NCBI GenBank assembly: GCA_965248995.1
Contig: CBDFKY010000006.1
Coordinates: forward strand, 101,729-165,728
Length of the DNA: 64,000 nucleotides
Source: Rickettsiales bacterium
Lineage (GTDB): Bacteria; Pseudomonadota; Alphaproteobacteria; Rickettsiales; UBA998
Reading direction: 5' to 3'
In this document: piece by piece, positions 1 to 64,000 of the stretch
Layout of the letters: the number at the start of each line of letters is the position of its first letter
Numbering within the stretch: position 1 is the stretch's first letter
Notes under the pieces: model-generated
Databases searched by the model: none
The model's input: the letters and a program-made list of their open reading frames with translations, nothing else
What the model was told of the DNA's origin: nothing
Program-made: the position numbers and the translations under genes

Positions 1-85
1 TGGAGCGGAGCAGGAAGAAAGCTTAAGCGGGCTGTTTTGCGCCTTATATTTTAAGGGGACGTTATACTTAGCTGGCCAAAAATGT

Positions 86-110
86 GTCATTCCAGCGGAA
101 GCTGGAATCC
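86..110. repeat. short palindromic hairpin element GTCATTCCAGC-GGAA-GCTGGAATCC
   Basis: Perfect 8-bp stem ATTCCAGC/GCTGGAAT (89-96 / 101-108) around a GGAA loop. It shares the GTCATTCC head with the repeat at 188 and resembles the arms of the palindrome at 60557. Confidence 0.5.
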
Positions 111-187
111 AGTTGTTTTAATAGTTAGACGGATATGTAGATCTCTATTTTTAATAGGAGGCAAAACCCTGCTGTTCTTACACAGAA

Positions 188-304
188 TATAGTCATTCCG
201 ATTAAAAACCGTACGGTTTTAATCGGATAAAATGACTATAACCATATAATTTATAGTGTTTTTAACCGAAAATTTTCGTACGAAAATTATTCGGAAACAC
301 TATA
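188..304. repeat. 117-bp tandem double-hairpin repeat, copy 1
   Basis: Matches 18737-18853 with 6 differences. Two modules, each with a perfect 10-bp outer stem (TATAGTCATT/AATGACTATA; TATAGTGTTT/AAACACTATA), a ~13-bp inner stem and a central CGTACG. Confidence 0.9.
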
Positions 305-340
305 AAACCACGTAAAATGTTTTTTACGTGGTTTTATTTC
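304..340 (-). terminator. hairpin terminator (possibly bidirectional) downstream of the entericidin-like gene
   Basis: 14-bp stem AAAACCACGTAAAA/TTTTACGTGGTTTT (304-317 / 322-335). T-rich flanks on both strands. Confidence 0.5.
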
Positions 341-363
341 GTTATCTTCAGTGTAGAACAGTA

Positions 364-525
364 TTATTTATAGCTGCGTGAATCCGGGCCTTTGTTTTCG
401 TCTGCAGAGCGTTCCAGTTTTTTTCCGCCTGTCTGCATATCTTTTCCGGCGCCTTCAAACGTGTTGCAGGCCGATACGATGGCTACGTTAGCCAGAAGTG
501 CTGCGATAATTGCGATACGTCTCAT
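364..525 (-). CDS. entericidin-family small lipoprotein
   Basis: Internal ATG of listed ORF 364..765 gives 53 aa. MRRIAIIAALLANVAIVSAC is a signal plus lipobox, followed by a short Gly/Lys-rich tail. Confidence 0.7.
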   Translation of the reverse strand: MRRIAIIAALLANVAIVSACNTFEGAGKDMQTGGKKLERSADENKGPDSRSYK

Positions 526-661
526 AATGTTTCTCCTTGAAATGTTGATATCTGTCCGTTGAATCGTTTCCAGCCCGCCCGGTGTCAGCCGGAAAAGTGG
601 AACCGATGTTGTGTATGCCAGAAATACCGTTTTATCAAGAAAAAGAAAGCGTGAACCCGCT

Positions 662-1630
662 CTACGGAAGGAGAGCATGGCGGGTATGGTATTCCATGAT
701 ACGCGCGTAATGAAGAGGGTCGTGCGGCGTGACGAGCGCATCGGCGTCAGGATAGAGCTGATCATGCAGACGGGTCAGCAGAAAACGCAGTGCCGCGACG
801 CGCAGCAGTGCAGGCAAAGCGGTTTTTTCGGATCCGGTGAGTGGGCGGATCGTCTCATAGCCCTTCAGCACCGCTTTGAACAGCTCTTCGTTCACATGAC
901 CTCGCGCATCGAAACACCAGGCATTCACCACGATCGCCAGATCGTACGCCAGCAGATCCGTGCAGGCGAAATAAAAATCGATCACTCCGGAAAGCCTGCC
1001 TTCCGCATCAAAAAAAACGTTGTTCGGGAAAAAATCGGCATGGATGATGCCGGAGGGTAAATCATCCGGCCAGTTCCGTTGAGCGAATTCCAGCGCCGCA
1101 TCGATGCCGGCCAGTAAATCCGGCGGTTGAACCCGATACCTGCGAGCCACGATTTTTTCCCGTAAATCCCTCCAGCCGGCATAGGACATGCCGTTGGCGC
1201 GGCTGAGGGGAAAGCCTGCCGCCGCTTCGTGCAGGCGTGCGAGCATTTCTCCCGCCTGCCTGCAATGGTCGGAGGAAGGAAAGGAAACGCTGGCGCCGTT
1301 CAGAAAGCTCACGACGGCCGCATTTTTTCCCTGCAGCGTAGTGGTGAGTTCGCCGTTCAACGTACGCTCCGGTAACGGGCAGGGGATATGATTGCCGTTC
1401 AGATGTTCCTTCAGGTGAAGGAAAAACGGTATGTCCTCTGTCCGTACCCGCGCTTCGAACAACGTAAGAATCACCCGCGTCTCCTGGCCTTGCGCATCCC
1501 GGTAATGGAGCAGGTAGTTCGTATTTTCCACTCCTTCGGCAATCGGATGCGCCGTCGGGAGGGTCGCGAAGCCGTAGGTTCGCATCAGCGTGTGAAGATC
1601 ATCCTGCGTAATGGTGGTATAGACGGCCAT
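662..1630 (-). CDS. thrB: homoserine kinase, type II (aminoglycoside-phosphotransferase fold)
   Basis: 322 aa. The N-terminus MAVYTTITQDDL...GVENTNYLL and the HADFFPNNVFF catalytic-loop motif are typical of alphaproteobacterial ThrB. Confidence 0.9.
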   Translation of the reverse strand: MAVYTTITQDDLHTLMRTYGFATLPTAHPIAEGVENTNYLLHYRDAQGQETRVILTLFEARVRTEDIPFFLHLKEHLNGNHIPCPLPERTLNGELTTTLQGKNAAVVSFLNGASVSFPSSDHCRQAGEMLARLHEAAAGFPLSRANGMSYAGWRDLREKIVARRYRVQPPDLLAGIDAALEFAQRNWPDDLPSGIIHADFFPNNVFFDAEGRLSGVIDFYFACTDLLAYDLAIVVNAWCFDARGHVNEELFKAVLKGYETIRPLTGSEKTALPALLRVAALRFLLTRLHDQLYPDADALVTPHDPLHYARIMEYHTRHALLP

Positions 1631-1681
1631 GCAGGCTTTTAGCCAAAATGCGTCATAGGTGTAAAGCGTTAAATTTTTAAA

Positions 1682-1942
1682 ATGTCAGGGGTTTATGGAT
1701 GTATCGGGAATAGGAAAATTAACGATTATATGCTAACCTGTTCAGGTACACTTCATTTAAAGCACGTTATGACTGACTTTCAATTAAACGGTATCTACAC
1801 CGTGAAAAGATCCGCTTTGTTAAAGCCGGAATGGATAGGAAAGAAAGTGACCATTCTAAGTTTTCCTGCGACGAATTTGGCAAACGTTCAATTGAACGGT
1901 ACTGATAAAATCAGTATGACTTCGACGGAACATCTCCAATAA
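1682..1942 (+). CDS. hypothetical protein (AT-rich islet)
   Basis: Only an open frame in an AT-rich gap between thrB and the DUF2335 gene. No recognisable motif. The start is uncertain (alternative ATG at 1769). Confidence 0.3.
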   Translation: MSGVYGCIGNRKINDYMLTCSGTLHLKHVMTDFQLNGIYTVKRSALLKPEWIGKKVTILSFPATNLANVQLNGTDKISMTSTEHLQ

Positions 1943-2012
1943 CTCTTATCACCCATTAATTAAAATTTATTCTTATATTTAAGGGGTGATTTCTTATATC
2001 ATGCTTACGGCA

Positions 2013-2489
2013 TTAAACCGTTGGGTTTTCCGTTACGCTTTCTTTCTCCTTCACCGGCCGGAAATGCGTCCGCATCTGCGGACGTCCGAATAAAGGGCGC
2101 TGCCCGAGCGTTTTAGCGTACATCCAGACCAGTCCCGACATGACGATAATCGCCAGGCCGAACACCCAGATGACCGCCGCGATGGTCTTGTCGCCGTATA
2201 TCCCGATAATGCTCGCGGAGACGAAGACGGATACGCAGATCAGGAAACCGAGCAACTGACCGAGCAGCGTGGAAAAATGATGCGTCTTGAGCGCGTTTTT
2301 TTCCCATTCATGCCGGTGCTGCTGTTCACGCGTAAACATATCCATGATCTGTTGCGCGGAGCCTTCCACCACGTAATCATAGGCTTCGAGCAATTCGGGC
2401 GAGGGCATGATATCCGAAATCTTGCGGGCCTGCTGTTCCGGCGTGCGTCGCTTTCCCTGTTCCTTCTGCCTGGAATATTCAGTCGACAT
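2013..2489 (-). CDS. DUF2335-like membrane protein
   Basis: 158 aa. A charged N-terminal half (PSPELLEAYDYVVEGSAQQIMDM...) is followed by two hydrophobic helices, the pattern I associate with DUF2335. Confidence 0.65.
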   Translation of the reverse strand: MSTEYSRQKEQGKRRTPEQQARKISDIMPSPELLEAYDYVVEGSAQQIMDMFTREQQHRHEWEKNALKTHHFSTLLGQLLGFLICVSVFVSASIIGIYGDKTIAAVIWVFGLAIIVMSGLVWMYAKTLGQRPLFGRPQMRTHFRPVKEKESVTENPTV

Positions 2490-2664
2490 CTTTTTGCTCC
2501 CGACCCAGGATAAGCGTTATGTCACCGTCGATACGCGAAAAATCACCGCGCAGCGCTTCCAGCGGAAAATAGTAAGGGTAGCGGTAGAGCGCCGCGACCG
2601 GAAAAGAGAACGCCGCATTCATTCCCAGCAGTAAGCCGCGCAGAAAAGAAATCATACGGTCAAC

Positions 2665-3999
2665 CTATTGCGTAATCCTTTTATCAATCAGGCGATTGGC
2701 GATATCGTCGAATGCCTGTTTCAACGTGCTCTCACTTGACGCGTTATAACTGCATCCCGGAGTAGCGCAATCGGTAAGGCGCGTAGCGGTCGCCGAGTTG
2801 GGAGGGACATCAAAAGAAATGGTGCAGAGAAGAATGGATTGCTGCTTGACCTGTTCGCACAGGCTGGCGAGACGATCATTCGCGGCGGTATCCGGCTGAA
2901 ATCCTTCCTTGTCACCGCTGAGAGGAGCAGGCTGGCCGTTTTCGATATTGTCCCTGTCCACGTTCTGATATTCACTTTCTCCATCGGTCAACAACACCAG
3001 CACCTTGGTGTTAACGAAACTTCTGACTTTTTCGAAGTCCGACGGGTGATTTTTTTCATCCTTCGCCTGTGATGAGCCGGTAAATATATTTTTACCGTCA
3101 GGGCGTAAGGCTGCCCATCCATACCACATGCCCATCGCCACGTTCGTTCCGCCCTCAAAGGAAATCTGCGTATTATTGATTGCATTCAAAAGAGGTTCGG
3201 GATCGTTGCTCAGACCCAGAGCGGATTGAACTTTAGGCTTCTGGCTGTCATAAACAAAATTAAAATCAGCCAGAGAGCCGTCGATGGCGACGTTATGCGT
3301 GAAAGGAACATATGCATAGTAGGCAGCCAGCGGATTATCGGAGGTGGTAACCGCGTCCTGCACGGAATTAACCAGTGAATTGATGCTGTCCTTCACCGCC
3401 TGGAATTTTTTACTGGTGCCGCCGCTTGCACAGGCGGCGTCTCTCTCAGCCGGTGACACCCCCCACGGCTTGCTGCGCTGAAGTTCGTAACACATGGAGG
3501 CGGACTCATCCACTGCAAGCGCCAGTTCGATGGTGCGGCCCCCTGTCGTGCGGGCAACTTCGGAAAAGACATTCATGCCCAGAGAAGTCAAACTATTCGC
3601 CCTGTTTAAATTCGTATAGATTCCGCCGAATACCAGTGGCAGGCGGGCGGCTACGTTTCCGGAAACCTTCCCGTCACCCGGATCGAAATTGATGACCAGA
3701 TCTGCATCAGTGACGTTTGTTCCCAGATAGCCTTGCGGGAAGTTGGCGCGGAAAAATTCCCGGCCCCGCCGCTGCAATGCTTCAGGATCGTCTTTATACA
3801 GCTGTTTGGTAGCGATATCCGCTACGGCGATCAGGGAAGCGTCCAGCGCATGGCTGAGTTTATTACGCGCCAGGAAATACCTGCCGCTGTCGATCGCCAC
3901 GCCCATGAACGCGATCAGCAGCACGATGCTCAGGCCAATCAGAGGCATTACCGCCCCTGATTGGCTGGAAAGGATAGAATGGTGTTTGGTCTTGGTCAT
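2665..3999 (-). CDS. TadG-like pseudopilin/pilus-assembly protein with C-terminal vWA-like domain
   Basis: 444 aa. N-terminal TadE/G-type hydrophobic segment (PLIGLSIVLLIAFMGVAIDSGRYFLARNKL). vWA-like core (ELALAVDESASM ... VLVLLTDGESE). Confidence 0.8.
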   Translation of the reverse strand: MTKTKHHSILSSQSGAVMPLIGLSIVLLIAFMGVAIDSGRYFLARNKLSHALDASLIAVADIATKQLYKDDPEALQRRGREFFRANFPQGYLGTNVTDADLVINFDPGDGKVSGNVAARLPLVFGGIYTNLNRANSLTSLGMNVFSEVARTTGGRTIELALAVDESASMCYELQRSKPWGVSPAERDAACASGGTSKKFQAVKDSINSLVNSVQDAVTTSDNPLAAYYAYVPFTHNVAIDGSLADFNFVYDSQKPKVQSALGLSNDPEPLLNAINNTQISFEGGTNVAMGMWYGWAALRPDGKNIFTGSSQAKDEKNHPSDFEKVRSFVNTKVLVLLTDGESEYQNVDRDNIENGQPAPLSGDKEGFQPDTAANDRLASLCEQVKQQSILLCTISFDVPPNSATATRLTDCATPGCSYNASSESTLKQAFDDIANRLIDKRITQ

Positions 4000-4029
4000 A
4001 GCAATCCTTGTTTAAACGAATAGCGAGGC

Positions 4030-5217
4030 TCAGCTTCCGAAGAAAGGCGGTGGAGGTGCCGGAGGTGGTGACGGCGGTGCAGGAGGCGCCGGTGGTTCCG
4101 GAGGCGACGGAGGTGCCGGTGGCTCCGGCGGTCCGGGAGGCGCCGGCGGTTCCGGCGCTGGTGGGACCGGACAATCGGCATCACCCGGGCTGGTTGCAGG
4201 AGAATATTGGTCGTTATCATCTATACAGCCGAAGCAGCGTTTGATGGCACTACCCGATGGGAGGCTGGAACAGCAAACTTTCTTACCTTCGGCCTCTGCA
4301 TAACTGTCCGGAATGGGTTGACCATTCAATGTGTTATCCAATCCATCCCGTGAAGGACAGTTGTAAGGGGTCGCCAGCAGTTGAGGGCGGCAGGTTTTAA
4401 GTTTCTGTTTCAGATCGTCGCGCTGGTCTTCGCTGTAGCACTGGCACGGATGCGGTGCATCTTTCCCGATTGGCCAGATGTCGTAATACCCACGATCCAC
4501 ATCATCGTCCTTAACACCGCCGTCATGATTCACGTCCGCGTCCCGGTAATAGCCGCAGATGCCCGGTTTATCTCCCAGATCCTCATCGGCTGGGTCGCGC
4601 TTATCCTTGATGATATCGAGCCGGTAACGGTAAATCGCTTTTTTGTACAGGTTGCGGCCATTCAGATTGACAGCGTTACCGCCTTTGGTAAGGGTGTCCA
4701 GCAGTCCGCCGAGGACGTTGCTGTGTTTATAGCTCACCTCCACGATGATCAGCGTATCGCGGCTTCTGAGAACGATGCCGCCGAGATCCTTATCGCTATT
4801 GAGTTTCGTTCCCTTCCCTCCGATGGCCGAGCTTGCATTGTTCGCGCTCTGAGAGGTGATTTCCGCCGGCTGGGTGGTATCGTTCGGGTTGGACGGATTG
4901 ACTACGCTTACCACGAATCCCGCATCGGCGGTACCGAACGGGCTCATCAGTTTCTGAAAGGTTGAAGTTAATTCAGGGGAACTTGCGGAAACCGTGCTCG
5001 GTTCCGGAACCTGCGCGATGAAATCCGCCATCTGGTTGGCGACCTTGTCCACCTTCTGGTTGGCCAGCACGAACCGCGTGATTTCGATGCCGCCGACGAT
5101 CAGCAGCAGCAGTACCGGCAGCACCAGCGCGAATTCGATCAGCGCAACGCCGCTTTCCCTGGCACGGTGAGGCAAAGTGTGACGGGCAGGTGAGGAGTTC
5201 ATAAACACATGATTCAT
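4030..5217 (-). CDS. TadE-like pseudopilin with long Cys-rich and poly-proline C-terminal extension
   Basis: 395 aa. TadE N-terminus (GVALIEFALVLPVLLLLIVGGIEITRF). Later a DxDxDG-like acidic block, 11 Cys, and the tail PPAPEPPAPPGPPEPPAPPSPPEPPAPPAPPSPPPAPPPP. Confidence 0.75.
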   Translation of the reverse strand: MNHVFMNSSPARHTLPHRARESGVALIEFALVLPVLLLLIVGGIEITRFVLANQKVDKVANQMADFIAQVPEPSTVSASSPELTSTFQKLMSPFGTADAGFVVSVVNPSNPNDTTQPAEITSQSANNASSAIGGKGTKLNSDKDLGGIVLRSRDTLIIVEVSYKHSNVLGGLLDTLTKGGNAVNLNGRNLYKKAIYRYRLDIIKDKRDPADEDLGDKPGICGYYRDADVNHDGGVKDDDVDRGYYDIWPIGKDAPHPCQCYSEDQRDDLKQKLKTCRPQLLATPYNCPSRDGLDNTLNGQPIPDSYAEAEGKKVCCSSLPSGSAIKRCFGCIDDNDQYSPATSPGDADCPVPPAPEPPAPPGPPEPPAPPSPPEPPAPPAPPSPPPAPPPPFFGS

Positions 5218-5306
5218 TGACAGCTCTTCATAGACTATAATTAAATGGTGAGATAAATTTTACCTTACAAGGTACGCGTATAAACATCTAGCTTAAAAAA
5301 TTCCCG

Positions 5307-5921
5307 TTAATTCCCACCGGGACTACCCGATCCGGAGGTAAAATTCTCATTATGTACGACCATGGAGGATTCCAGAAGGAGGTGGTTCTCGGGAAAGAAT
5401 TTTCCGATGATCGGCGTGAAAAAATTCCAGCAGTACGCCACCGTATAGACCACCGCCGCATCGCCACCACCGATATCCTTGCAGCTCTTATCGTTATCGA
5501 CTTTACCGCTGCATGCGTAATCTCCTGCCGAACTCGCGGGCAGCGAGCCGAACGTATTGCCGAGAGACTGGCAGGAAATGCTCAACCGGGCGGGATCAAG
5601 CAGGCTACCGGCCTTCTGGCGTATGTTTTCGCGGATGACCGTCACGCGGTCCACCGTTCCCTTCGTCGGTTTGGCGACGCGGCCTTCCCCGGCATAGTCG
5701 CTGCCGGTGATCCCGAAGCGGGCTCCCACGGACGCGGCGTTTTCGATGACGTTGTCTGCGAACAGCACCAGGCCGAACTCGATGATGCCCATCATCAGCA
5801 GGAACAAAATCGGCGCCACCAGAGCGAATTCGATGGCGGTCGCCCCGTCTTCCGCTTTCGCGAAATTTTCAGGTTCGGCGGAAAGATCCTTCCGCTCCGT
5901 GTCGTCATCGTTTGCTGTCAT
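5307..5921 (-). CDS. TadE family pseudopilin
   Basis: 204 aa. GATAIEFALVAPILFLLMMGIIEFG is a TadE-type N-terminal motif. Confidence 0.8.
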   Translation of the reverse strand: MTANDDDTERKDLSAEPENFAKAEDGATAIEFALVAPILFLLMMGIIEFGLVLFADNVIENAASVGARFGITGSDYAGEGRVAKPTKGTVDRVTVIRENIRQKAGSLLDPARLSISCQSLGNTFGSLPASSAGDYACSGKVDNDKSCKDIGGGDAAVVYTVAYCWNFFTPIIGKFFPENHLLLESSMVVHNENFTSGSGSPGGN

Positions 5922-6014
5922 ACGTATTTCCCGACGTTATTTGTAAAAACTCTGTAAAAGAGGTGATTTCATTTAACTTTACAATAAAATCACGGCATGG
6001 GATAGCCTTAATTC

Positions 6015-7205
6015 ATGGTTGCGGTGCGTCGGGCGGATATTCTTGTGGTAGGCGCCGGGGCGGCAGGACTGATGTGCGCGCTTACCGCAGGGCGTCGGGG
6101 ACGGAAGGTCCATGTGATCGACCACAACGCGAAGCCTGCCGAGAAAATCCGTATTTCCGGGGGAGGCCGTTGTAATTTCACCAATATCCATACGCAGGCA
6201 TCTTATTATCTCTCGCAGAATCCCCGCTTCTGCCTCTCCGCACTGGCCCGTTATACGCCCGGACATTTTCTGGAGATGGTGCGGGCGCACGGCATCGCCT
6301 ATCATGAAAAAAAACTCGGGCAACTGTTCTGCAACGGGTCGGCGCAGGCGATTATCGACATGCTGATGCGTGAATGCGCGGAGGCGGGCGTGGAAATCCA
6401 TCTGGACACGCAGGTGCGGGAAGTGGAAAGGCGGGACGGGACGTTTCGGCTCGGCACTACTGTTGGGAAATGGGAAGCGGAGGCTCTCGTCATAGCGAGC
6501 GGCGGACTGTCCATTCCCAAAATGGGGGCCAGCGGATGGGGATATGAGGTGGCCCGCATGTTCGGAATATCGATCATTCCGCCGTCACCCGGCCTGGCGC
6601 CGTTCACGCTGCCGGAGACCCTGCTTAAACAGACCGCGCCGCTCTCGGGGATCGCGGTGGAAGCGTCCGTACGATGCGGAAAGCAGCGGTTCGACGAGGG
6701 CCTGCTGTTCACGCACCGAGGGCTCAGCGGTCCTTCCATCCTGCAGATTTCCTCCTACTGGCAGGAAGGGCAGGCGATTACCGTGGATCTGTACCCTGTC
6801 CGGGAACTGGAATCCGTGTTGCGGGCCGCGAAGGAAGCCCATCCCCGGCAGGAGGCGGTAACGATTCTCGGGGAATATCTGCCCAAGCGGCTGGCGGGGT
6901 TCGTCGGTGAGCGCACGGGGCTGGCCGACCGTCGCCTGGCGGATCTTTCCCATTCCGTTCTGAGGGAGGCGGCGAAATTCATGCACGGATGGCAGGTGGT
7001 GCCGGGCGGTACCGAAGGATATCGTACCGCGGAAGTCACCAAGGGCGGGGTGGATACCCGCGCTCTTTCCTCGCAGACGATGGAAAGCGTGGCGGTGAAG
7101 GGATTGTATTTCATTGGGGAAGTGGTGGACATGACCGGCTGGCTCGGAGGGTATAATTTCCAGTGGGCCTGGGCTTCCGGCAATGCGGCGGGGATGGCGG
7201 CATGA
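6015..7205 (+). CDS. NAD(P)/FAD-dependent oxidoreductase, HI0933/BaiN-like flavoprotein
   Basis: 396 aa. Dinucleotide-binding motif ILVVGAGAAGLMCA plus ISGGGRCNFTN, characteristic of the HI0933 family. Confidence 0.9.
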   Translation: MVAVRRADILVVGAGAAGLMCALTAGRRGRKVHVIDHNAKPAEKIRISGGGRCNFTNIHTQASYYLSQNPRFCLSALARYTPGHFLEMVRAHGIAYHEKKLGQLFCNGSAQAIIDMLMRECAEAGVEIHLDTQVREVERRDGTFRLGTTVGKWEAEALVIASGGLSIPKMGASGWGYEVARMFGISIIPPSPGLAPFTLPETLLKQTAPLSGIAVEASVRCGKQRFDEGLLFTHRGLSGPSILQISSYWQEGQAITVDLYPVRELESVLRAAKEAHPRQEAVTILGEYLPKRLAGFVGERTGLADRRLADLSHSVLREAAKFMHGWQVVPGGTEGYRTAEVTKGGVDTRALSSQTMESVAVKGLYFIGEVVDMTGWLGGYNFQWAWASGNAAGMAA

Positions 7206-7272
7206 AAAGGCATAGGAGATGAAACATGTTTGATGAAAATAAAATGATGTGGATGCAGAAACCAGACGGGAA

Positions 7273-7299
7273 TAAAAAAAACTCCGCGAAATGCGGAGT
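7273..7299 (-). terminator. rho-independent terminator of the lipoprotein gene
   Basis: Stem ACTCCGC/GCGGAGT (7281-7287 / 7293-7299). It is preceded on + by an A-run at 7274-7280, which is a U-run on the minus strand. Confidence 0.6.
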
Positions 7300-7333
7300 A
7301 TCAGAATGCGGAGATTGTCAGAGATAATGCCAA

Positions 7334-7753
7334 CTACCGGTGATCGTAAAGTCTGAATACGATCTCGGTTCCCCCCGTTTTTGTCACTACGTGATAGTTC
7401 CAAGAACCGTTGCCATTATTCTCCAAATTGAGCTTTGCCCAATTCGCTTCAACCCCATCAACCCGAGCTTTGCTATTCTTAAGTAACAGGAAATAATGGT
7501 TTTTTGATTGAAACTCCATCAGATCCGGATGATTCCGAACCAATAGAAATCTTTCGTCAACCTGTTTCCCGGCCACCAAGAAATCGAAACCGTATGTTTG
7601 ACCTTCTTCCAAAAACGTTGGCAGCAGGTTACTGATTTCCAGCGTTTTTGGAGAATCGCTGTCCGGATTGTCAAGGACTTTGGCACATCCTGTTGTTAAC
7701 GCTGTGAAAAATAGAAAAGCCGTTAAAAGGACAGACGGAAGTACTGGTTTCAT
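7334..7753 (-). CDS. hypothetical lipoprotein (AT-rich islet)
   Basis: 139 aa. Signal peptide plus lipobox FFTALTTGC. No other motif. Confidence 0.65.
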   Translation of the reverse strand: MKPVLPSVLLTAFLFFTALTTGCAKVLDNPDSDSPKTLEISNLLPTFLEEGQTYGFDFLVAGKQVDERFLLVRNHPDLMEFQSKNHYFLLLKNSKARVDGVEANWAKLNLENNGNGSWNYHVVTKTGGTEIVFRLYDHR

Positions 7754-7997
7754 TCTTTTTTGCCCTATGGGACTTTTATGGGAATTTCCGCATCTATGGC
7801 TTATTTAGACTGAACTGTCTGTAAATATGCTTTTACTTCAAAGAGATGAAGTATAGATAAAGAAACATATCCATGATAAATCATTTTTTTCGTTTAATCA
7901 ATGAATGTTTTAACGATTTTTTACCGTTATTAATCCTGATGCATTTATCGTAAGGTTCCCGTTTCCGCACGCGCGTCAGGAACCTGTAACCATTAAT

Positions 7998-10040
7998 CTA
8001 GAGGAAGTTCACCGGGTCGACATCGATGCGAATCATCACGGAAGCAGGGCAGGGGGCTGCATCACACCACGGTTTGACCACCGCCTGCACGTCCACAGGG
8101 CGCGGCGCGATCATCAGAAAGCGCAGGCGGTAGAGGCCGCGCAGTTTATACAGTGCCGCCGGCGCGGGTCCGAGCACGCGGATATCCTGCAGGTGCGGCG
8201 TGCTCATGCTGAGCGCCCGGGCCACTTCCAACACTTTTTCTTCCGGCGTTCCCTCTACGATGACGGCGCATAAGCGCCCGTAAGGCGGCATGCCTGCGCG
8301 GACGCGCCCTTCCATTTCCAGGGCGAGGAATTTCTCCCGGTTCCAGGAGGCGAGCGCCTGCATCAGCGGATGATCGGGGCGGTACGTCTGGATATACACC
8401 CTGCCGCGTATTTCCTCCCGTCCGGCACGTCCGGCGAGCTGGTGCAGCAGCTGATAGGTCTTTTCCGCGGCGCGGATGTCTCCGCCCTGCAGGCCGGCGT
8501 CCGCGTCGATCACGCCGACCGTGGTGAGGGAGGGAAAATGATGCCCTTTCGCCAGAAGCTGCGTGCCGACGACGATATCCACCTCGCCCATCGTCACGAG
8601 GGCAAGCAGGCATTTAAGGCGGGTGTGGTCTTCCGACGTATCCCCCGAAATGACGCAGATGCGGGCCTGCGGAAACAGCTTGCGCACTTCCTCCTCCACC
8701 CGCTCCACCCCCGGTCCGCACATGGCGAGCTGGTCGCCTCCCGCCTGACATTCCGGGCAGGACGGGGGAAGCGGTACCTGCAGGCCGCAATGGTGGCATT
8801 GCAGGCGGCGCCGTCCCGCATGGTAGACCAGCCAGGCGGAACAATTGGGACATTCGTAGCGATGCCCGCAGGCGCGGCACAGTACCAGCGGCGCGTAGCC
8901 CCGGCGGTTCATAAACAGCAGCGTCTGTTCCCCGCGCGCAATCGCTTCCGCGACGTGCCCGGCCAGGCGTGGCGAAATCCAGCAGTTTTTCTCCAGCTTT
9001 TCCTTCCGCATATCCAGCAGATGGATGGCGGGCAGCGCCGACTGGTCGCTGCGCCGTGTGAGGGTCACATGCCGGTATTTGCCGCGCTCGACATTCACAT
9101 ACGTTTCCAGCGAGGGGGTGGCGCTGCTCAGGATCACCGGGATCCGTTCATGGCGGGCACGCAGCACCGCCATGTCCCGCGCATGGTACATCACCTGATG
9201 CATCCCGGAGCCCTCCTGTTTGAAGGCGCTGTCATGCTCCTCGTCGACGATCAGCAGGCCGAGCGAGGCATAGGGCAGGAACAGGGCCGAGCGCGCGCCG
9301 ATGATGAAACGGGCGGTTCCTTTCATGATTGAGCGCAAAGCTTCCCGCCGGGCCGCGGGAGTTTCGGACGAGTGCCAGAGGGTCGGTTTGAAACCGAAAC
9401 GCGCCTGTGCCCGTTTCATGAACGGCACGCTGAGGGCGATTTCCGGCACCAGCATCAGTACCTGCCCTCCGTCCCACATGACGTTTTCCGCCACTTCGAA
9501 AAACACTTCCGATTTGCCGGAGCCCGTTTCCCCGTCCAGCAAAAAGGGCTGGAATCCGTGATCGGCGGCGGAAATCATCGTCTGCGCCGCTTCCTGCTGT
9601 TCCGGCGTGAGGGAGTGAGAGGCGGGAATAAGAGTGGGGGGTTCCGCCGGCGCCGCGCTCCGTGGTTTCACTCGGTTATCGGCCGCTTTTTCGATTCCGG
9701 GGATGGCCAGGCGAAGCATATTGCCGAGAGAGGCGCAGTTATACCGCGCCGCTCCGGCCAGCGTCTCACGAAGCGCCTCCCGCATTACGGGGAGGTGCCG
9801 ATGAACCGTCCGGATCGTTTTCAGTTTCGCATCAGCAAGAGCGGATGTTCCTTCCTCCCCCCATACGACCCCGATCACGTTGCGCCCGGCAAACGGCACG
9901 GTGACATAACATCCCGTCAATTCCCCTTCTTCGGTGGTGAGATAGTCGAAACAGCCTTCCACATTGAGCGGAACGCAGACGGAAACGCGGCGGACAGGGT
10001 AGGGCATGACATCGACGATCCTAGCCTTAAAACTTCTCAC
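7998..10040 (-). CDS. priA: primosomal replication protein N' (PriA helicase)
   Basis: 680 aa. Walker A GETGSGKSEV, DEEHD box and the Cys-rich zinc module CRACGHRYECPNCSAWLVYH...CHHCG. Confidence 0.95.
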   Translation of the reverse strand: MRSFKARIVDVMPYPVRRVSVCVPLNVEGCFDYLTTEEGELTGCYVTVPFAGRNVIGVVWGEEGTSALADAKLKTIRTVHRHLPVMREALRETLAGAARYNCASLGNMLRLAIPGIEKAADNRVKPRSAAPAEPPTLIPASHSLTPEQQEAAQTMISAADHGFQPFLLDGETGSGKSEVFFEVAENVMWDGGQVLMLVPEIALSVPFMKRAQARFGFKPTLWHSSETPAARREALRSIMKGTARFIIGARSALFLPYASLGLLIVDEEHDSAFKQEGSGMHQVMYHARDMAVLRARHERIPVILSSATPSLETYVNVERGKYRHVTLTRRSDQSALPAIHLLDMRKEKLEKNCWISPRLAGHVAEAIARGEQTLLFMNRRGYAPLVLCRACGHRYECPNCSAWLVYHAGRRRLQCHHCGLQVPLPPSCPECQAGGDQLAMCGPGVERVEEEVRKLFPQARICVISGDTSEDHTRLKCLLALVTMGEVDIVVGTQLLAKGHHFPSLTTVGVIDADAGLQGGDIRAAEKTYQLLHQLAGRAGREEIRGRVYIQTYRPDHPLMQALASWNREKFLALEMEGRVRAGMPPYGRLCAVIVEGTPEEKVLEVARALSMSTPHLQDIRVLGPAPAALYKLRGLYRLRFLMIAPRPVDVQAVVKPWCDAAPCPASVMIRIDVDPVNFL

Positions 10041-10147
10041 CCGATAGGTAAAACCTTTCCTCCGTTAGCCAAAAAATAACCCTTTGCCTGCTACACAGGA
10101 ATCCGTTACACAGACTTTGAGTTGTTTATCGCAGGAGAATCCGTCAC

Positions 10148-11371
10148 ATGTGCGCAGATATCGTTGTTCCGTCCCTCGGGGAATCCGTTTCCGAGGCCAC
10201 CATCGCCAAATGGTATAAAAAACCGGGGGATGCGGTTAAAAAAGATGAGCCGCTCGTCGAACTGGAAACCGATAAGGTGACGATGGAGGTCAATGCGCCG
10301 GAAGACGGCGTGCTGGACGCGCAAAGCGCCAAAGAGGGCGATACGGTCAGTGTCGGGGCGGTGCTCGGCAACATCAAAGCGGGCACCGGGGCCGCTTCCG
10401 CGCCGGAAGCACCGGCGAAAGCGTCGGCTCCCGCCGCTCAGGTGCCTGTACAGGCAGCCTCCACGCAGGCCGCAACCGCGCCGAAAGACGGACCGGCCGC
10501 CACCAAAATGCTGGCCGAACATCCGCAGGTCGCTCGTGATTCCCTTTCAACCACGGGGAAAGACGGACGGGCGACCAAGGGCGACGTCATTACCGCTATT
10601 TCAGGAGGGAACGTTACAGGCGGTGGGGCCGTTGCGGAGGTACCTGGGGCCGCCTACGGTAAAGCACGCGGGGCCCGGGAAGAGCGGGTGAAGATGAGCA
10701 AGCTGCGCCAGGTCATTGCCAAGCGCCTGAAGGATTCACAGAATACCGCGGCGATCCTGACCACGTTCAATGAAATCGACATGTCGAACGTGATCGAGCT
10801 GCGCTCCCAATATAAGGACGATTTCGAGAAGAAATTCGGCATCAAGCTCGGTTTCATGGGATTTTTCGTCAAAGCCGCGGTGGCGGCGCTGAAAGAGATT
10901 CCGGAAGTCAACGCGCAGATCGACGGCACGGACGTCATCTATAAGAATTATTACGATATCGGCGTGGCGGTCGGCACCGAGCAGGGGCTGGTGGTACCGG
11001 TGGTACGGGACGCGGACATCAAGACGCTCTCCGAGATTGAGGCGGATATCGCCGGAAAAGCCAAGCAGGCGCGGCAGGGCACGCTCGGCATGAGCGATCT
11101 GCAGGGCGGCACGTTCACCATTTCCAACGGAGGGGTGTACGGGTCGCTGATGTCCACCCCGATCATCAACCCGCCGCAGTCCGCCATTTTAGGGATGCAC
11201 AAAACCGAAGATCGTCCGGTCGTCATCAACGGGCAGATCGTCATCCGGCCGATGATGTATGTGGCGATGTCCTATGATCATCGCATCATCGACGGTAGAG
11301 AGTCGGTGACGTTCCTGAAGCGTGTCAAAGAACAGATCGAGGATCCGCGGCGGTTTCTACTGGGATTGTAA
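10148..11371 (+). CDS. sucB: 2-oxoglutarate dehydrogenase E2, dihydrolipoamide succinyltransferase
   Basis: 407 aa. Lipoyl domain ([13 protein letters not shown]), Ala/Pro linker and catalytic C-terminus ([13 protein letters not shown]). Confidence 0.93.
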
Positions 11372-11591
11372 GCGAAGCGTGGGACCGGTTTAAGTTTTAA
11401 TTGCTATCTTGCATCTTCGCTATTCCGAATCGCAGGCTAATGCAGCCCGAAAACCTCGGTTGATGCGGGAGCAGCTAATCATGTGCATCCCAAGGCATAT
11501 CGTTCTGCAGTTCAAGCTGGAAACAGGTCAAACAACCCGAAGTGACGCTCGCGGATGGCGGCAAATGAACGATTAATCAGGCGCGGCCACG

Positions 11592-11605
11592 CTAAGCCGC
11601 TTTCG
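11592..11605. repeat. 14-bp direct repeat CTAAGCCGCTTTCG, orphan copy (left edge of islet)
   Basis: Exact match to 13115-13128, which is the stop codon and last codons of ohr. Confidence 0.45.
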
Positions 11606-11876
11606 AAAAGTGCAAAAGTTTTTTCGGCATTATGGTCATAGGAGAATATCTGCTTTTCAAAGGGATAGAGATGGACGTAATTATTCATCCGCGATTAAAA
11701 CGCTCTAGTCTTAATTCTCTCAATAGTCTGACCATGCTGGCCTATGCGCGCCGCCAACTTTTGCTCAAAATTCGAATTTATTTAAAAGTTTTGTTCACAA
11801 AAATGTAATAATTATGTAGTATAGATTAATAATATTTAAATAAATAATAAATTAACTAAAGTATAAGGTTGTCCAT

Positions 11877-12941
11877 ATGTTTAAGAAAAACCTGACTTTT
11901 ATTGACCTTTCATCGCAAATTAACGAAATTTTATCTAAAATCAACGGTGCTGGAACAGCTGCCGGATTTAATGGAAAAATAGAAATTGCCTACGACCCAA
12001 CAGAAAATATCGATTTCCAAAACCTTGAAAATCAAAAAAAATATGTTGTTGACCTGATTGTTAATGATACTTCGAAAAAGATGCAGAAATATACTGAATT
12101 GTTCGATAAAGGTATCATGTCTGCTGAAGAAGCAACGTATCATCTCTACAATGATCCACGTCAGCATGAAGATTTAATCTTCTCCTATTCTGAAAAAGGT
12201 GGAATGATTCAGTCTGCTGAAATAGCTGATAATATTCAATTTACTCCAAACGCAGCGCCTTCAATTGTGTTTGTAGAAAATAATGAGGAATATTTTATTC
12301 AAGGTACAATGAAAGATGAAGCCGGAAAAATTACGCTCATTACTGGCAGTCCACCCGGTCAGCAGACAGATTACAGTGCCTTAGAGAAGCTAGTGGGATC
12401 AAATATCATAGAACATGATATCGGGCACGCCATCGGTGGTGCAACATTGCTTGATCCAGATGGTACTTTAGTAACTAATGATATGCCGGAAGCTATTGTT
12501 GGTTATTTAGTGTCTGAGCTTATATCACACGGAATTACCGGTGAACTGCGAAATACTAAAACTGGCTATGCTCCGACAGATCCTAACGATCCGGTTTCGA
12601 CACCAGAGAATTTTATCAATAATGTGAACTTACTTAACGAATTACTTCCAGGGTTGGGTTTTGATAAGGTTATCGATTCATATAAGAAACAAGGAGAAGG
12701 TTTGATAGAACCGGACTCTGAAACAAGGCTGTATGCTTTAGCTGCAGGATTAAGAGCATATGATCGATTTTTTAAAGATTTTGACCAGCTACCTGCTATG
12801 AACGAATATCCCGGAGAAAAACTTGGGCCTAGTAAAGAAGAGCTGGCATTCAGAAATTCTGAGCCTGATACTAATTTGCATGCCGCGTCATGTAAGGTCG
12901 AGAAAATGCATAATTATTACAATGGCATACAATTGCACTGA
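11877..12941 (+). CDS. hypothetical protein with degenerate metzincin-like motif (AT-rich islet)
   Basis: 354 aa in a very AT-rich segment. IIEHDIGHAIGG resembles HEIGHAIG of zinc metalloproteases, but with Asp in place of the catalytic Glu. Confidence 0.6.
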   Translation: MFKKNLTFIDLSSQINEILSKINGAGTAAGFNGKIEIAYDPTENIDFQNLENQKKYVVDLIVNDTSKKMQKYTELFDKGIMSAEEATYHLYNDPRQHEDLIFSYSEKGGMIQSAEIADNIQFTPNAAPSIVFVENNEEYFIQGTMKDEAGKITLITGSPPGQQTDYSALEKLVGSNIIEHDIGHAIGGATLLDPDGTLVTNDMPEAIVGYLVSELISHGITGELRNTKTGYAPTDPNDPVSTPENFINNVNLLNELLPGLGFDKVIDSYKKQGEGLIEPDSETRLYALAAGLRAYDRFFKDFDQLPAMNEYPGEKLGPSKEELAFRNSEPDTNLHAASCKVEKMHNYYNGIQLH

Positions 12942-13114
12942 TATTTATAAAAAAATTCCAGCTAAGTGAATTTTGGAAAATGAGTTAGTATAGTCGTTAA
13001 AGATTTTTACAGAATTTTGAAAGTAATTGAGCCTGCATTCCCTGGATAAGCGAAGATACGGTAATGATAGATACCGGATTTCCGCTTATCCTGAAAATGC
13101 AAAGAAGCGTTATC

Positions 13115-13128
13115 CTAAGCCGCTTTCG
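13115..13128. repeat. 14-bp direct repeat CTAAGCCGCTTTCG, functional copy (3' end of ohr)
   Basis: Exact match to 11592-11605. Confidence 0.45.
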
Positions 13129-13549
13129 CAACCGCCTGGTTGTTGGCTTTCAGCGTCACCTCGATATTGCCGCGGGTCGCCTTGGAATACGGGCAGATCT
13201 GGTGTGCGGCTTCCACCAGTTTCTGCGCCGCTGCAGCGTCCAGCGACGGGATCGTCACGTCCAGCACCACGCTGATGGAATAACCGTCGTCGCCCTGATT
13301 GAGACTGACATCCGCTTTCACTTCCGCATCCGCCGCCGAAACATTCTGTTGTTTGGCTACCGCTTCGATCGCACTGCCGAAACAGGCGGCGTACCCGCAG
13401 GCGAACAGTTCTTCGGGATTGGTCGCTCCCGGTTTAGCGTTAGCTGTGCCAGCGGTACCCAGATCACAGGAAAGGTTGCCGTTTACCGTTGCCGCGTGAC
13501 CGTTTCTTCCGCCTTTCGCCGAGGCATGCGCCGTAAAGAGTGTTTTCAT
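13115..13549 (-). CDS. ohr: organic hydroperoxide resistance protein (OsmC/Ohr family)
   Basis: 144 aa. The two conserved Cys contexts (ELFACGYAACF and QICPYSKATRGN) are typical of Ohr. Confidence 0.9.
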   Translation of the reverse strand: MKTLFTAHASAKGGRNGHAATVNGNLSCDLGTAGTANAKPGATNPEELFACGYAACFGSAIEAVAKQQNVSAADAEVKADVSLNQGDDGYSISVVLDVTIPSLDAAAAQKLVEAAHQICPYSKATRGNIEVTLKANNQAVAKAA

Positions 13550-13639
13550 AAATCAATGCTCCTGGTTGTTGATTTTCCTTTTACCGCATTCATCTATACC
13601 CTGTTCGGGTTAAAAGGGAATATTTTTATCCGGCATGAT

Positions 13640-14539
13640 TCATGATCCGGCCCGCACGCCGATCAGGTGGCAGATGGTGCGCGTCAGCATGGAGCGGTTG
13701 AGCGTGTAGAAATGAAATTCCTCCACGCCCTCCAGCCGCAGGCGGTGGCAGAGCGACGCCGTCACGTAGGCGGCCGTCTGGTTGTGCAGGTCGTGATCGT
13801 CATGGATGCTCTCGAACAGGTGGTTCAGCCAGTCGGGCACTTTCGCGCCGCACATGGCTGCGAATTTGCGCAGCTGTTTGATGTTGGTCACCGGCAGGAT
13901 GCCCGGCACGACCGGCACCGTGATTCCGGCTTTACGTACCTTGTCCAGGAAACGCAGATACGTTTCCGCCTCAAAGAAAAACTGCGTGATAGCGCGCTTG
14001 GCGCCGGCGTCGATCTTGCGTTTCAGATGGTCGATGTCCGTCGCCGCGTCCACCGCCTCCGGATGCGTTTCAGGGTAGGCGGCGACACTGATTTCGAACG
14101 GATGCCGCTTGAGGAGCCCGGCTACCAGATCCGCTGCATACGCATATCCTTGGCTGTGAGGAACATAGGCCTGCTGCTCCGGCATGTCGCCCCGCAGCGC
14201 TACGATATGCCGGACGCCTGAGAGCCAGTATGCGTCCGCGACCGCATCTATTTCCTCCGACGACGCTCCGACGCAGGTCAGGTGGGCGGCGGATTTGAGG
14301 TCCGTTTCCGCCATAATGCGGCTGATGGTGGCGTGGGTGCGTTCCCGCGTCGTCCCGCCGGCGCCATAGGTCACCGACACGAACGCGGGCTTCAGGGGAA
14401 GAAGCGCCTGAACCGAAGTCCAGAGGCCCGCTTCACTTGCGGCGTCCTTCGGGGGGAAAAATTCGAACGACACCGCTGCCGGAGGCGTGGTATAAAACTG
14501 ATAAAGCCGTTGTTGAAGAATTTCGCTGAAGGCCGGCAT
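13640..14539 (-). CDS. metF: 5,10-methylenetetrahydrofolate reductase
   Basis: 299 aa. SFEFFPPK, VTYGAGG and ITVPVVPGILP motifs. Confidence 0.93.
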   Translation of the reverse strand: MPAFSEILQQRLYQFYTTPPAAVSFEFFPPKDAASEAGLWTSVQALLPLKPAFVSVTYGAGGTTRERTHATISRIMAETDLKSAAHLTCVGASSEEIDAVADAYWLSGVRHIVALRGDMPEQQAYVPHSQGYAYAADLVAGLLKRHPFEISVAAYPETHPEAVDAATDIDHLKRKIDAGAKRAITQFFFEAETYLRFLDKVRKAGITVPVVPGILPVTNIKQLRKFAAMCGAKVPDWLNHLFESIHDDHDLHNQTAAYVTASLCHRLRLEGVEEFHFYTLNRSMLTRTICHLIGVRAGS

Positions 14540-14785
14540 GAAAACTCTGTCGTTTGAAAACTGAAGAAAAATTGTGGTGAGGTTACACGGAAAGCGGAAG
14601 CGTCCGCCATATGTTTATTCGCCCCCGGTTAAATTCATTTTAACTATACAGTGCTGCCCAAGCGGGTATATGAACAATGCATATCGATATTTAACTCGTG
14701 TGATGGCTTAGTCCACCGCGATGTCCAGATTGAAATATTTTTGTAACTTCCAATTTTTTGTAACTCCCTGGCAGTGGAAATTTAA

Positions 14786-15508
14786 ATGAACGTGCGCCTT
14801 TTTCTCCTACAAAGCATGAAACCGCTCTGCCTGGCGGTCGTGGTGGGGATGATGGTGTCCGCCCCCGCTGTTGCCGCCGCTTCGGATGATCCGGCCGAGC
14901 CGGTCAACCGGGCGATTTTCCGCTTTAACGAATATGCCGACCGATATGTGCTCAAACCCGTCGCCGAAGGCTATGACTATATCGTCCCCGACCCCGGCAA
15001 GCGCGGGATTTCCAATGTGCTGCACAACCTCACCATGCCCGTGACGTTCGTCAATTCGATCCTGCAGGCCGATCCGGGCAACAGTTTCGAGTCGCTCTGG
15101 AGTTTCGTGCTGAACAGTACGTTCGGCATCGCCGGAATCTTCGATTTTACCGGAGCCAATACGGATCTCGACGTGCATGACGAGGATTTCGGCCAGACGC
15201 TCGGTACGTGGGGAGTGGGCGCAGGGCCGTATCTGGTGCTGCCGCTGTTCGGTCCTTCGAATCTGCGGGATCTGGGCGGAATGGGCGTAGATTACGCCGC
15301 CGATCCTTTCAATTACGTCGATAACGATGCCTTCGTGTACGGACGTGCCGGGCTCGGCGTCGTCGACACGCGCTACCGCGCCCTCAAACTGGTGGATGAC
15401 GTGTACGCCCAGTCACTCGATCCGTACGCCACGTTCCGCAGCGGCTATGCGCAGCGGCGGCGTGCCCAGATAGTCAATACCAGAAGCAGCGATGAAAACG
15501 AGGAGTAA
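14786..15508 (+). CDS. mlaA: MlaA/VacJ family lipoprotein
   Basis: 240 aa. Signal peptide, then DPAEPVNRAIFRFNEYADRYVLKPVAEGY, the typical VacJ core. Confidence 0.85.
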   Translation: MNVRLFLLQSMKPLCLAVVVGMMVSAPAVAAASDDPAEPVNRAIFRFNEYADRYVLKPVAEGYDYIVPDPGKRGISNVLHNLTMPVTFVNSILQADPGNSFESLWSFVLNSTFGIAGIFDFTGANTDLDVHDEDFGQTLGTWGVGAGPYLVLPLFGPSNLRDLGGMGVDYAADPFNYVDNDAFVYGRAGLGVVDTRYRALKLVDDVYAQSLDPYATFRSGYAQRRRAQIVNTRSSDENEE

Positions 15509-15511
15509 GGA

Positions 15512-16120
15512 ATGAAACGTCTCTTTCAATGGATACCGATAATCATCATGGGGCTGGCCTTCAGCCCTAACGCTTCCGCGGCGCCCGCCACGCAGCAGGC
15601 GGCGACGCCGGAGCAGGCGTTCGTCTATGAGGTGGCGGGCGAGGTGTTGAGCGCTGTGCGCGCCGCGCCTTCCAACGCGGATGCGAAACGCACGCTGGAA
15701 GCGGTGTTCACCAGATACGTGGATATCGAATGGGTGGGCCAGTTCGTGCTGGGCCGTCACTGGAAGGAGGCGAAGCCGGAGCAGCAGCAGCGTTTCCTCA
15801 GCGCTTACCGTTCGTTCATGGTTGGAAGCTATACCACGCGACTGCGGGATTATTCGGGGGATGATTATACCGTTTCAGCCCCGCGCACTGCCGGCGAGGG
15901 TCGCTCGGCTCTCACCATGAAAGTGAAGCGTGCGCAGGGCGCGCCGGTCGTCATCGATTACAAGATCCGTAAAAGCGGAGACGGGTACAAGATTTACGAT
16001 CTGGTGGTGGAAGGCATCAGCCTGATCACCACCCAGCGCTCGGAATTCGATTCGGTGGTCAGTCAGAACGGACTGGATTTCCTGATCGACGCGCTCGTGA
16101 AGAAATCCGCTGTGAAATAA
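15512..16120 (+). CDS. mlaC: phospholipid-binding protein MlaC (Ttg2D/toluene-tolerance family)
   Basis: 202 aa. Signal peptide. FVLGRHWKEAKPEQQQRFLSAYRSF and YKIYDLVVEGISL motifs. Starts 4 nt after mlaA. Confidence 0.8.
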   Translation: MKRLFQWIPIIIMGLAFSPNASAAPATQQAATPEQAFVYEVAGEVLSAVRAAPSNADAKRTLEAVFTRYVDIEWVGQFVLGRHWKEAKPEQQQRFLSAYRSFMVGSYTTRLRDYSGDDYTVSAPRTAGEGRSALTMKVKRAQGAPVVIDYKIRKSGDGYKIYDLVVEGISLITTQRSEFDSVVSQNGLDFLIDALVKKSAVK

Positions 16121-16122
16121 TC

Positions 16123-17208
16123 TTGGGCGAGGCGAATCTTTTCCTCCCCGTCTGGTCGCTCGGCCTGATGAGCGGCACTTCGCTCGACGCGCTGGATCTG
16201 GCATTGATTCTGACGGATGGTCACCGGGTAGTTGAGCGCGGGCCCTGGTCGGACGTTGCGTTTCCGAAATCCCTTGCGGAGTCGTTGCGTGGATTGATGC
16301 ATGGAGAAGGGGACGCACTGCGGCTTGAACAGGAATATACGCTGTTCGTGGCAGGGTGCGTGGATATGTTTCTGAAGCAGCATCCTGCGTTTGAGAAAAC
16401 CGTTTCGATCATCGGTTTTCATGGACAGACCATCACGCACCGCCCGCTGGAGGGAATTACCTGGCAGCTCGGTAATCCCTCCCTGCTCGCCGAACGTACG
16501 GGTATCCCGGTGGCGGCGGATTTTCGTCGCCGTGACATGGCGGCGGGCGGACAGGGGGCGCCGCTGGTGCCGTTGTATCATGCGGCGCTGTCTGCCGATC
16601 TGCCGAAACCGCTAACTATCGTCAATATCGGCGGCGTGGCAAACGTCACGTATGTGGGAGAGAGTGAAGATGCATTGCTGGCATGGGACACCGGGCCGGG
16701 GAATGCGCTTCTGAATGACTGGATTTCTTTCCATACCGGAGAGACTTATGATGCGGACGGACGTTATGCGCGGGCCGGTTATGCGCATGCCTCTATTCTG
16801 GCGGGTTATATGAAAGACACGTACCTTTCGGCGATTCCGCCCAAGTCACTCGACCGCAATCATTTCTCGCTTGACACAGTGCGCGAGCTGTCGTTGCAGG
16901 ACGGGGCGGCGACCCTTACCGCGTTCACGGTGGAAGCGATTGCAAGAGCCGGGGATTTTTTCCCGCAACCGCCTACGCGATGGCTGATAGCCGGAGGTGG
17001 ACGTCATAACGCGGCGATCATGCAATCGTTGGCGGCAAGGCTGGGGCAGCCTGTCATCAACGCGGACGATCTCGGCTGGAGGGGCGATGCGATCGAAGCG
17101 GAAGCGTTCGCGTATCTCGCCGTTCGCTCCATGCGGGGCCTGCCGATCAGCCTGCCGGGAACGACGGGGGTGCGTGTTCCTACCAGCGGCGGCGGTCTCT
17201 ACACTTGA
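16123..17208 (+). CDS. anmK: anhydro-N-acetylmuramic acid kinase
   Basis: 361 aa. GLMSGTSLDALD N-terminal motif and IVNIGGVANVT. Apparent TTG start at 16123. Confidence 0.9.
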   Translation: MGEANLFLPVWSLGLMSGTSLDALDLALILTDGHRVVERGPWSDVAFPKSLAESLRGLMHGEGDALRLEQEYTLFVAGCVDMFLKQHPAFEKTVSIIGFHGQTITHRPLEGITWQLGNPSLLAERTGIPVAADFRRRDMAAGGQGAPLVPLYHAALSADLPKPLTIVNIGGVANVTYVGESEDALLAWDTGPGNALLNDWISFHTGETYDADGRYARAGYAHASILAGYMKDTYLSAIPPKSLDRNHFSLDTVRELSLQDGAATLTAFTVEAIARAGDFFPQPPTRWLIAGGGRHNAAIMQSLAARLGQPVINADDLGWRGDAIEAEAFAYLAVRSMRGLPISLPGTTGVRVPTSGGGLYT

Positions 17209-17211
17209 GCG

Positions 17212-17910
17212 TTATTCCCTGGGCAGCAGGCGCTTTTTCTTGACGCCGACGGCGTTGCGGCTTTCCATGAAATCCTCCATGCGACGCGCGATATAATCCG
17301 ACGTCCGCTGCTCGAACTCGTCAAGGGAGTTGCGGAAATAATGATCCGCGCCGGTGAACAGTTCGTATTCCACGCCGTTCGAATGATTGGAGTGCAGTTT
17401 GCCGACCAGCTTGCCGACATCGGGGGCGTTGACGATATCGTCCCGGTCGCCCTGCAGGATGAGGCCGGACGCGGGGCAGGGGGTCAGGAAGGAAAAATCG
17501 TACTTATTGACCGGGGGAGACGCGGCGACGAATCCTTCGATCTCCGGGCGCCGCATCAACAGTTGCAGGGCGATCCACGCCCCGAAGGAAAAACCGGCGA
17601 TCCAGCAGGTGCAGGCTTCCGGGTTCTTCAACTGGATCCAGTCGAGCGCGGTGGCCGCGTCGCTCATCTCGCCGATGCCTTCATCGTACCGGCCCATCGA
17701 TTTTCCCACTCCCCGGAAATTAAAGCGCAGCACCGAAAATCCGTTATTCATCAACGACTGAAACAGGCGGTACACCACCTTGTTGTTCATCGTCCCGCCA
17801 TAAAGCGGGTGTGGATGCAGCACGATCGCCACGGGGGCGGTAGGGTTTTCATTATGGTGATAGCGTCCTTCCAGGCGACCTTCGGAACCGTTGAATATGA
17901 CTTCGGGCAT
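17212..17910 (-). CDS. alpha/beta hydrolase (COG2945-like)
   Basis: 232 aa. HPHPLYGGTMNNKVV and the nucleophile elbow GFSFGA. Confidence 0.85.
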   Translation of the reverse strand: MPEVIFNGSEGRLEGRYHHNENPTAPVAIVLHPHPLYGGTMNNKVVYRLFQSLMNNGFSVLRFNFRGVGKSMGRYDEGIGEMSDAATALDWIQLKNPEACTCWIAGFSFGAWIALQLLMRRPEIEGFVAASPPVNKYDFSFLTPCPASGLILQGDRDDIVNAPDVGKLVGKLHSNHSNGVEYELFTGADHYFRNSLDEFEQRTSDYIARRMEDFMESRNAVGVKKKRLLPRE

Positions 17911-17930
17911 GCGGCGTAAAACCTTCGGAG

Positions 17931-18000
17931 TGAAATAACCCCCTACCGTTACTTTAATTCCCTGCCGATTTCAATAGAGTAGTTAAACCCGTTTCCCATG
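17931..18000. repeat. diverged duplicate of the cysE 5' region (orphan copy)
   Basis: 17953-18000 aligns with 19087-19133 with 5 mismatches and 1 indel, and both end in ATG. A weaker match extends back to TGAAATAACC (17931) versus TGAAAAACC (19076). Confidence 0.75.
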
Positions 18001-18208
18001 CACAAGGGTCAACGCCTGAAACAGCTTCAAAAGGAAACGAAGAACCGGCAAAACCTGCTTTATGGAAGCAGCGAACTATGATGATACGGTATCGGTCTGA
18101 ATATCAGGACAGGAGATTTATCGGGAAGGACCGGTGCTTCCGGCAATCGGTCGCGAGCTTTGCAAATATATTTTTACTTTTTAAAAGTCCCACGCGGCAA
18201 TACGGAAA

Positions 18209-18553
18209 ATGAACTTCAGCGTTTTGAATTTGAAACTGACCGACCTATGGCTGGAAATGCTTTCGGAAAATGAACAGGAAATTTACATCAATCATGTGTG
18301 TGGATCTACCATTTCAGATGCAAGACGACAAAACCGGAATGCCATTATTCCTTTTATCCTCCAAAGCGCGCTGCTTGGTAAAGACCTGGAAACGATCATA
18401 TCCACTTTTCCTAGCGTGCTGATCAAAGATTACTGTACAAGTAATCTATCCGAATGGCCAGCTCGTAAGGAACCTATCGGTCCTGAACTGACAAGTTTCG
18501 TCGCGTTCGTTTTCCATATGTTAACCGGAAGCGAAAACCACAGGAGAAGATAG
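18209..18553 (+). CDS. hypothetical protein (AT-rich islet)
   Basis: 114-aa open frame in an AT-rich insert. No motif recognised. Confidence 0.4.
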   Translation: MNFSVLNLKLTDLWLEMLSENEQEIYINHVCGSTISDARRQNRNAIIPFILQSALLGKDLETIISTFPSVLIKDYCTSNLSEWPARKEPIGPELTSFVAFVFHMLTGSENHRRR

Positions 18554-18736
18554 AGTGCCTATTGCATAAGCGTTACAAAAGCTACCTCCTTTGGAAAATT
18601 CTCCCGTCCCGAGATGATCAATCCAAAAAAGGTTCGGTCATCTTAGCAAAAAGCATTGTCAAGTTTGTTTTAGGAAAAATTAAAAGAGATGAATGCGCTG
18701 GACTGGCGCTGCTCAAATGTCAAGGTCATGACACGA

Positions 18737-18853
18737 TATAGTCATTCCGATTAAAAACCGTACGGTTTTTGTCGGATAAAATGACTATAACCATATATTT
18801 TATAGTGTTTTTATCCGAAAATTTCCGTACGGAAATTATTCGGAAACACTATA
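18737..18853. repeat. 117-bp tandem double-hairpin repeat, copy 2
   Basis: Same orientation as 188-304, with 6 differences. These include a compensatory T:A to C:G change in the inner stem of module B. Confidence 0.9.
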
Positions 18854-18916
18854 GTAGCGGAGATCGAGGAACTTTTCATCGCGATAAGCGAACTGCCTTA
18901 GAAAACTTTCTGTTTT

Positions 18917-18951
18917 GACCGCTGGCCTTGCATGGCAAGCGGTCTTTTTTT
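18917..18951 (+). terminator. rho-independent terminator-like hairpin with no ORF directly upstream
   Basis: GACCGCT-GGCC-TTGCAT-GGC-A-AGCGGTC stem followed by T8 (18945-18951). Confidence 0.5.
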
Positions 18952-19075
18952 CTGCGATTTTTCAAACTTTGCAGGGGTATCTTATTCTCCACATCGTTCA
19001 TGATATGGCTATCACCCATCTACGAGGTTGAGCGTCCAGTCCGCTGGATATAAAGTCAAGAGCCCCGGTTCGCTA

Positions 19076-19133
19076 CTGAAAAACCATTTAATTCCTTGCC
19101 GATTTGAATACAGCAGTTAAAACCGTTTCCATG
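19076..19133. repeat. cysE 5' region, functional copy of the duplicated segment
   Basis: Aligns with 17931-18000. Its terminal ATG (19131) is the likely cysE start. Confidence 0.75.
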
Positions 19134-19646
19134 TTCACCCGCATGAAGGAAGATATTGCCACGTTCCTGGAGCGTGACCCCGCCGCCCGCAGCCGTCTCG
19201 AAGTCATGCTCTGTTACGCCGGGCTGCATGCCGTCTGGCTGCACCGCATCGCGCATTTCCTGTGGAGGCGGCGGTTGAAACTGGCGGCGCGCATCGTCTC
19301 CCATCTTGCCCGTTTTTTGACGGGCATCGAAATCCATCCGGCGGCGACGCTCGGGCGAAGGCTGCTGATCGACCACGGCATGGGGATCGTCATCGGCGAG
19401 ACCGCTGAAGTGGGGGATGACGTCACCATGTATCACGGGGTGACGCTCGGCGGGGTTTCGCTGCATAAGGTGCGACGTCATCCCCGCATCGGCGACCGGG
19501 TGGTCATGGGCGCTGGCGCCAAGATTCTGGGCGCGATCACGGTAGGTAACGATGCGCGGATCGGCGCGAACGCCGTCGTCACGCGGGACGTGGAACAGGG
19601 CGCGACGATGGTCGGTATTCCCGCGATGATGGTGACAAAAGAGTGA
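19131..19646 (+). CDS. cysE: serine O-acetyltransferase (short form)
   Basis: [25 protein letters not shown]... plus hexapeptide repeats ([29 protein letters not shown]). The listed ORF starts at 19104, but the ATG at 19131 fits the family N-terminus. Confidence 0.88.
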
Positions 19647-19748
19647 CAAAGCGTCTCGCTTGAAACCGGCCGTTATCGGGGATTGCGGAATGAGCTTCCA
19701 AGAAGGGTTCATTTTTCTGTTCAGATAGGGTATAAAGAAAGCGTAAAT

Positions 19749-22700
19749 ATGGCGACGCTCCCTTCTGCCCTCTTTCGTCAGCGACTGCTGGTATCCTGCG
19801 CTATGCTGGCGTGCGGTGCGGGAATCGCTATGCCTGCCCCTGCTGCTGCCGCCAACATGGCCGCGCAGCTTCGGAAGGATTTCGCCCGTCTCACCTTGAA
19901 CGGAGCGGACGGCGCGAAAATGAAACCCTCCGCGAACGGGCGGGACGTGATCATCGAGTTCAATCAGCCGGTGCCGGTGACCATCGACGGGATCACGCAG
20001 AATCTGAAACCCTATATCCTTAATGCCCGCCAGTCGCCCGACCAGCGACAGGTGATCCTCACCATGCAGGACGATTATCCGATCCGCAGTTTCATCAGCG
20101 GCACTACGAGCGGGGTGGATATCCTGTTCAAGGGAAGGCCGAAGCCCGAGCGCGTGGTGACGGACAAGACACCCCTGCCTTCCACAACGCATCTTAACCC
20201 GTCAAAAGGGGTCGACGTCAAAGACTCGATACTGACTACATACAAAGGCGGGAAAAACAGCGTTTTCTCCACCCAACCATCCAATCCGGCGCTTAAGGTG
20301 GCAGAAACATCCGCTGTTCCTTCCGTGCCGCTGCTGACGAAGCAGCCGGTACAAACCCCATCTTCCGCGCCACGGCCAGAGCCAAAAGCGCCGAAGGTCA
20401 TCACCACCAAAGCTCCGGGTGTGGAAAAAGGGAGCCGGAAAAAAGAGTCGATACTGCAGACGAAGCCGGTTGCAAAGGCAGAGCCAAAACAGACCATTAC
20501 CGCGCTCGGCAAGCAGATTGCCGCCATTCCCATTCCCGTGAAGAAGCCCGAAATGCAAGAATCTGTCAAGACGGCGCAGGCTGCGCCGCCAGTTCTGCCT
20601 GAAAACACACCGATTCCGGCACCAGCCGCACCCAGGGCAAATCCGTTGCCGGAAGCGATTCCGGTGGTTCCGGAACCCACTTTGTCCACCAGGGAGGAAA
20701 AGGAACAGGCGGCGCAAGCGCGGATCAGCGCCCTGATGAACAGCCATCCGCTGGTGGTGGGATTGAAAGGCGGGCCGGTCGACGCGCAGCTTTTCTTTCC
20801 GTTCAACGAGCGTACCGCGGCGGCGAGCTTTACGCTCGGCCATAATCTCTATGTCGTATTCAACAGCAAGCGGCAGATCGATATTAAAAACCTGACGACT
20901 ATTCTGCCGCGCTATTTGACCTCCGTTCAGCAGCTGCCTTCCGAGAAGGGCACAGTGCTGCGTTTCGTGACGGACGGGGAGGTGTACACCACCGCCAACC
21001 TGACCGGCAACGGCTATGAATGGGTGGTCGACGCGTCCCGCCGGCCGAAAATTCCCAAGATCACCACCCTTCCGAACGTGGTGAGTGCCCCGCCGCTACC
21101 CGCCCACGTGGAGCTGGAAATGGTGCAGATGGGCGACGTCATCACGGTAATTGACTCGGTGAGCGGTGACGACGTGGACGTGGTGCCGGGATATGAGGGC
21201 AATCACGGCGTGTTCCCGGAGCGTATCCTGCCGGACGCGACGGTGCTGCGTACCGGGCAGGGGATGGCGTATCTGCCGACGCGCCCGGATGTGCGCCTGA
21301 TGAAATTGCGCAGCGGTTTACGCCTGAGCGTACCCGGCGGGCTCGCCGTTTCTAAAAATCTGGCCGCGCTGCCCGCCGATGCGGCGCTGGCGGATCAGCA
21401 GCAGAGCTTCACGTTTTATCCCTATAGCCAGTGGAAGGCGGCGGATAATACCGATTTTTATGCGAAAGAGCGTGAGCTGTTCGCGGATATCAGCACGGCG
21501 GACAGTAAGAAAGCGCCGCTGCTGCGGATGAAGCTGGCGGAACTGTATCTCTCGGAAGGGATGCATATGGAAGCGCTCGGCGTGCTGGACATCATCCATC
21601 AGGATACGCCGGATGTGTATGACGACTACCAGCTCTCGGCCTTGGCCGGAGCGGCGAATTTCATGATCGGGCGCTTCGATGCCGCAGCTCAGAATTTCAC
21701 CCACCCGACGGTGAAGGACGAGGAAGAAGCGAAAATGTGGCAGCGGATGCTGGAGGTGCTGGACGGGGCGGGGAAAAATTTCGATTACTTTACGTATAAC
21801 CAGCATTACATCCGGTTCTATCCGCCGGATATGCGCCGCCGCATCGCCCTGCTCGCCGCGGATAACGCCCTCGCGCAGGGGAAAATCGAGGCGGTGCAGA
21901 AGATTTTCGCAGGCCTGGCACAGGATAAGCTGACGGATTCGCTGGAAGGGTACAAACAGTATATGTTGGGGCGGATTTATGCCGAGGCCGGAAAATTCGA
22001 CAAGGCGGAAGAGAAACTGAAACCGCTGATCGACAATCCCGAGGACCGCTTTCTGCGGGCCCGCGCCGCATTCACGCTGGCGACCTCGAAATATAAAGCG
22101 GGGTTGATCGACCGGCCGGCGCTGATCGCCGCGCTGGAGCCACTGCGCTATGTCTGGCGGGGGGATGCGTTCGAGCTGAACCTGCTCAACCTGCTGGGTG
22201 AACTGTATGCCAATAACGGACAGTATCTGGATGCCCTGCGCGCCTGGAACGATGCAGTGACGTACTACCCGGATACCGCCGTGGCGCGTGACGCCAGCGG
22301 TAGGATGGCGGCGGCGTTCGTCTCCCTGTTTAATGAGGGGAAGGCAAATAATCTCACCCCGCTCAGCGCGCTGGCGCTGTATTACGAGTTCCGGGACTTG
22401 ACGCCGCTCGGCCGCCCGGGGGACGTGATGATCCAGCACCTTGCCGACCGGCTGGCAGGCGTCGACCTGCTCGACCGCGCCGCCTCGCTGCTGCAGCATC
22501 AGGTGACCTACCGGCTGGAGAAAGAAGAGCGCAGCCGCGTCGGCGCGCGTCTGGCGCTGATCTACCTGCTCAACCGTGAGCCGGACAAGACGCTGGAGAC
22601 GCTGGAGTTGACCGGCTACGGCGACAATGGCGCGGACCTCAACCGTAAACGCAACCATCTGGCGGCGCTCGCCCAGGCCAAGCTCGGCAACTGGCAGCGG

Positions 22701-23117
22701 GCGCTGAATTTGCTGCGCGACGATTTCAGCCCGGAAGCGAAACTGATCCGCGCCGATATCTACTGGGACAACAAGGACTGGGACAACGTCGCCAAGTCGG
22801 TCGAGGATATCATGGCCAGCCGTAAGGATATCACGGCGCCGCTGAATGATGAGGAAACGCAGGCACTGCTCAAGATGGCGGTGGCATATACCTACCGGCA
22901 CGAGACCGACCAGCTGCAGTACCTGCGGGATTATTTCCTGCCGCTGGTCAAGGACAAGCAGCGGAAAGACACGCTGGATTTCATCACCTCCGGTATCGAT
23001 CCCGTCAACCGTAACACCATCGAGCGCCTAAGCGCGGAAATGGGCAAGATGAAAGGGTTTCTGGATAATTACAAGGTGAGCCTGAGTAAGGAAGGGCTTA
23101 GCAGCGTGATTGATTGA
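19749..23117 (+). CDS. large secreted TPR-repeat protein with proline-rich linker
   Basis: ATG at 19749 gives a signal-like N-terminus (LLVSCAMLACGAGIAMPAPAAAA). A Pro/Ala/Lys-rich spacer covers about aa 170-330. The C-terminal half is rich in TPR-like helical repeats. Confidence 0.8.
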   Translation: MATLPSALFRQRLLVSCAMLACGAGIAMPAPAAAANMAAQLRKDFARLTLNGADGAKMKPSANGRDVIIEFNQPVPVTIDGITQNLKPYILNARQSPDQRQVILTMQDDYPIRSFISGTTSGVDILFKGRPKPERVVTDKTPLPSTTHLNPSKGVDVKDSILTTYKGGKNSVFSTQPSNPALKVAETSAVPSVPLLTKQPVQTPSSAPRPEPKAPKVITTKAPGVEKGSRKKESILQTKPVAKAEPKQTITALGKQIAAIPIPVKKPEMQESVKTAQAAPPVLPENTPIPAPAAPRANPLPEAIPVVPEPTLSTREEKEQAAQARISALMNSHPLVVGLKGGPVDAQLFFPFNERTAAASFTLGHNLYVVFNSKRQIDIKNLTTILPRYLTSVQQLPSEKGTVLRFVTDGEVYTTANLTGNGYEWVVDASRRPKIPKITTLPNVVSAPPLPAHVELEMVQMGDVITVIDSVSGDDVDVVPGYEGNHGVFPERILPDATVLRTGQGMAYLPTRPDVRLMKLRSGLRLSVPGGLAVSKNLAALPADAALADQQQSFTFYPYSQWKAADNTDFYAKERELFADISTADSKKAPLLRMKLAELYLSEGMHMEALGVLDIIHQDTPDVYDDYQLSALAGAANFMIGRFDAAAQNFTHPTVKDEEEAKMWQRMLEVLDGAGKNFDYFTYNQHYIRFYPPDMRRRIALLAADNALAQGKIEAVQKIFAGLAQDKLTDSLEGYKQYMLGRIYAEAGKFDKAEEKLKPLIDNPEDRFLRARAAFTLATSKYKAGLIDRPALIAALEPLRYVWRGDAFELNLLNLLGELYANNGQYLDALRAWNDAVTYYPDTAVARDASGRMAAAFVSLFNEGKANNLTPLSALALYYEFRDLTPLGRPGDVMIQHLADRLAGVDLLDRAASLLQHQVTYRLEKEERSRVGARLALIYLLNREPDKTLETLELTGYGDNGADLNRKRNHLAALAQAKLGNWQRALNLLRDDFSPEAKLIRADIYWDNKDWDNVAKSVEDIMASRKDITAPLNDEETQALLKMAVAYTYRHETDQLQYLRDYFLPLVKDKQRKDTLDFITSGIDPVNRNTIERLSAEMGKMKGFLDNYKVSLSKEGLSSVID

Positions 23118-23148
23118 AAGCTGTAAATCCTGCTTTGGTTCATTCGTC

Positions 23149-24054
23149 ATGTATTTTTCACAAGAAGATATTTTACAGTTCAAAGAAGGGTGGATTCTTA
23201 TGAATCACCAATACGAGCAGCTCAAGTTTTCATGGTCATGGGCTCAATTTCAAACAGAAAAAGGGAAAGAATACGCTCTGCATGGATTCTCTAGAAGAAT
23301 AAGTACGCTCAAAAGATGCATTGACAATATCTTCGCTATCTTTCCGCCGGAAAAGCGTGAAAAATTGAATAGCGAAGAAATGAAAGACGTGGAAATCAAT
23401 CTGCAAGCGTTCTTCCTAAACATATTCGGCTGTCTGGATAATTTGATATGGGTATGGGTATTTGAGAAGAACGTAACTGATAAAAAAGGAAACTTTCTCG
23501 GAAGCGTGGATCGTAACAGGGCGTTGACGTATAGACATAAGGTTGCTTATCCGGATTTGAGCAAACAAAATGTTGATCAGTTTGTTTACAATTCCCTGCC
23601 TGATAGTTTGCAGGAAGAGGTTGCAAAAACCCAGACTTGGTTTCAGGCGCTTAAGATATTTCGGGATTCTTTAGCCCACCGCGTTCCTCTCTACGTTCCC
23701 AAGGTACATACGCCGGAGACGCAAGAACGGGAACGGCAACTGATGGCCGAGCGCAACTTTTTATATCAGGAAATAGAGTCGCTCAATGCGGCGTGGCGTG
23801 AAACATGCTCGCAAAATTTGTTCAGCGGCGCAATAGGAAAGGAAGCGATTGAAGCACATAATCTTTTGCTTGATCCAAAACTTGACCGTTTGGAGCAAAT
23901 GAGAAGTGAGTTGGATACCACCGCTAACAACGGATATGCGATGTTCGCTTCATACAACGAATTTTCAAGAGGCATACAATTTCATGACCAATTATTTTCT
24001 TCGTTCGCCACTATTCATCTGTTAGCTACCAACTTTCTAAAAGAGATGGCCTAA
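23149..24054 (+). CDS. hypothetical protein with HEPN-like Rx4H motif (AT-rich islet)
   Basis: About 301 aa from the ATG at 23149. Helical protein. FRDSLAHR contains R-x4-H. AT-rich. Confidence 0.55.
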   Translation: MYFSQEDILQFKEGWILMNHQYEQLKFSWSWAQFQTEKGKEYALHGFSRRISTLKRCIDNIFAIFPPEKREKLNSEEMKDVEINLQAFFLNIFGCLDNLIWVWVFEKNVTDKKGNFLGSVDRNRALTYRHKVAYPDLSKQNVDQFVYNSLPDSLQEEVAKTQTWFQALKIFRDSLAHRVPLYVPKVHTPETQERERQLMAERNFLYQEIESLNAAWRETCSQNLFSGAIGKEAIEAHNLLLDPKLDRLEQMRSELDTTANNGYAMFASYNEFSRGIQFHDQLFSSFATIHLLATNFLKEMA

Positions 24055-24056
24055 TT

Positions 24057-24395
24057 TTGTACTTCCTGATCAAAACCTTTCTCACCGCACTGATCGTGGC
24101 GGGCACTTCCGAACTAGCGCGGCGTTCCACCCTGTTCGCGGCGGCGGTCGTATCCCTGCCGCTCACATCCATTCTGGCGTTCATCTGGTTATATCACGAT
24201 ACCGGGGACAAGCATAAGGTGGCGGAATTGTCCACCTCGATTTTCTGGCTGGTCATTCCCTCTTTGTTGTTCTTTCTGGCATTTCCCTGGCTGATCAAAA
24301 CGGGGCTCGGGTTCGCACCCGCCCTTCTTAGCGCCTGCGTTTTGATGGCGGCGGGGTATGCTGCATTCCTGTATTGTATGAAAACACATCCATGA
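24057..24395 (+). CDS. DUF3147-like small membrane protein
   Basis: 112 aa, four hydrophobic helices, TTG start. N-terminus MYFLIKTFLTALIVAGTSELARRS. Confidence 0.7.
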   Translation: MYFLIKTFLTALIVAGTSELARRSTLFAAAVVSLPLTSILAFIWLYHDTGDKHKVAELSTSIFWLVIPSLLFFLAFPWLIKTGLGFAPALLSACVLMAAGYAAFLYCMKTHP

Positions 24396-24417
24396 CCGCC
24401 ACTGAAACCGTTTCGCC
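24336..24417. repeat. ~82-bp junction repeat, copy A (intact DUF3147 3' end plus orphan ddpX-like start)
   Basis: Aligns with 25696-25777 at roughly four positions in five, by eye. The core GGCGGCGGGGTATGCTGC and CCATGACC are identical. Confidence 0.85.
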
Positions 24418-24420
24418 GAT

Positions 24421-24500
24421 CAATGAATCAGCAGGTTATCTTTCAGTACAGTATCCGAAAGATTCATGGTTCAAATATCTCCGGCATAAATTCAAACTTT
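24421..24500 (-). pseudogene. relic of a related toxin 3' end plus immunity 5' end
   Basis: 24464-24496 matches 24975-25007 (TCATGGTTCAAATATCTCCGG[C/T]ATAAATTCAAA). The minus strand reads ...KFEFMPEIFEP* and then an overlapping ATG giving MNLSDTVLKDNLLIH*. Compare DDFEFIPEIFEP* and MKQTQKLYIDNLLTYL in the intact pair. Confidence 0.7.
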
Positions 24501-24574
24501 ATTTCTCTTTTATAAAATCATATCCTAGGAAGGTTTGCGCTCAATTCCGGACATAGCACAGCCCTTTTTACGGG

Positions 24575-24979
24575 TTACTGTCCAGCTAACACGAATCTGA
24601 TTTCCGGCCCGGTTTTTAACCGGTCTTTACTCTGCAAAATCATATGGAGGGCTTGTAACGCTTTATTCCGAATATATTGCATCTGCGGGGTATCAATGAA
24701 CATTCTATCCGGCATATCCTGTTTGGTGACATCAATAAGGTCTGATAATTCTTTAATCGCTTGGTCGGCCTGCGCATCGAAGATGGCCCATCCCTCGTTC
24801 ATCGCATCGCCAAGCCCGGTATCATCGAATACCATGCACACGCTTTCCGTATAGGAAATACACATGTCGCCTTGTTTGGCTCCCATTTCCCGCCATACCC
24901 GTTTTTGATAGTCATAGTCCGCCAAGTATGACAAGTAAGTAAGAAGATTGTCGATATATAATTTTTGTGTCTGTTTCAT
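24575..24979 (-). CDS. putative immunity protein of the cassette
   Basis: 134 aa, acidic. Its start overlaps the stop of the upstream gene (ATGA). No family recognised. Confidence 0.6.
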   Translation of the reverse strand: MKQTQKLYIDNLLTYLSYLADYDYQKRVWREMGAKQGDMCISYTESVCMVFDDTGLGDAMNEGWAIFDAQADQAIKELSDLIDVTKQDMPDRMFIDTPQMQYIRNKALQALHMILQSKDRLKTGPEIRFVLAGQ

Positions 24980-25617
24980 GGTTCAAATATCTCCGGTATA
25001 AATTCAAAATCATCGATGGGAATATGCGTCTCTTCCGGGCCTTTCCCCATTTTACCCGCTTTGTCCAGCCACTGGCCATTTTTCTTCCAGCGCACATAAG
25101 GCCCTTGTGAAATAGGGTATTCACTGTCAGGGTTGCCTTCCATCGTTCTGACTTCGTTATGTTTATTATAAGCGTCCGTATATCTGGTTCCTTTATCATT
25201 CTTTGCAGGATTTGTCATCCAATGATCGGGGATACCGTCCGGTTTAGGCAAGTCGGAATTCGCCGGATGGATGTCCCCCGTATCGTCCATAATCATGCCG
25301 GGATCATCACCGGCATCGCCCAACTCCGTGCCGGAATCATCGGCATGGAGCACGCCGGTGCCTGAGGCGTTGCCGCCTCCGCTTGTCCATTGTCCGCCGC
25401 CGTGGCCGCCCGCCGGAACGCGGGGTTGATCGGGATCGTACTTATACCCCAGCGTCGCTTCGATGGCCTGCAATCGCGATTCTGCCTGTTGCACTTCATG
25501 ATAAAGACGGGCGAGGACCGTTTTTTGTTCCGGCGGGTCCGGGGTATGCGCACGGTGCAGATGCGCATAATGACGACGGTTCGCTTCCAGTATCTTTTGC
25601 AGATTATCGTGATGCAT
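24976..25617 (-). CDS. putative polymorphic-toxin-like protein
   Basis: 213 aa. Helical N-terminus, Gly-rich linker PRVPAGGHGGGQWTSGGG, acidic spacer, then a basic C-terminal ~100 aa (GTRYTDAYNKHNEVR...PYVRWKKNGQWLDKAGK...ETHIPIDDF). Confidence 0.6.
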   Translation of the reverse strand: MHHDNLQKILEANRRHYAHLHRAHTPDPPEQKTVLARLYHEVQQAESRLQAIEATLGYKYDPDQPRVPAGGHGGGQWTSGGGNASGTGVLHADDSGTELGDAGDDPGMIMDDTGDIHPANSDLPKPDGIPDHWMTNPAKNDKGTRYTDAYNKHNEVRTMEGNPDSEYPISQGPYVRWKKNGQWLDKAGKMGKGPEETHIPIDDFEFIPEIFEP

Positions 25618-25695
25618 CCGTACTTCCTGAAAAAAATACCTCTATCGCGGCACGGTCATGTGCCGGAAGGGACGGTTTTCGCGCGCATCAACGCT

Positions 25696-25777
25696 TGCGT
25701 TTTGAGGGCGGCGGGGTATGCTGCGTTTCCGTATCGTATGAAACCGCACCCATGACCCTCGTTGAAATCAGCCCGCC
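25696..25777. repeat. ~82-bp junction repeat, copy B (relic DUF3147 3' end plus real ddpX start)
   Basis: Translates as ...ACVLRAAGYAAFPYRMKPHP*, against ...ACVLMAAGYAAFLYCMKTHP* in the intact gene. Confidence 0.85.
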
Positions 25778-26333
25778 GGACTATCCCGTCCTGATCGATA
25801 TCGCCTACGCCACCGCGAGGAATTTCACCGGTGCCCCGGTCTATGCCCGCCCCGGCTGCTACCTGCATGAAGGGGCGGCGGACTGCCTGAAGCAGGCGAT
25901 CTATTATGCCGCCGAGATCGGGTACCGTTTCAAGGTTTTCGACGCGTACCGTCCGGCGGAAGCGCAGTATATTTTGTGGGAACATACGCCGGACCCCAAT
26001 TTTCTCGCCCATCCGGAGCGGGGGTCGCCTCATTCACGCGGGGTGGCGGTGGATCTCACCCTGATCGACGCGGCGGGAAATGAGCTGGACATGGGAACGC
26101 CGTTCGACAGTTTCGTGCATCTCTCGCATCACGGCGCTTCGGGGATTTCACCGCAGGCCGCCCGTAACCGGCTGATGCTGCTCGGTATCATGACTTCCGC
26201 CGGGTTCGATTTCTACCGTAATGAATGGTGGCATTACCAGTTGTTCAACAGCCGAAATTATCCGCTGATCTATGATCGCGATACGCATCTCGGCATGATG
26301 AAGCCGGATCCCGCGCAGAGCCGTTCCGCCTGA
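25752..26333 (+). CDS. ddpX: D-alanyl-D-alanine dipeptidase (VanX/DdpX family)
   Basis: 193 aa from the internal ATG of listed ORF 25383..26333. FDAYRP, SPHSRGVAVDLTL and WWHY motifs. Confidence 0.88.
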   Translation: MTLVEISPPDYPVLIDIAYATARNFTGAPVYARPGCYLHEGAADCLKQAIYYAAEIGYRFKVFDAYRPAEAQYILWEHTPDPNFLAHPERGSPHSRGVAVDLTLIDAAGNELDMGTPFDSFVHLSHHGASGISPQAARNRLMLLGIMTSAGFDFYRNEWWHYQLFNSRNYPLIYDRDTHLGMMKPDPAQSRSA

Positions 26334-26398
26334 CGTTTCATGCCTTATCGTCTTCGTCCCTGCAGGATGTTTCCGATTCGGGTCTCGCAGGGCAATCT

Positions 26399-28777
26399 TT
26401 AAGCCTGGCGTGAGATGTTTTCCGTCTGATTTTCCTGCTGCCTGGTCAGCCTGTCACGCCAGGAAACCGTTTTCACCAGCCGGTCACGTATCGTTCCCTT
26501 TGCCGCTTCAAGGGTGGAGATCACCTCGATGCCATAAGTTTCCATGACGTCCGTATTCAGGCTGCGGTCAGCGTTCATCAGGCCATAGGTCTGGAGAATA
26601 CCGTCGAATATGCCGGTAGGCTGGAGGGTGAGGCCTCCGGTCTCATGTGAACGTGGTTGCATGATTTCCCGGTTGTAGAGAATGATTTTCCCCTGACGTT
26701 CGGGCGTGCCGTCGCTGTACGGACTGTTGTCGTTGGCGGCTGGCGCTTGCCGTCTTTCTTCCATGACCTGTTTGAATGCGTGAACGATCTCTTCGTCGGT
26801 TCCGATGGCGCCCGGGAAAAATACTTTGGTGCCGGTCGACATCAGCCCGTCAAGCCGGCGCACGCGGTTGCCCGTATCCTGATACAGCGTAGCGGCAGGC
26901 CACTGGCGGTTGGGACTCTCCATGTCGATCAGCGGCTGGGTGCTGTAGGCGTAGAACATGTCGCGCGGAATGTGGCCGAGGTCCGCCAGCTTGTTGACCA
27001 GGCCGGGATGCTGCAGAATCAGTTCTTCCGCAGCAAGCCGGAACAGCACCTCCCTCTCCGAGGATTCGAGCGTACGCATGGCGCTGCTGTTTTCTTTCAA
27101 CCGGTCGAGATGAAAGCGGATGAAACCGGTATGGGTGGCGCCCATCGAGCCTTCCACCTGTCCGCCGCCCGTGACGATCCGTATCCCCTGCGATGCCAGG
27201 AAGTGGCCGAACGCTTCCGCCTCCTCCAGATCCTGCCTATTATTGTTATGATGACCGCCCGCCACCAGTACCGAGAGCGTCCCGTCATCCGGAATCAGGT
27301 CAAGCGACCGGGAAGGGTCTGTGTCCTCGGTAGGGGCAGGGGCGTCGTCGCTCCGGATGATCACGCTGCCGAGGTTGTCCACCTCCTGATGAAGGAGGTG
27401 TTGCAGCGCTTCATCCGACTCCGCCACCAGAAACGGAAATTCTCCCATGAAACGTCCCGTTTGGAATCCGTGCCGGAACACTTCCAGCGTATGGCGGAAC
27501 TGGCCGCTGCGATTATCCAGGATCACGGGCGTGCCCATCGAGAGCGGGTCGGTCAGTACGCTTACCCCGATGTAATCGGCGAGCAGCAGGTTCGGATCGT
27601 AGATCAGCCCGTCCTTCTCAACGACCGGCTCAGGACGCAGCACGATGATGTCCGATCCGTTCAGCAGGCGCCTGCCAGGATGGTTTCGCAGTTCGTCCCG
27701 CGTCGGGATGGAGGCGATCCGGAAGTCCTTTCCGGCGATGCCGGAAAGCAGGGAGGTGGTCGCTTCCGGTAGTGTCCGCTCCTCTCCTTCGAATTCGGAA
27801 GGCGAGACATACGCGATATGAATTTCCTGATGCTGCTGCGTCTGCGGCTGCACCCCGAGCCGGTCCTGCAGCCATTCGGCGCATTGGCGGCGGGCAAAGG
27901 AAAACGGCAGTGTCGTGCTGTGGGTGGAGAAAGACCGCTCCCGCAACTGAGCAAAACTTTCCGGTCGGTCCACCGTCTGGCCGTCTGGAATCTGTACGGA
28001 ATCCGTATTGAGCGCCATTCCTTCCGGCAGGTTTTCGATCAGCCGGTGGAATTCCTTCAGGCTGATGATGTCGCCGGATGCGTCGAAATGCTTGGTGAAC
28101 ACATGATTCTCCAAGTTTTCTCCCCGGATGCCGAACGCTACCTGAATGTCCGTCCGGTAGCGCAGCTCCCGCATTCCGATGCTCTCAGAGGCGGCGTACA
28201 CCACTTCCATCAACTCGTTGAACCCTCCCGGCAAATATTCCTGAAAAGGTTTCAGGTTCGGGCCGGGAAAAGAATCGGTGATATGGTTGAAAAGCCATGC
28301 CTTGTCTTCCGGCCGGAAACGCTCGGCCAGCAGCTCGGTCACCTTATCCAGAAACGGTTTCTTCTCCGCGTCGGTCAGGATAACTTCCCAGCCGGAATCT
28401 TCCGTCATGCCCACCAGCATGGTCGCTTCCGCCTCCTGCTCCGTCATGCCGCTGCCCTGAAGGCGGGCGCGGATGGAGCGTTCCCGTTCAGTTAGGGTCC
28501 GGGTCAGCGCATTTACCTTCAGCAGCGCGTGTCGTGCGTAGTCTCCTTCTTTTTCAGGGATATATCCGGGGGTGATGCCCAGCGCGCCCGTGTGGGTGAA
28601 GATTCCGTCGATACCTTTTTTCCCGGATTTCTCCCCATTATCCAGCGCATTGAACAAAGTCGCATATTTGCTGCGCTTGTCGGCAGAGGAGGTGCCTAGG
28701 ATAAAGGCAGGATTTTTTCCTTCAAGCAGGCTGAAAAATTCTTTCTCGCTGAGGGGATGCATCGCGGGCGTCGACAT
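26399..28777 (-). CDS. multidomain protein with tandem LOG/TIGR00730-like Rossmann modules and an uncharacterised N-terminal domain
   Basis: 792 aa from the ATG at 28777 (MSTPAMHPL...). The C-terminal module has VLVAGGHH...IRIVTGGGQVEGSMGA and FFPGAIGTDEEI (a PGGxGTxxE variant). The middle module has a LOG-like tail (GTPVILDNRSGQF...FLVAESDEALQHL). The N-terminal ~250 aa weakly resembles Ham1/ITPase. Confidence 0.7.
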   Translation of the reverse strand: MSTPAMHPLSEKEFFSLLEGKNPAFILGTSSADKRSKYATLFNALDNGEKSGKKGIDGIFTHTGALGITPGYIPEKEGDYARHALLKVNALTRTLTERERSIRARLQGSGMTEQEAEATMLVGMTEDSGWEVILTDAEKKPFLDKVTELLAERFRPEDKAWLFNHITDSFPGPNLKPFQEYLPGGFNELMEVVYAASESIGMRELRYRTDIQVAFGIRGENLENHVFTKHFDASGDIISLKEFHRLIENLPEGMALNTDSVQIPDGQTVDRPESFAQLRERSFSTHSTTLPFSFARRQCAEWLQDRLGVQPQTQQHQEIHIAYVSPSEFEGEERTLPEATTSLLSGIAGKDFRIASIPTRDELRNHPGRRLLNGSDIIVLRPEPVVEKDGLIYDPNLLLADYIGVSVLTDPLSMGTPVILDNRSGQFRHTLEVFRHGFQTGRFMGEFPFLVAESDEALQHLLHQEVDNLGSVIIRSDDAPAPTEDTDPSRSLDLIPDDGTLSVLVAGGHHNNNRQDLEEAEAFGHFLASQGIRIVTGGGQVEGSMGATHTGFIRFHLDRLKENSSAMRTLESSEREVLFRLAAEELILQHPGLVNKLADLGHIPRDMFYAYSTQPLIDMESPNRQWPAATLYQDTGNRVRRLDGLMSTGTKVFFPGAIGTDEEIVHAFKQVMEERRQAPAANDNSPYSDGTPERQGKIILYNREIMQPRSHETGGLTLQPTGIFDGILQTYGLMNADRSLNTDVMETYGIEVISTLEAAKGTIRDRLVKTVSWRDRLTRQQENQTENISRQA

Positions 28778-28922
28778 ACGGAATCCTGAGTTAAGCCGCG
28801 TTAATATATAAAGAGGATTGCATGTGTGCAATGCGAATGTTTTACGACGCCCAACTTTTCTCTTCCGGAATTCGAGATCCTGTTTCTTTATAAATGCCGA
28901 ACAACAGGAAGAGGAATAGAGC

Positions 28923-31900
28923 ATGGCATCCATCGTACTCGGTGCGGCAGGCGCGGCGGCAGGGGCAAGCGTACCCATCTTCGGCGCGACGCTGGGGCGG
29001 GCGCTTGGAAGATCGCTGGGCGTGGCGGTGGACCATGCGTTTTCCGGCACGTCCGTGCGCCATGTCGACGGCGCACGGCTGGCCGATCTTTCCGTGCAGG
29101 TCTCCACCCTACGGCAAGATGATTCCGAACCTGTACGGAACGATGCGACTGGCCGGGAATATCATCTGGTCGACGCCGATCAAGGAAACGCGTACCACGA
29201 CGTCCGCCCACTCCGGCGGTGGCAAAGGCGCGGGCGGCGGGGGCACCAAAACCACCACGACGACCTACAGCTATACCGTGTCGCTGGCGATCGCCCTATG
29301 TACCGGCGAGATCAGCGAGATCATCCGCGTGTGGGCGGATGCGAAACTGCTGGACCGCTCTATGGGGACTTACCGCCTGTATAAAGGCGATGAAACCCAG
29401 CTGCCCGATCCGCTGATGGAAGCGGTGGAAGGGGTGGGCAAGATACCGGCTTACCGCGGTCTCGCCTATCTCGTGATCGAGGATTTCCCGCTCGCCGATT
29501 ACGGCAACCGTATTCCCAACTTCACGTTCGAGGTCAAACGTCCGCTCAGGCTGCCCGATTATCAGGGCCAGACCACGGAGGAAATGGTCACGGCGATCAC
29601 CCTGATCCCCGGCGCCGGGGAATTCGTGTATGATACCGTCCGCCAGACCAAAGTGCAGGGGGAGGCGACAGGTACCGGTTTCGCGGAGAGCGCGTTCAGG
29701 CAGCCGATCAATTACCATACCCCGGAAGAGGGAACGAACGCGAGCGTGGCGCTCGACCAGCTGGCCGGCAACTGTCCGAACCTCGAATGGGTGTCCGTGG
29801 TGGTCACTTGGTTCGGTGACAGCATGGACGCGGGCGTCTGCACCATCCTGCCCGCCGTGGAATACCGGGATGGGGCGATGACTGATCCGAACAGCTGGTC
29901 AGTCGCGGGCTATAGCCGCGATACCGCACGCGTGATGACGATCATCGACGGCAGCCCGCGTTACGGCGGCACGCCGGATGACGGATCGGTGCTGCGCCTG
30001 CTGGCCGACCTGCGGGCCCGCGGGTATAAGATCATGTTCTATCCGCTGTTCTTCATGGATGTGGACGACAAGCCCTGGCGCGGGCGAGTGACGGGCAGCG
30101 CCGGCGACGTGGCGTCATTTTTCACGCGTACCCACGGGTATGACGCGTTCATCACCTATTATGCGAATCTGGTGAAGGACAAGGTGGACGCGTTCGTGAT
30201 CGGCTCGGAGCTGATCGGGCTTACCCGTGTCAGTAGCAGCGCGGGAGTTTATCCCGCTGTGAGCGCGCTGGTCTCCCTGGCAGCCAGTGTGCAGAGCGTG
30301 ATGGGTACGGCCACCAAACTCACCTACGCCGCCGACTGGTCGGAATACCATCATACCGACGGCGGATGGTATAACCTCGACCCGCTCTGGGCTTCCGCCA
30401 ATATCGACGCGATCGGTATCGATGCATATTTCCCGCTGACATCCGCGCCGCAGACCGAACTGGGGTACGGGATCGACCCGGTAGTCGCCGGTTGGGATAG
30501 CGGCGAGGGACATGATTATTATTATACGGACGCGGAGCGTACCGTCACGGCACCACTCGGTGCGGCGTATGCGTGGAAAAACCTGGAATGGTTCTGGAAC
30601 CAACCGCACACCAACCCGAACGGAGCGACGACAGGCTGGGTGCCGCAATCCAAAAAAATCTGGTTCACCGAGTTCGGCTTTCCAAGCGTGGACGGCGCGA
30701 CCAACCAGCCCAACGTGTTTTACGATCCGACCAGTTCGGAGAGTTTTTTCCCGCGCTTCTCCTCCGGAATGGTGGATATACGGGCGCAGCGGACCGGCAT
30801 AACGGGTACGCTCGCCAAGTGGAAAGGGTCGAGCATGGTGGAGCGTCTGTTTCTCTGGACGTGGGACGCCCGGCCTTATCCGTATTTTCCGGATCTCCGT
30901 TCCGTCTGGGCAGACGGGGGCGTGTGGGCGACCGGCCACTGGGTGACGGGGAAATTCGGTGTCTCGGGGCTCGCGGCGATCGTGCGGGATCTTTGCTTTC
31001 AGGCGGGTCTGGGCGATGAGCAGGTCGACGTCAGCCGCCTGACAGACCGGGTGGACGGCTATGCGTTGACGCGGCGGGATACGGCGCGGGCGTCACTGGA
31101 AGAATTGATGAGCGCGTACTTCTTCGATGCGGTGGAGCGCAGCGGGGTCCTTACCTTCCTGCCGCGGGCCGGGGCGTCGGTGGCGGATATTTCCGTGACC
31201 GATCTGGTACGCCCGGAAGGAAAGCAGGTGCTCGCCAAGGCCCGCCGTCCCGAACTGGAACTGCCCGGAGCGGTGGAAGTCCTCACGCTCGACCGGCTGC
31301 GCAATTACCAGACTTCCACCCGCCGCGCCGTGCGGCAGGTGACGGTCAGCCGCACCACGGAGACACTCACCCTGCCGCTGGTGATGTCAGGGGCGGAAGC
31401 GGAAGCGATCGCGGCCCGGCATCTCTACTTGGCGTGGCTGGAGCGGGTGGCGTATGTCTTCACGCTGGACGCCGCTTACAGCAGGCTGGAACCTGCCGAC
31501 GTGGTGACGCTGGTGGAGGAAAATACCGCCACGCGCCTGCGGATTACCCGCCTCCTGCAGGAAAAGGGGCAGGTACATGTGGAAGCGGTGGAAGAAGACA
31601 TCACGCTGTATGACGTGGTAGCGCCCGACGATACCGTCCCGGTCACCCCTACGGTCGCCACCGTCCCCGCTACTGCCGTGATACTGCTGGACCTGCCCGC
31701 GTTTCCGGGCGACGCTCCGACCGACGCCACGCTGCGGGTCGCCTGCATAAGCGAGGCGGCGGGATGGAACGGGGCCGCGCTCTATCGCGGCGAGGACGGG
31801 GGAGAATACAGCCGTATCGCCGATGCCGGGGATGCGGCGGTGATCGGTACCGTGACACTTGCGCCCGCGAATTTTGCCGGCGGTAACCGACTGGATGAAG

Positions 31901-32586
31901 CCTCGTTTTTCGAAGTGCTGTTGCGGGGGGAGGGGTCGCTGTCCGGCGTACCCCTGCAGGGATTGCTGAACGGGGCCAACGCCGCCGTCATGGGAAATGA
32001 GATCCTGCAATTCAGGGACGCCGTACTGCTCTCCCCTCATAAGTACCGTTTAAGCGGTTTGCTGCGCGGCCGGCTCGGCACGGAAGAAGCGACAGCGGGT
32101 CATGCGAGTGGGGAACGTTTCATACTGCTCAGCCCGGCACTGACGGAAATCGCCGTCGCGCCGCAACTGTTCGGTCTACCGCGAAATTATAAGGCGGTGA
32201 GCATCGGTGCGACGCTCGCTTCTGCCCCTGCCAGTTCTTTTATGTATACCGCCAAGGCGCTGCAGCCTTACGCGCCGGTGCGCGGCGCCGTTTCGGGTGC
32301 GGTCGGGAGTGATATCACGTTGACCTGGATCCGGCGTGACCGGCTGTACGGTCAGTGGCGGGATGGAGTCGATGCCGGATTGAGCGAGGTTTCGGAGCAA
32401 TATACGGTAGAGGTGATGCACGGCGCTAACTTGCTGCGTACCCTGACCGTCTCCATGCCGGTTGCGCTCTATGGTGCGGCGATGCAGGCAACCGACGGAA
32501 TAAGCGCCGGATCCACGCTGTCTTTTCGCATCTATCAGATGTCCGCGCTGGCGGGGCGCGGGAAACCGCTGGTGATCACGCTGTAA
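28923..32586 (+). pseudogene. GTA ORFg15-type host-specificity/tail protein, frameshifted
   Basis: The family-typical N-terminus MASIVLGAAGAAAGA...DLSVQVST is in the frame starting at 28923. The rest (YGKMIPNLYGTMRLAGNIIWSTPIKE...NRIPNFTFEV...) is in the +1 frame of listed ORF 28894..32586. The switch occurs at the C-run 29107-29109. Confidence 0.75.
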
Positions 32587-32596
32587 GGAAGAGCGC

Positions 32597-33142
32597 TCAT
32601 TCAAGCGTGAGGACCGTCAAGTTATGGTTGGTATACACGCAGATATCCCCGGCGATTTTCATCGAGGCGCGGGCGATGGTTTCCGCGTCCATCTCCGTCT
32701 CGACGAGACAGAGCGCCCGGGCGGCGGAGAGCGCGTAGTTCCCGCCGGAGCCGATCGCCGCGATGCCGTCCTCCGGTTCCAGTACATCCCCCGTGCCGCT
32801 TAAAATCAGGGTGGTGTCCCTGTCGGCGACGATCATCATCGCTTCCAGCCGTCGCAGATACCGGTCGGTGCGCCAGTCCTTCGCCAGTTCCACGCAGGCC
32901 CGCATCAGCTGGCCGGGATGTTTCTCCAGCTTCGCCTCCAGCCGTTCGAACAAGGTGAACGCATCCGCCGTCGCGCCCGCGAAGCCGGTGAGAATGCCGC
33001 CGTTCGCCAGGGTGCGCACTTTTTTCGCCGTCGCCTTGATGATGGTAGGCCCCAGACTTACCTGTCCGTCCCCCGCGATAATCACCTTTCCACCCTTGCG
33101 TACGGAAAGGATGGTGGTGGCGTGCCATGATTGTTCCGTCAT
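32597..33142 (-). CDS. hslV: ATP-dependent protease subunit HslV
   Basis: 181 aa. [26 protein letters not shown] is an N-terminal Thr protease motif. Confidence 0.95.
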
Positions 33143-33226
33143 TTTCCTAAATCCTGATGGTTATTTTCTTTCTATATAGGTTTCATTTGCTTTTTCGCCA
33201 GTGGCTACCCATAAAATAATCAAACC

Positions 33227-33991
33227 ATGCAGCTCACCCAGGACGATGTCAATAATGCGTGCCGCTCACTTGCCTATCAAGTGGCGTTTATCGCCGTGAC
33301 GTTGGGCATGGGGATCGCCTACCTGCCACTGCTGCTGATGCGGCATCCCAGCCTGAAACATGCCGTTCCCTATAAATGGACGGGGATCGCCCTGAAACTG
33401 CAGCGTAATATCCTGGGGCTGGACTATGAAATGCGAAGCCACGTGCCGCTTGCGAAAGGCGGCGTGATTTATGCGGTGAAGCATCAATCGGCGTGGGAGA
33501 CCATCGCGCTCTGGCATATTCTCGACCGGCCCGTTTTCGTGCTGAAAAAAGAACTGCTGCATATTCCCATTTTCGGATGGTATCTGGGACAAGCAGATAA
33601 TATCGTCATCGACCGCGCTTCCGGGAAAAAGGCGGTCGGTCAGATCATCGACCAAAGTATGAAATATCTTAAAGAAGGCCGCGCAATCGTCATGTTTCCG
33701 GAGGGGACACGCAGCGCGCCGGGGGCGGAGGTGAAATATAAAAGCGGGATCGGGGCGGTGTATGAAGTGCTTTCCCCCGAAATCTATCCCGTAGCGCTCA
33801 ATTCCGGCTGTTTCTGGGGGCGTAACCGGTTGATGCGCAAGGCCGGTACGATCGACGTGGAAATCCTGCCGCCCCTGCCGGTCGGTCTCGGCAAGGCGGC
33901 ATTCATGAACGTGCTGGAAAAACAGATCGAGGCAGTGACCGCCCGGCTCGTCGCCAATCCGCAGTTTCCGAAAGGTTCAGAGTATTATTAG
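33227..33991 (+). CDS. plsC: 1-acyl-sn-glycerol-3-phosphate acyltransferase family protein
   Basis: 254 aa. HQSAWET (HX4D-type block) and FPEGTRS motifs. Confidence 0.85.
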   Translation: MQLTQDDVNNACRSLAYQVAFIAVTLGMGIAYLPLLLMRHPSLKHAVPYKWTGIALKLQRNILGLDYEMRSHVPLAKGGVIYAVKHQSAWETIALWHILDRPVFVLKKELLHIPIFGWYLGQADNIVIDRASGKKAVGQIIDQSMKYLKEGRAIVMFPEGTRSAPGAEVKYKSGIGAVYEVLSPEIYPVALNSGCFWGRNRLMRKAGTIDVEILPPLPVGLGKAAFMNVLEKQIEAVTARLVANPQFPKGSEYY

Positions 33992-34006
33992 TGTCATTTT
34001 CGCGTA

Positions 34007-34975
34007 TTACCGGTGGTGCATCTGGTTCATCGCCGCACCGCCGGTGGTCACCGGTCTGAGAGTGGGAGCGGAGTCGACCGCGTGAGCCACCTGCCCGCCT
34101 GATACCGTTCCATGCAATATCTTTTCAACCCTGGCAAGATATTCCGCACTGGATTCCTGATGCGGCTTGGGTAGAGCCGGATTCGGTTCATGCGCAGGCG
34201 CGGCAGGTACAGCTGACGCGGCTGGCGCGACAGGCGTAGCTGACGGGGCTGGCACGGCGGCGGACGGTTTTGCCGGCGCAGGTTCCGTCTTTTGCGGTGC
34301 CGGTGCGGAGGCGGCTTTGCCGGATTCCGGATAATCGGCGGGATTGAACTTCGGAATGTCCTGCCCCACCTCCGGCACACCTCGCAGCATGGCATCCAGT
34401 TTATCCGCGCGCCGAAACAGGGTATCCATCTTCTGAACATAGGTCTGCTGCTGGGGGTTTAACGGATGCGTCTCGATCACCGTATCCCTCAACGCCTTAT
34501 TTTTTTCCGTCGCGAGGAACGATCCGAACGATCCGGTCAGCGTATCGATGCCGAGATTGGCGCTGGCGGCTTTGGAAAAATCTCCCATAGCCTGCGCAGC
34601 GCCCATGATGTTGCCCTGTTCCACCGATACAAGCGCCGCTTCCAGTTCTTTCGGGGGCACGGCGTTATACAACGCGGCGATTTTCTGCGGCGATTGCGGA
34701 CTGACGATCCCCTTGAAATAGGCGTTGACGATCTCCGCCGTACCCGCGCTATGCAGCAGCGGGCTGGACTGCGCTTCCTTCTGGAACGCCACTTCCACCG
34801 TCTGTTTGATCGCCGCCGCTTTCTGTTCGGCAGAAAGTGCCGCGAATTGCTGATTGGCATCAAGTGCCTTATGCGCGTCAAGGACGCCGTGGATCAGCAC
34901 TTCGCGCAAGGCGATGTTGGTGACCATGTCTCCCACTTTATATTTTTCGGTATATTGCTGTATCGTCTGCGTCAT
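34007..34975 (-). CDS. hypothetical protein with Ala/Pro-rich segment
   Basis: 322 aa. Helical N-terminal ~200 aa, then SAPAPQKTEPAPAKPSAAVPAPSATPVAPAASAVPAAPA. No signal peptide seen. Confidence 0.6.
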   Translation of the reverse strand: MTQTIQQYTEKYKVGDMVTNIALREVLIHGVLDAHKALDANQQFAALSAEQKAAAIKQTVEVAFQKEAQSSPLLHSAGTAEIVNAYFKGIVSPQSPQKIAALYNAVPPKELEAALVSVEQGNIMGAAQAMGDFSKAASANLGIDTLTGSFGSFLATEKNKALRDTVIETHPLNPQQQTYVQKMDTLFRRADKLDAMLRGVPEVGQDIPKFNPADYPESGKAASAPAPQKTEPAPAKPSAAVPAPSATPVAPAASAVPAAPAHEPNPALPKPHQESSAEYLARVEKILHGTVSGGQVAHAVDSAPTLRPVTTGGAAMNQMHHR

Positions 34976-35113
34976 AATGCTATCCTGCCAATCTATTTTT
35001 TAACTTTACCTAATTTTTATGACATATTGATGACGCTGCGAACGCTTTGATTGCGGTTGCATCGCACTCCCCCGTCACGTATACTGGATAGCAACCGAAT
35101 TTTTGAATTAGTT

Positions 35114-35833
35114 ATGTCCCGAAGTTTCAACCGTACTTACAGCGACCTGCGCCCGGTCACCATCACTCCCAACGCAACGCGTCATGCGGAAGGGTCCTGC
35201 CTGATCGAATGCGGTTATACCAAGGTGCTGTGCACTGCCTCGATCGAAGACCGTGCGCCGCCTTTCCTGAAAGGGCAGGGGCTGGGCTGGGTGACGGCTG
35301 AATACGGAATGCTGCCGCGCGCTACCAATACCCGTAACCAGCGCGAGGCCGCGAAAGGACGCGTTTCCGGGCGGACCCATGAGATCCAGCGCCTGATCGG
35401 TCGTTCGCTCCGCGCCGCCATTGATCAGCGGCTGCTGGGAGAGCGGACCATCACGATCGACTGCGACGTACTGGAGGCGGACGGCGGGACGCGCACCGCT
35501 TCCATCACCGGCGGATTCGTGGCGCTCAGCCTCGCCTGCCAGACGCTGGTGCAGTCGCGCATTATCCGCACCTCTCCCATTATCCGGCCCGTGGCGGCCA
35601 TTTCCTGCGGCATCGTGCAGGGGGAGGCGCTGCTCGATCTCGATTACGTGGAGGATTCCAGCGCCGATGTCGACGCCAATTTCGTCATGACGGACGGAGC
35701 CAAGCTGATCGAGGTGCAGGGAACCGCCGAGGGCAATCCGTTTTCACTGGAGCAGTTCCAGAAGATGATGCAGCTCGCCATGCTGGGCACGACGGAACTG
35801 GTGGAGAAACAACGGGCGGCGCTGCATGGCTGA
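35114..35833 (+). CDS. rph: ribonuclease PH
   Basis: 239 aa from the ATG at 35114. [28 protein letters not shown] and [12 protein letters not shown] motifs. Confidence 0.93.
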
Positions 35834-36455
35834 GTCTTACTATTTAAAGCCTGAGGATACCGTGGTGATCGCCACCCATAACGCCGGGAAACTGCGGGAG
35901 ATTTCCGCTATTCTGGCGGATATCGGCGTATCCGCCGTCGGTGCAGAGGCGTTCAACCTGCCGGAGCCGGAAGAAACGGGAGATTCGTTCGAGGCGAACG
36001 CGGTATTGAAAGCGGAAAGCGGCCTTGGTTACGTGCCGGAGGGCCACATCGTGCTGGCCGATGATTCGGGATTGTGCGTGGATGCGCTGGACGACAGGCC
36101 CGGTATTTACTCGGCGCGATGGGCCGGGCCCGCCAAGGATTTCGGCACGGCCTGGGAGCGTATTCAGGAGGAACTGACCGCTCGGGGCAGTACGCCCGAA
36201 GGCGCGGCGGCACGTTTCGTCTGCGTACTGGCACTGGCGAGGCATGGCGTGCCGTCCCTCACTTTTCGCGGCGAAGTACGCGGCCATCTCACGTTTCCCG
36301 CGCGCGGTGAAAAAGGATTCGGCTATGATCCTGTTTTTGTGCCGACGGGTCAGGCTCTCACCTTTGCGGAAATGGATGCCGGGATGAAATATGCCCTTTC
36401 CCACCGCACCCGCGCTTTTAATGCATTGATGGACTATGTGCGGAGGGCGGCATGA
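35826..36455 (+). CDS. rdgB: non-canonical purine NTP pyrophosphatase (RdgB/Ham1)
   Basis: 209 aa. [37 protein letters not shown] and SHRTRAF motifs. Overlaps the rph stop. Confidence 0.92.
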
Positions 36456-37000
36456 ACCTGCTGGCTTTCGCGGCTTCGCACCGTGCGGATTCCATCAATC
36501 TTGCCCTGCTTGAGCAAGCGGCTTCGTATATCGGTGTCGCTCATCACGATATCGCGATGACACTGGAACCTTTTTCCTCGTTCGACCTGCCGCTCTACAA
36601 CGACGTGGACCGGTTGGAGAAGGGAATGTCCCCCGCCGCCGACCGTCTGCGCGACCTGTTCGCCGCCGCCGACGCGGTGGTGATCGCCAGCCCGGAATAT
36701 AACTGGTCGGTGCCGGCGCACCTGAAAAACCTGCTGGACTGGATGTCGTGCTACCGTCCCGTTCCCTTTGAAAACAAGCCGGTATTCCTGATGAGCGCCA
36801 GCCCTTCCGAGCGGGGCGGCGTGCTCGGCCTTTCCCACCTCAAAACCGTGCTGGAAGCGCTGGACGCCTTGCCGTATCCGTTCATGATGCTGCTCGGTCA
36901 CGCACCCGGCTCGCTGCAAGACGAGGCAAAAATCACGCAGTTGCACGCGCAGCTCGACGCATTCATCGGGTACGCGAAGCGCCTGGCCTCCCCGTTTTGA
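36452..37000 (+). CDS. NADPH-dependent FMN reductase family protein
   Basis: 182 aa. AASHRADSIN and VIASPEYNWSVPAHLKNLLDW motifs. Confidence 0.85.
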   Translation: MNLLAFAASHRADSINLALLEQAASYIGVAHHDIAMTLEPFSSFDLPLYNDVDRLEKGMSPAADRLRDLFAAADAVVIASPEYNWSVPAHLKNLLDWMSCYRPVPFENKPVFLMSASPSERGGVLGLSHLKTVLEALDALPYPFMMLLGHAPGSLQDEAKITQLHAQLDAFIGYAKRLASPF

Positions 37001-37872
37001 CAATGCGGCGTACTCTCGCTACAACCAGCGCAGTGCTTGATTACCTGCCCGTTTCCTTCGCTCCCGCTCCTTTTTCGCCCATCCATCTGGGAGGGTTTTC
37101 GGTCTGTGTCGCACAGACTCCCGAAGAAGTGATAGACGCGCAGCGGCTGCGTTATCATGTATTCGCGGAAGTGATGGGCGCTGAGCTGGCCGGTGGCGCG
37201 ACCAATGAGAAGCGTGATGCGGATGCGTACGACGCGGTATGCGACCATCTGCTGGTACGTTATCATGAAACGCCGGACGCGGCGCCTCGCATCGTCGGTA
37301 CGTATCGCCTGCTGCGGGGCTCGGAAATGCCGCGTATCGGACGCTATTATTCCGAGAGCGAATATGACGTCTCCTGTTTCAAGGCCTATCCCGGTAATAT
37401 ATTGGAGCTGGGCCGTTCCTGTACGCATCCGGAGTTCCGTCACAAAGTGGCGATGCAATTGTTATGGCGCGGTATCGGGGAATACGTGATGCATTACCGG
37501 ATCGCGCTGATGTTCGGCTGCGCCAGCTTTGCCGGCGTGGACCCGGAGGCGCATGCGGCGGCTTTGAGCTATCTGTATCATTTCCACCGGGCGCCGGAGG
37601 GCTTATGTCCGCGCACGCTAGCCGAGTTTTACGTGCCGATGGAACGGCTCGCAAAAGAGGCTATCGACCAGCGGCGCGTCTTCGCCTCGCTGCCGGTGCT
37701 GGTGAAAGGGTATCTGCGCCTCGGCGGGCTGGTGGGTGACGGGGCGTTTCTCGACCATGCGTTCAATACGACCGATATTTTGATGATGGTACGGACTGAG
37801 TCGATCGATGAGAAATACGTCAGCAAATACGCGCCGGACAGCGTGGTGGGTGGGGAAAGTAGTGCATCCTAA
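36997..37872 (+). CDS. olsB: GNAT-family acyltransferase, OlsB-like (ornithine-lipid N-acyltransferase)
   Basis: 291 aa. RLRYHVFAEVMGA..., IVGTYRLL, YYSESEYD and ELGRSCTHPEFR. TTG at 36997 or ATG at 37003. Confidence 0.8.
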   Translation: MTMRRTLATTSAVLDYLPVSFAPAPFSPIHLGGFSVCVAQTPEEVIDAQRLRYHVFAEVMGAELAGGATNEKRDADAYDAVCDHLLVRYHETPDAAPRIVGTYRLLRGSEMPRIGRYYSESEYDVSCFKAYPGNILELGRSCTHPEFRHKVAMQLLWRGIGEYVMHYRIALMFGCASFAGVDPEAHAAALSYLYHFHRAPEGLCPRTLAEFYVPMERLAKEAIDQRRVFASLPVLVKGYLRLGGLVGDGAFLDHAFNTTDILMMVRTESIDEKYVSKYAPDSVVGGESSAS

Positions 37873-38060
37873 TAAAAATAAATAAAAGGTAAACGGTCCT
37901 TGTTATTATTGTGTATGTGTGTTAAAAACGCGGAGTCAATCCGCATATTCTCTGTAAAATTACCGAGTATCCCTGCCTACTGACCTTCCCTCGGTGCATC
38001 TGATGGGAAGTTTCGATGATCGTCTATGACCTTTTTCCTTAAATTGGGAGTTTTTTTGCT

Positions 38061-39002
38061 ATGCTATTTTTAGCAATCGCAATCGGTTTGGTCATTTTCG
38101 CCGTATTCACCGTGATACTGGCGGAACGTGGCAAAGGACTGGTAGCGGCAGGTTTTACCATTACCCTGCTCGCCCTGGCATTAGTGTTTTCAGTCAGCTT
38201 CGTGCAGACCGGGAACGTGCAACTGTTACGGAGTTTCGGGGTCATCCAGACCCGCACGCTGACGGAAGGTATTCAATGGCATGCCCCTTGGCAGGTCACT
38301 GAAGACGTCAATATCCAGCGTCGCCAAGTCGATGTGGATTCCACTAAAGATGCAGCTGTCAAATCCTTGACACTTGATCAGGTGGACCTGGATGTGAGCG
38401 TCACGTTTCCCTACCGTCTAAACCCGACCTTCGCAGGTTTGTTATATGCCAAGGTAGGTGATCAGGACGGAATTTTTCAACTGCTTCAGCGGGCGGCTCA
38501 AAGTGCTTTGCGGGATACCTTGGCAACTCTACCTTGGGAAGATGCCGCTATCAACAAGAGAAGTCTTTTTGAGAGCGGTCTTGGAAATTCCATTTTAGCT
38601 ATCGTTTCCAATGACCTGCAACGTGCCGGTCTGACTGAAGCCGATGCCAAGGGCACCATCCTGTTTTTTACACTGATCATCGCGCAAGCCGCTCCTCCCG
38701 AGCGTCTGCGTCGTGAACTGGAAGAAAAACAGGCTGCTGAAATTGAGTTGGGTCGTCAACAGAAATTGACGGCGATCGCTGGGGAAGTCGCCAACCGGCG
38801 GGGCGCTGAAGGAGTCGGCATTGCTGCGCTTCTTAGCAAACTGCCTCATGAAGGTAGCGTATTTACGCCCAGTGAAATTGCTAACCTGATCAATGCCAAT
38901 GCTGCGGAAACGCGTGCACAGGCACTGCTTAAAGCGGTGGAAGCAGGACAACTGCGCTCTATCGTTTTCTCTGAACAGCCTGCAACCATTCCGGTTAAGT
39001 AG
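38061..39002 (+). CDS. SPFH/band-7 (prohibitin-like) membrane protein
   Basis: 313 aa. Two N-terminal TM helices, then VQTGNVQLLRSFGVIQTRTLTEGIQWHAPW... (SPFH core) and a coiled-coil tail. GC is lower than in the neighbouring genes. Confidence 0.8.
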   Translation: MLFLAIAIGLVIFAVFTVILAERGKGLVAAGFTITLLALALVFSVSFVQTGNVQLLRSFGVIQTRTLTEGIQWHAPWQVTEDVNIQRRQVDVDSTKDAAVKSLTLDQVDLDVSVTFPYRLNPTFAGLLYAKVGDQDGIFQLLQRAAQSALRDTLATLPWEDAAINKRSLFESGLGNSILAIVSNDLQRAGLTEADAKGTILFFTLIIAQAAPPERLRRELEEKQAAEIELGRQQKLTAIAGEVANRRGAEGVGIAALLSKLPHEGSVFTPSEIANLINANAAETRAQALLKAVEAGQLRSIVFSEQPATIPVK

Positions 39003-39029
39003 TTTGTTTCAGACGTAACGACGTATAGA

Positions 39030-39062
39030 AAGACCCGGGCCTCACGGTCAGGGTCTTTTTTT
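39030..39062 (+). terminator. rho-independent terminator of the SPFH gene
   Basis: Stem AGACCC/GGGTCT (39031-39036 / 39051-39056) followed by a T-run. Overlaps the dnaB stop. Confidence 0.6.
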
Positions 39063-40614
39063 ACCCGAACCGGTCCGGCAACCGTCCCGCGTCGGCCAGA
39101 TCCTCGAAGCGGGTCTGTTCCCCGTAGAACTGCAATGTCACCGTGCCGATCGCCCCGTGGCGCTGTTTGGCGACGATGACGTCCGCCTTGCCGTGCACCC
39201 GCTCCATGTCCTCCTGCCACTGCTGCATCTTGGGACTGGATTCGTCCGGCTTGGTGCGCGACAGGTAATATTCCTCGCGGTAGACGAACATCACCACGTC
39301 GGCGTCCTGCTCGATACTGCCGGATTCGCGCAGGTCCGAGAGTTGCGGGCGCTTGTCGTCGCGCGATTCCACCGCGCGCGATAGCTGGGAGAGGGCCACG
39401 ACGGGGATGCTCAGTTCCTTGGCCAGCGCTTTCAGCCCCTGCGTGATTTCGGAGACTTCCTGCACGCGGTTCATCTGTGAGGTGCGGGAAGCGGCGGTGA
39501 GCAGCTGCAGGTAATCCACCACCACCAGCCCAAGATTATGCATCCGCTTCAGGCGCCGCGCCCGGGTGCGTACCGCCGCGATGGAGAGGGCGGGCGTGTC
39601 GTCGACGAAGAACGGCAGGCCGGCAAGCTCGGCGTTGGCCCCCATCAGCCGCGAGAACTCATCGTTGTTCAGTTCGCCGCGCATGATGCCGGACGAGCTG
39701 ATATTGGCCCGTGCCGAGAGCACCCGGGTTGCGAGCTGTTCGGAAGACATCTCGAGAGAGAAGAACCCTACGGATTTTTGCGGCTGGTCGGGATTGGCGG
39801 CTTTTTCCTCCTGAAAGGCGAGCGCCGCCTTATACGCCATGGTCGTGGCCAGCGCGGTCTTTCCCATGGAAGGACGGCCCGCCAGGATGACCAGATCCGA
39901 ATCCTGAAACCCCCCGAGCAGACGGTTGAGATCGGCAAGGCCGGTCGTCACCCCTACCACCTCGCCCTTACGTTTATATGCTCGCTCGGCCTGCGCCACG
40001 GCGCTCGCTCCGAAGACGCGGAACGGCTGGAACTGTTTGCTGCCTTCGCCGTGCTCGGCGAGGTTGAACAGCATCTGTTCCGCTTCTTCCAGCCGGGTAC
40101 GTGCTGTGATGTGAAATTCCTGCGCGTAGGCGCCGTTGACCATTACCTGTCCCACTTCGATGATCTGGCGTTTCAGGTACAGGTCGTGCAGGATTTCGGA
40201 ATATTCGCGCACGTCGATGACGGTCGCGGCGGCGTAGGTCAGCTGGGCCAGGTATTCCGCGCCGATCTCTCCGGCCTCGCTATTGGAGAGGAAATAATGC
40301 TTCAACGTGACCGGGTTGGCGATGTTGCCCCGGTCGTGGAAATGCTGGATGGCGGTGTAGATGCGCGTATGGATCGGTTCGTGGAAATGCTCCGGCTTCA
40401 CCCGGTCGTCCAGATGATGCAGCACGGCGTTGTTGACCAGAATCGCCCCGAGCAGCGCCTGTTCCACGTCCAGGTTATGAGGGATCAGGCGCATTTCCAG
40501 AATCTTTTCGTCAGATTGCGGTTTGCCAGGCGTAAATACCGCGTCAAGTTCGTCGTCGGAGAGAGAAAGGGGTGCCATCGTCTCCAGTATAAGAGCGCGA
40601 GGATGCGGAAGCAA
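39061..40614 (-). CDS. dnaB: replicative DNA helicase DnaB
   Basis: 517 aa. PHNLDVEQALLGAIL N-terminal motif, Walker A AGRPSMGKTA, and LSQLSRAVESR. Confidence 0.96.
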   Translation of the reverse strand: MLPHPRALILETMAPLSLSDDELDAVFTPGKPQSDEKILEMRLIPHNLDVEQALLGAILVNNAVLHHLDDRVKPEHFHEPIHTRIYTAIQHFHDRGNIANPVTLKHYFLSNSEAGEIGAEYLAQLTYAAATVIDVREYSEILHDLYLKRQIIEVGQVMVNGAYAQEFHITARTRLEEAEQMLFNLAEHGEGSKQFQPFRVFGASAVAQAERAYKRKGEVVGVTTGLADLNRLLGGFQDSDLVILAGRPSMGKTALATTMAYKAALAFQEEKAANPDQPQKSVGFFSLEMSSEQLATRVLSARANISSSGIMRGELNNDEFSRLMGANAELAGLPFFVDDTPALSIAAVRTRARRLKRMHNLGLVVVDYLQLLTAASRTSQMNRVQEVSEITQGLKALAKELSIPVVALSQLSRAVESRDDKRPQLSDLRESGSIEQDADVVMFVYREEYYLSRTKPDESSPKMQQWQEDMERVHGKADVIVAKQRHGAIGTVTLQFYGEQTRFEDLADAGRLPDRFG

Positions 40615-40629
40615 GTCCGCTAACCGTGC

Positions 40630-40956
40630 CTAAAGCGAAAAGCCGGGTCTGGAAGGCGGGAGGAAATCTTTCTGCGAGACATGGAACTGTTTCATATGTT
40701 CCCATGCCTCCTCGGAGGGCGTGTTACCCTCACCCCGGTACAGCACTTCGCCGTATGCGGAAAGCTCCTGAACGGTGACTCCCCGCTCCCCGGTATTATC
40801 ATATTCCTTCGTCAATGCGGTAGCGTCCTGCAGCGCCGCGAACTGCGCATCGGTGCAGCGTAAGAAAAAATACTGCTGCTCACCCCATTCGTCCTGTGCA
40901 TTAATGATACGGATACGGGGAAGATGGCGATGATCAAGACGATTGACATGGTTCAT
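40630..40956 (-). CDS. hypothetical protein, third gene of a coupled three-gene operon
   Basis: 108 aa. The start overlaps the upstream stop (ATGA at 40953-40956). It ends 15 nt before the dnaB start. Confidence 0.6.
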   Translation of the reverse strand: MNHVNRLDHRHLPRIRIINAQDEWGEQQYFFLRCTDAQFAALQDATALTKEYDNTGERGVTVQELSAYGEVLYRGEGNTPSEEAWEHMKQFHVSQKDFLPPSRPGFSL

Positions 40957-41327
40957 TTGCGTCCTCCTCTCGACATACCTGCTCCTACGGGCTCTCTTGC
41001 ACGTGTCTGCTCGGCGACAGGAACGACGGAACTGATGACGACTTTATTGCGTTCTCTTTCTTTTTGCCGTTCCTGAACCATATCCATCACCGCGTCTCTC
41101 AAGGGATGCTTGTTTTCAATAATCGCTACCGATCCGGGATGCTTGAAATACTGATGGTCTTTTACAGGAGACCGATAGCTGGTTTTTTCCAAAGCATCCA
41201 GTACGTTTTTCACGGAAAACTCAGGTGATCCTTTCGGCATTTCCTTGTTGATTCTGTTAGTGAAAGGTTCCAGGGCTTTCACTAAGCTGCTAAGCGTCGC
41301 CACGTTCACCCGTTGTCCTTTTTCCAT
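40953..41327 (-). CDS. hypothetical protein, second gene of a coupled three-gene operon
   Basis: 124 aa. The start shares one base with the upstream stop (TGATG at 41325-41329). Basic C-terminal tail. Confidence 0.6.
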   Translation of the reverse strand: MEKGQRVNVATLSSLVKALEPFTNRINKEMPKGSPEFSVKNVLDALEKTSYRSPVKDHQYFKHPGSVAIIENKHPLRDAVMDMVQERQKERERNKVVISSVVPVAEQTRAREPVGAGMSRGGRK

Positions 41328-41848
41328 CAGGTCCAGTAATCGGGCGTATATTTACCGCTGCCATCATTACTGACGATGATACGAGTGCCTTGTTTGGGGG
41401 CATCGCGTTCATGCTCCAACATGGCGTATTCACCGTAGTTTTTATCAGCGCGTGCGTCTGCAACCGGACTATAGTGTAACTTTTCCGAATTTTTCCCCTG
41501 ATATTCAAGTGCGGCTTCATTGAAATCCATCCCCGATCTGGTTTTCGCCACCACCAGTCGATCGGTATTGAGAGGGTAATCTGCACCCGGCTCTATTCTT
41601 ATCGCATTATCGATCATCTCCTGAATGGGAGCGGAAACCCTGAATTTCGTTTGAAGGTTAGTAGGGCGGTACCCGTTCTCGGTTTTTAAACGGTTGCACA
41701 GTTCCACGTCCGCCACGAGATCCACCATCATAAGGGTGATGCCCGGCATCTTGGCGATGGCAGGGAGCAGGTCTTCATACCCGATTGCTTGCAGAGCGCT
41801 TACAATATTGGTATCTACGTTTAGAAAAGTGCGATTTTTAGTTGCCAT
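41327..41848 (-). CDS. hypothetical protein, first gene of a coupled three-gene operon (weak PIN-like N-terminal motif)
   Basis: 173 aa. FLNVDTNIVSAL resembles the first acidic motif of PIN domains. The spacing of later acidic residues is atypical. Confidence 0.6.
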   Translation of the reverse strand: MATKNRTFLNVDTNIVSALQAIGYEDLLPAIAKMPGITLMMVDLVADVELCNRLKTENGYRPTNLQTKFRVSAPIQEMIDNAIRIEPGADYPLNTDRLVVAKTRSGMDFNEAALEYQGKNSEKLHYSPVADARADKNYGEYAMLEHERDAPKQGTRIIVSNDGSGKYTPDYWT

Positions 41849-41926
41849 ACTCTTTTACAATAAAACATATAGTTTACATTTTTGTTACCTTACCTCTCAT
41901 TTATTTAAAATATTTTAATAAAAGTT

Positions 41927-43042
41927 ATGTCGCTCCGATTCACCCTCCACCATCTCCATGGCCGCGCACGCAGCGGCGTGCTGCATACCGCGCATGGGGA
42001 GATCCGCACGCCGGCGTTCATGCCTGTCGGCACCGCCGCTACGGTAAAGGGGCTCACTCCCGAAATGGTGGCGGAGACCGGAGCGGATATCCTGCTCGGT
42101 AATACTTATCATCTGATGCTGCGCCCCACCGCCGAGCGGGTGCATCGGCTGGGCGGGCTGCATCGTTTCATGCAATGGGAAAAACCCATCCTGACCGATT
42201 CGGGCGGCTTTCAGGTCATGTCTCTGGCGGCCATGCGCAGGATCACGGAAGAAGGGGTGGAGTTCAAATCCCATATCGACGGCAGCAAGCACATGCTCAC
42301 CCCGGAGCGGGCCACGGAGATCCAGTTCCTGCTGGACAGCGACATCACCATGGCGTTCGATGAATGCACGCCGTATCCCGCTACGCATGCGCAGGCGAAG
42401 CAGTCGATGGAGATGTCCATGCGCTGGGCGGCGCGCTGCCGGGAGGCGTTCGTCGAGCGGGAGGGGTACGGCCTGTTCGGCATCCAGCAGGGCGGCGTGT
42501 ATGAGGACCTGCGCCACGCTTCCGCTTCCGCCCTGCGCACGCTCGGTTTCGACGGCTACGCGATCGGCGGGCTGGCGGTCGGTGAGGGGCAGGAAGTGAT
42601 GTTCGGCGTTCTCGACCATGCGGCGCCCGCCTTGCCGGAAGACCGGCCGCGCTACCTGATGGGTGTCGGCAAGCCGACCGACATCGTCGGTGCGGTGGAG
42701 CGCGGCATCGATATGTTCGACTGCGTGATTCCCACCCGTTCGGGCCGTTTCGCCCGCGCCTATACGACGTACGGCGAGATCAATATCCGCAACGCCAAGT
42801 TCGCCGACGACGAGCGACCGCTGGATGCGGGGGTGCCGTGCCGCGCCTCGCAGTTCAGCCGCGCCTACCTGCATCATCTGTTCAAAGCCGGGGAGATGCT
42901 TGGCCCCATCCTGCTCAGCTGGCATAACGTCGCGTATTACCAGGCATTGATGCAGGAATTGCGTGACGGGATTGCGGGGGGTGCGCTGAATGACGTTGCC
43001 AAGCGCGTTCGGGCTGCGTATACTACGACTCCCTCTACTTAA
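41927..43042 (+). CDS. tgt: tRNA-guanine transglycosylase (queuine tRNA-ribosyltransferase)
   Basis: 371 aa. [26 protein letters not shown] and GLAVGE motifs. Confidence 0.95.
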
Positions 43043-43049
43043 TGATTTT

Positions 43050-43126
43050 CGGGGTGTAGCGCAGCCTGGTAGCGCGTCCGTCTGGGGGGCGGGAGGTCGT
43101 CGGTTCAAGTCCGGTCACCCCGACCA
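43050..43126 (+). tRNA. tRNA-Pro (anticodon GGG)
   Basis: 77-nt cloverleaf. Acceptor CGGGGTG/CACCCCG, D-arm GCGC-AGCCTGGTA-GCGC, anticodon loop CTGGGGG, T-loop TTCAAGT, encoded CCA. Confidence 0.9.
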
Positions 43127-43203
43127 TCCTACGCCCTGCGGGCTTCGGATGGTTCGCCGCCGCGATGGCGAAGCCATACGGAACCGCATCTTGGGCGTAG
43201 GAT
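43126..43203. repeat. long imperfect hairpin immediately 3' of tRNA-Pro
   Basis: Perfect 11-bp outer arms ATCCTACGCCC/GGGCGTAGGAT (43126-43136 / 43193-43203). Inner pairs TGCGG/CCGCA and GGCTTCG/CGAAGCC. Confidence 0.6.
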
Positions 43204-43239
43204 GCGCTACGAAGCCGGAGCGTAGCGGAGGAGGGCTTT

Positions 43240-43470
43240 GTGTATTACGTCTATCTTATAAAGAGCCTCAGCCACCCCGATCAAAAATACATCGGGATTA
43301 CAGAGGATTTGAAGAAACGCTATGTCGACCACAACAAGGGCTTCTCCAAACATACCGCAAAATATACGCCTTGGGAAATCGTGACCTATCACGCCTTCAA
43401 AGATAAATACAAAGCATATGAATTTGAAACTTATCTCAAAACAGGGGGATTATATACTTTGCAGGACTAA
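43240..43470 (+). CDS. GIY-YIG nuclease family protein, C-terminus replaced by IS insertion
   Basis: GTG start. YYVYLIKSLSHPDQKYIGITEDLKKRYVDHNKG...PWEIV is a GIY-YIG core. From 43445 the frame runs into the IS inverted repeat. Confidence 0.75.
   Translation: MYYVYLIKSLSHPDQKYIGITEDLKKRYVDHNKGFSKHTAKYTPWEIVTYHAFKDKYKAYEFETYLKTGGLYTLQD
43437..43444. repeat. 8-bp target-site duplication CAAAACAG (left)
   Basis: Identical to 45524-45531, directly outside the inverted repeats. Confidence 0.8.
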
Positions 43471-43479
43471 GCGCAACAT

Positions 43480-43656
43480 CTAGTTTTCGCTTGATTCCGT
43501 TTTTTCTTCTGGCAGGTCTTCTGGCTTAACCGTCATCAGCTTTTTCATTTTCTCATCGAATGCCTCCAGCGACTCATTGCACTCTAATTCACGGGCTGTT
43601 TCGATAAAACGTTGAGATTGCAAGGTATCAAGCGGAAACTTCTTCTTTGATGTCAT
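43480..43656 (-). CDS. small acidic hypothetical protein (IS passenger)
   Basis: 58 aa from the internal ATG (MTSKKKFPLDTLQSQRFIETARELE...). Start uncertain. Confidence 0.4.
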   Translation of the reverse strand: MTSKKKFPLDTLQSQRFIETARELECNESLEAFDEKMKKLMTVKPEDLPEEKTESSEN

Positions 43657-43936
43657 GGAGAACAGCCTCTTCATCCATTGTGATGCGGATGCTATGCAGA
43701 TACACTGTAGAATCATCGTAACTATAAAGAACGACAATATCTGGTAAATCCGCTAATCCCTTTTTCTTATAAAGATAAAAGTTACCATGTCCTTTAAATA
43801 ACGGATGGGCGAGCTTATCAGCAGAGCGGCTTAATAGCCATTTTAGCCCCTCCCAATCTTCGTCTAACCTATCAATTGAGGAATAAGAATCAATGGTATC
43901 GCTAACAGCTTTTTCTTCTACAATTTGTCTTAGCAT
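43628..43936 (-). CDS. RelE/ParE-fold-like putative toxin (IS passenger)
   Basis: About 102 aa from the ATG at 43936 (7-nt overlap with the upstream stop). The C-terminal pattern GNFYLYKKKG...DIVVLYSYDDSTVYLHSIRI resembles RelE/ParE beta-strands. Confidence 0.55.
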   Translation of the reverse strand: MLRQIVEEKAVSDTIDSYSSIDRLDEDWEGLKWLLSRSADKLAHPLFKGHGNFYLYKKKGLADLPDIVVLYSYDDSTVYLHSIRITMDEEAVLHDIKEEVSA

Positions 43937-44511
43937 GCCTTTGCTAGCTCCAACCCCAAATGATTTACCTGATTTTTTGCCCACGTCATGTCGTCACCAG
44001 ATAACTCGCCCTGCCTGCTTGCAAAAATTGCACATAATGGGATTTCCTCGCCTATTTCCGCCGCTTCCCATATTATATCGTGCGTATGCTCGCTAATTGA
44101 AGAAGCAGTATGGGAATGGCATATACTCTCCATTACATCATCAACCAAACTGATTTCATCGCTTGTGAAACCCGATATATTAGGAGAACGCAAAGATATA
44201 AAATGCGTTTGTGGGTAGCCGCCATAAATAGCGGTTCTCTCAAAAATCAGTCCACTTCTTTTCAGGGATTTTCTGACACTCATTATATCCTTAGGAACTG
44301 GACCAAATTGTCTTTTTTCATACTTTGCCCCACTGATAGATTGCCCTTTATAGAGATAACTTAGTGCATCGGAAAACCAAAGCACTTTATTCAGCTTGGT
44401 CGCTCCCAACTTTACAGGGTCGTCGCATTTAGAAACAATGTAGTGGGTTAGATTGTGAAACTTGTCCATTTTATTACCTTCATAGGCAGTTGAATGGTTT
44501 GATGAGTACAT
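43930..44511 (-). CDS. Panacea/DUF4065 (SocA-like) antitoxin-domain protein (IS passenger)
   Basis: GATKLNKVLWFSDALSYLYKGQSISGAKYEKRQFGPVPKD matches the DUF4065 core as I recall it. Start at 44511, or alternatively 44469. Confidence 0.7.
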   Translation of the reverse strand: MYSSNHSTAYEGNKMDKFHNLTHYIVSKCDDPVKLGATKLNKVLWFSDALSYLYKGQSISGAKYEKRQFGPVPKDIMSVRKSLKRSGLIFERTAIYGGYPQTHFISLRSPNISGFTSDEISLVDDVMESICHSHTASSISEHTHDIIWEAAEIGEEIPLCAIFASRQGELSGDDMTWAKNQVNHLGLELAKAC

Positions 44512-44536
44512 GACAATTCTCCACTTTGCTAGCAAA

Positions 44537-45457
44537 TCAGCAATTATGTGTTTTATATACTAATCTTTTTCCTAAAATTCCAATTAGCATCTCACGCGAA
44601 CGCTCACTATCAGTAAGGTGTCTCTCATTATAGCGGAAGTCAAACTCTGCAAGGTAGCGTTTCAGGTGACGACTGTTGCAATGCTGATAGATTCCCTTCA
44701 TGCCACGTTTGAAAACGCTGAAATATCCCTCAATGGTGTTTGTATGTGCATCACCGCGCACATACTCACCAATTCCATGATTGACGCTATGGTGTTCCGC
44801 AAAGGCTTTGCCAAGAGGTTTGTATTGACGTGCTTCATCCGTCATGAGGATGCTGTCAGTATGCAGTTGCTCCATAAGAATAGGGCGCAGGTTTTCAGCG
44901 GTGACATGTGTTACATGCTGGCTGCGGACTTTCCCGCCGCGCTCCACAAGGGAAAACACGATTTCCTTATTTGCTCCACCTTGGGAATGTGGAATATGCT
45001 TGTTCTTATGCTTATTCTTCTCCAATCCACCAAAGTACGTCTCATCCGCTTCAACAGTTTTGCCCTCACCACCCATAGGCTCAATGTTCAATACACGCAT
45101 TGCCTCACGCAAGCGGTGAGTCATGAACCATGCCGTCTTATAGGTTACGCCTAGCGTGCGGTGCAACTGGTGGGAACTGATGCCCTTTTTACTGGAAGCC
45201 ATAAGGTATGCAGCTTGTAGCCATAAATGCAGCTTCACATGAGAGGATTCAAACACCGTACCGACTTTGACGGTGAACTTTTTATTGCAGTCAGAGCATT
45301 TACGAAGTCCAGGACGGTCGCCCTTGCCGTTCAGCGCATACATTTTACCAAGGCTCCCACAATGAGGGCAGGAAACGCCATTAGCCCATACGATGCTTTC
45401 TAAGTACGCGATGGCGACAGTTTCATCATGAAAACGGGGAGCGGACAAAATAGACAT
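44537..45457 (-). CDS. IS1595 family transposase (ISXO2-like)
   Basis: 306 aa. N-terminal zinc ribbon CPHCGS...CSDCNKKFTVKVGTVFESSHV, an HTH (ISSHQLHRTLGVTYKTAWFMTHRLR), and a DDE core with VEADETYFGG. Confidence 0.92.
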   Translation of the reverse strand: MSILSAPRFHDETVAIAYLESIVWANGVSCPHCGSLGKMYALNGKGDRPGLRKCSDCNKKFTVKVGTVFESSHVKLHLWLQAAYLMASSKKGISSHQLHRTLGVTYKTAWFMTHRLREAMRVLNIEPMGGEGKTVEADETYFGGLEKNKHKNKHIPHSQGGANKEIVFSLVERGGKVRSQHVTHVTAENLRPILMEQLHTDSILMTDEARQYKPLGKAFAEHHSVNHGIGEYVRGDAHTNTIEGYFSVFKRGMKGIYQHCNSRHLKRYLAEFDFRYNERHLTDSERSREMLIGILGKRLVYKTHNC

Positions 45458-45523
45458 AACAACATTCCTTGGTTATAAGGAAATACTATATTATGTGGCT
45501 TGTCCCGTCAAGTATATAATCCC

Positions 45524-45531
45524 CCAAAACA
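45524..45531. repeat. 8-bp target-site duplication CAAAACAG (right)
   Basis: Identical to 43437-43444. Confidence 0.8.
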
Positions 45532-45569
45532 GGGTCCGGAAAAGCGTTTGCCAGCAAACGTTTTTGGTA
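45532..45569 (+). pseudogene. displaced 3' end of the GIY-YIG gene
   Basis: Joined to 43444 it reads ...YLKTGSGKAFASKRFW*, a typical GIY-YIG small-protein C-terminus. Confidence 0.75.
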
Positions 45570-45590
45570 ACAAAAAAATCTAGTATCACT

Positions 45591-46259
45591 TTACGCGATA
45601 AATCCTTGCGTCCGCTTGAAATATGCGTAATCTGGTGACAGGGACTTCACCGGCGTCGCGGGAACACCCGAATACAGCATATGCGTATCACCGTACGCTT
45701 TCTGCAACGTGGAACCCGCTCCCAGCGCAGAATAATCCGGCAGTACGGCGCCTTTGAGCAGGATGCTTCCCGCCCCCACCATGCAGTAATTGCCGATGGT
45801 GATCGGAGCGCTTTCCTGGCGGTTGAGCTCCATGTTGACGCTGTGGCTGAAAAAGCAGGTGCGCATGCCGGCGATAATTGTAAACGCGCCGATGGTGACC
45901 GTGTTGCAGCAATCCACGTAATGCCGCCCTGTCAGGCTGCTGTGGCGGCCGATGATCAGCGCCGGGATGCGGGCCGGTTCGCCCGCGAAATGGACGCGGG
46001 AATGCGAGGGAATGGCGCTGATGACGTTGAAAGGCCCGATATTCGCGCCTTCGCTCATCTCCAACCGGTCGAGCTGCTTGATGATCGTGAAATTGCCGAT
46101 GCGCGCCCCTTGTGCCATGCCGACTTTCCGGCACATGACCAGCGAGAAGCCGATTCGTGCGCCGGGCGCGATCTCGTACCCGAACAGGCGGTGATAGGCG
46201 ATGCGTTTCAACGGCATCGGCAGGAACATCACTATAATATGAATGATTTTTCTGAACAT
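45591..46259 (-). CDS. hexapeptide-repeat (LbH) acyl/acetyltransferase
   Basis: 222 aa. Repeated [LIV]G-x4 hexapeptides (IGNFTII, IGPFNVI, IGAFTII, IGNYCMVGAGSILLKG). WcaF-like. Confidence 0.8.
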   Translation of the reverse strand: MFRKIIHIIVMFLPMPLKRIAYHRLFGYEIAPGARIGFSLVMCRKVGMAQGARIGNFTIIKQLDRLEMSEGANIGPFNVISAIPSHSRVHFAGEPARIPALIIGRHSSLTGRHYVDCCNTVTIGAFTIIAGMRTCFFSHSVNMELNRQESAPITIGNYCMVGAGSILLKGAVLPDYSALGAGSTLQKAYGDTHMLYSGVPATPVKSLSPDYAYFKRTQGFIA

Positions 46260-46350
46260 CCCCTATTCATAGCAAATGAAGCGTTAAAAATAAAGTACTG
46301 TCATGAAAGCATCATACCACTTTCTACATTCCTATGGTATAATTTAGTAT

Positions 46351-47403
46351 ATGGGAGAAAACTTGGTCGATAGTGCGGGTGTCTCGACTATGCGCATTCC
46401 GCATCGTCTTAAACCTTTGCGACAAAAACTAGCAGAGGGGGAAAAAGAAGAGCGTCGAATCAATTTTGTCAGTTCCACCCGCATCGATACGGCGGACGGT
46501 CCGGTGTATCATGTCGACATTAAAGAGGTGCCCGGCACCGAGAAAGTCACCTGGATCGAGAAGGCGACGCAGCGTGATTTCGCGATCGGCGTGAGTCTCG
46601 GCGGCGTTGCCGTACTGGCGATGATGACGTTGACCGGCGGCGCGGCCCTGCCGATCGCCCCCTCCCTGCTGCCGTTCATCGGCGCGGTGATCGGCGGCAT
46701 CAGCGACTTCCGCCGCAATGACAAGGAATTGAAGGAAGGGGTGGATATCGGCCCGCCCAAGCGTTTCAACCGCGATCTCATTAAAAGCGCGCTCGGTTAC
46801 GGGTTCATGGCGAAACTGCTGCTGATCGGCGTCAGCGTGGCGATCGCGGCCAGCGGCCTGCCGATTCCGGGCGCGGCGGGTCTGGTCCATGCCTGGGCGG
46901 CGGGCGGCGGGTTGCTGACGCAGATCGGCCACGTGGCGGAAATGCTGCCGAGCGTGATCGGCTGGGGTGCGTTCGCCATCGGCGCCAGCTGCGGCGCGGT
47001 GAAAGGTTCGGAAATCGGCTATGCGCGGATGCAGCGGGAATATCTGGCGGCGAAAACCAAGAACGAACGGCCCGAGCTCGGCGTATCCGTCACGCCGGAA
47101 CAGTCGCTTGGCGTGCCCGAACTGGTGGCGAACGTCGTCGCTCCCACGATACTGCCGGTCGGGCTGGCAGGAGACCTGGTGGCGGCGACCCAGTCGGCGG
47201 TCGATCAGCGCGCCACCGCCAATGAACGCAAAGCATGGCATCCGAAAGACGACCAGAAGCTGGGTTTCACCTTTACCAACGCGGTGACGTCGCACCAGGC
47301 GGGAGAACGCCTGCGGTTCGACGGTTCCTCTTCCCTCGCCGAACAGATCGGCAAACAGCGGGAAACGGCGGCTGTGCAAGGCATAGCTCAGATTGGCGGC
47401 TGA
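46351..47403 (+). CDS. hypothetical membrane protein with glycine-zipper-like helices
   Basis: 350 aa. Several Gly/Ala-rich hydrophobic segments (GVSLGGVAVLAMMTLTGGAALPIAP..., IGASCGAVKGSEIG). The long antisense ORF is Arg-rich and rejected. Confidence 0.6.
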   Translation: MGENLVDSAGVSTMRIPHRLKPLRQKLAEGEKEERRINFVSSTRIDTADGPVYHVDIKEVPGTEKVTWIEKATQRDFAIGVSLGGVAVLAMMTLTGGAALPIAPSLLPFIGAVIGGISDFRRNDKELKEGVDIGPPKRFNRDLIKSALGYGFMAKLLLIGVSVAIAASGLPIPGAAGLVHAWAAGGGLLTQIGHVAEMLPSVIGWGAFAIGASCGAVKGSEIGYARMQREYLAAKTKNERPELGVSVTPEQSLGVPELVANVVAPTILPVGLAGDLVAATQSAVDQRATANERKAWHPKDDQKLGFTFTNAVTSHQAGERLRFDGSSSLAEQIGKQRETAAVQGIAQIGG

Positions 47404-47622
47404 CGCTTTCCTGCCTTTATGACAGATCCGTGAAGGATCCGGGACAAAAACATGACAGGTATATGTCAATCACATGAAGATTAATATTCAATTAATAAAA
47501 CGGCTTTTTTATTATGCTGTTTTGTAGTAAGGTAACAATACAAGCAAATGATTTATGAAATACATGGATCATTTTATTAACAAATAACCTTTATACTACT
47601 TACACAATTTAGGAGAATTAAA

Positions 47623-50067
47623 ATGGCTGATTCAGACCAACCTGCACAAGTAACCAAAGATTTCCCTCTTGAAGTTCAGGGCGACCTTCTTCCCGGCATG
47701 CAAGGCAACCCTGCTGGAGCTTCTACCGGACCTGACGGAGTTACTGTAACACCTACGAAAATTCCAAATTTAACGCCGGACCAAATCCACAACTGGACTG
47801 TACCAGACGCATCTTTTGTTCTTATTGACGCTAAAACGAACAAGCCAATTATTGGGGCTGACGGTCAGGTACAAATGTTAACGGGTGCTACGGTCAATGG
47901 TAATGTTCCGGAACTATTTGAACAGCTTAAAGCGAATCCTGACCAAAAAACCTATACCTTACCAGATGGTAGAATCGTTCCTTTATATACTTCTAAGGAT
48001 CTTCCCCATACTACCACATTAGTGAATGGGGTTCCAACAGAAGTCATTTTGTCGGCAACCCCGGAGACCATCAGCAGAACGCCTGGAACTCAAAATGGTG
48101 ATCGTTTAACTGAAAAGAATCCTGATGGTAGCTATAAATCAGACCCCTATGAAAACGGACAGTTAAATGGGGTTAAAGTATTATCTGCGGCTACCAGTAT
48201 TACGCTTAAAGATGGAACAAAAGTCCCTGTTACGATTGAGCATCAATTAGATACCACAGGAATTCCCGGAAAAGGCCAGCTTAGTGATGTAGAAAATGGA
48301 AGCGGAGCCATTCAATCGGACATTGACAAAACAACTGTCAAATCGGCGACTGTTAACATTCCCACAACCGCGATAACGCCTTTTAAGGATGTCAATCCCA
48401 ATGCATTCCGTGATGGCAAAATCACATTTGACGATCCCAAGTCGCATATAGAAAAAGGGCAGTCCACCACTGAAATCGAAAGACAACGTTTTGTTGAACA
48501 GACAAAAGCTAAACCTGGTGATATCGTCAATTTCGGTCCTTTCGTACCTAATACCGTACAACTTACGGGAGAAGGGTTGAAAATCAAACCTGCCATAGGT
48601 GTTCAAAGTGGTGGAGCGGATCAAGCTATTTTGGCAGGAGACACCACCCTTGGTTATTCCGTTCCCCTAGGAAAAGCGGATGCTTACAATAAAGGCAGTG
48701 GCGTAGGCACTTTCTTCGTGGATGGTAGCGTAAACCTTGAAAACATTGCCCATCCTAAACTTGGCGCTCCAAAAGCGGGGGTAACAGCAGGGGTAAGATT
48801 AAGTACACCGCTGTTAGAGCCTGATGACAAAGGCGTGATGAGAACAACAAAACATGCTGAGTATATACAAGCGAGTGTTGGAGCCAGTCTGGTTCCAGAC
48901 ACCCAAAATGTGGACGTTCTCGCCATTACGCCTGTTACCAAAACGCCTATCAACCAGGTAACCGATACAGCTCATAAGGAACAGGCAGGAAAAGTACTGG
49001 GTACGGAAACGGTTAGTGGCAACAATGTTCAAAACGGAACAACTCCTCAAACTACGACTGCAACTACAAGGGAAACGGGTACCTCCGTTAGCTATAACGG
49101 GGCTGAAGTAGGCCGCGATACCCATGTGGCAACGACTGTGGCAGTGACAAATGGCACACCTAACTTAGGTTCTGTTGAAAGACACGTAGATAAAGTGGAT
49201 TTCGCACCAAATGGGCAATTCGTTGCGGTGGGTGATGCCAAGACTCTCTCTACCGACAGGACCAGCAAGCAGATCGGTACCCAAGTTGAGCGAGGTGAAA
49301 CCACCGTTGAAAGAGGGGATCCAAATTTGTCTACAGGGATTGTTATCACACCAGATCTACGCATAGGGTCAACCAACTTGCACCATGCACTGGATACAGG
49401 AGGACTCTATTACGATGTCAATGCAGGTGTTCAAGCAAACATTATGACGAACGGTATGGGGGCGACTCCTTTTGCAAGAGCGGGAGGTGATCTTGGATTT
49501 GCTGCTGACAATAGCACGTGGTCATTGAATGTCGAAGACCGCCAAAATCTTGAAAACGGCAAAAACGATTTTAGAGCAGGTCTTAAGTTTCAGGTCCATA
49601 ACAACGGCAAACCACTTTCTCCCGAAGAGCACGCAAAGCTTGTGGCCAACCAAGCCGCATTGGGAATCGGTAAACCGTTGACGCCGGAAACCGCTACGGC
49701 ATTGTCACAGGAAAGTGTGGCGAATGCGCCGAAAGTGGCAAAAGAGCACCAAGACAATGTCGCAACTATTACGAAGATCGGTGTTGAACCAGTGCTTAAA
49801 GTCTTGAATGGCATTGCGGAAAGTGATTCAGGAGGACGAGACTTCGCAAGTGCGGTCAAAAAGCTTCAGGAGACTAACACACTAACTCCGGAAGCACTCG
49901 CCAAAGAGGCTGAATTACATCTTGGAGGCAAGCTGACGCAGGCAGTGAAAGAAGCAAACGCTAAAGAACAAGCAAAAGCGGCAGTTCCTCTTTCTCCGAC
50001 GTTGGCACCTGCATCCAGTACCAATAAAAGTGTGCCTCAAGAAACAGGTGTGGGTGCACAACGTTAA
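47623..50067 (+). CDS. large Thr/Gly/Asn-rich hypothetical protein (AT-rich islet), no signal peptide
   Basis: 814 aa, no Cys, beta-rich composition, Lys/Ala-rich helical tail. AT-rich with a long AT-rich upstream region. Confidence 0.65.
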   Translation: MADSDQPAQVTKDFPLEVQGDLLPGMQGNPAGASTGPDGVTVTPTKIPNLTPDQIHNWTVPDASFVLIDAKTNKPIIGADGQVQMLTGATVNGNVPELFEQLKANPDQKTYTLPDGRIVPLYTSKDLPHTTTLVNGVPTEVILSATPETISRTPGTQNGDRLTEKNPDGSYKSDPYENGQLNGVKVLSAATSITLKDGTKVPVTIEHQLDTTGIPGKGQLSDVENGSGAIQSDIDKTTVKSATVNIPTTAITPFKDVNPNAFRDGKITFDDPKSHIEKGQSTTEIERQRFVEQTKAKPGDIVNFGPFVPNTVQLTGEGLKIKPAIGVQSGGADQAILAGDTTLGYSVPLGKADAYNKGSGVGTFFVDGSVNLENIAHPKLGAPKAGVTAGVRLSTPLLEPDDKGVMRTTKHAEYIQASVGASLVPDTQNVDVLAITPVTKTPINQVTDTAHKEQAGKVLGTETVSGNNVQNGTTPQTTTATTRETGTSVSYNGAEVGRDTHVATTVAVTNGTPNLGSVERHVDKVDFAPNGQFVAVGDAKTLSTDRTSKQIGTQVERGETTVERGDPNLSTGIVITPDLRIGSTNLHHALDTGGLYYDVNAGVQANIMTNGMGATPFARAGGDLGFAADNSTWSLNVEDRQNLENGKNDFRAGLKFQVHNNGKPLSPEEHAKLVANQAALGIGKPLTPETATALSQESVANAPKVAKEHQDNVATITKIGVEPVLKVLNGIAESDSGGRDFASAVKKLQETNTLTPEALAKEAELHLGGKLTQAVKEANAKEQAKAAVPLSPTLAPASSTNKSVPQETGVGAQR

Positions 50068-50195
50068 ATCTGGGGCAATGCTATTTAACTCTCCACCACC
50101 GTCACGGGTTCGCCTGTGGCGGTGGTGGTATGTTTGGGGGATGGGTTGTGGTGCCGCTTGCGTTTTGGGCAGGCGGGCGCTAAGTTCTGCCTCCT

Positions 50196-51530
50196 ATGGT
50201 ACAGTCAGAATTTTTGCGCCGCATGGAGATGCGCGGCTATATGCATCAGGCCACCCATCTGGAGGCGCTGGATGCGCTGATGGGTGCTGGCGAAGCAGTC
50301 CCTGCCTATATAGGGTTCGACTGCACCGCTCCCAGCCTGCATGTCGGCAGCCTGATGCAGATCATGATTTTGCGTCACCTGCAACAATGCGGCCACAAAC
50401 CGATCGTGCTGCTGGGTGGGTTCACCACCAAAATCGGTGATCCTTCGGGGAAGGATGCTTCGCGCAACGCACTGGATGACGCCACCATCGCGAAGAACAA
50501 GGCGGGCATCCGGCAGGTGTTTGAAAACTTTCTCACCTTCGGCGATGGGCCGGCGGATGCCGTGATGGTCGATAACGACGACTGGCTGGGACAGATGAAC
50601 GTGAGTACGTTTTTGCGAGATATAGGGCGGTATTTCTCTGTTAACCGCATGGTTAAGATGGATAGTGTCAAGCTGCGTCTGGAGCGCGAAAGCAATCTCA
50701 GTTTCCTGGAATTCAGCTATATGCTGATGCAGTCCTACGACTTTGTGGAATTGAACAGGCGTTATGGCTGCCGCCTGCAGATCGGCGGGTCGGACCAATG
50801 GGGCAATATCGTGATGGGTATCGAGCTGCATCAAAAGACAGGGGTGCAAATTTCCAGTCTGGACATGAAAGATGCCATGCGTATCAGTGGCGAATTTCTG
50901 GATGATCCAAGCCGTTCCTCTCCAAAGGAATGGAGTGCTTCTTCGCCGGTATTCGGCCTTACCACACCACTCCTCACCACCGCATCCGGTGCGAAAATGG
51001 GTAAAACGGCGGACGGCGCGGTATGGCTGAATGCCGATATGCTCTCACCCTATGACTACTGGCAGTTCTGGCGCAACTGCGATGACGGGGATGTCGGGCG
51101 ATTCCTGAAACTGTTTACGGAACTGTCGCTGGAAGAAATCGCCGAACTGGAAAAAGGCGCGAATATCAACGATGCCAAGAAAGTGCTGGCGACGGAAACC
51201 ACCGCTCTGCTGCATGGGCGCGAGGCCGCCGGGCAGGCGGCGGAGACAGCCCGGCGCACGTTTGAGGAAGGGGGGAGCGATGCCAACCTGCCGACCATAA
51301 GCCTGTCTTTGGCTGACGTGGGGGATACTTTGCCTGCTTTCAAACTGTTCCAGTTAAGCAGCCTTGCCACCTCCGCGTCCGAAGCAAAGCGCTTGATTCA
51401 GGGAGGGGGGGCACGGTTGGATGATGAGAAAATCACGGATGAAAACATGGCGCTGGTGCTGTCAGCCGGAACGACCTTCAAACTCGCTGCCGGGAAAAAG
51501 AAGTATCTGCTGGTAAAGATCGAAGCCTGA
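50196..51530 (+). CDS. tyrS: tyrosine--tRNA ligase
   Basis: 444 aa. [14 protein letters not shown] (HIGH-type), KMGKT (KMSKS-type) and a C-terminal S4-like domain. Carries an extra ~30-aa segment before the KMGKT loop. Confidence 0.93.
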
Positions 51531-51663
51531 AACATGCTCCAGGTTTTTTCTGCAAAGACACGAATCCGGTAATGCGGTAAAAGATGGTTTGCTTGGCGGC
51601 CCTTCAGGTCCTGCCTCCGCAGACCCGAAGGGCTGCGTTAGCGAAATAACGAAACTTCGGAGT

Positions 51664-51987
51664 CTAACCGCGGTTCTTTTTCTCCTCGATCCCCGACTTG
51701 TTTTCCCGTTTGCTCATTTCCTCCATCACCTGATCCAGGGTGACCCCGGCGCTTTCCAGTCCGAGCATGACATGGAATATCAGGTCCGCCGCCTCGTAAA
51801 TCACTTCCTGTTTATCATCCAGGACCAGCGCCAGCGCCAGTTCCACGCCTTCCTCGCCGATCTTCTGGGCGATTTTGGCGGGGCCTTTGGCGAAACGTTT
51901 CGCCACATAAGACACGGACGGGTCGGCGCTTTTGCGTATCCGGATGGTGTTTTCTATGGTACGCAGAATGCTGAGCGGATCGGTCAT
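51664..51987 (-). CDS. hisE: phosphoribosyl-ATP pyrophosphatase
   Basis: 107 aa. SYVAKRFAKGPAKIAQKIGEEGVELALA and EAADLIFHVM motifs. The start overlaps the etfA stop (ATGA). Confidence 0.9.
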   Translation of the reverse strand: MTDPLSILRTIENTIRIRKSADPSVSYVAKRFAKGPAKIAQKIGEEGVELALALVLDDKQEVIYEAADLIFHVMLGLESAGVTLDQVMEEMSKRENKSGIEEKKNRG

Positions 51988-52907
51988 GAGAGTTTCCTGG
52001 TAAGTTCGGGCAGTACGTCGAATAAATCCGCCACCAGACCGTAATCCGCCACTTCGAAGATCGGGGCGTTTTCATCCTTGTTGATGGCGACGATCACTTT
52101 CGCTTCCTTCATTCCCGCCAGATGCTGGATCGCCCCCGAAATGCCGACCGCGATATAAAGGGCCGGCGCCACCACCTTGCCTGTCTGTCCCACCTGATAA
52201 TCATTCGGGACATATCCGGCATCCACCGCGGCGCGTGAAGCACCCACCGCCGCACCGAGCGCGTCGGCCAGTTGTTCGATGAGGGCGAAATGTTCTTTTG
52301 CGCCTAACCCTCGTCCACCGGAGACGACGATTTTCGCGGCGGTCAGTTCGGGACGGGCGCTTGTCGACGCGCTCATGGAGACCAGCTGCGTTATCGCTGC
52401 CGCGGCATCCGGCGCGGGTAAAACCATGATTTCCGCGTTGCCCCCGTCGGCGGCCGCCTGCGCGAAACTGGTGGGGCGGATAGTGAGCAGGTGGCGCGGG
52501 CCCAGGCTTTGGACGGTTTCAAACGCGTTGCCGGCATATATGGGGCGGATGAACGTATCGGGCGTCAGAATGGCGGTAAGGTCTGATATCTGCTGGATGT
52601 CAAGCAGGGCCGCGAGGCGGGGAGCCAGATCTTTCCCGGTCGTGGTGGCGGGCAGGACGATATGCGTATAATTTTCCGCGAGCGAAGCCAGGGTGAGCGC
52701 GAGCGGTTCCGCCAGCGTGATATCCCCGGACGGCACGTGCAGCACCTTGGATATGCCGGCACATGCGGCCGCCTGCGCTGCCGCCTGCTCTTCCCCTGCC
52801 ACGAACACATCCGCACCGCCGCCCAGCTGGAGGGCTGCCGTCGTGGCGGCGCGGGTGGCGGGAGTCAGGATTCCATGAGAATATTCCGCGATGACCAGTG
52901 CCGTCAT
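51984..52907 (-). CDS. etfA: electron transfer flavoprotein alpha subunit
   Basis: 307 aa. The C-terminal FAD-binding motif [28 protein letters not shown] is typical. Confidence 0.93.
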
Positions 52908-52908
52908 G

Positions 52909-53658
52909 TCATATCACCTTCGCCTGATTACGGAGCGCTTCGATCAGCGCATCAACGTTCGCGACCTTCACCCCGCCACCGCGTTTGGCGGGGGCCGACA
53001 CTTTCACGAGGCGGGTGCGCGGCGTCAGATCGACGCCGAGCGAGGTGACATCGACGGTTTCCAGCGGTCTGGAGCGCGCTTTCATAATGTTGGGCAGCGT
53101 GGCGTAGCGCGGCTGGTTGAGGCGCAGATCCGTGGTGATGACGCAGGGCAGGGGCGTGCGCACCGTCATCAGGCCGCCGTCCACTTCGCGGATGACGACC
53201 GCCTGCCCGTCTTGAATCGTGACGTTTGAGGCGAACGTCGCCTGGCCCCAGCCGAGCAGTCCCGCCACCATCGGGCCGGTCTGAGCGGCGTCATCGTCGA
53301 TCGCCTGTTTGCCGAGCAGGATGATGTCCGGTAGTCTCATTTTCACCTGCGCCGCGATCAGTTTCGCCGCCATCAGCGGCTCGATAGCCGCATCCGTTTT
53401 GAGATGCACCGCGTTATCCGCCCCCATCGCCAACCCTGCCCGCAGGGTCTCGATCACCGCGTCCGGCCCGATGGAAAGAACGGTGACGGACGCCGCCACC
53501 CCTGCCTCGCGAAGGCGGAGCGCCTCTTCCACCGCGATTTCATCGAACGGGTTTATCGACATCTTGACACCGGCGAGATCGACGCCAGTCTCATCGGTGC
53601 GGACCCGCACCCGCACGTTGTAGTCCACGACTCGTTTGACGGCGACCAGAATGTTCAT
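52909..53658 (-). CDS. etfB: electron transfer flavoprotein beta subunit
   Basis: 249 aa. MNILVAVKRVVDYNVRVRV... and GKQAIDDDAAQTG motifs. Confidence 0.93.
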   Translation of the reverse strand: MNILVAVKRVVDYNVRVRVRTDETGVDLAGVKMSINPFDEIAVEEALRLREAGVAASVTVLSIGPDAVIETLRAGLAMGADNAVHLKTDAAIEPLMAAKLIAAQVKMRLPDIILLGKQAIDDDAAQTGPMVAGLLGWGQATFASNVTIQDGQAVVIREVDGGLMTVRTPLPCVITTDLRLNQPRYATLPNIMKARSRPLETVDVTSLGVDLTPRTRLVKVSAPAKRGGGVKVANVDALIEALRNQAKVI

Positions 53659-53729
53659 GGAATGATGTTAGCGCGTTTTGCCGCTAAAGTAAAATCCTAA
53701 CACCCGCCGGTTGTTGAGAAGAAAGAAGA

Positions 53730-54521
53730 TCATCGACCTTGACTATGGGAAGAATTTTCTCTTTTTTTCTGAGGAAATTCCACCAACCTGTCACCGACTG
53801 AAACAGTGCCCTGCTGGACGCCGTCCGCCTGCGTGTTGATGGAGGCGGTGACCGGTTTTCTGATCTGTCCGGCACCGGGTTTCTCCCGGGCGTCGTTTAT
53901 ACGCATCGTATACCGCCAGTCGAACTGCGCCGTTTCGGGATCACGCGCCGGCATGGTGCAGCGAACGCAGGGATTTGAGTTGATGATCCTTAGATCTCCC
54001 AGTTTGAACCGTTTGCCTACCAGGCGTTCTTCGCCAAACGCGTCCATCCCTTCAATAACGACATTCGAACGCAGACGTCTTTTCGTATCGTTATGACTGG
54101 TTTCCGCTTCTATCGCATCCACCGTGGCCTGGCTGATGATGGTAGGGCCGGTGAAGATGTCCTGTTCATCGCAAAAACCGGTTTCGTCGTCGCGCTCCAG
54201 CGTGAGTTTTTCATGGATGGCCTCGCTCATCCATGCGGCTGCTTCCTTTGCCTGGGTATGCAGATCGAATTTCGCGGGTTCAGGGGCGCCTTCCACGCCA
54301 GGCATGGAAAAAGAAGCATGGCGGAACGTTTCATCGAAATCCACTCGCACCTTGAACAACGCTTTATTGTTCGTGCCATTGAGCTGGATTCCGCTTTCTT
54401 TCCTGAACGCATATTCCCGGTCATGCCGGAAACTGCCATTGGCACGCAGGGAGGCGGCTTTCACTTCTACTCCGTCGAACGATTTGATCGGAAAAATATT
54501 CAACTGGGTTATTTCAGGCAT
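53730..54521 (-). CDS. MOSC domain-containing protein
   Basis: 263 aa. N-terminal beta-barrel (IFPIKSFDGVE) and MOSC core with the conserved Cys (NSNPCVRCTMP). Confidence 0.85.
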   Translation of the reverse strand: MPEITQLNIFPIKSFDGVEVKAASLRANGSFRHDREYAFRKESGIQLNGTNNKALFKVRVDFDETFRHASFSMPGVEGAPEPAKFDLHTQAKEAAAWMSEAIHEKLTLERDDETGFCDEQDIFTGPTIISQATVDAIEAETSHNDTKRRLRSNVVIEGMDAFGEERLVGKRFKLGDLRIINSNPCVRCTMPARDPETAQFDWRYTMRINDAREKPGAGQIRKPVTASINTQADGVQQGTVSVGDRLVEFPQKKRENSSHSQGR

Positions 54522-54607
54522 GATGGTTCCTGTCTGCGTATGATCGCGGTATCATTTACCAATACATACTAATTTAATTTTATTAAATTCCAAACAACAA
54601 AATGAAT

Positions 54608-56734
54608 TTAACGCGGTACTCGGCGCCTGCGTTTGCGGCGCTCGCCGGACAGCGCCGTGCCGCGGCCTGATAAGCTCGGATTTTCCATGAAATACCGGTG
54701 CGCGGAGAACTGTTCCTTCGCCTCCACCCGCAGGTAAGTGCCGTCAGGCTGCAGTTCCCAGCTGTTCATGTCGTCCTTCAGGTTCGCCACCATGATCTGG
54801 TCGAGCACCTGCGCGTGAACAGTGGCGTTGGTGATCGGCACCATCACTTCCACCCGCCAGTCGAGGTTGCGCGTCATCCCGTCCGCCGAGGCGATATAAA
54901 CCTTCGCTTCCGGCGAGGGTAACCCGTGGCCACCTCCGAAACAATAGATCCGCGCATGTTCCAGGAAACGCCCGACCAGGCTTTTGACCCGGATGTTTTC
55001 CGACATGCCCGGCACGCCGGGGCGAAGGGCGCAGATGCCGCGCACCACTAGTTCGATCTTTACTCCCGCAGTGGATGCGTCATACAGCGCGTCGATCAGC
55101 TGCGTGTCCAGCAGGGCGTTCATCTTGATCCAGATGGCGGCGGCTTTTCCTTCGCCGGCGTAGACGGCTTCCTGTGTGATCATTTCCAGCAGGCAGTTAC
55201 GCATGTGGGTGGGGGCGGGGATCAGGTAATGGTAGGCGGCGGGGGCGCCGTAGCCTGTGATATAGTTGAACAGGTAATGCGCTTCGCGCACGTAATCGCG
55301 GTTGCAGGTGAAATAGGAAAGGTCGGTATAGACCTTCGCGGTGATGGGGTGGTAATTGCCGGTGCCGAAATGGACGTAGGATACCAGCGCCTGCTTTTCC
55401 TTGCGCACGACGATCGAGATTTTGGCGTGCGTCTTAAGCTTGACGAAGCCGTACACTACCTGCACGCCGGAGCGCTCCATATCCCGCGACATGCGGATGT
55501 TGGCCTCCTCATCGAAGCGGGCGCGCAGTTCCACCAGCGCCGTGACGGACTTGCCAACTTCCGCCGCGCGGATCAGCGCCTTGACGATCGGGGAATCGGT
55601 ACTGGTACGGTACAGGGTCTGCTTGATGGAAATCACGTCCGGGTCTTCCGCCGCCTGGTTCAGGAACTGCACCACCACGTCGAAACTTTCATACGGATGG
55701 TGGACGATCATATCCTTGGCGGCGATGGCGGCGAAGCAGTCCCCGCCATATTCGATGATCCGGTCGGGAAAGCGCACCTGATGGGGCGGATATTTCAGTT
55801 CGGGGCGGGGCAGGTTGCAGAGTTCGCTCAGTGAGGCGAGACCGAGCATTCCCTCCATTTCGTGCACCTGCTGGATATCGGTCTCCACATATTCCAGAAA
55901 CAGACGGACCAGCTGGGGGGAGGCGGGCTGCAGCGCCTTTACCCGGATCACGCGGCCACGACGGCGCTGTTTGACGGCATGTTCATAATTCTGCAGCAGG
56001 TCCTCCGCGTCTTCCTCCACTTCCAGGTCACTGTCGCGCAGGATCCTGAACAGGCTGGTGTCGGTGATCGCGAACCCCGGAAACAGCAAGTGCGCGAAGC
56101 GGCCGGTGATCTCTTCCAGAGGAATCAGGTGGATGCCCGTTCCACCGCCGGTAATCTCGAAAAACCGGTTCAGTTTCTGGGGCAGCGGCAATACCGCGTT
56201 GAGGGACTGGCCCGTCACTTCATGGCGCAGCGTGAACAATTGCGCCATGCCAAGGTTCGGCAGGAAGGGAAACGGATGGGCGGGGTCGATGGCGATGGGG
56301 CTCAGCGCCGGGAAAATGTCTTCCAGGAAAACCATTTCCAGCGCGGCCAGTTGATCGTCGCTCAAGCCGGCAGGGCTGGTCACGAAAATCCCTTCCGCCG
56401 CCAGCGCCTCGCGGAGTGTTGCCCAGCACTGCTGCTGCTGCTTCAGCAGTTCCTTCATCACCTCGCTTAAGGAGCGTAACTGCTGCGCAGAAGTCAGTCC
56501 GTCGTCGCTCATCTCCAGCAGGAGATGCCGCGCCTGGTCTTTCAGGCCTGCGACCCGCACCATGGTGAATTCATCGAGATTGCCTGCGGAAATCGCCAGA
56601 TAGCGTACCCGTTCCAGCAGGGGGTTGGCGTGGTTTTCCGCTTCTTCCAGCACACGATAATTAAAGGCGACCCAGGACAGTTCACGGTTGAGGTAGCGTT
56701 CCCGCCGTTCTTCTATCGAATATTCCTTCCCCAT
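54608..56734 (-). CDS. ppk1: polyphosphate kinase 1
   Basis: 708 aa. YLNRELSWVAFNYRVLEEA N-terminus and the two PLD-like HKD regions (KTHAKISIVVR ...). Confidence 0.95.
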   Translation of the reverse strand: MGKEYSIEERRERYLNRELSWVAFNYRVLEEAENHANPLLERVRYLAISAGNLDEFTMVRVAGLKDQARHLLLEMSDDGLTSAQQLRSLSEVMKELLKQQQQCWATLREALAAEGIFVTSPAGLSDDQLAALEMVFLEDIFPALSPIAIDPAHPFPFLPNLGMAQLFTLRHEVTGQSLNAVLPLPQKLNRFFEITGGGTGIHLIPLEEITGRFAHLLFPGFAITDTSLFRILRDSDLEVEEDAEDLLQNYEHAVKQRRRGRVIRVKALQPASPQLVRLFLEYVETDIQQVHEMEGMLGLASLSELCNLPRPELKYPPHQVRFPDRIIEYGGDCFAAIAAKDMIVHHPYESFDVVVQFLNQAAEDPDVISIKQTLYRTSTDSPIVKALIRAAEVGKSVTALVELRARFDEEANIRMSRDMERSGVQVVYGFVKLKTHAKISIVVRKEKQALVSYVHFGTGNYHPITAKVYTDLSYFTCNRDYVREAHYLFNYITGYGAPAAYHYLIPAPTHMRNCLLEMITQEAVYAGEGKAAAIWIKMNALLDTQLIDALYDASTAGVKIELVVRGICALRPGVPGMSENIRVKSLVGRFLEHARIYCFGGGHGLPSPEAKVYIASADGMTRNLDWRVEVMVPITNATVHAQVLDQIMVANLKDDMNSWELQPDGTYLRVEAKEQFSAHRYFMENPSLSGRGTALSGERRKRRRRVPR

Positions 56735-56831
56735 GCAGATCTTCGCATCGCCCCCGTGTCATAGAGTTACAGCACCACTTAACCCGTATCATCGCACCGG
56801 AAATGGTAATGATAACGTTAAGCCGCTATAA

Positions 56832-57899
56832 CTACGTCATTTCCCCGCGCTGAAAGGTCACGATCCGCATCATCCGCACGATACGGTTGCCGATCCGCCA
56901 GCTGGGAGACTGCTTGAGCAGGGCGATATCCTCATGTTCCTTACGGGCCAGCTGGGCGCAGCGTTCCTTAAGTAGCTCAATCTCCCGATGCCCGACTTCC
57001 ACTTTGCGCTCCAGTTCGTGCTGTTGCTGCACTGAATCGGAATAGCGCTGGTTCTGGTCTTCCAGTCTTGCCTGCATGGTGCGGTAAGCATCCAGCGCCG
57101 CGATCAGGTCATGGCTGATTTCCGTCGGTTTGAGCAGGCCTTTTTCGACAGGCAGTTTTCCGCTCAGCATTTCCATCAGGCGTTTCTGGTACGGGGTGAT
57201 CATCTCTTCCAGCATGGCTTCCGATCCTTTGGAGCGATACAAGGCCGGGTCGATGAATGAGGTGATTTCGCGTTCGCTCGGCATCCGAAGGCCCTGAATT
57301 TCCTGTTTCTGCAGGGATTCAAACAATTTGCGTACCGTCTCCACCGGGTCTCTCAGCATGTCCTGATGGGAGACAAAAATGGTCGGTAGGCCGTTAATAG
57401 CGTTGGCGACGCCTGTCGCGTAATATTCCCACAGCGCCATGCTTTGGGAGAAGGAAAATTCATTGCGGGTTTTCAGGGAGCGGGCGATTTCCAGCGGATT
57501 GCGGTAGACGCAGACGATGACCGGGATTTCCAGATGCGGCTTCCAGTAGGGCCATGTCAGGCACATGCGCGGGTCTTTCACTACCCACGGACGGTTGGCG
57601 TCCAGCTCCAGAACGATTTTCTTGATGTTTTCGGTGTTGGTGGCGAGCGCTTCCGCATCTTTCTTCGCAGGCACCTCCATGAATTCCCATTTCGCCAGCT
57701 TATCCCATTCGCACCCGTAATGCCGGAGAATACTGTTATTGGCGGCGATCACATCCCACCGCTCCCAGAATCCCTTGGGGTTTTCCTCATTGGCGCCGAG
57801 CGCTGTTTCCCCGATGGCGAAATACGCTCCCATCATGTTGATCAGGCGGGTAACCAGTGAGGTTCCGGAACGGTGGGCACCAAGGACGATAATCTGCAT
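56832..57899 (-). CDS. sulfotransferase family protein with C-terminal coiled coil
   Basis: 355 aa. The 5'-PSB loop IVLGAHRSGTSL is at the N-terminus. The C-terminal ~90 aa is heptad-like (LEDQNQRYSDSVQQQHELERKVEVGHREIELLKERCAQL). Confidence 0.8.
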   Translation of the reverse strand: MQIIVLGAHRSGTSLVTRLINMMGAYFAIGETALGANEENPKGFWERWDVIAANNSILRHYGCEWDKLAKWEFMEVPAKKDAEALATNTENIKKIVLELDANRPWVVKDPRMCLTWPYWKPHLEIPVIVCVYRNPLEIARSLKTRNEFSFSQSMALWEYYATGVANAINGLPTIFVSHQDMLRDPVETVRKLFESLQKQEIQGLRMPSEREITSFIDPALYRSKGSEAMLEEMITPYQKRLMEMLSGKLPVEKGLLKPTEISHDLIAALDAYRTMQARLEDQNQRYSDSVQQQHELERKVEVGHREIELLKERCAQLARKEHEDIALLKQSPSWRIGNRIVRMMRIVTFQRGEMT

Positions 57900-57942
57900 G
57901 GCACAGTTATAACGTCAAAAAAAACCTGCTGGCAAATGATTT

Positions 57943-59037
57943 TTAGGCCGGCTGATACTCCCGCCGCACGCGCCGGCCGATGGATGTCAGCACTTCATAC
58001 CCGATCGTGCCGTAGATCCGCGCCAGGTCATCCACGGTCTGGCGGTGATCCATCAGGGTGAGGAACGTTTCTTTTTCCAGTACGCTTTCGGGCACGCCGC
58101 TCACGTCGAAACACAGCATATCCATCGTCACCCGGCCGATGAGCGGGACGCGATGATTCCCGATATGGCCGTAGAGCCGGTTGCTGCCGGTACGAAAAAT
58201 CCCGTCGGCGTAGCCGATGCCAACGGTGGCGGTGCGCATCCCCGGCGTGACGTGGGCAGTCGCTGCGTAGCCGAGGCTGGCCGTCTCGTCGATAGTGCGT
58301 ACCTGCAGGATGGGCGCCCGCAGCGTGGCGACCGGCCGCATGGGGTTCGGCGCTTGGTCGAGCGGGGTGATGCCGTAAAGCGCGCAGCCGGGGCGCGTCA
58401 TGTCCCCATGATAGGGGGCGGGCAGGAAATGCCCCGATGAATTGGCGTAGCAGGTCCGCAGATGCGGCAACAGTACATGGGCGGCACGAATTTTTTCCAG
58501 TTGGCGGGCGTTGGTGGGATTGGCTGTATCCGATGCGCAGGCATAATGCGTCATCAACAGGTCGATGTGAGGGCCTCGCGCCGCTTCCAGAGTATCCTGA
58601 CGCTGCAGATCGGTGAAGGTGAGGCCCAGACGCTGCATGGCGGTATCGACATGCATGGCGGCGGGCAAGGCGTCGATATGGTCGGCGGCGCAGCGTTTCC
58701 AGGTTTCAAGCTGGGCGTGCGTATTCAGCACCGGCCGCAGGCGATGGGCGAGATATTCTTTTTCCGTACCCCGCAGCAATCCTTCGAACACGTAAATATC
58801 CGCTGCAGGCAGGGAAGCGCGCAGTTCCAGCGCTTCGGTAAGCGTTGCGACGAAAAAAGAGGTGCAGCCCGCCTCGAACAGGGCCGCGGCTACCGGCAGA
58901 ACGCCGAGCCCGTAAGCGTCGGCCTTGACGACCGCCGCCGTCGCACCGCCGCCGTGACGTGCTTTTAAAAGCCGCCAGTTCGCGATGATGGCGGAAAGAT
59001 CGACGGTGAGTTCGGGTATGTGAGACGGGGCATTCAT
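57943..59037 (-). CDS. alr: alanine racemase
   Basis: 364 aa. AVVKADAYGLG (PLP-Lys motif) and the typical C-terminal YEVLTSIGRRVRR. Confidence 0.93.
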   Translation of the reverse strand: MNAPSHIPELTVDLSAIIANWRLLKARHGGGATAAVVKADAYGLGVLPVAAALFEAGCTSFFVATLTEALELRASLPAADIYVFEGLLRGTEKEYLAHRLRPVLNTHAQLETWKRCAADHIDALPAAMHVDTAMQRLGLTFTDLQRQDTLEAARGPHIDLLMTHYACASDTANPTNARQLEKIRAAHVLLPHLRTCYANSSGHFLPAPYHGDMTRPGCALYGITPLDQAPNPMRPVATLRAPILQVRTIDETASLGYAATAHVTPGMRTATVGIGYADGIFRTGSNRLYGHIGNHRVPLIGRVTMDMLCFDVSGVPESVLEKETFLTLMDHRQTVDDLARIYGTIGYEVLTSIGRRVRREYQPA

Positions 59038-59187
59038 GCCGGGCTATATAGCGGTGATAGTTGGGCCTGTCAGCAGGATTAAAGAAAAGGTTATGCTGCG
59101 ATGCACAAATATTATGCTTGTCATATGGATGAAATTATGGTCATGTTTCGCCAGACCATATTCTATAGCAAGTTAGGAGATTTTCCT

Positions 59188-59628
59188 ATGGCTAGCATAT
59201 TGCGTTGGTTTCAACTTCTCTGGATGCGAATTCAGAGAATGCTGGGTTTGGAGATTGCTCCGCCTGTCGTAGGGCGGTTTTCGCCGAAAACCAGTTTCTA
59301 TGTCACGGCAGTGTATCCTGGGGTAATGACGGAAGTCGTACCGATCCCCACCACGTCGGAAGGATTAGAGGTTTTAGCTAAAAACTCTCGGATTGTTCTT
59401 AAGTGGTTCGGTGTCTCGTTACCTAAAGGAATGATGGTGGAAATCGATGGGGTGGAAAAAATCAAGGGCGTCACTGCTCCTTTTACCAACTCTCCGGAGA
59501 TTACGGCACCATTCATTTCTTACTGGTTCACCATCAAAGGCGTTAACGCCCTTGATGGTGGTATCGCTCAAGGATATTCCGAGCATATCGCTGACGGAAC
59601 AGCCGTTTGCGTCTTCTACGAAACCTGA
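59188..59628 (+). CDS. hypothetical protein (AT-rich islet)
   Basis: 146 aa from the ATG at 59188, preceded by AGGAG 7 nt upstream. The listed ORF begins at 59101. No motif recognised. Confidence 0.5.
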   Translation: MASILRWFQLLWMRIQRMLGLEIAPPVVGRFSPKTSFYVTAVYPGVMTEVVPIPTTSEGLEVLAKNSRIVLKWFGVSLPKGMMVEIDGVEKIKGVTAPFTNSPEITAPFISYWFTIKGVNALDGGIAQGYSEHIADGTAVCVFYET

Positions 59629-59631
59629 CCA

Positions 59632-59658
59632 CCACCTAACGTTTAGGTGGTTTTTTTT
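59632..59658 (+). terminator. rho-independent terminator
   Basis: Stem CCACCTAA/TTAGGTGG followed by T8 (59651-59658), directly after the stop at 59628. Confidence 0.75.
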
Positions 59659-59727
59659 GTCTTTCTTTCGGGCTTCTCTCATAAAGACGCTTCGCATTTA
59701 CCTTTAAGTCCGCTACATCTCGTCGGC

Positions 59728-61662
59728 ATGGAAAAAGCGCAGTTGAAACTGGTCATCGTCGGGCATGTGGATCATGGGAAATCCACCCTGATCGGCCGCC
59801 TCATCCATGATACCGGCAGTCTGGTGCAGGGGAAATACGAACAGATCACGGCGAGTTGCGCCCGTCGCGGTGTCCCGTTCGAGTGGTCGTTCCTGATGGA
59901 CGCGCTGCAGGCCGAACGGGCGCAGGGTATCACGATCGACATGACGCAGATCTGGCTGCGTACGCCCGTGGTGGATTACGTGATCATCGACGCGCCGGGC
60001 CACCATGAATTCCTGAAGAACATGATGACCGGCGCGGCGGAGAGCGACGCCGCCATTCTGATCGTCGACGCGGTGGAAGGGATGCGCGAGCAGACGCGCC
60101 GCCATGCGTACCTTCTGCACCTGCTCGGTGTTTCGCAAGTGGTGGTCGTGGTCAATAAGATGGACGCCGTGGTCTATGATGAAAAGCGTTATCAGGCGCT
60201 CGCGGATGACTGCCGGGCGTATTTGAAGGAACTGGGAATCACGCCGGTTCAGGTGATTCCCGTCTCGGCATACAGGGGGGAAATGCTGGCTTCCCGCCCG
60301 GCGGACGTACTTACCTGGTATAAGGGACCCACCTTGACGGAGGCGCTTTCGCATTTGCAGCCTTATGCGCATTCGGTTTCCTCGGCCCTGCGCCTGCCGG
60401 TGCAGGACGTCTATAAATTCGATGCGCGGCGGATCATCGCGGGTACGCTTGAGAGCGGAACGCTGAAAGTCGGGGACGAGGTGCTTATTTCTCCCACGAA
60501 TTACACCGGCCGCATCGCCAGCATCGAGTGCTGGCCGGAAATTAGCGGCGCATCCTGTCATCCTGCGCATAGCGAAGGATCTCATCCGGCGGCACGGGAT
60601 TCTTCGGCTGCGCCTCAGAATGACGAGGCCGTCGCAGGCCAGGCGGTGGGCATCACGCTGGAGGACCAGCGCTACATCGAGCGGGGGCATGTCATCAGCC
60701 ATGTGACGAACGCGCCGATTCTCAGTAACCAGTTTTTCACCCGCCTGTTCTGGATGCATCCCGAACCGCTGGAAGAAGGGGCGATGTATGAACTGCGTAT
60801 CACCACGGCGACGTACCGCGTGGAAGCGAAGCATATCGCCTACGTCGTGGATACCGATACCTGTGAGCGGATGCCGGGCAGGCCGGTAGAGCGCCATCAG
60901 GTGGCGGAAATCCTCTGGCAGGTGCGCGGTCTGGCCGTGCTCGACGAACACGCCGTTCTTCCCGCCACGGGGCGCTGCGTCGTCCTGAGGGACGACCGTA
61001 TCTGCGGCGGCGGCATCATCCATATGCAGGGGCTGTCCAACCAGCGGGCGGCAAGGGTGGCGGTGAAATCCGCCAACGTGCTGACCGAGGACATGCGCCT
61101 GACGAAAGACGAGCGGGCGAGGGCGAACGGCCACACCGGCGGGATCCTCTGGTTTACCGGGCTCTCCGGTTCCGGCAAATCCACGCTCGCCAAGGAACTG
61201 CAGCAGCGGCTGTTCGCTCTGGGTTATCAGGTATATGTGCTGGACGGCGACAATATCCGGCAGGGGCTGAACGCCGATCTCGGTTTCACGCCTGCGGACC
61301 GTTCGGAAAACATCCGCCGTGTCGGAGAGGTGGCGGCCCTGTTCGCCGATGCCGGGATGATCGTCATTTCCGCTTTCATCTCGCCTTATCGCGCCGATCG
61401 CCACCGGGCCCGCGCCTCTGCGCCGGAACTGTTCCACACGATCCATATTAAAGCGGGCGTCGACGCCTGCGAGGCGCGTGACGTGAAAGGCCTGTACGGG
61501 CGGGCCCGCCGCGGTGAGATCACCGAATTCACCGGTATTTCCGCACCCTACGAAACACCGGACAACCCGGAACTGGTGATCGATACCGAAGCGCTGTCCA
61601 TCGATCGATGCGTGGAATCCCTGCTCGCCTACGTGGTGAAGCAGTTTGGACAGGCTTCATGA
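59728..61662 (+). CDS. cysNC: bifunctional sulfate adenylyltransferase subunit 1 / adenylylsulfate kinase (CysN-CysC fusion, NodQ-like)
   Basis: ATG at 59728. GTPase motifs GHVDHGKST, DAPGH and NKMD. The C-terminal APS-kinase has P-loop GLSGSGKST. An extra ~25 aa lies in domain II. Confidence 0.93.
   Translation: MEKAQLKLVIVGHVDHGKSTLIGRLIHDTGSLVQGKYEQITASCARRGVPFEWSFLMDALQAERAQGITIDMTQIWLRTPVVDYVIIDAPGHHEFLKNMMTGAAESDAAILIVDAVEGMREQTRRHAYLLHLLGVSQVVVVVNKMDAVVYDEKRYQALADDCRAYLKELGITPVQVIPVSAYRGEMLASRPADVLTWYKGPTLTEALSHLQPYAHSVSSALRLPVQDVYKFDARRIIAGTLESGTLKVGDEVLISPTNYTGRIASIECWPEISGASCHPAHSEGSHPAARDSSAAPQNDEAVAGQAVGITLEDQRYIERGHVISHVTNAPILSNQFFTRLFWMHPEPLEEGAMYELRITTATYRVEAKHIAYVVDTDTCERMPGRPVERHQVAEILWQVRGLAVLDEHAVLPATGRCVVLRDDRICGGGIIHMQGLSNQRAARVAVKSANVLTEDMRLTKDERARANGHTGGILWFTGLSGSGKSTLAKELQQRLFALGYQVYVLDGDNIRQGLNADLGFTPADRSENIRRVGEVAALFADAGMIVISAFISPYRADRHRARASAPELFHTIHIKAGVDACEARDVKGLYGRARRGEITEFTGISAPYETPDNPELVIDTEALSIDRCVESLLAYVVKQFGQAS
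60557..60624. repeat. 68-bp imperfect palindrome inserted in frame within cysN
   Basis: Left arm GTCATCCTGCGCATAGCGAAGGATCTC. The reverse complement of the right arm is GTCATTCTGAGGCGCAGCCGAAGAATCCC. Encodes CHPAHSEGSHPAARDSSAAPQND, which has no counterpart in the E. coli CysN segment as I recall it. Confidence 0.7.
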
Positions 61663-61768
61663 CATTTTCATGATTATTTCGCCATTATTTGCGTAGTATA
61701 CTGGCAGGGGACTGGTATCTGTGATAAGTTAACCTATATAGTGCTTATTACTATTCAAGGACAATATT

Positions 61769-62290
61769 ATGGCATCCGACGACACATCCGTTAAAGCGGC
61801 GTTATTTCAGGCCACCGCCAGCATCGCCGGGGCGTATATCCGCGCCCATGCGACGCCGCTGGAAGAGATCGCCGAACTGATCGAGACGGTCTATGCCTCG
61901 CTGCACGGACTGGAAGGTGACCTTTCCCTTCAGCCGGAAGGCGCGCATGTGGACATCGCTTCCTCCATCACGCCGGAATATCTGATCTGCCTGGAAGACG
62001 GCAAGCGGCTCAAAATGCTCAAGCGCTATCTTAAAACCAATTATAACATGACGCCGGAAGACTACCGCAAACGCTGGAACCTGCCGGCCGATTACCCGAT
62101 GGTCGCCCCCAATTACGCGATACGCCGCAGTGAGCTCGCCAAGGATATCGGGCTCGGCAAGCAATCCATCCGCCAGCGCAAGCAGGTGGCGTTCGGGAAA
62201 TTCAAAGGCGGGCTGCCGGTCGGGAAAGGGAAACTGCGGATCGTACGCTCTACGGATATCATGACGGCGAGGCCGGTGCTGCCGCATTGA
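61769..62290 (+). CDS. mucR: MucR/Ros family transcriptional regulator
   Basis: 173 aa. ITPEYLICLEDGKRLKMLKRYLKTNYNMTPEDYRKRWNLPADYPMVAPNYA is the Ros/MucR zinc-finger core (the Cys/His pattern is partly substituted). Confidence 0.9.
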   Translation: MASDDTSVKAALFQATASIAGAYIRAHATPLEEIAELIETVYASLHGLEGDLSLQPEGAHVDIASSITPEYLICLEDGKRLKMLKRYLKTNYNMTPEDYRKRWNLPADYPMVAPNYAIRRSELAKDIGLGKQSIRQRKQVAFGKFKGGLPVGKGKLRIVRSTDIMTARPVLPH

Positions 62291-62324
62291 GTCAACCTGC
62301 CGAACATTGAAGCCGGCAGTTTAT

Positions 62325-62987
62325 TTAACGGCTCCAGCCGTCGCCCTTCTTAGTATAGGTCAGGGTGCGCATATCGGAAATGGCCGACTGAGTGTCCGGT
62401 GACTTCCATATCTCCGGTGAAATCTTGATACCGCCGGCTATTTCGGATAAATTTACGGAGGCATTCAGTCCCTGCCGTTGGATATCCAGAGAATCACCGA
62501 ACGGAGAGTGGGTAAACGTTACGGATCGGGCTCCCAACGCGGTTGCTTCCTTATTGAACTCTTCGCTGGAAAGCAGTTTCTGAATTTCTTTTATATCCAG
62601 AATTTTGTCATCACCCCGGGCTACATTCACCAGATATTCCATATTCTGCGTATGCGTGGAGATCTCGTCCGCGGCAAGCTGGGCAGTGATAAGCTCAACC
62701 TGCTGGATACTGCGGGCTATTTTCTTATATTCCGCACCTTCCAGTAACGTTGCTCTCGTTTCGGGATCGATCAGCTTTATCGACATGTCGGCCTTTTGTT
62801 CGAGCGCGTTCAAAAACTGCTCAGGGCTCTGGTCTTTCAGCTGAATCACTATCTTATCACCATCGGCGTGAAAAATGGCATTCATCTCCTGCAGCTTCTT
62901 TGTAAGGAAGGCATTGAATTCCTTATTTGGATCTAGCAAGGTCAGGGTGTGGTTAGGTTCATCTATGGTAGCCGGGATATCAAACAT
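62325..62987 (-). CDS. hypothetical protein (AT-rich islet)
   Basis: 220 aa, acidic and helical. No signal peptide or motif recognised. Confidence 0.5.
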   Translation of the reverse strand: MFDIPATIDEPNHTLTLLDPNKEFNAFLTKKLQEMNAIFHADGDKIVIQLKDQSPEQFLNALEQKADMSIKLIDPETRATLLEGAEYKKIARSIQQVELITAQLAADEISTHTQNMEYLVNVARGDDKILDIKEIQKLLSSEEFNKEATALGARSVTFTHSPFGDSLDIQRQGLNASVNLSEIAGGIKISPEIWKSPDTQSAISDMRTLTYTKKGDGWSR

Positions 62988-63048
62988 GTTGCCCTCACTT
63001 AAAATCCGATTTATCTTAACGTACGGACTAAAATTGTAAAGAAAAAGT

Positions 63049-64000
63049 TTACTCTCCTTTGTAGAGTACGCTCTCCCGGTAGCCGGTAATGGCGAAGCGG
63101 ATCAGCACGCCGCAGACCGCCGTCACCGGCACCGCGATCAGCGTGCCGACGAATCCCATCATAGCGGCTCCTGACAACATGCCGAAAATAATCCAGAGCG
63201 GATTCAGGCCGACGGAGCGTCCGATCAGGCGGGGCGTGAGCACATATCCTTCCATCGTCTGCCCGAACACGAAAATCGCCACGACGATCAGCGTATCAGT
63301 GGTCGCGCCGAATTGCGCGTAGGCGATCCCTATGGCGATCGCGCCGGAAATAATGGTGCCGATATAAGGGAGGATGATCAGCAGCGCCGCAAGCAGCGCC
63401 ACCACCAGCGCGTAGTTCAGGCTGGCGAGCGACAGGGTGATGCCGTAGTAAACGCTCAAGACCAGCATGACGTTCAGCTGGCCGCGCACGAACGCCGACA
63501 GGGTACGGTTGATGACGGCGCATTGTTCGCGGATGATCGGCGCATGGCGGCGCGGCAGCAGGTCGTCCATCTCCTGCATGATCTTGTCCCAGTCCCGCAG
63601 CAGGTAGAATGAGACCAGCGGGGTGATGATCAGCAGGGCGAGCACGTTGAGCACCGCCATGGAAGACTGGATCAGGCCGCCGGCGATGCCTTTGAGGCCG
63701 TTGGTCAGGCTGTCGGAAATTTCCTTCATGGTCTGCGCGTTGTTCAGCTGGAACTGGCGGGTCAGGTGCATCAGCTGCGGCTGCAGGGTCGTCCTGGCCT
63801 GCGAGATATAGGTCGGCAGTTCGGCGGCAAGCGCGATGCACTGATCCACCAACATCGGCAGCAGCGTGGTCATCAATATCGCGGTCATGGCCAGGAAAGT
63901 GGCGGAGATCAGCGTGGTGGAAGCGGTGCGCGACAACCCTTTCGCTTCCAGCCTGTCCGCCAGCGGATCGAGGATATAGGCCAGCGCCATTCCGACGACG
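63049..64000 (-). CDS. AI-2E family transporter (PerM/YhhT-like), 5' end outside the window
   Basis: Multi-pass membrane protein. The reading frame is open to the window edge, and family members usually have further N-terminal helices. Confidence 0.85.
   Translation of the reverse strand, partial: VVGMALAYILDPLADRLEAKGLSRTASTTLISATFLAMTAILMTTLLPMLVDQCIALAAELPTYISQARTTLQPQLMHLTRQFQLNNAQTMKEISDSLTNGLKGIAGGLIQSSMAVLNVLALLIITPLVSFYLLRDWDKIMQEMDDLLPRRHAPIIREQCAVINRTLSAFVRGQLNVMLVLSVYYGITLSLASLNYALVVALLAALLIILPYIGTIISGAIAIGIAYAQFGATTDTLIVVAIFVFGQTMEGYVLTPRLIGRSVGLNPLWIIFGMLSGAAMMGFVGTLIAVPVTAVCGVLIRFAITGYRESVLYKGE

Follow-up and report, generated by a model that had tools for sequence, protein, structure and literature searches.

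AT-rich islets bounded by duplicated gene termini in a Rickettsiales genome and their possible origin by in situ target duplication

The window (the whole stretch of DNA analysed, 64,000 nt) contains three AT-rich islets, each flanked by direct repeats that copy the terminus of a neighbouring gene. With a probability of roughly 40%, these islets are independent, lineage-specific insertions of foreign AT-rich cassettes at the termini of resident genes, in which the target would have been duplicated in situ.

Composition, repeats, and cargo of the three islets

The islets are located at 11.6–13.1 kb (GC 0.27–0.42), 17.95–19.09 kb (GC 0.39–0.47), and 24.4–25.25 kb (GC 0.42–0.46), against a surrounding backbone with a GC content of 0.56–0.65. 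Their flanking repeats were 14 bp and exact in islet 1, 44 bp with 89% identity in islet 2, and 87 bp with 79% identity in islet 3. An earlier note on this DNA had described all three islets as bounded by direct repeats of adjacent gene ends, with the long repeats diverged; both observations were confirmed, the long pairs being identical at 39/44 and 69/87 positions. All three repeat pairs were unique in a genome-wide search (2.43 Mb). The repeats of islet 1 scored 14.5 and those of islet 2 scored 31.5, compared with a 99th percentile of 13.5 in the permutation null, and blastn gave E = 1e-9 for the 44-nt pair and E = 4e-16 for the 87-nt pair. The repeats were placed exactly at the GC steps, and placement at both steps was far above the permutation nulls. 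Repeat divergence tracked cargo amelioration in a trend based on four islets only: GC3 was 0.30 and 0.34 for cargo with exact repeats, 0.45–0.52 for cargo with repeats of 79–89% identity, and 0.66–0.78 for the backbone.

Islet 1 adjoins the end of ohr (ORF 13115–13549, minus strand), the product of which matches the OsmC family. Its features are as follows:

11592..11605, left (orphan) repeat, CTAAGCCGCTTTCG, 14 bp (direct reading; unique pair; score 14.5)
11606..13114, cargo, 1.5 kb, GC 0.27–0.42 (composition; single copy in the genome)
11877..12941, plus strand, 354-aa ORFan, GC3 0.30 (homology searches)
13034..13101, hairpin with 30-nt arms, 80% complementary, just beyond the ohr stop (inverted-repeat search)
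13115..13128, minus strand, right (functional) repeat, ohr stop TAG with the last 11 coding nt (direct reading)

The 354-aa ORFan had zero homologues among 5.8 billion proteins and no match in Pfam, PHROG, or PDB. The hairpin may possibly act as a two-way terminator. A search for a syntenic relative of islet 1 found none.

Islet 2 lies in the leader of cysE, the product of which matches the hexapeptide/SATase families, and includes the following features:

17953..18000, plus strand, left repeat: 44 nt of the cysE leader, C, and an orphan ATG (sequence comparison)
18001..19086, cargo, 1.1 kb, GC 0.39–0.47 (composition)
18209..18553, plus strand, 114-aa orphan gene, GC3 0.46 (homology searches)
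18737..18853, 117-bp double-hairpin MITE, one copy (repeat and hairpin searches)
19087..19133, plus strand, right repeat: 44 nt and the real cysE ATG (sequence comparison)

The matching 44-nt segments (17953–17996 and 19087–19130) are each followed by an ATG, with one 1-nt indel between the copies. The TTTCAAT leader motif was the only part of these repeats comparable with the target in relatives; in a comparison with 10 family genomes, the left copy was found to keep the family-conserved TTTCAAT, and the right copy reads TTTGAAT. The 114-aa gene, classed as an order-specific orphan, had no family matches and was not found in 200 genomes of the order or in the plasmids searched. The MITE is a passenger outside the insertion mechanism. 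The hydrolase and cysE genes are adjacent in 10 of 15 family genomes, and in 9 of these 10 the spacer between them is 96–250 bp, compared with 1220 bp here. In one relative (G005, locus L186), an unrelated 195-aa ORF was found at the cysE leader ATG.

Islet 3 separates DUF3147 from ddpX. The following features were identified in it and in the adjacent slot:

23118..24056, plus strand, AT-rich islet without a flanking repeat, 301/314-aa gene (composition, reading of the ends)
24332..24418, plus strand, left repeat: functional last 21 DUF3147 codons, ATGA, and a 23-nt ddpX-start relic (sequence comparison)
24419..25691, cargo, 1.3 kb (composition; absent in L095, L096, and L097)
24463..24496, minus strand, nested relic of an older toxin-end/immunity-start junction (33/34 identical to 24975–25008)
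24575..24979, minus strand, putative immunity gene, 134 aa (start overlaps the toxin stop)
24976..25617, minus strand, polymorphic-toxin-type gene, 213 aa (N-terminal motif shared with relatives)
25692..25778, plus strand, right repeat: DUF3147-end relic (M>R, L>P, T>P), ATGA, and the functional ddpX start (sequence comparison)

The 87-nt repeat spans the ATGA at which the DUF3147 stop and the ddpX start overlap. This overlap is present, uninterrupted, in three related contigs (L095, L096, and L097), and the single-copy target in L095 aligned to the left copy at 51/64 and to the right copy at 53/64 positions. From the empty sites in relatives, islets 2 and 3 can be classed as insertions specific to this lineage. 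According to the earlier note, the functional copy lay on the right in all three islets; in islet 3 the functional DUF3147 end proved to be on the left, the right copy supplying no more than the functional ddpX start. The orphan DUF3147 end on the right has three radical changes at conserved residues and retains the reading frame and lineage-specific residues, and the changes in the functional end are mostly synonymous. The relic parts have decayed unequally (9/64 vs 9/23 mismatches, p = 0.017), and identity falls in three steps of 31/33, 20/27, and 14/23 beyond the stop. Third-position conservation in the 64 nt upstream of ddpX was modestly raised (0.52–0.67 vs 0.43–0.48). GC3 over codons 1–91 of DUF3147 is 0.73, as in the backbone. 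The earlier expectation that one copy would group with another lineage was not borne out by islet 3: informative sites among four taxa joined the left and right copies in five cases, the right copy and L095 in one, and the left copy and L095 in none. The two copies are probably each other's closest relatives, as judged with an outgroup about 20% diverged, so that a closer donor within the genus is possible.

The cargo of islet 3 appears to be a polymorphic toxin–immunity cassette. Relatives of the toxin gene have a common N-terminal 'PDQPRVPAG..GGQWTS' and differing C-terminal toxin domains (PF12106, PF18431, and lysozyme). The N-terminal half of the 213-aa gene is GC-rich (GC3 0.61) and the C-terminal half AT-rich (GC3 0.45). 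The putative immunity gene matched DUF7945 weakly (E = 4e-5), short of the cut-off. The description of the cargo as orphan genes applies to islets 1 and 2 and not to islet 3, with its 213-aa gene in a polymorphic-toxin family. The neighbouring repeat-free islet begins 31 nt past the TPR gene stop and ends 2 nt ahead of the DUF3147 TTG start; its 301/314-aa gene belongs to a family of 1047 members. The TPR/DUF3147 slot in L095 holds an unrelated 110-aa ORF, and the cargo in the slots around DUF3147 and ddpX differs between L095 and the source genome.

Mobility machinery and recurrence in the genome

No tyrosine or serine recombinase (PF00589, PF00239) was matched within the window, and the cargo ORFs had no Pfam transposase or integrase matches, in agreement with the earlier claim that the islets carry neither. 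The nearest recombinase lies ~70 kb past the window end, roughly 110 kb from the islets, and six non-Xer tyrosine recombinases are encoded elsewhere in the genome. The proposal that IS-type transposition was not involved also stood, given the lack of terminal inverted repeats and common ends and the variable length and uniqueness of the repeats. An IS, MITE, or DNA transposon was rejected, since the islet ends have no inverted repeats and the duplications of 14, 44, and 87 bp are not of fixed length; a comparison of cargo ends among the islets revealed no common motif, and the shared 'AAACCGTTTC' motif was judged meaningless. A tRNA-targeted island was likewise rejected, as no tRNA or tmRNA gene is present in 9–29 kb; no Rfam families were found in 11–26.5 kb. 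The genuine integrase islands of this genome are 13–17 kb long and lie at tRNA 3′ ends with 55–65-bp repeats of 98–100% identity. The islet repeats were found nowhere else in the genome, and no att sharing with an integrase-bearing element was detected in it. The search for an over-represented word resembling a DNA uptake sequence found none.

The repeat-flanked architecture is rare, with about 5 cases among the 134–199 AT islets of the genome; more than 95% of these islets are without flanking repeats, and most AT islets in the source genome and its relatives have none. The search for further islets of this form, called for in the earlier note, yielded the nested 34-bp repeat inside islet 3 and a 21-bp repeat at C2:172047, set against the repeat-free majority. 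In three cases in which selection does not force its position, one repeat boundary was 0–3 nt from a start or stop codon.

Origin of the duplications

In the preferred reading, cassettes would have been inserted by host recombination or repair without a dedicated recombinase, and the insertion event itself would have duplicated 14–87 bp of the target, which would place it in the class of insertion with long target duplication (ILTD). That the duplication arose in situ, rather than arriving with the cargo, is our best guess; a replicative template switch or the repair of a staggered break are candidate routes. The copy joined to the gene body would remain under selection and keep the gene intact, and the other copy would become an orphan and decay. 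Where genes overlap (DUF3147/ddpX; toxin/immunity), both would stay whole only when the insertion duplicates the overlap; the fact that only such insertions spare both genes would explain why the repeat of islet 3 and the nested repeat span ATGA. ILTD is not known to have an established mechanism, which counts against in situ duplication, as do several observations. The unequal decay within islet 3 is at odds with two copies of the same age and would require constraint on, or homogenising gene conversion of, the 64 nt upstream of ddpX. The unforced boundaries 0–3 nt from start or stop codons argue against random insertion on the spot, as does the repeat-free state of more than 95% of the AT islets against the duplication itself.

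A general form of the in situ reading, which we consider improbable, is a recombinase-free route that places cassettes precisely at start or stop codons and duplicates the adjacent 14–90 bp, the translated/untranslated boundary setting the break or template switch. If such a route existed, ILTD would be driven by the host without need of restriction enzymes, and it would have supplied many of the roughly 150–200 AT-rich one-gene islets, often with defence or toxin genes; most of these islets would since have shed their repeats through decay.

Import of a 'gene end plus cargo' fragment from a close relative by transformation, GTA, or transduction, the kind of origin favoured in the earlier note, is possible, with a probability of about one in four. 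The cargo would already have abutted the gene in that relative. A homologous crossover in the gene combined with a nearby illegitimate joint (homology-facilitated illegitimate recombination) would turn the resident gene end into the orphan copy, and the diverged long repeats would be accounted for without great age. The unequal decay of islet 3 is a hint in this direction, and the synonymous changes of its functional copy exceed the expectation from the few changes of the orphan copy. A boundary at the stop codon is expected, as homology stops where the donor cargo starts, and with tight or overlapping gene pairs every viable product must carry the repeat. The 195-aa ORF at cysE in G005 and the differing cargo at DUF3147/ddpX in L095 are also consistent with import. 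Against these points stand the grouping of the islet 3 copies against their nearest relatives (5:1:0) and the backbone GC3 of the first 91 DUF3147 codons. Import would further require two recent steps, from a distant AT-rich source to a relative and then to the source genome, because the cargo composition is still far from that of the backbone. With both flanks syntenic, a repeat-free double homologous exchange would be far likelier, and import does not predict that repeat divergence should track cargo GC3. We know of no documented case in which this recombination route produced a duplication. Of the interpretation given in the earlier note, the non-IS, recombinase-free character and a slight recurrence were retained, the origin of one copy in another lineage stays a candidate explanation, and the rule of a functional copy always on the right was dropped.

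A CIME-like origin is unlikely; the islets would then be satellites of site-specific integrative elements, or remnants that have no integrase, with an att site mimicking the gene end and a recombinase lost or acting in trans. The islet 3 gradient would fit a crossover core, a selected coding mimic, and an unselected arm; the synonymous differences of the functional copy, the repeats ending at the stop codon in the 3′ cases, and the six non-Xer tyrosine recombinases elsewhere are also compatible. However, at least four site specificities would be needed without a cognate recombinase, for repeat sequences absent elsewhere in the genome. Those integrase islands that could be identified are targeted to tRNA genes and have near-perfect repeats, the compact islets have neither an integrase fragment nor space for one, their cargo ends have nothing in common, and the neighbouring islets and those of relatives are repeat-free.

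The absence of any common process, the repeats being fortuitous matches, copies of regulatory motifs, or errors of assembly beside unrelated AT-rich genes, is very improbable and was largely refuted by the nulls, the uniqueness of the repeats, the retained frame, and the L095 alignment. A 14-mer match within a few kb is indeed common genome-wide, low-scoring repeat pairs elsewhere are due to chance, and 'AAACCGTTTC' carries no meaning. Nevertheless, repeats occur at both GC steps far beyond the permutation nulls, the 44-nt and 87-nt pairs are unambiguous homologues by their E-values, and the orphan copy retains the DUF3147 frame and lineage-specific residues. The longest exact runs (≤18–21 nt) are below assembler k-mers, making graph mis-joins unlikely.

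Comparison with known systems

The neisserial minimal mobile elements, which lack flanking repeats, move by double homologous exchange. The islets resemble them in that one slot holds different cargo in relatives (at TPR/DUF3147, 301 aa here and 110 aa in L095) and differ in that all three have flanking repeats. Homology-facilitated illegitimate recombination in naturally transformable bacteria, which de Vries and Wackernagel are said to have described in 2002, reportedly combines one homologous anchor with one illegitimate joint, and its described products reportedly delete or replace recipient DNA; to our knowledge, a flanking duplication has never been reported. The gain of foreign DNA without mobility genes is shared with it, and the flanking duplication of the islets is not. 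Phage 21 and e14 integrate at icd, where att restores the end of the target gene. In CIMEs and other gene-end att elements, integrase-less versions of which exist, the repeats copy a protein-gene terminus and an orphan end is displaced. The islets share these repeats, the intact gene, and the displaced orphan end, but no cognate integrase or same-att sister was found in the genome, the four targets are unrelated, the islets are only 1.1–1.5 kb, and the real integrase islands of the genome are tRNA-targeted. Further gene-end-targeting integrative elements are the dusA-specific islands (PMC4482086). The H47 genomic island of E. coli excises RecA-independently and recombinase-independently (Azpiroz & Lavina 2017, PMC5426353); it is likewise a small island with short direct repeats and no encoded recombinase, with the difference that the H47 work demonstrates excision. 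The cargo of islet 3 resembles polymorphic toxin loci in its conserved N-terminus, variable C-terminal toxin, adjacent immunity gene, and 34-bp junction relic; such loci would explain the nested repeat but not the terminus duplications at DUF3147/ddpX, ohr, and cysE.

The closest known phenomenon appears to be ILTD, a documented route of bacterial gene gain that has so far been linked with restriction-modification systems and the DNA cuts they make. It was described for restriction-modification genes (Nobusato et al. 2000, Gene 259:99; Furuta, Abe & Kobayashi 2010, PMC2853133), with genome-unique repeats of 30 to >400 bp and 93–100% identity, some of which overlap the last 2–15 bp of a gene 3′ end; DNA breakage by restriction-modification enzymes was suggested as the cause (PMC2853133). 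The islets share with ILTD an insert of a few kb, atypical GC content, the lack of a transposase or integrase, unique direct repeats of variable length, and the match of both repeats to one target in an empty-site relative (islet 3, L095). They differ in the cargo, here comprising an ORFan, an orphan gene, and a toxin–immunity pair, in the host, an uncultured alphaproteobacterium, and in the 79–89% identity of two of the repeats, which would make these events older than the published ones. Islets 2 (44 nt) and 3 (87 nt) exceed a repeat length of 30 bp, and islet 1 (14 nt), like the C2 case (21 nt), falls under this published criterion; all four repeats, the C2 case included, are unique pairs. 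The anatomy of ILTD combined with non-restriction cargo points to a process of the host, or of general repair, and not of the cargo. Any mechanism proposed must account for the empty sites, the pattern of orphan-copy decay, and repeats with a boundary at a start or stop codon. In annotation, a short orphan copy of a gene end next to an AT-rich gene may be taken as a mark of recent gene gain, even where a mobility gene is lacking.

AT-rich islets and their flanking repeats

The genome under study (G000), that of an uncultured alphaproteobacterium, comprises 2.43 Mb in 22 contigs with a G+C content of 55.6%; the window lies on a 511-kb contig. The closest relatives in public collections are MAGs that carry the labels Rickettsiales, Rhodospirillaceae, or Alphaproteobacteria. 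No genome above ~80% nucleotide identity was found in the collections searched, which included metagenome scans with the 1144-aa neighbour protein and with cysE as well as the relatives of DUF3147 and ddpX. The 1144-aa query gave no matches, the cysE scan yielded only relatives of at most 67% identity, the best DUF3147 relatives were 72–76% identical, and 80 ddpX loci had no adjoining DUF3147 gene. The backbone (GC 0.56–0.65, GC3 0.66–0.78) is broken within 11–26 kb by AT-rich stretches at 11.6–13.1, 17.95–19.09, and 23.1–25.25 kb. Repeat-bracketed islets 1, 2, and 3 lie at the ohr end, the cysE start, and the DUF3147–ddpX junction, respectively.

Direct repeats at the three islets (window positions)
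11592–11605 and 13115–13128: islet 1, exact repeat CTAAGCCGCTTTCG; the second copy comprises the stop codon of ohr and 11 coding nt
17953–17996 and 19087–19130: islet 2, 44 nt, 39/44 identical; an ATG follows each copy, the right one being the cysE start
24332–24418 and 25692–25778: islet 3, 87 nt, 69/87 identical; covers the ATGA overlap of the DUF3147 stop and ddpX start
24463–24496 and 24975–25008: nested in islet 3, 34 nt, 33/34 identical; flanks the putative immunity gene and duplicates the ATGA overlap of toxin stop and immunity start

The flanking repeats described in the earlier note are real: they align as listed, form unique pairs genome-wide in G000, and in every case outscore permutation nulls for repeats located at the two edges of an AT islet. 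Its statement that the functional copy always lies on the right fails at islet 3: there, the left copy forms the working end of DUF3147, whereas the right copy contains a relic of that end, and of the right copy just the ddpX start works. In general, whichever copy remains attached to the body of its gene is the functional one, and the copy farther away is an orphan. In islet 2, the family-conserved leader motif TTTCAAT survives in the left copy and is TTTGAAT in the right one. No exact run in the diverged repeats is longer than 18 nt, so a de Bruijn mis-join is an unlikely source of them.

The 354-aa gene of islet 1 had no homologue among 5.8 billion proteins, and the 114-aa gene of islet 2 was not found in 200 genomes of the order. 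The cargo proteins had no PDB, phage, or plasmid match, and the PADLOC output was noise only. Islet 2 includes one copy of a 117-bp double-hairpin MITE, of which G000 holds many. This MITE-like element (window 18737–18853, C14:200479–200812, C14:126911–127384, and many further sites) occurs in ~75–100 copies, many 100% identical and some in tandem; it has ends TATAGT..ACTATA, two hairpins with CCGTACGG and TTCGTACGAA cores, and no Rfam match. The 213-aa protein of islet 3 has an N-terminal 'PDQPRVPAG..GGQWTS' region common to proteins with differing C-terminal toxin domains (colicin-E5-like PF12106, CdiA RNase-A-like PF18431, and lysozyme among its relatives). The AT-rich C-terminal half of the toxin gene, together with the 134-aa gene after it, has the appearance of a swapped putative toxin–immunity module. 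A 39%-identical homologue of this toxin-like protein, together with a 113-aa ORF, was observed between portal and prohead-protease/capsid genes of two loci (L093 6001–6959 and L094 1576–2534), a phage-like or GTA-like head module, which suggests that the family is normally virion-associated cargo.

Empty sites in relatives and history of the islet 3 copies

In three related metagenomic contigs (L095, L096, and L097), DUF3147 and ddpX overlap by ATGA with nothing in between. L095 has the gene order of the window (TPR, small ORF, DUF3147, and ddpX), with nucleotide identities of 81% for the TPR gene and 78.5% for ddpX, and the blastn match to its ddpX begins at position 25692, precisely where the right copy of islet 3 starts. 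Of 15 family genomes, 10 have the hydrolase and cysE genes side by side in divergent orientation; the spacer between them is 96–250 bp in nine of these ten and 1220 bp in the window. Given such short spacers in relatives, the 87 bp between the hydrolase start and the orphan ATG look like the complete ancestral spacer. With empty sites known for both, islets 2 and 3 are insertions; no empty site was found for islet 1 because it sits at a synteny break. In the relative G005 (locus L186), the hydrolase–cysE spacer is 723 bp and contains an unrelated 195-aa ORF, which begins at the apparent ancestral cysE leader ATG, cysE then having a new AGGGAAG-type ribosome-binding site. This suggests that the site was struck independently in another genus.

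Copy-polarity tests were based on 64–87 nt. Over the 64 nt up to the stop of islet 3, identities were 55/64 for left versus right, 51/64 for left versus L095, and 53/64 for right versus L095. According to the earlier idea of import, one copy should nest in another lineage; the comparison tells against this, since informative sites, with L096 as the second outgroup, united left with right, right with L095, and left with L095 in a ratio of 5:1:0, the nearest outgroup being only ~80% identical. The changes unique to the right relic (M>R, L>P, and T>P) fall at residues conserved in ~20 orthologues, and those of the left copy are mostly synonymous. Judged from these sites and change types, the two copies are each other's closest known relatives, the right one having been freed of coding constraint. 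Identity along the repeat is 31/33 in the first segment, 20/27 in the second, 4/4 at ATGA, and 14/23 past the stop, the last still exceeding chance (p = 7e-4); the relic portions have decayed unequally (9/64 vs 9/23 mismatches, p = 0.017). A xenologous DUF3147 or an imported 23.1–25.7 kb block was rejected because the first 91 DUF3147 codons are at backbone GC3 (0.73) and the 70% amino acid identity to L095 is the family norm (L095 vs L096, 69%).

Recurrence across the genome

The genome contains 134–199 AT-rich islets, and flanking repeats are over-represented around them: 14 observed versus 0.7 expected in one scan (score of at least 14) and 9 versus 1.5 in another (score of at least 15). 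Recurrence of the architecture within G000 is partly borne out: the nested case, the C2 islet, and perhaps C6:250654/251951 can be added, and few true analogues remain upon inspection.

Further islets and islands
C2:172047–172863 (172047/172843): best extra example, 21-bp exact repeat around a 775-bp AT-rich islet between divergent aceA and cobS-like genes
Window 23118–24056: repeat-less islet with a 301/314-aa gene, separated from the preceding TPR stop by 31 nt and from the TTG start of DUF3147 (ATG in relatives) by 2 nt
C5:176856–191425, C6:316625–329554, and C5:66889–83877: integrase islands of 12.9–16.9 kb with tRNA 3'-end repeats, the classical integrative elements of G000

The C2 cargo is a 217-aa ORFan with a GC3 of 0.34, and the repeat terminates 2 nt inside the cobS-like ATG. 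The remaining repeat-flanked islets were accounted for by tandem MITEs, a REP family, arrays of toxin genes, or chance matches. Five low-scoring pairs (C6:25410, C6:445908, C5:110320, C22:284067, and C14:75626) were attributed to chance because they lie off islet boundaries or within ORFs, and C22:313099 was rejected, its 35-bp hairpin repeat being part of a 19-copy REP-like family. This family, ATTCCCGC(N4)GCGGGAAT, has 19 sites in G000 (e.g., C22:313052–313706); one cluster flanks a 167-aa AT-rich ORF and adjoins a 100-aa stand-alone GIY-YIG gene.

Flanking repeats were absent from the islet at 23.1–24.06 kb, from two L095 islets, and from the 195-aa ORF at the G005 cysE leader. The 301/314-aa gene belongs to a large family (1047 matches at E < 0.001, typically ~250 aa) with no Pfam match, and the TPR–DUF3147 slot of L095 holds an unrelated 110-aa ORF instead.

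Other repeat arrangements were observed. At C22:290974–296078, a ~200-bp coding segment occurs three times (81–87% identical) with AT-rich spacers of 1.4 and 3.4 kb, an arrangement that resembles a polymorphic-toxin gene and its orphan cassettes. At C5:195727–198796, two direct copies of an 814-bp portion of a large Ca-binding-type gene (82% identical, the left one truncated by a frameshift) lie on either side of 1.5 kb of AT-rich DNA that contains a 181-aa secreted-type ORF. At C6:245441–252016, an integrase, a lone phage portal gene (C6:247985–249001), and the possible repeat-flanked islet occur together, possibly as a prophage in decay or as a GTA-like set that was split; the sole capsid gene of G000 is on another contig (C2:32051).

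Origin of the repeats

No tyrosine or serine recombinase is encoded in the window. Elsewhere in G000, there are eight tyrosine and one serine recombinases, three of the former in 13–17-kb islands flanked by tRNA-derived 55–65-bp repeats of 98–100% identity. The islet ends have no terminal inverted repeats, the cargoes share no common termini, and the islet region contains no tRNA genes or Rfam families. Several repeat ends contain AAACCGTTTC-like words, which were rejected as a shared recombination core, being unenriched at GC steps genome-wide (10% vs 9% background). No over-represented word resembling a DNA uptake sequence, a sign of competence, was detected; the top words were MITE-derived.

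Among three readings, duplication of the gene terminus in place at insertion is ranked first, with a probability of roughly 0.4, because the islet 3 copies are sisters, one step suffices, and repeat divergence rises with cargo GC3 (0.30 and 0.34 with exact repeats, 0.45–0.52 with diverged ones; four cases). A single step would be enough for cargo still foreign in composition. Import from a close relative via one homologous and one illegitimate joint, ranked second and rather unlikely in view of the sister grouping, would account for the unequal decay of the relic portions, for a repeat boundary at a stop codon, and for why gene pairs that overlap or lie close together could not escape having repeats. 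The identity gradient along the islet 3 repeat would fit att remnants of integrase-less elements, a third reading that appears improbable, as it requires several missing recombinases. One repeat boundary lies 0–3 nt from a start or stop codon in each of three cases (islet 1, islet 2, and C2) with selection not forcing it, a regularity that none of the models explains.

In anatomy, the islets correspond to insertion with long target duplication, which is known from the restriction-modification genes of H. pylori and Haemophilus, among others (PMC2853133). Those insertions have no mobility genes, and their variable, unique direct repeats correspond to one target sequence in the strain with the empty site; some repeats overlap gene 3' ends, and the mechanism is unexplained (PMC2853133). 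A repeat-flanked island that excises without a recombinase and independently of RecA is also on record (PMC5426353).

Follow-up and report, generated by a model that had tools for sequence, protein, structure and literature searches.

A putative polymorphic-toxin/immunity cassette in the DUF3147-ddpX gene overlap of a Rickettsiales bacterium

The 1,273 bp at positions 24419–25691 of a 64-kb stretch of a Rickettsiales contig (the window, meaning the whole stretch analysed) are probably a horizontally acquired polymorphic-toxin/immunity cassette. Judged from sequence comparison, this cassette would have landed in the ATGA stop/start overlap of a DUF3147-family gene and ddpX, leaving an 87-nt duplication of the junction. 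The features of the locus, by position in the window, are:

24057–24395, plus strand: live gene for a DUF3147-family membrane protein, 112 aa (NCBIfam PRK09272.1-2); its last 64 nt are the upstream part of repeat copy A
24332–24418, plus strand: repeat copy A, made up of the DUF3147 3′ end (24332–24395) and an orphan ddpX-like start stub
24420–24467, minus strand: relic of the 5′ part of a second immunity gene (MNLSDTVLKDNLLIH, then a stop), 15 codons, cut at the left end of the insert
24464–24496, minus strand: toxin-gene 3′ end stub (FEFMPEIFEP, then a stop), carrying the conserved DNA block TTTGAATTTATGCCGGAGATATTT
24497–24574, no strand: AT-rich spacer separating the immunity stop from the toxin stub (GC 0.41 over 24396–24574)
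24575–24979, minus strand: putative immunity gene, 134 aa, pI 4.8, predicted all-helical, its ATG overlapping the toxin stop (ATGA)
24976–25617, minus strand: putative toxin gene, 213 aa, its stop overlapping the immunity ATG by 4 nt (ATGA)
24979–25257, minus strand: toxin C-terminal domain, residues 121–213 (about 93 aa), beta-rich
25258–25371, minus strand: acidic Gly/Asp-rich low-complexity spacer, residues 83–120, variable and gapped in the alignment
25372–25443, minus strand: linker motif KYDPDQPRVPAGGHGGGQWTSGGG, residues 59–82, shared with P0002–P0015
25444–25617, minus strand: N-terminal helical domain of about 58 aa (MHHDNLQKILEAN...RLQAIEATLGY), with homologous N-termini in P0018, P0019 and P0020
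25618–25691, minus strand: toxin leader up to the right end of the insert, read from the sequence, with AGGAAG 7 nt upstream of the ATG
25692–25778, plus strand: repeat copy B, made up of a decayed DUF3147 3′ stub (25692–25755, ending ACVLRAAGYAAFPYRMKPHP and a stop) and the live ddpX start
25752–26333, plus strand: live ddpX gene for a D-Ala-D-Ala dipeptidase, 193 aa (Peptidase_M15, PF01427, E 8e-38)

The host junction and its duplication

The DUF3147 gene scored 120.5 bits against NF006749 (cut-off 119), and homologs of its product carry PF28289, some of them being named DUF3147 by NCBI. The ddpX product reached 249.5 bits with the DdpX equivalog model NF007557, for which the cut-off is 176. 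The insert-free DUF3147-ddpX adjacency predicted for relatives was seen in three related contigs (L161, L164 and L165), each retaining the same 4-nt ATGA overlap. L161 is syntenic on both sides, with identities of 79% for a TPR gene, 85% for ddpX and 70% for DUF3147, while L164 and L165 represent a second genomic context. The conclusion that the insert occupies a formerly contiguous junction is thus supported by comparison of these sequences. Exact look-up of the window proteins found none in other contigs. A further 80 genome loci with ddpX at 62–74% identity were set aside as junction comparators because they were too distant, with DUF3147 upstream in 0 of the 80.

The insert is bracketed by a gap-free direct repeat of 87 nt (24332–24418 and 25692–25778). 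An earlier note on this DNA had described a diverged junction duplication of about 82 bp with agreement at about four positions in five; pairwise alignment extended it to 87 nt and gave 79% identity. The 66-nt core, consisting of the DUF3147 3′ end and ATGACC, is 86.4% identical (E 8.5e-18, blastn in the 64-kb window), and the ddpX-like last 21 nt match at 12 of 21 positions (binomial p about 0.002–0.009). The composition of the two copies was also as first read. In copy A the intact end of the DUF3147 gene is followed by the orphan ddpX-like stub, which has its ATG at 24392 and extends through 24418. Copy B carries a DUF3147 relic that ends ...AAGYAAFPYRMKPHP with a stop and leads into the true start of ddpX at 25752.

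GC3 of the cassette is 0.45–0.54 versus 0.70–0.76 in the flanking host genes, and the DUF3147 gene, at 0.68, is close to these. The insert had been called AT-richer than its surroundings, and most of it is (GC3 of 0.45 in the toxin C-terminal domain, 0.52 in the immunity gene and 0.53 in toxin residues 1–58), but the composition is not uniform, with residues 59–120 at 0.67. The only GC-rich stretch of the toxin gene is the Gly/Pro-rich linker. A host-like N-terminal half, as might follow a recent swap of the toxin domain, was considered and withdrawn in view of the GC3 of residues 1–58.

Two origins of the duplication were weighed. The origin favoured in the earlier note, in which one copy comes from a donor and the other from the recipient by homology-facilitated illegitimate recombination, stays unproven; the changes are too few to decide, and no donor sequence was found. 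In the alternative, a staggered break with fill-in, or the capture of a 1.27-kb fragment by end joining, would have duplicated the target site in situ, after which both redundant stubs decayed; we give this only a little less than an even chance. At least five derived states relative to L161 and L164 are common to copies A and B, which are therefore each other's closest relatives, a finding that favours duplication in situ and is also compatible with a donor and a recipient. All three of the changes assignable to the copy B stub (M>R, L>P and T>P) are non-synonymous and directed towards G/C, the pattern expected of a dead stub in a GC-rich genome, though they too are compatible with the donor and recipient origin. 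Duplication in situ also draws on the finding that no transposase, integrase, nearby tRNA or terminal inverted repeats surround the insert. Against it, the two stubs have decayed unequally (9 of 23 versus 9 of 64 differences, Fisher p = 0.017), and the length of 87 nt far exceeds usual transposition footprints. In addition, the live copy A has four assignable changes, three synonymous and one non-synonymous, a pattern that fits two functional genes diverging before the event. Unequal decay and the changes in copy A are compatible with a donor and a recipient. The locus would be a clean natural example of the capture of a 1.3-kb cassette in a 4-nt gene overlap, accompanied by a long and diverged duplication; examples of this kind can help in studying the spread of cassettes that lack their own recombinase.

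The putative toxin gene and its immunity partner

The insert contains two minus-strand ORFs coupled by ATGA, as had been noted, and these would encode a polymorphic toxin and its immunity protein. The toxin is predicted to consist of a helical N-domain, a linker, an acidic spacer (pI 4.05 over residues 61–120) and a beta-rich toxin domain. The Gly-rich linker pointed out previously, PRVPAGGHGGGQWTSGGG, was found in the translated ORF. Searches with the 213-aa protein against Pfam (E≤1), NCBIfam, PHROGs and PADLOC gave nothing usable, and tblastn against cultured phage genomes gave no match. The absence of a secretion-system marker domain, also reported from the first reading, agrees with the Pfam search, and no N-terminal secretion or trafficking domain was matched in Pfam, NCBIfam or PHROGs. 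The N-terminal domain of about 58 aa has no Pfam match. No significant promoter or terminator consensus was found at the cassette.

The C-terminal domain has no Pfam family. A profile search returned 1,076 representatives at E≤1e-3, the representatives (>1,000) being clusters at 50% identity; by this measure, the domain is a large undescribed family without a Pfam model. In all 148 relatives listed, which range from 70 to 2,234 aa, the domain is C-terminal and the match ends within about 32 residues of the C-terminus. Upstream of it are RHS_repeat, TEN_YD-shell, PT-HINT, Phage_Mu_F or Phage_portal_3 domains, an arrangement in which, as in polymorphic toxins, a mobile C-terminal module is carried on differing N-terminal architectures. 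The AlphaFold model is beta-rich (pLDDT 90.1, pTM 0.80) and had no Foldseek match (best E 0.39 in PDB and 0.8 in BFVD). R157, Y174, D185 and H198 are invariant in an alignment of 29 sequences that includes this toxin. The domain had been described as basic, which is incorrect: it is acidic, with a pI of 5.1 and 12 K+R against 17 D+E. An acidic domain is unusual for a toxin that targets nucleic acid. The R/Y/D/H set in a small beta domain may be compatible with a metal-independent nuclease, a suggestion made with low confidence. Two further leads on function were dropped. PDB 8owu_B ('Transposase', 95 aa) had a profile E of 0.23 with three sequences and 3.6e-4 with 29, but it was absent from the Foldseek results, and no paper was found. 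A likeness to the colicin E3 RNase domain was supported by neither Pfam nor Foldseek.

The 134-aa protein is acidic (pI 4.8), as stated earlier, and its AlphaFold model is helical with a pLDDT of 66; Foldseek matches of this model were generic four-helix bundles only. It resembles DUF7945 (PF25656; E 4e-5, 24.3 bits, below the 27-bit cut-off) and SCO4402_fam (NF047838; E 3e-9, 37.1 bits, below the 50-bit cut-off) over nearly its full length, as do several of its relatives. As the scores are below the cut-offs and the literature search found no paper naming either family, these matches give no functional information. The gene directly downstream of the toxin domain is a member of this helical family in each of 19 other contigs. 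Among the loci are L001/L002, L003, L004 (two copies), L166, L167/L168 and all 13 of 13 metagenome loci; for the gene following the Rhs toxin in L166, the relationship was detected with hhalign (probability 99%, E 1.9e-18). A cognate immunity gene directly 3′ of the toxin is a property of polymorphic toxins, and the family conserved in this position makes the coupled 134-aa helical protein a putative cognate immunity protein. It would shield the producing cell, and the toxin would hit cells without it. The proposal that the two genes form a polymorphic toxin and immunity pair is accordingly one that the constant immunity partner and the occurrence of the C-terminal module on Rhs, MuF and portal proteins both uphold. 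The toxin-domain family and its dedicated immunity family, neither of which has a Foldseek match beyond the generic bundles, are a target for finding new toxic activity.

A second, incomplete copy of the toxin end and immunity start, missed in the first reading, abuts repeat copy A at 24420–24496. It was recognized from a repeat of 34 nt (24463–24496 and 24975–25008; 97% identity, E 5e-11). The relic peptide is similar to the beginning of the live immunity gene, MKQTQKLYIDNLLTY, and the conserved DNA block in the toxin stub is also present in L004 and L167. No similarity of the adjacent spacer to the toxin gene was found beyond 24496. Similar arrays of fragments are present in L173 and L179 and, like the stub, correspond to the orphan toxin-tip/immunity cassettes of polymorphic toxins.

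An intracellular addiction or abortive-infection module, toxin-antitoxin-like and never exported, appears improbable. In such a module the 134-aa protein would restrain the toxin, and the pair would stabilize the island or kill infected cells. Here and in L167/L168 the pair indeed stands by itself in the chromosome, and delivery genes are missing from its surroundings; it adjoins another AT-rich accessory ORF in a variable spot, and no signal peptide or secretion-domain match was found. However, in type II toxin-antitoxin systems the gene for a DNA-binding antitoxin usually comes first and the toxin has a fold known from such systems, whereas here the toxin is encoded first and is followed by a larger, helical partner in which no HTH, RHH, AbrB or other DNA-binding antitoxin domain and no toxin-antitoxin family match were found. 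Proteins with export or delivery architectures, namely Rhs, PT-HINT, MuF and portal proteins, carry the same toxin domain at their C-terminus, and the N-terminal region of about 120 residues with its conserved linker would have no role inside the cell.

The linker and phage heads

The linker motif YDPDQPRVPAG-x4-GGQWT was confirmed in 110 stretches from 75 IMG/VR loci, mostly behind phage portal domains or in phage head modules. Among 28 non-redundant N-terminal regions of at least 150 aa, it followed Phage_portal in 15 and MuF once. It is shared by P0002–P0015, proteins with other toxin domains (Colicin_E5, RNAse_A_bac), and is also found in proteins with ADP-ribosyltransferase or Zeta toxin domains; short forms of the motif are located behind terminase, portal or capsid genes. 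The link to MuF-type toxins suggested in the earlier note was right in one part only: P0026, P0030, L173 and L179 have the C-terminal domain fused to Phage_Mu_F, but the linker itself is mostly behind portal domains. The domain fusions, the constant immunity family and the linker contexts together place the cassette in the phage-head-associated class of polymorphic toxins and immunity proteins. An N-domain of the type in the window was not found among 85 IMG/VR ORFs with the linker motif. The window cassette is without a MuF or portal domain and lies alone in the chromosome.

Two homologs with the same toxin domain, P0003 and P0002, are encoded directly after portal genes and before protease/capsid genes. 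P0019, the closest full-length homolog, is part of a stand-alone chromosomal pair between housekeeping genes, and a head-packaging route for this subfamily thus rests on analogy. No portal, capsid, terminase or MuF gene was found in the 64-kb window, where a GTA g15-like tail gene (28894–32586), 3 kb away, is the sole phage-like gene near the cassette. By analogy with what has been proposed for MuF toxins, the toxin may be attached through its linker and N-domain to the head of a phage or GTA whose genes lie in another part of the genome, which we judge somewhat less likely than not. That the N-domain and PDQPRVPAG...GGQWT linker are specifically a head-loading tag for the capsids of a GTA or prophage encoded elsewhere is unlikely. 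Such a tag would allow these capsids to be loaded with toxins from genes at any place in the chromosome; if it existed, a protein toxin would reach non-kin together with DNA in GTA-like particles of this alphaproteobacterium, for which the cassette would act as a detached, exchangeable 'warhead'. A search of the literature on the linker motif, or on GTA and polymorphic toxins, found nothing directly relevant.

The position of P0003 and P0002 between portal and protease/capsid genes could instead point to an inert remnant of a decayed prophage head module, with a toxin that has ceased to be expressed or delivered. Next to the pair are stubs of other cassette pieces, and no consensus promoter was found, as might be expected of a remnant, yet both ORFs are intact, the toxin keeps all invariant columns of the 29-sequence alignment, and a good Shine-Dalgarno sequence and the ATGA coupling are retained. 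The insert is also just 1.27 kb, with sharp ends in the duplicated host junction rather than ragged edges. We consider decay of this kind very unlikely, and a captured toxin/immunity cassette remains the preferred reading.

Comparison with known toxin systems

Polymorphic toxin systems have a mobile C-terminal toxin, a downstream immunity gene, orphan cassettes and an N-terminal trafficking domain (Zhang et al. 2012, PMC3482391), and muf genes directly follow the portal gene (Jamet et al. 2017, PMC5576092). Like MuF toxins, the window protein is a short, unstalked toxin with a variable C-terminal domain and is followed by a small immunity ORF (PMC3482391; PMC5576092), and the C-terminal domain is one that occurs on Phage_Mu_F in the four proteins or loci above. 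P0003 and P0002 occupy the post-portal muf slot; the window gene does not. The window protein differs in having no MuF domain (no Pfam match to PF04233 or PF06152 at E≤1), in the lack of portal, terminase or capsid genes in the window, and in its helical domain of about 58 aa and PDQPRVPAG...GGQWT linker, which are unmentioned in PMC3482391 and PMC5576092.

Portal fusions have been read as effectors injected into the host of the phage, with no immunity partner described (Iyer et al. 2017, PMC5512222; PMC9503650). The linker likewise joins Phage_portal to RNase, ADP-ribosyltransferase and Zeta toxin domains, and L177 includes a Phage_portal_3 protein that ends in the same C-terminal domain and is followed by an immunity gene. 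The differences are that an immunity gene always follows here and that the window protein is without a portal domain. The conserved linker ties diverse toxin domains to the portal/head modules of alphaproteobacteria-type phages and would extend the MuF-toxin idea to HK97/GTA-like heads that have no MuF protein.

Compared with Rhs/CDI loci, the window protein has no RHS/YD, PAAR, VgrG, haemagglutinin repeats or VENN/PT-HINT and, at 213 aa, is far too short for a stalked toxin. Rhs proteins as long as 2,048 aa (e.g. P0046) nevertheless terminate in the same C-terminal domain, and the immunity gene overlaps the toxin stop in Rhs relatives. The downstream stub, with a conserved toxin 3′ end and an immunity start, is a further likeness, resembling the orphan arrays of these loci.

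The insert at the DUF3147-ddpX junction

The overlap between the DUF3147 and ddpX genes contains an insert that is indeed a polymorphic-toxin/immunity cassette, belonging to the class associated with phage heads; its toxicity, activity, delivery and mechanism of insertion are what we infer. The diverged direct repeat around it described in the earlier note is real (87 nt, gapless, 79% identity in a pairwise alignment), and the two minus-strand ORFs between the copies, coupled by an ATGA overlap, were found as stated there. The features are as follows.

24332–24418: repeat copy A, the live 3′ end of the 112-aa DUF3147 gene
24419–25691: insert, 1,273 bp, between the repeat copies
24575–24979, minus strand: immunity ORF, 134 aa, overlapping the toxin ORF by ATGA
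24976–25617, minus strand: toxin ORF, 213 aa
25692–25778: repeat copy B, a stub (ending ACVLRAAGYAAFPYRMKPHP and a stop) adjoining the true ddpX start at 25752

The first 66 nt of the repeat, from the DUF3147 3′ end through ATGACC, were recovered by blastn within the window at 86.4% identity (E 8.5e-18), and the last 21 nt were weaker (12/21 matches, p ~0.002–0.009). The 112-aa gene scored above the cut-off for NCBIfam PRK09272.1-2 and its homologs bear the name DUF3147, while ddpX scored 249.5 bits on NF007557.

None of the 80 genome loci found with ddpX (62–74% identical) had DUF3147 upstream of it, and closer relatives of the junction, on contigs L161, L164 and L165, were obtained via protein look-ups. 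L161 contains, in order, a homolog of the 1,144-aa TPR gene (79% identical), a 110-aa ORF, DUF3147 (70%) and ddpX (85%), the last two overlapping by 4 nt. No toxin or immunity gene is present, and the 902-aa gene that lies downstream in the window has its homolog further on. The overlapping pair was also found in L164 and L165, in a different neighbourhood, and the adjacency without the insert that had been expected in relatives was present in all three. In a five-way alignment, copy A tracks the relatives through the entire DUF3147 end. Copy B comes in at the boundary of the repeat, and from ATGACC on the relatives are matched by the live start of ddpX. The relatives and this alignment therefore place the insert in a junction whose two genes adjoin without interruption elsewhere.

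In a further contig, L085, the TPR C-terminus is 89% and ddpX 86% identical, and ddpX is found 59 nt after the TPR gene with no DUF3147 (L085 1–1345). Either the DUF3147-ddpX pair is mobile or it was lost in L085. L165, from the same sample as L085, has the pair in another context. The space behind the TPR gene is thus variable among the relatives, with no extra ORF in L085, the 110-aa ORF in L161 and a 314-aa AT-rich ORF in the window. The 314-aa ORF (23110–24054, plus strand, between the TPR gene and DUF3147; GC 0.416, GC3 0.45) had no match in Pfam, NCBIfam or PDB. Its homologs (25–36% identity, ‘hypothetical protein’) are found on rhizobial and other alphaproteobacterial plasmids, and it contains RDSLAH, a putative Rx4H HEPN-like motif.

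Origin of the repeat copies and a shared 3′ block

The insertion has no transposase or integrase, no tRNA close by and no inverted repeats at its ends. The low G+C that the earlier note ascribed to the insert was seen, but is not uniform along it. GC3 was 0.70–0.76 in host genes, 0.68 in DUF3147 and 0.45–0.54 in the cassette, and the cassette is therefore foreign and DUF3147 host-like. When L161 and L164 serve as outgroups, five or more derived states are common to copies A and B, which are thus sister sequences. Three synonymous changes and one non-synonymous change could be assigned to the live copy A, and all three assignable to the copy B stub were non-synonymous (M>R, L>P, T>P) and towards G/C. 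Divergence is far greater in the ddpX-like stub of copy A (9/23) than in the DUF3147 stub of copy B (9/64; Fisher p = 0.017). This substitution pattern and unequal decay are compatible with the earlier note's proposal of one copy from a donor and one from the recipient, the counts being small and no donor having been found, and are harder to reconcile with a simple duplication whose stubs decayed equally; we give the two origins roughly even odds.

A second repeat, unnoticed in the earlier note, pairs 24463–24496 with 24975–25008 (34 nt, 97% identity, E 5e-11). On the minus strand, 24463–24496 reads as the last ten codons of a toxin gene (FEFMPEIFEP and a stop), an ATGA overlap and then an immunity start, leaving a second immunity-gene stub of 15 codons (MNLSDTVLKDNLLIH and a stop); this toxin-end/immunity-start fragment directly abuts copy A. 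The toxin 3′ end includes a DNA block, TTTGAATTTATNCCGGAGATATTT, encoding FEF(I/M)PEIF, that is nearly identical in the window gene and stub (24985–25008 and 24473–24496) and in contigs L004 (~298–325) and L167 (~6708–6735), in toxin domains only ~50–60% identical as proteins. Cassettes may use the block as a recombination handle when they are exchanged, or it may be a translational-coupling element. Its near-identity spans unrelated metagenomes. In contigs L179 (3221–6096) and L173 (1–2528), fragments of the toxin domain are arrayed with MuF-tail/toxin-domain genes and with two to three tandem immunity paralogs. They represent classic arrays of orphan cassettes in this toxin family, and the stub in the window is of the same nature.

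The toxin domain and its immunity partner

The 213-aa protein had no match in Pfam, NCBIfam or PADLOC, and a word-indexed search returned only two full relatives (P0002 and P0003), together with a dozen proteins sharing only Y(D/S)PDQPRVPAGxxxGGQWTSGGG and ending differently, e.g. in Colicin_E5 or RNAse_A_bac. Searching exhaustively with a profile of the last ~95 residues gave 1,076 representatives at E≤1e-3. In 148/148 relatives listed (70–2,234 aa) the match ends no more than ~32 residues from the C-terminus. The long proteins are Rhs/YD-shell; in others PT-HINT or Phage_Mu_F is found, with scores exceeding the gathering threshold.

The earlier note had called this domain basic, but it is acidic (pI 5.1). 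Its AlphaFold model, from a 29-sequence alignment, is beta-rich and confident (pLDDT 90.1, pTM 0.80), and Foldseek found nothing comparable in PDB (best E 0.39, TM <0.35) or BFVD. In the same alignment the invariant polar residues are R157, Y174, D185 and H198, and for a small beta domain with these residues a metal-independent nuclease would be a reasonable guess. By sequence, the sole solved relative is PDB 8owu_B, a 95-aa chain deposited as ‘Transposase’, which the toxin-domain profile matches over chain residues 25–94 (E 3.6e-4). It was not among the Foldseek results for the model, and the literature gave no paper on it; its label may be wrong and the structure that of a toxin domain.

The 134-aa protein is acidic and predicted to be helical, and matches the DUF7945 and SCO4402 families over nearly its full length with scores below both cut-offs. 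A gene of the same family directly follows the toxin domain in every locus read, namely L001/L002, L003, L004 (two tandem copies), the Rhs locus L166 (hhalign probability 99%, E 1.9e-18), L167/L168 and 13/13 metagenome loci (HMM E 3e-47 to 1.8e-5). This linkage is the decisive evidence for assigning the protein as the immunity partner. Both the toxin domain and its immunity family are uncharacterised.

The linker, the phage connection and neighbouring genes

MuF toxins have been described as head-packaged polymorphic toxins (PMC3482391, PMC5576092), and effector domains fused to portal proteins have been noted (PMC5512222, PMC9503650). When the literature was text-searched with the linker sequence, no relevant hit came up. 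In IMG/VR, scanning for the linker confirmed 110 stretches, spread over 75 loci and 85 distinct ORFs. Where 150 or more residues precede the linker (28 N-terminal regions after removal of redundancy), they are Phage_portal in 15, and Portal_Mu, P23-45 portal, MuF and S78 prohead protease once each. The tie to MuF toxins suggested in the earlier note holds in part: Phage_Mu_F precedes the toxin domain in relatives, but the linker itself is mostly found behind portal domains. RNAse_A_bac, ADP-ribosyltransferases and Zeta toxin, amongst others, follow it, and short linker ORFs sit behind terminase (8/30), portal (5) or capsid (4) genes. P0003 lies between a portal gene and S78 protease/capsid genes in an HK97/GTA-like head-tail cluster, and P0002 comes after a portal C-terminus. 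In L177, a Phage_portal_3 protein ends in the toxin domain, joined to it by a variant linker (DPGQPRSPDGKWTTGG).

Unlike MuF and portal-fused toxins, the window protein has an N-terminal module with neither a MuF nor a portal domain, made up of a short domain and a portal-type linker. The short domain (residues 1–58) is shared with P0018–P0020 and absent from the 85 viral linker ORFs. The cassette is also isolated on the chromosome: the 64-kb window was found to contain neither a further cassette nor any portal, capsid, terminase or MuF gene. P0019, the closest full-length homolog, is likewise in a stand-alone pair, between an rluA-like gene and an ATP12 gene beside an rpoA/rplQ cluster, so stand-alone chromosomal cassettes recur in the subfamily. 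In P0019, three tandem 54-nt units (L167 6226–6391), each encoding a G(R/N/I)FT(F/L).P..GG-type motif, replace the single PDQPRVPAG...GGQWT motif, and the linker motif can therefore be repeated.

A pooled scan of the window ORFs gave matches to GTA_TIM (PF13547) and Phage-tail_3 (PF13550). Their presumed source, judged by size since no other ORF would be big enough, is one of 1,230 aa (28894–32586, plus strand), which would then be a GTA g15-like tail or host-specificity protein. It lies ~3 kb from the cassette with no further head or tail genes adjoining. One window ORF matches DDE_Tnp_IS1595 (ISXO2-like transposase, E 1.9e-39) and two match TadE-like proteins. The 902-aa protein (26399–29107, minus strand) has a weak SLOG/LOG-like match (TIGR00730, LDcluster4) at about residues 612–667, and its gene is kept beside ddpX in L161 and L085.

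What the first reader, a model, noticed from the sequence alone, without database searches (positions are those of the whole stretch)
40630..41848. Translationally coupled three-gene orphan operon directly upstream (15 bp) of dnaB
Three minus-strand ORFs of 173, 124 and 108 aa are chained. The first stop and second start share one base (TGATG at 41325-41329). The second and third overlap by ATGA (40953-40956). The last stop is only 15 nt from the dnaB start, so read-through into dnaB is plausible. The three genes look AT-richer than dnaB and tgt on either side. An AT-rich divergent promoter region (41849-41926) separates them from tgt. I recognise no family for any of them. The only hint is FLNVDTNIVSAL at the start of the 173-aa protein, which resembles the first acidic motif of PIN-like nucleases. 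Later candidate acidic residues (DVE ~49, TDRL ~96, SNDG ~160) are spaced atypically. A compact, coupled, horizontally acquired three-gene module of unknown function is a good candidate for an undescribed defence/toxin-antitoxin-type system, or for a helicase-associated accessory module.
Basis: partly seen in the sequence, partly recalled or inferred. Interest (0 to 1): 0.7.

Follow-up and report, generated by a model that had tools for sequence, protein, structure and literature searches.

The report
Rare split nuclease-like gene plus partner
The "three-gene operon" is really a very rare two-gene cassette, a roughly 300-residue protein with a probable PIN-like nuclease domain (split here by a one-base frameshift) plus a small coupled partner protein, and it has no general link to the dnaB gene beside it.

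Summary
The three minus-strand ORFs exist at the stated coordinates with the stated overlaps, are lower in GC than their neighbours, and are real coding sequence (dN/dS 0.09-0.13 against the one close relative). "Three genes" is wrong. In the close relative and in two distant homologues, the 173-aa and 124-aa ORFs form one continuous protein of 297-573 aa. The window lacks one base at 41335/41336, inside a conserved core. The unit is therefore one large gene plus a ~108-aa partner whose start overlaps the large gene's stop in three of four loci. The family is extremely rare: four loci among about 15 billion proteins, with no match in Pfam, NCBIfam, PADLOC, phages or plasmids. The invariant acidic residues D12, D43, E140 and D162 fall where PIN-like nucleases carry their catalytic residues. 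Formal tests are only suggestive (hhalign P about 0.009; Foldseek VapC E 0.26). dnaB adjacency holds only in the two close relatives, and the gap to the conserved dnaB start is 51 nt, not 15. My best reading is a PIN-like nuclease with a cognate small partner, toxin-antitoxin-like. Function is unproven. Interest is moderate to low.

The parts
41327..41848 (-). The 173-aa ORF, which is the N-terminal piece of the large gene. It carries predicted strands S1-S4 and all four candidate catalytic residues (D12, D43, E140, D162) of a probable PIN-like domain.
   Evidence: ORF coordinates. It is 80% identical to residues 1-171 of the 297-aa P0002. Invariant residues come and AF2 secondary structure. 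dN/dS is 0.09.
41335..41336 (-). Frameshift site. One base is missing relative to L001 (window GATTAC-TGGACC, L001 GATTACTTGGATC). This creates the TGA stop at 41329-41327 that overlaps the ATG at 41327-41325.
   Evidence: DNA alignment. The ORF124 frame is open for only 27 nt upstream of its ATG. Protein continuity across this point, PDY-x6-G-x2-VNVA with identical spacing, is seen in P0002, P0005 and P0006.
40953..41327 (-). The 124-aa ORF, which is the C-terminal piece of the large gene. It carries the conserved VNVA strand (predicted S5 of the N-terminal domain), a helical domain and a basic tail. There is no good Shine-Dalgarno sequence before its ATG.
   Evidence: AF2 pLDDT is 73-89 for P0002 residues 181-220. 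dN/dS is 0.13. pI is 10.0.
40630..40956 (-). The small acidic partner gene (108 aa, predicted beta-beta-alpha-beta-alpha). Its ATG overlaps the large gene's stop (ATGA) and is preceded by GGAGG.
   Evidence: Homologue P0004 lies in L001 with a TGATG overlap. A 106-aa gene overlaps the stop of P0006 in L014 and aligns over its full length at 27% identity.
41859..41889 (-). A 31-nt block in the tgt/module intergenic region that is nearly identical in L001 (1 mismatch) although synonymous sites are saturated. It probably holds the divergent promoters for the module and for tgt.
   Evidence: Alignments. A promoter-like site on the + strand at 41882-41911 overlaps it.
40579..40629 (-). The 51-nt spacer between the partner gene's stop codon and the conserved dnaB start (ATG 40578). 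It contains no terminator-like site.

Best explanation
The locus is a two-gene cassette, not three genes.

Gene 1 ancestrally encodes one protein of about 300 aa (297 aa in the close relative; 467 and 573 aa in distant ones). Its N-terminal ~185 residues most likely form a PIN-like, metal-dependent nuclease domain. A helical, basic C-terminal region follows.

In this genome a one-base deletion at 41335/41336 cuts gene 1 between predicted strands S4 and S5. The result is a 173-aa ORF and a 124-aa ORF joined by TGATG. If the deletion is real, the second piece can only be made by termination-reinitiation. The protein would then be either reassembled from two chains or inactivated.

Gene 2 encodes a ~108-aa acidic protein whose start overlaps the stop of gene 1. 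Translational coupling would tie its synthesis to that of gene 1.

I infer that the pair works as a nuclease and its cognate binding partner (inhibitor, antitoxin or specificity subunit), that is, a toxin-antitoxin-like selfish or stress module. It was acquired horizontally and has since been kept vertically between tgt and dnaB in this alphaproteobacterial lineage.

Shown: gene structure, the frameshift, conservation of the pair, rarity, purifying selection, and the lack of a general dnaB link.

Inferred: the PIN-like fold, nuclease activity and the partner's role.
For: One gene, not two:
- P0002 (297 aa) equals ORF173 plus ORF124.
- The exhaustive HMMER search finds only P0005 and P0006 beyond the window's own protein, and both are continuous across the junction with identical spacing.
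- A single extra T in L001 accounts for the difference. The one substitution beside it is synonymous in the fused frame.
- ORF124's frame is open only 27 nt upstream of its ATG, which has no good SD.

Real genes:
- dN/dS is 0.09-0.13 at dS above 1.

Conserved pair:
- A small gene overlaps the large gene's stop in the window, L001 and L014.
- The small proteins align over their full length, with BLASTP E 3e-4 and hhalign P 0.027.

PIN-like domain:
- The defining pattern is acidic residues after S1, after S2, at the N-terminus of H4 and after S4, in a five-stranded alpha/beta/alpha fold (PMC5499597).
- The family's invariant D12, D43, E140 and D162 sit exactly after or at AF2-predicted E7-11, E37-40, H140-149 and E155-159. 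A fifth strand lies at 182-184.
- hhalign against a 9-sequence VapC profile gives a colinear 118-column alignment. It pairs D12 with D7 and S-N-D162 with T-N-N, at P 0.0086. None of 200 column shuffles and 3 of 335 natural ORFs reach that score.
- Shigella VapC has the highest target-normalised TM-score (0.44) among the top 50 PDB hits listed.

Foreign origin, then stable inheritance:
- The module's GC is 2-6 points below its surroundings in all four loci.
- An integrase fragment lies beside the L014 copy.
- The locus is colinear between the window and L001.
Against: - No database profile detects a PIN or any other domain.
- Foldseek gives no significant hit for either model. Best results are E 0.013 to a non-PIN protein and E 0.26 to VapC.
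- The AF2 models are mediocre (pLDDT 60 and 66) and rest on 5- and 2-sequence alignments.
- hhalign probability is only 4.7%, and a single VapC sequence gave nothing.
- The L015 copy (P0005) has no recognisable small partner. That is awkward for an obligatory toxin-antitoxin pair.
- The partner has no recognisable DNA-binding fold and lies downstream, unlike VapB.
- The large protein is 2-4 times the size of VapC toxins.
- L001 is a low-coverage assembly with a broken tgt, so its fused state could in principle be an error.
Confidence: 0.45

Rival explanations
1. The frameshift is an assembly or sequencing error in the window's genome. In the cell, gene 1 is intact at about 297 aa and the cassette is simply the same two genes as in L001.
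For: Both halves remain under strong purifying selection, and no other lesion is seen. The fused frame is ancestral. The break lies inside a conserved core rather than in a linker. ORF124 lacks its own SD.
Against: The site, ATTAC|TGG, is not a homopolymer run. The same 173-aa and 124-aa products are on record from the NCBI/ENA copy of this contig. No other broken gene was seen in the 17 kb that can be compared with L001. dN/dS over a long divergence cannot detect a recent real frameshift.
Confidence: 0.3
2. A genuine tri-cistronic operon. The 173-aa and 124-aa proteins are natively separate and translationally coupled in this lineage, and the fused 297-aa ORF in L001 is the artefact.
For: L001 comes from a contig labelled 2x. 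Its tgt carries three indels relative to the window. TGATG is preserved in both genomes.
Against: The distant homologues are single proteins. An insertion would have to fall by chance inside a 27-nt zone. Roughly 8.5 kb of other L001 coding sequence, including the 297-aa, 112-aa and dnaB genes, has no frameshift. The neighbouring substitution is synonymous only in the fused frame.
Confidence: 0.1
3. Gene 1 is not a nuclease. The family is an orphan protein of some other function (for example a secreted effector or a structural or regulatory protein), and the acidic motifs resemble PIN by coincidence.
For: Every formal fold and family test is non-significant. P0005 and P0006 are very acidic (pI 4.7) and carry an extra C-terminal domain. 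P0005 lacks the partner. The neighbours are housekeeping genes.
Against: Eleven invariant acidic residues are concentrated in the N-terminal domain, and four lie at the canonical PIN positions on the predicted secondary structure. The colinear hhalign match has P about 0.009.
Confidence: 0.3
4. A helicase-associated or replication module. The proteins would act with DnaB, for example as a loader or organiser, and be co-transcribed with it.
For: The module lies 51 nt upstream of dnaB with no terminator-like site. The same order occurs in L001. There are noise-level PHROG matches to a replisome organiser (E 0.07; 0.011 for the domain alone) and to a helicase loader (E 0.14).
Against: The PHROG matches hit different segments and only one family member each. 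The window's own ORF124 does not match. L001 has 480 bp and a possible opposite-strand ORF between the module and dnaB. L014 and L015 have no dnaB nearby. A genome whose DnaB is 70% identical lacks the module.
Confidence: 0.05
5. Programmed -1 ribosomal frameshifting produces the full-length protein from the split gene in the window.
For: The ORF124 frame is -1 relative to ORF173, and the two overlap in a 27-nt zone. The region around the junction is highly conserved at the nucleotide level.
Against: The zone contains no X XXY YYZ slippery heptamer. The close relative encodes the protein in a single frame.
Confidence: 0.03

Closest known systems
VapC-type PIN-domain toxins of VapBC type II toxin-antitoxin systems (e.g. 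Shigella VapC/MvpT, PDB 3TND)
   Same: The N-terminal hhhD[TA]N motif matches. The hhh[ST]-x-D motif after the fourth strand is followed by an aromatic residue and a last strand. Acidic residues lie at the four canonical positions. The gene is tightly coupled to a small partner and has a patchy, foreign-looking distribution.
   Different: The protein is 300-570 aa rather than about 130 aa. It has about 85 residues of insertion between H2/H3 and H4, plus an extra helical domain. The partner lies downstream, not upstream, and has no recognisable DNA-binding fold. No Pfam PIN model detects the protein. One of the four loci lacks the partner.
Other PIN domain-like superfamily groups (NYN/Zc3h12a-like, PIN_4/PhoH-associated), as classified in PMC5499597
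   Same: These are larger multidomain proteins with a PIN-like core, and the hhh-S-N-D motif recalls NYN-type motifs. That resemblance is from my own knowledge and was not tested here.
   Different: I made no profile or structural comparison to these groups. The predicted helical insert after S2 fits the VapC/FEN type better than NYN, which lacks that insert.
Toxin-first type II toxin-antitoxin operons (e.g. higBA, hicAB, mqsRA)
   Same: The larger gene is followed by a small gene with a 1-4 nt overlap, and a conserved block lies upstream at the promoter.
   Different: There is no homology to any of them. Toxicity, neutralisation and autoregulation are untested.

Membership tests
PIN domain-like superfamily | Rossmannoid alpha/beta/alpha sandwich with five parallel strands S1-S5 and helices H1-H5 (PMC5499597) | tested here: inconclusive
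   The AF2 model (pLDDT 60.5, pTM 0.63) gives a beta-alpha-alpha-beta-alpha...beta-alpha-beta order compatible with the fold. Foldseek gives no significant hit. VapC 5ecd_A has E 0.26 and TM 0.44 normalised to the target.
PIN domain-like superfamily | Conserved acidic residues downstream of S1, at the N-terminus of H4 and downstream of S4, with a fourth usually downstream of S2 | tested here: met
   D12 (after E7-11), D43 (after E37-40), E140 (start of H140-149) and D162 (after E155-159) are invariant in all four family members. This rests on predicted secondary structure, not on a solved one.
PIN domain-like superfamily | Detectable by sequence-profile or profile-profile methods | tested here: inconclusive
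   Pfam gives nothing even at E up to 10. hhalign against a single VapC sequence gives probability 0.4%. Against a 9-sequence VapC profile it gives P 0.0086 and probability 4.7%. None of 200 shuffles and 3 of 335 natural ORFs reach that score.
PIN domain-like superfamily | Metal-dependent nuclease activity | not testable with these tools
   This needs biochemistry.
VapBC type II toxin-antitoxin system | Small upstream antitoxin with a DNA-binding domain (AbrB, RHH, HTH or PHD type) that neutralises a PIN toxin of about 130 aa | tested here: not met
   The gene upstream is tgt, on the opposite strand. The small gene lies downstream, has no family hit, and is predicted as beta-beta-alpha-beta-alpha with no PDB match. 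The large protein is 297-573 aa.
Toxin-antitoxin module (generic) | Conserved co-occurrence of two tightly linked genes | tested here: inconclusive
   The pair with overlapping stop and start is present in 3 of 4 loci. It is absent at P0005 in L015/L016.
Toxin-antitoxin module (generic) | Toxicity of one product, neutralised by the other | not testable with these tools
   This needs expression experiments.
Known anti-phage defence systems | Match to a known defence protein model, or location in a defence island | tested here: not met
   PADLOC gives no hit for any family member. Neighbours at all four loci are housekeeping genes. No copy is found on phages or plasmids.
Helicase loader / replication organiser module | Conserved association with a replicative helicase gene and homology to loader or organiser families | tested here: not met
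   dnaB adjacency occurs only in the window and its close relative. The only PHROG matches are at noise level and inconsistent.

The most novel reading that the evidence does not exclude
The pair defines a previously undescribed family: a large PIN-like nuclease with a helical C-terminal domain, plus a dedicated acidic partner of novel fold. It would be exchanged between distant Proteobacteria and kept under selection even in a genome whose neighbouring genes are decaying. That would make it a new type of nuclease-inhibitor (toxin-antitoxin or defence) module. The window's version could be a naturally split enzyme whose last beta-strand is supplied in trans.
Probability: 0.25. Interest if true: 0.55.

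Novelty: new variant of a known kind. Interest (0 to 1): 0.35.

Why it matters
If the PIN-like reading is right, this adds a new and very rare branch to a large nuclease superfamily, with an unusual architecture (large toxin-like protein first, novel small partner second). It is also a reminder that apparent translationally coupled orphan genes can be one frameshifted gene. In practical terms, it corrects the annotation of this locus from three hypothetical proteins to one disrupted gene plus one partner. It also removes the suggested functional link to dnaB. With only four known loci and no experimental handle, the wider impact is limited.

Tried and rejected
- Family scans of all three ORFs and their homologues against Pfam, PHROGs, NCBIfam and PADLOC gave nothing usable.
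- Weak PHROG hits to a replisome organiser and a helicase loader were followed up. They were rejected as noise because each hits one member only, on different segments.
- PDB sequence searches with the family profiles gave nothing.
- Foldseek of the large-protein model against PDB and BFVD, and of the small-protein model against PDB, gave no significant match.
- A test of whether ORF108 corresponds to the extra C-terminal domain of P0005/P0006 was negative.
- Searches for more loci in viral contigs, metagenome contigs, phage records and plasmid records found none.
- A genome scan with DnaB, looking for an empty site, showed that the nearest genome (DnaB 70% identical) has different synteny and no module.
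- A 17-nt near-repeat between the 3' end of ORF108 (40647-40663) and tRNA-Pro (43080-43096) was considered as a possible att site. I rejected it. By my own estimate about one such match is expected by chance in the 4.4 kb searched, the corresponding L001 sequence is not conserved, and tgt lies between the copies.
- Programmed frameshifting was rejected because there is no slippery site and the relative is in a single frame.
- Attempts to identify the source organisms failed.

Full report
**What is in the sequence**

Three minus-strand ORFs lie at 41848-41327 (173 aa), 41327-40953 (124 aa) and 40956-40630 (108 aa). The overlaps are as described: TGATG at 41329-41325 and ATGA at 40956-40953.

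The module has GC 0.50. The window as a whole is 0.554, and sliding-window values in dnaB and tgt are about 0.60-0.68. tgt (41927-43042, +) and dnaB (-) flank the module.

The dnaB ORF can be extended to a TTG at 40614. However, the start conserved in the relative is ATG 40578 (GGAGAcgATG; MAPLSLSDDEL against MAILSLSDDEL). The gap to the last ORF is therefore 51 nt, not 15. No terminator-like site lies in that gap.

**Homologues**

None of the three proteins matches Pfam, PHROGs, NCBIfam or PADLOC.

The word-indexed search of 5.8 billion clusters finds one relative each for ORF173 and ORF108 besides the window's own sequences. Both relatives are on one ENA contig, L001.

The relative of ORF173 is a 297-aa protein, P0002. 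Its C-terminal part is ORF124.

An exhaustive HMMER pass over 1.84 billion representatives, using P0002 as query, adds only two more proteins. P0005 (467 aa) and P0006 (573 aa) score E 2e-17 and 2e-13.

Nothing related is found in viral or metagenome contigs, or by tblastn in phage or plasmid records. The family is thus known from four loci in about 15 billion proteins.

**Three genes or two**

In P0002, P0005 and P0006 the sequence runs without interruption across the point where the window has its stop and restart. It reads PDY, six residues, then G-x-x-VN[VI]A-x-L, with identical spacing in all three.

At the DNA level the window reads GATTAC-TGGACCTGATGG and L001 reads GATTACTTGGATCTGATGG. 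The difference is one base, plus one substitution that is synonymous only in the fused frame.

In the window, ORF124's frame is open for only 27 nt upstream of its ATG. That ATG has no good Shine-Dalgarno sequence, whereas ORF108 has GGAGG.

L001 comes from a low-coverage contig, and its tgt carries three indels relative to the window. An error in L001 therefore cannot be excluded. Against this, its other genes, about 8.5 kb of coding sequence, are unbroken. The two distant homologues also independently show the fused state.

I conclude that the ancestral unit is one gene and that the window lacks a base between 41336 and 41335. Whether that is a real mutation or an assembly error cannot be decided here. 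The separate 173-aa and 124-aa products are what the public record of this contig carries.

There is no slippery heptamer in the 27-nt zone, so programmed frameshifting is unlikely.

**Are they real genes**

| Gene (window against L001) | dN/dS | dS |
|---|---|---|
| ORF173 | 0.09 | 1.3 |
| ORF124 | 0.13 | 1.1 |
| dnaB | 0.06 | 1.0 |

ORF108 has dN 0.18 with saturated dS. All frames have been maintained by selection across a deep divergence. This says nothing about a recent frameshift.

**The partner gene**

The small gene follows the large one with a 1-4 nt overlap in the window, in L001 and in L014, where a 106-aa gene overlaps the stop of P0006.

The three small proteins align end to end at 27% identity for the distant one. 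They share a GEG-x-P-x-x-E-x-WE motif and a KD...G-x-S tail. Pairwise BLASTP gives E 3e-4 and hhalign gives P 0.027. Given the equivalent position and size, homology is probable.

P0005 in L015/L016 has no such partner. An unrelated acidic 76-aa ORF lies 92 nt downstream.

**Genomic context**

The window (36904-53658) and L001 are colinear.
- The window has two extra segments: a 2.5-kb low-GC island after tRNA-Pro and an SPFH gene after dnaB.
- L001 has 480 extra bp between the partner gene and dnaB.

The module is part of the shared backbone, so it predates the split of these two lineages.

The nearest other genome in the species collection (DnaB 70% identical) has different neighbours and no module. 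L014 and L015 place the large gene among unrelated housekeeping genes with no dnaB. L014 has a tyrosine-integrase C-terminal fragment just upstream.

The module's GC is 2-6 points below its surroundings at all four loci. This fits old horizontal acquisition. It does not fit a helicase-linked function or a defence island.

**What the large protein may be**

AF2 on the 5-sequence alignment gives a mediocre model (pLDDT 60.5, pTM 0.63). Its N-terminal domain has alternating strands and helices.

The four family members share eleven invariant acidic residues in this domain.

- a five-stranded parallel alpha/beta/alpha fold;
- near-invariant acidic residues downstream of S1, at the N-terminus of H4 and downstream of S4;
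- a fourth acidic residue, usually downstream of S2.

The invariant residues fall at exactly these places:

| Residue | Motif | Position on the AF2 model |
|---|---|---|
| D12 | LN[VIL]D[TA]N | after E7-11 |
| D43 | - | after E37-40 |
| E140 | - | first residue of H140-149 |
| D162 | hhh[ST]ND | after E155-159 |

A fifth strand, VNVA at 182-184, follows after an aromatic residue and a loop, as in VapC (LIIVTNNTREF...GLRTEDW).

Formal tests are weaker:
- Pfam sees nothing at E up to 10.
- hhalign against one VapC sequence, which I first verified against PDB 3TND, gives nothing.
- hhalign against a profile of nine VapCs harvested from plasmids gives a colinear 118-column alignment with score 22.3, P 0.0086 and probability 4.7%. 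It pairs D12 with D7 and S-N-D162 with T-N-N.
- None of 200 column-shuffled profiles reaches that score. Three of 335 natural ORFs do.
- Foldseek finds no significant PDB or viral match. Shigella VapC appears at rank 37 (E 0.26). Its target-normalised TM-score of 0.44 is the highest among the top 50 hits listed.

I put the PIN-like assignment at roughly 60%.

If it is correct, the window's frameshift separates S1-S4 and all four acidic residues (ORF173) from S5 and the helical, basic C-terminal region (ORF124, pI 10).

**What the small protein may be**

AF2 (two sequences; pLDDT 66, pTM 0.57) predicts a beta-beta-alpha-beta-alpha protein. It has no significant PDB match and no family hit. It is acidic, with pI 4.8-5.5 in all three copies.

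**Mechanism proposed**

The large protein is a PIN-like metal-dependent nuclease. Its synthesis is coupled to that of a small acidic partner, which binds it as an inhibitor, antitoxin or subunit. Transcription starts from a promoter in the 78-nt tgt/module spacer. That spacer holds a 31-nt block (41859-41889) that is nearly identical in L001 despite saturated synonymous divergence.

The locus anatomy is shown. Nuclease activity and the partner's role are inferred. The absence of a partner at P0005 and the failure of all significance thresholds are the main weaknesses.

**Verdict**

- It is not a three-gene system and is not tied to dnaB. There is no evidence for defence.
- It is a very rare, unannotated two-gene cassette and probably a new family in the PIN-like superfamily. 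One gene is frameshifted in this genome.
- Interest is moderate to low (0.35).

Noticed in passing
window 43050-45636: tRNA-Pro(GGG) at 43050-43126 is followed by a low-GC island of about 2.5 kb (GC about 0.39-0.44) that is absent from the syntenic L001 locus. The island holds a GIY-YIG protein (43240-43470), two small overlapping ORFs (43480-43737 and 43628-43984), a SocA/Panacea antitoxin-domain protein (43930-44535) and an IS1595-family transposase (44537-45457). It looks like a tRNA-associated insertion carrying a possible Panacea-type toxin-antitoxin pair.
   Followed up: partly
window 37857-39061: An SPFH/Band-7 gene (38061-39002, GC about 0.52) sits between dnaB and a GNAT-type acyltransferase. 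It is missing from the otherwise colinear L001 locus, so it is a second lineage-specific insertion.
   Followed up: partly
L001 8803-9922 and about 4100-6900: In the relative, tgt is broken by three indels. The counterpart of the window's 814-aa ORF (47623-50067) has no called gene and only patchy similarity. This points either to local gene decay in that organism or to uneven assembly quality. The 297-aa and 112-aa module genes are intact there.
   Followed up: partly
L001 11233-11711: About 480 bp lie between the partner gene and dnaB in L001 and are absent from the window. They include a 97-aa opposite-strand ORF with a hydrophobic, signal-peptide-like N-terminal region and no Pfam match.
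   Followed up: no
L014 9566-9769: A 67-aa ORF just upstream of the P0006 copy reads like the C-terminal end of a tyrosine integrase (HDLRRTF...). That reading comes from my own knowledge of the motif. It hints that the cassette arrived there on a mobile element.
   Followed up: no
P0005 residues about 350-440; P0006 residues about 435-525 (L015 11051-11299; L014 11306-11719): The two long homologues share an extra C-terminal domain of about 90 aa (tblastn E 9e-7). It is absent from the window and L001 proteins and is unrelated to ORF108.
   Followed up: partly
window 41900-41923: An AT-only palindrome (TTTATTTAAAATAT / ATATTTTAATAAAA) lies in the tgt/module intergenic region, next to the conserved 31-nt block. 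It may be a regulatory site for the divergent promoters.
   Followed up: no
window 47623-50067: An 814-aa ORF has no sequence match to any PDB chain. It is another uncharacterised large protein.
   Followed up: no
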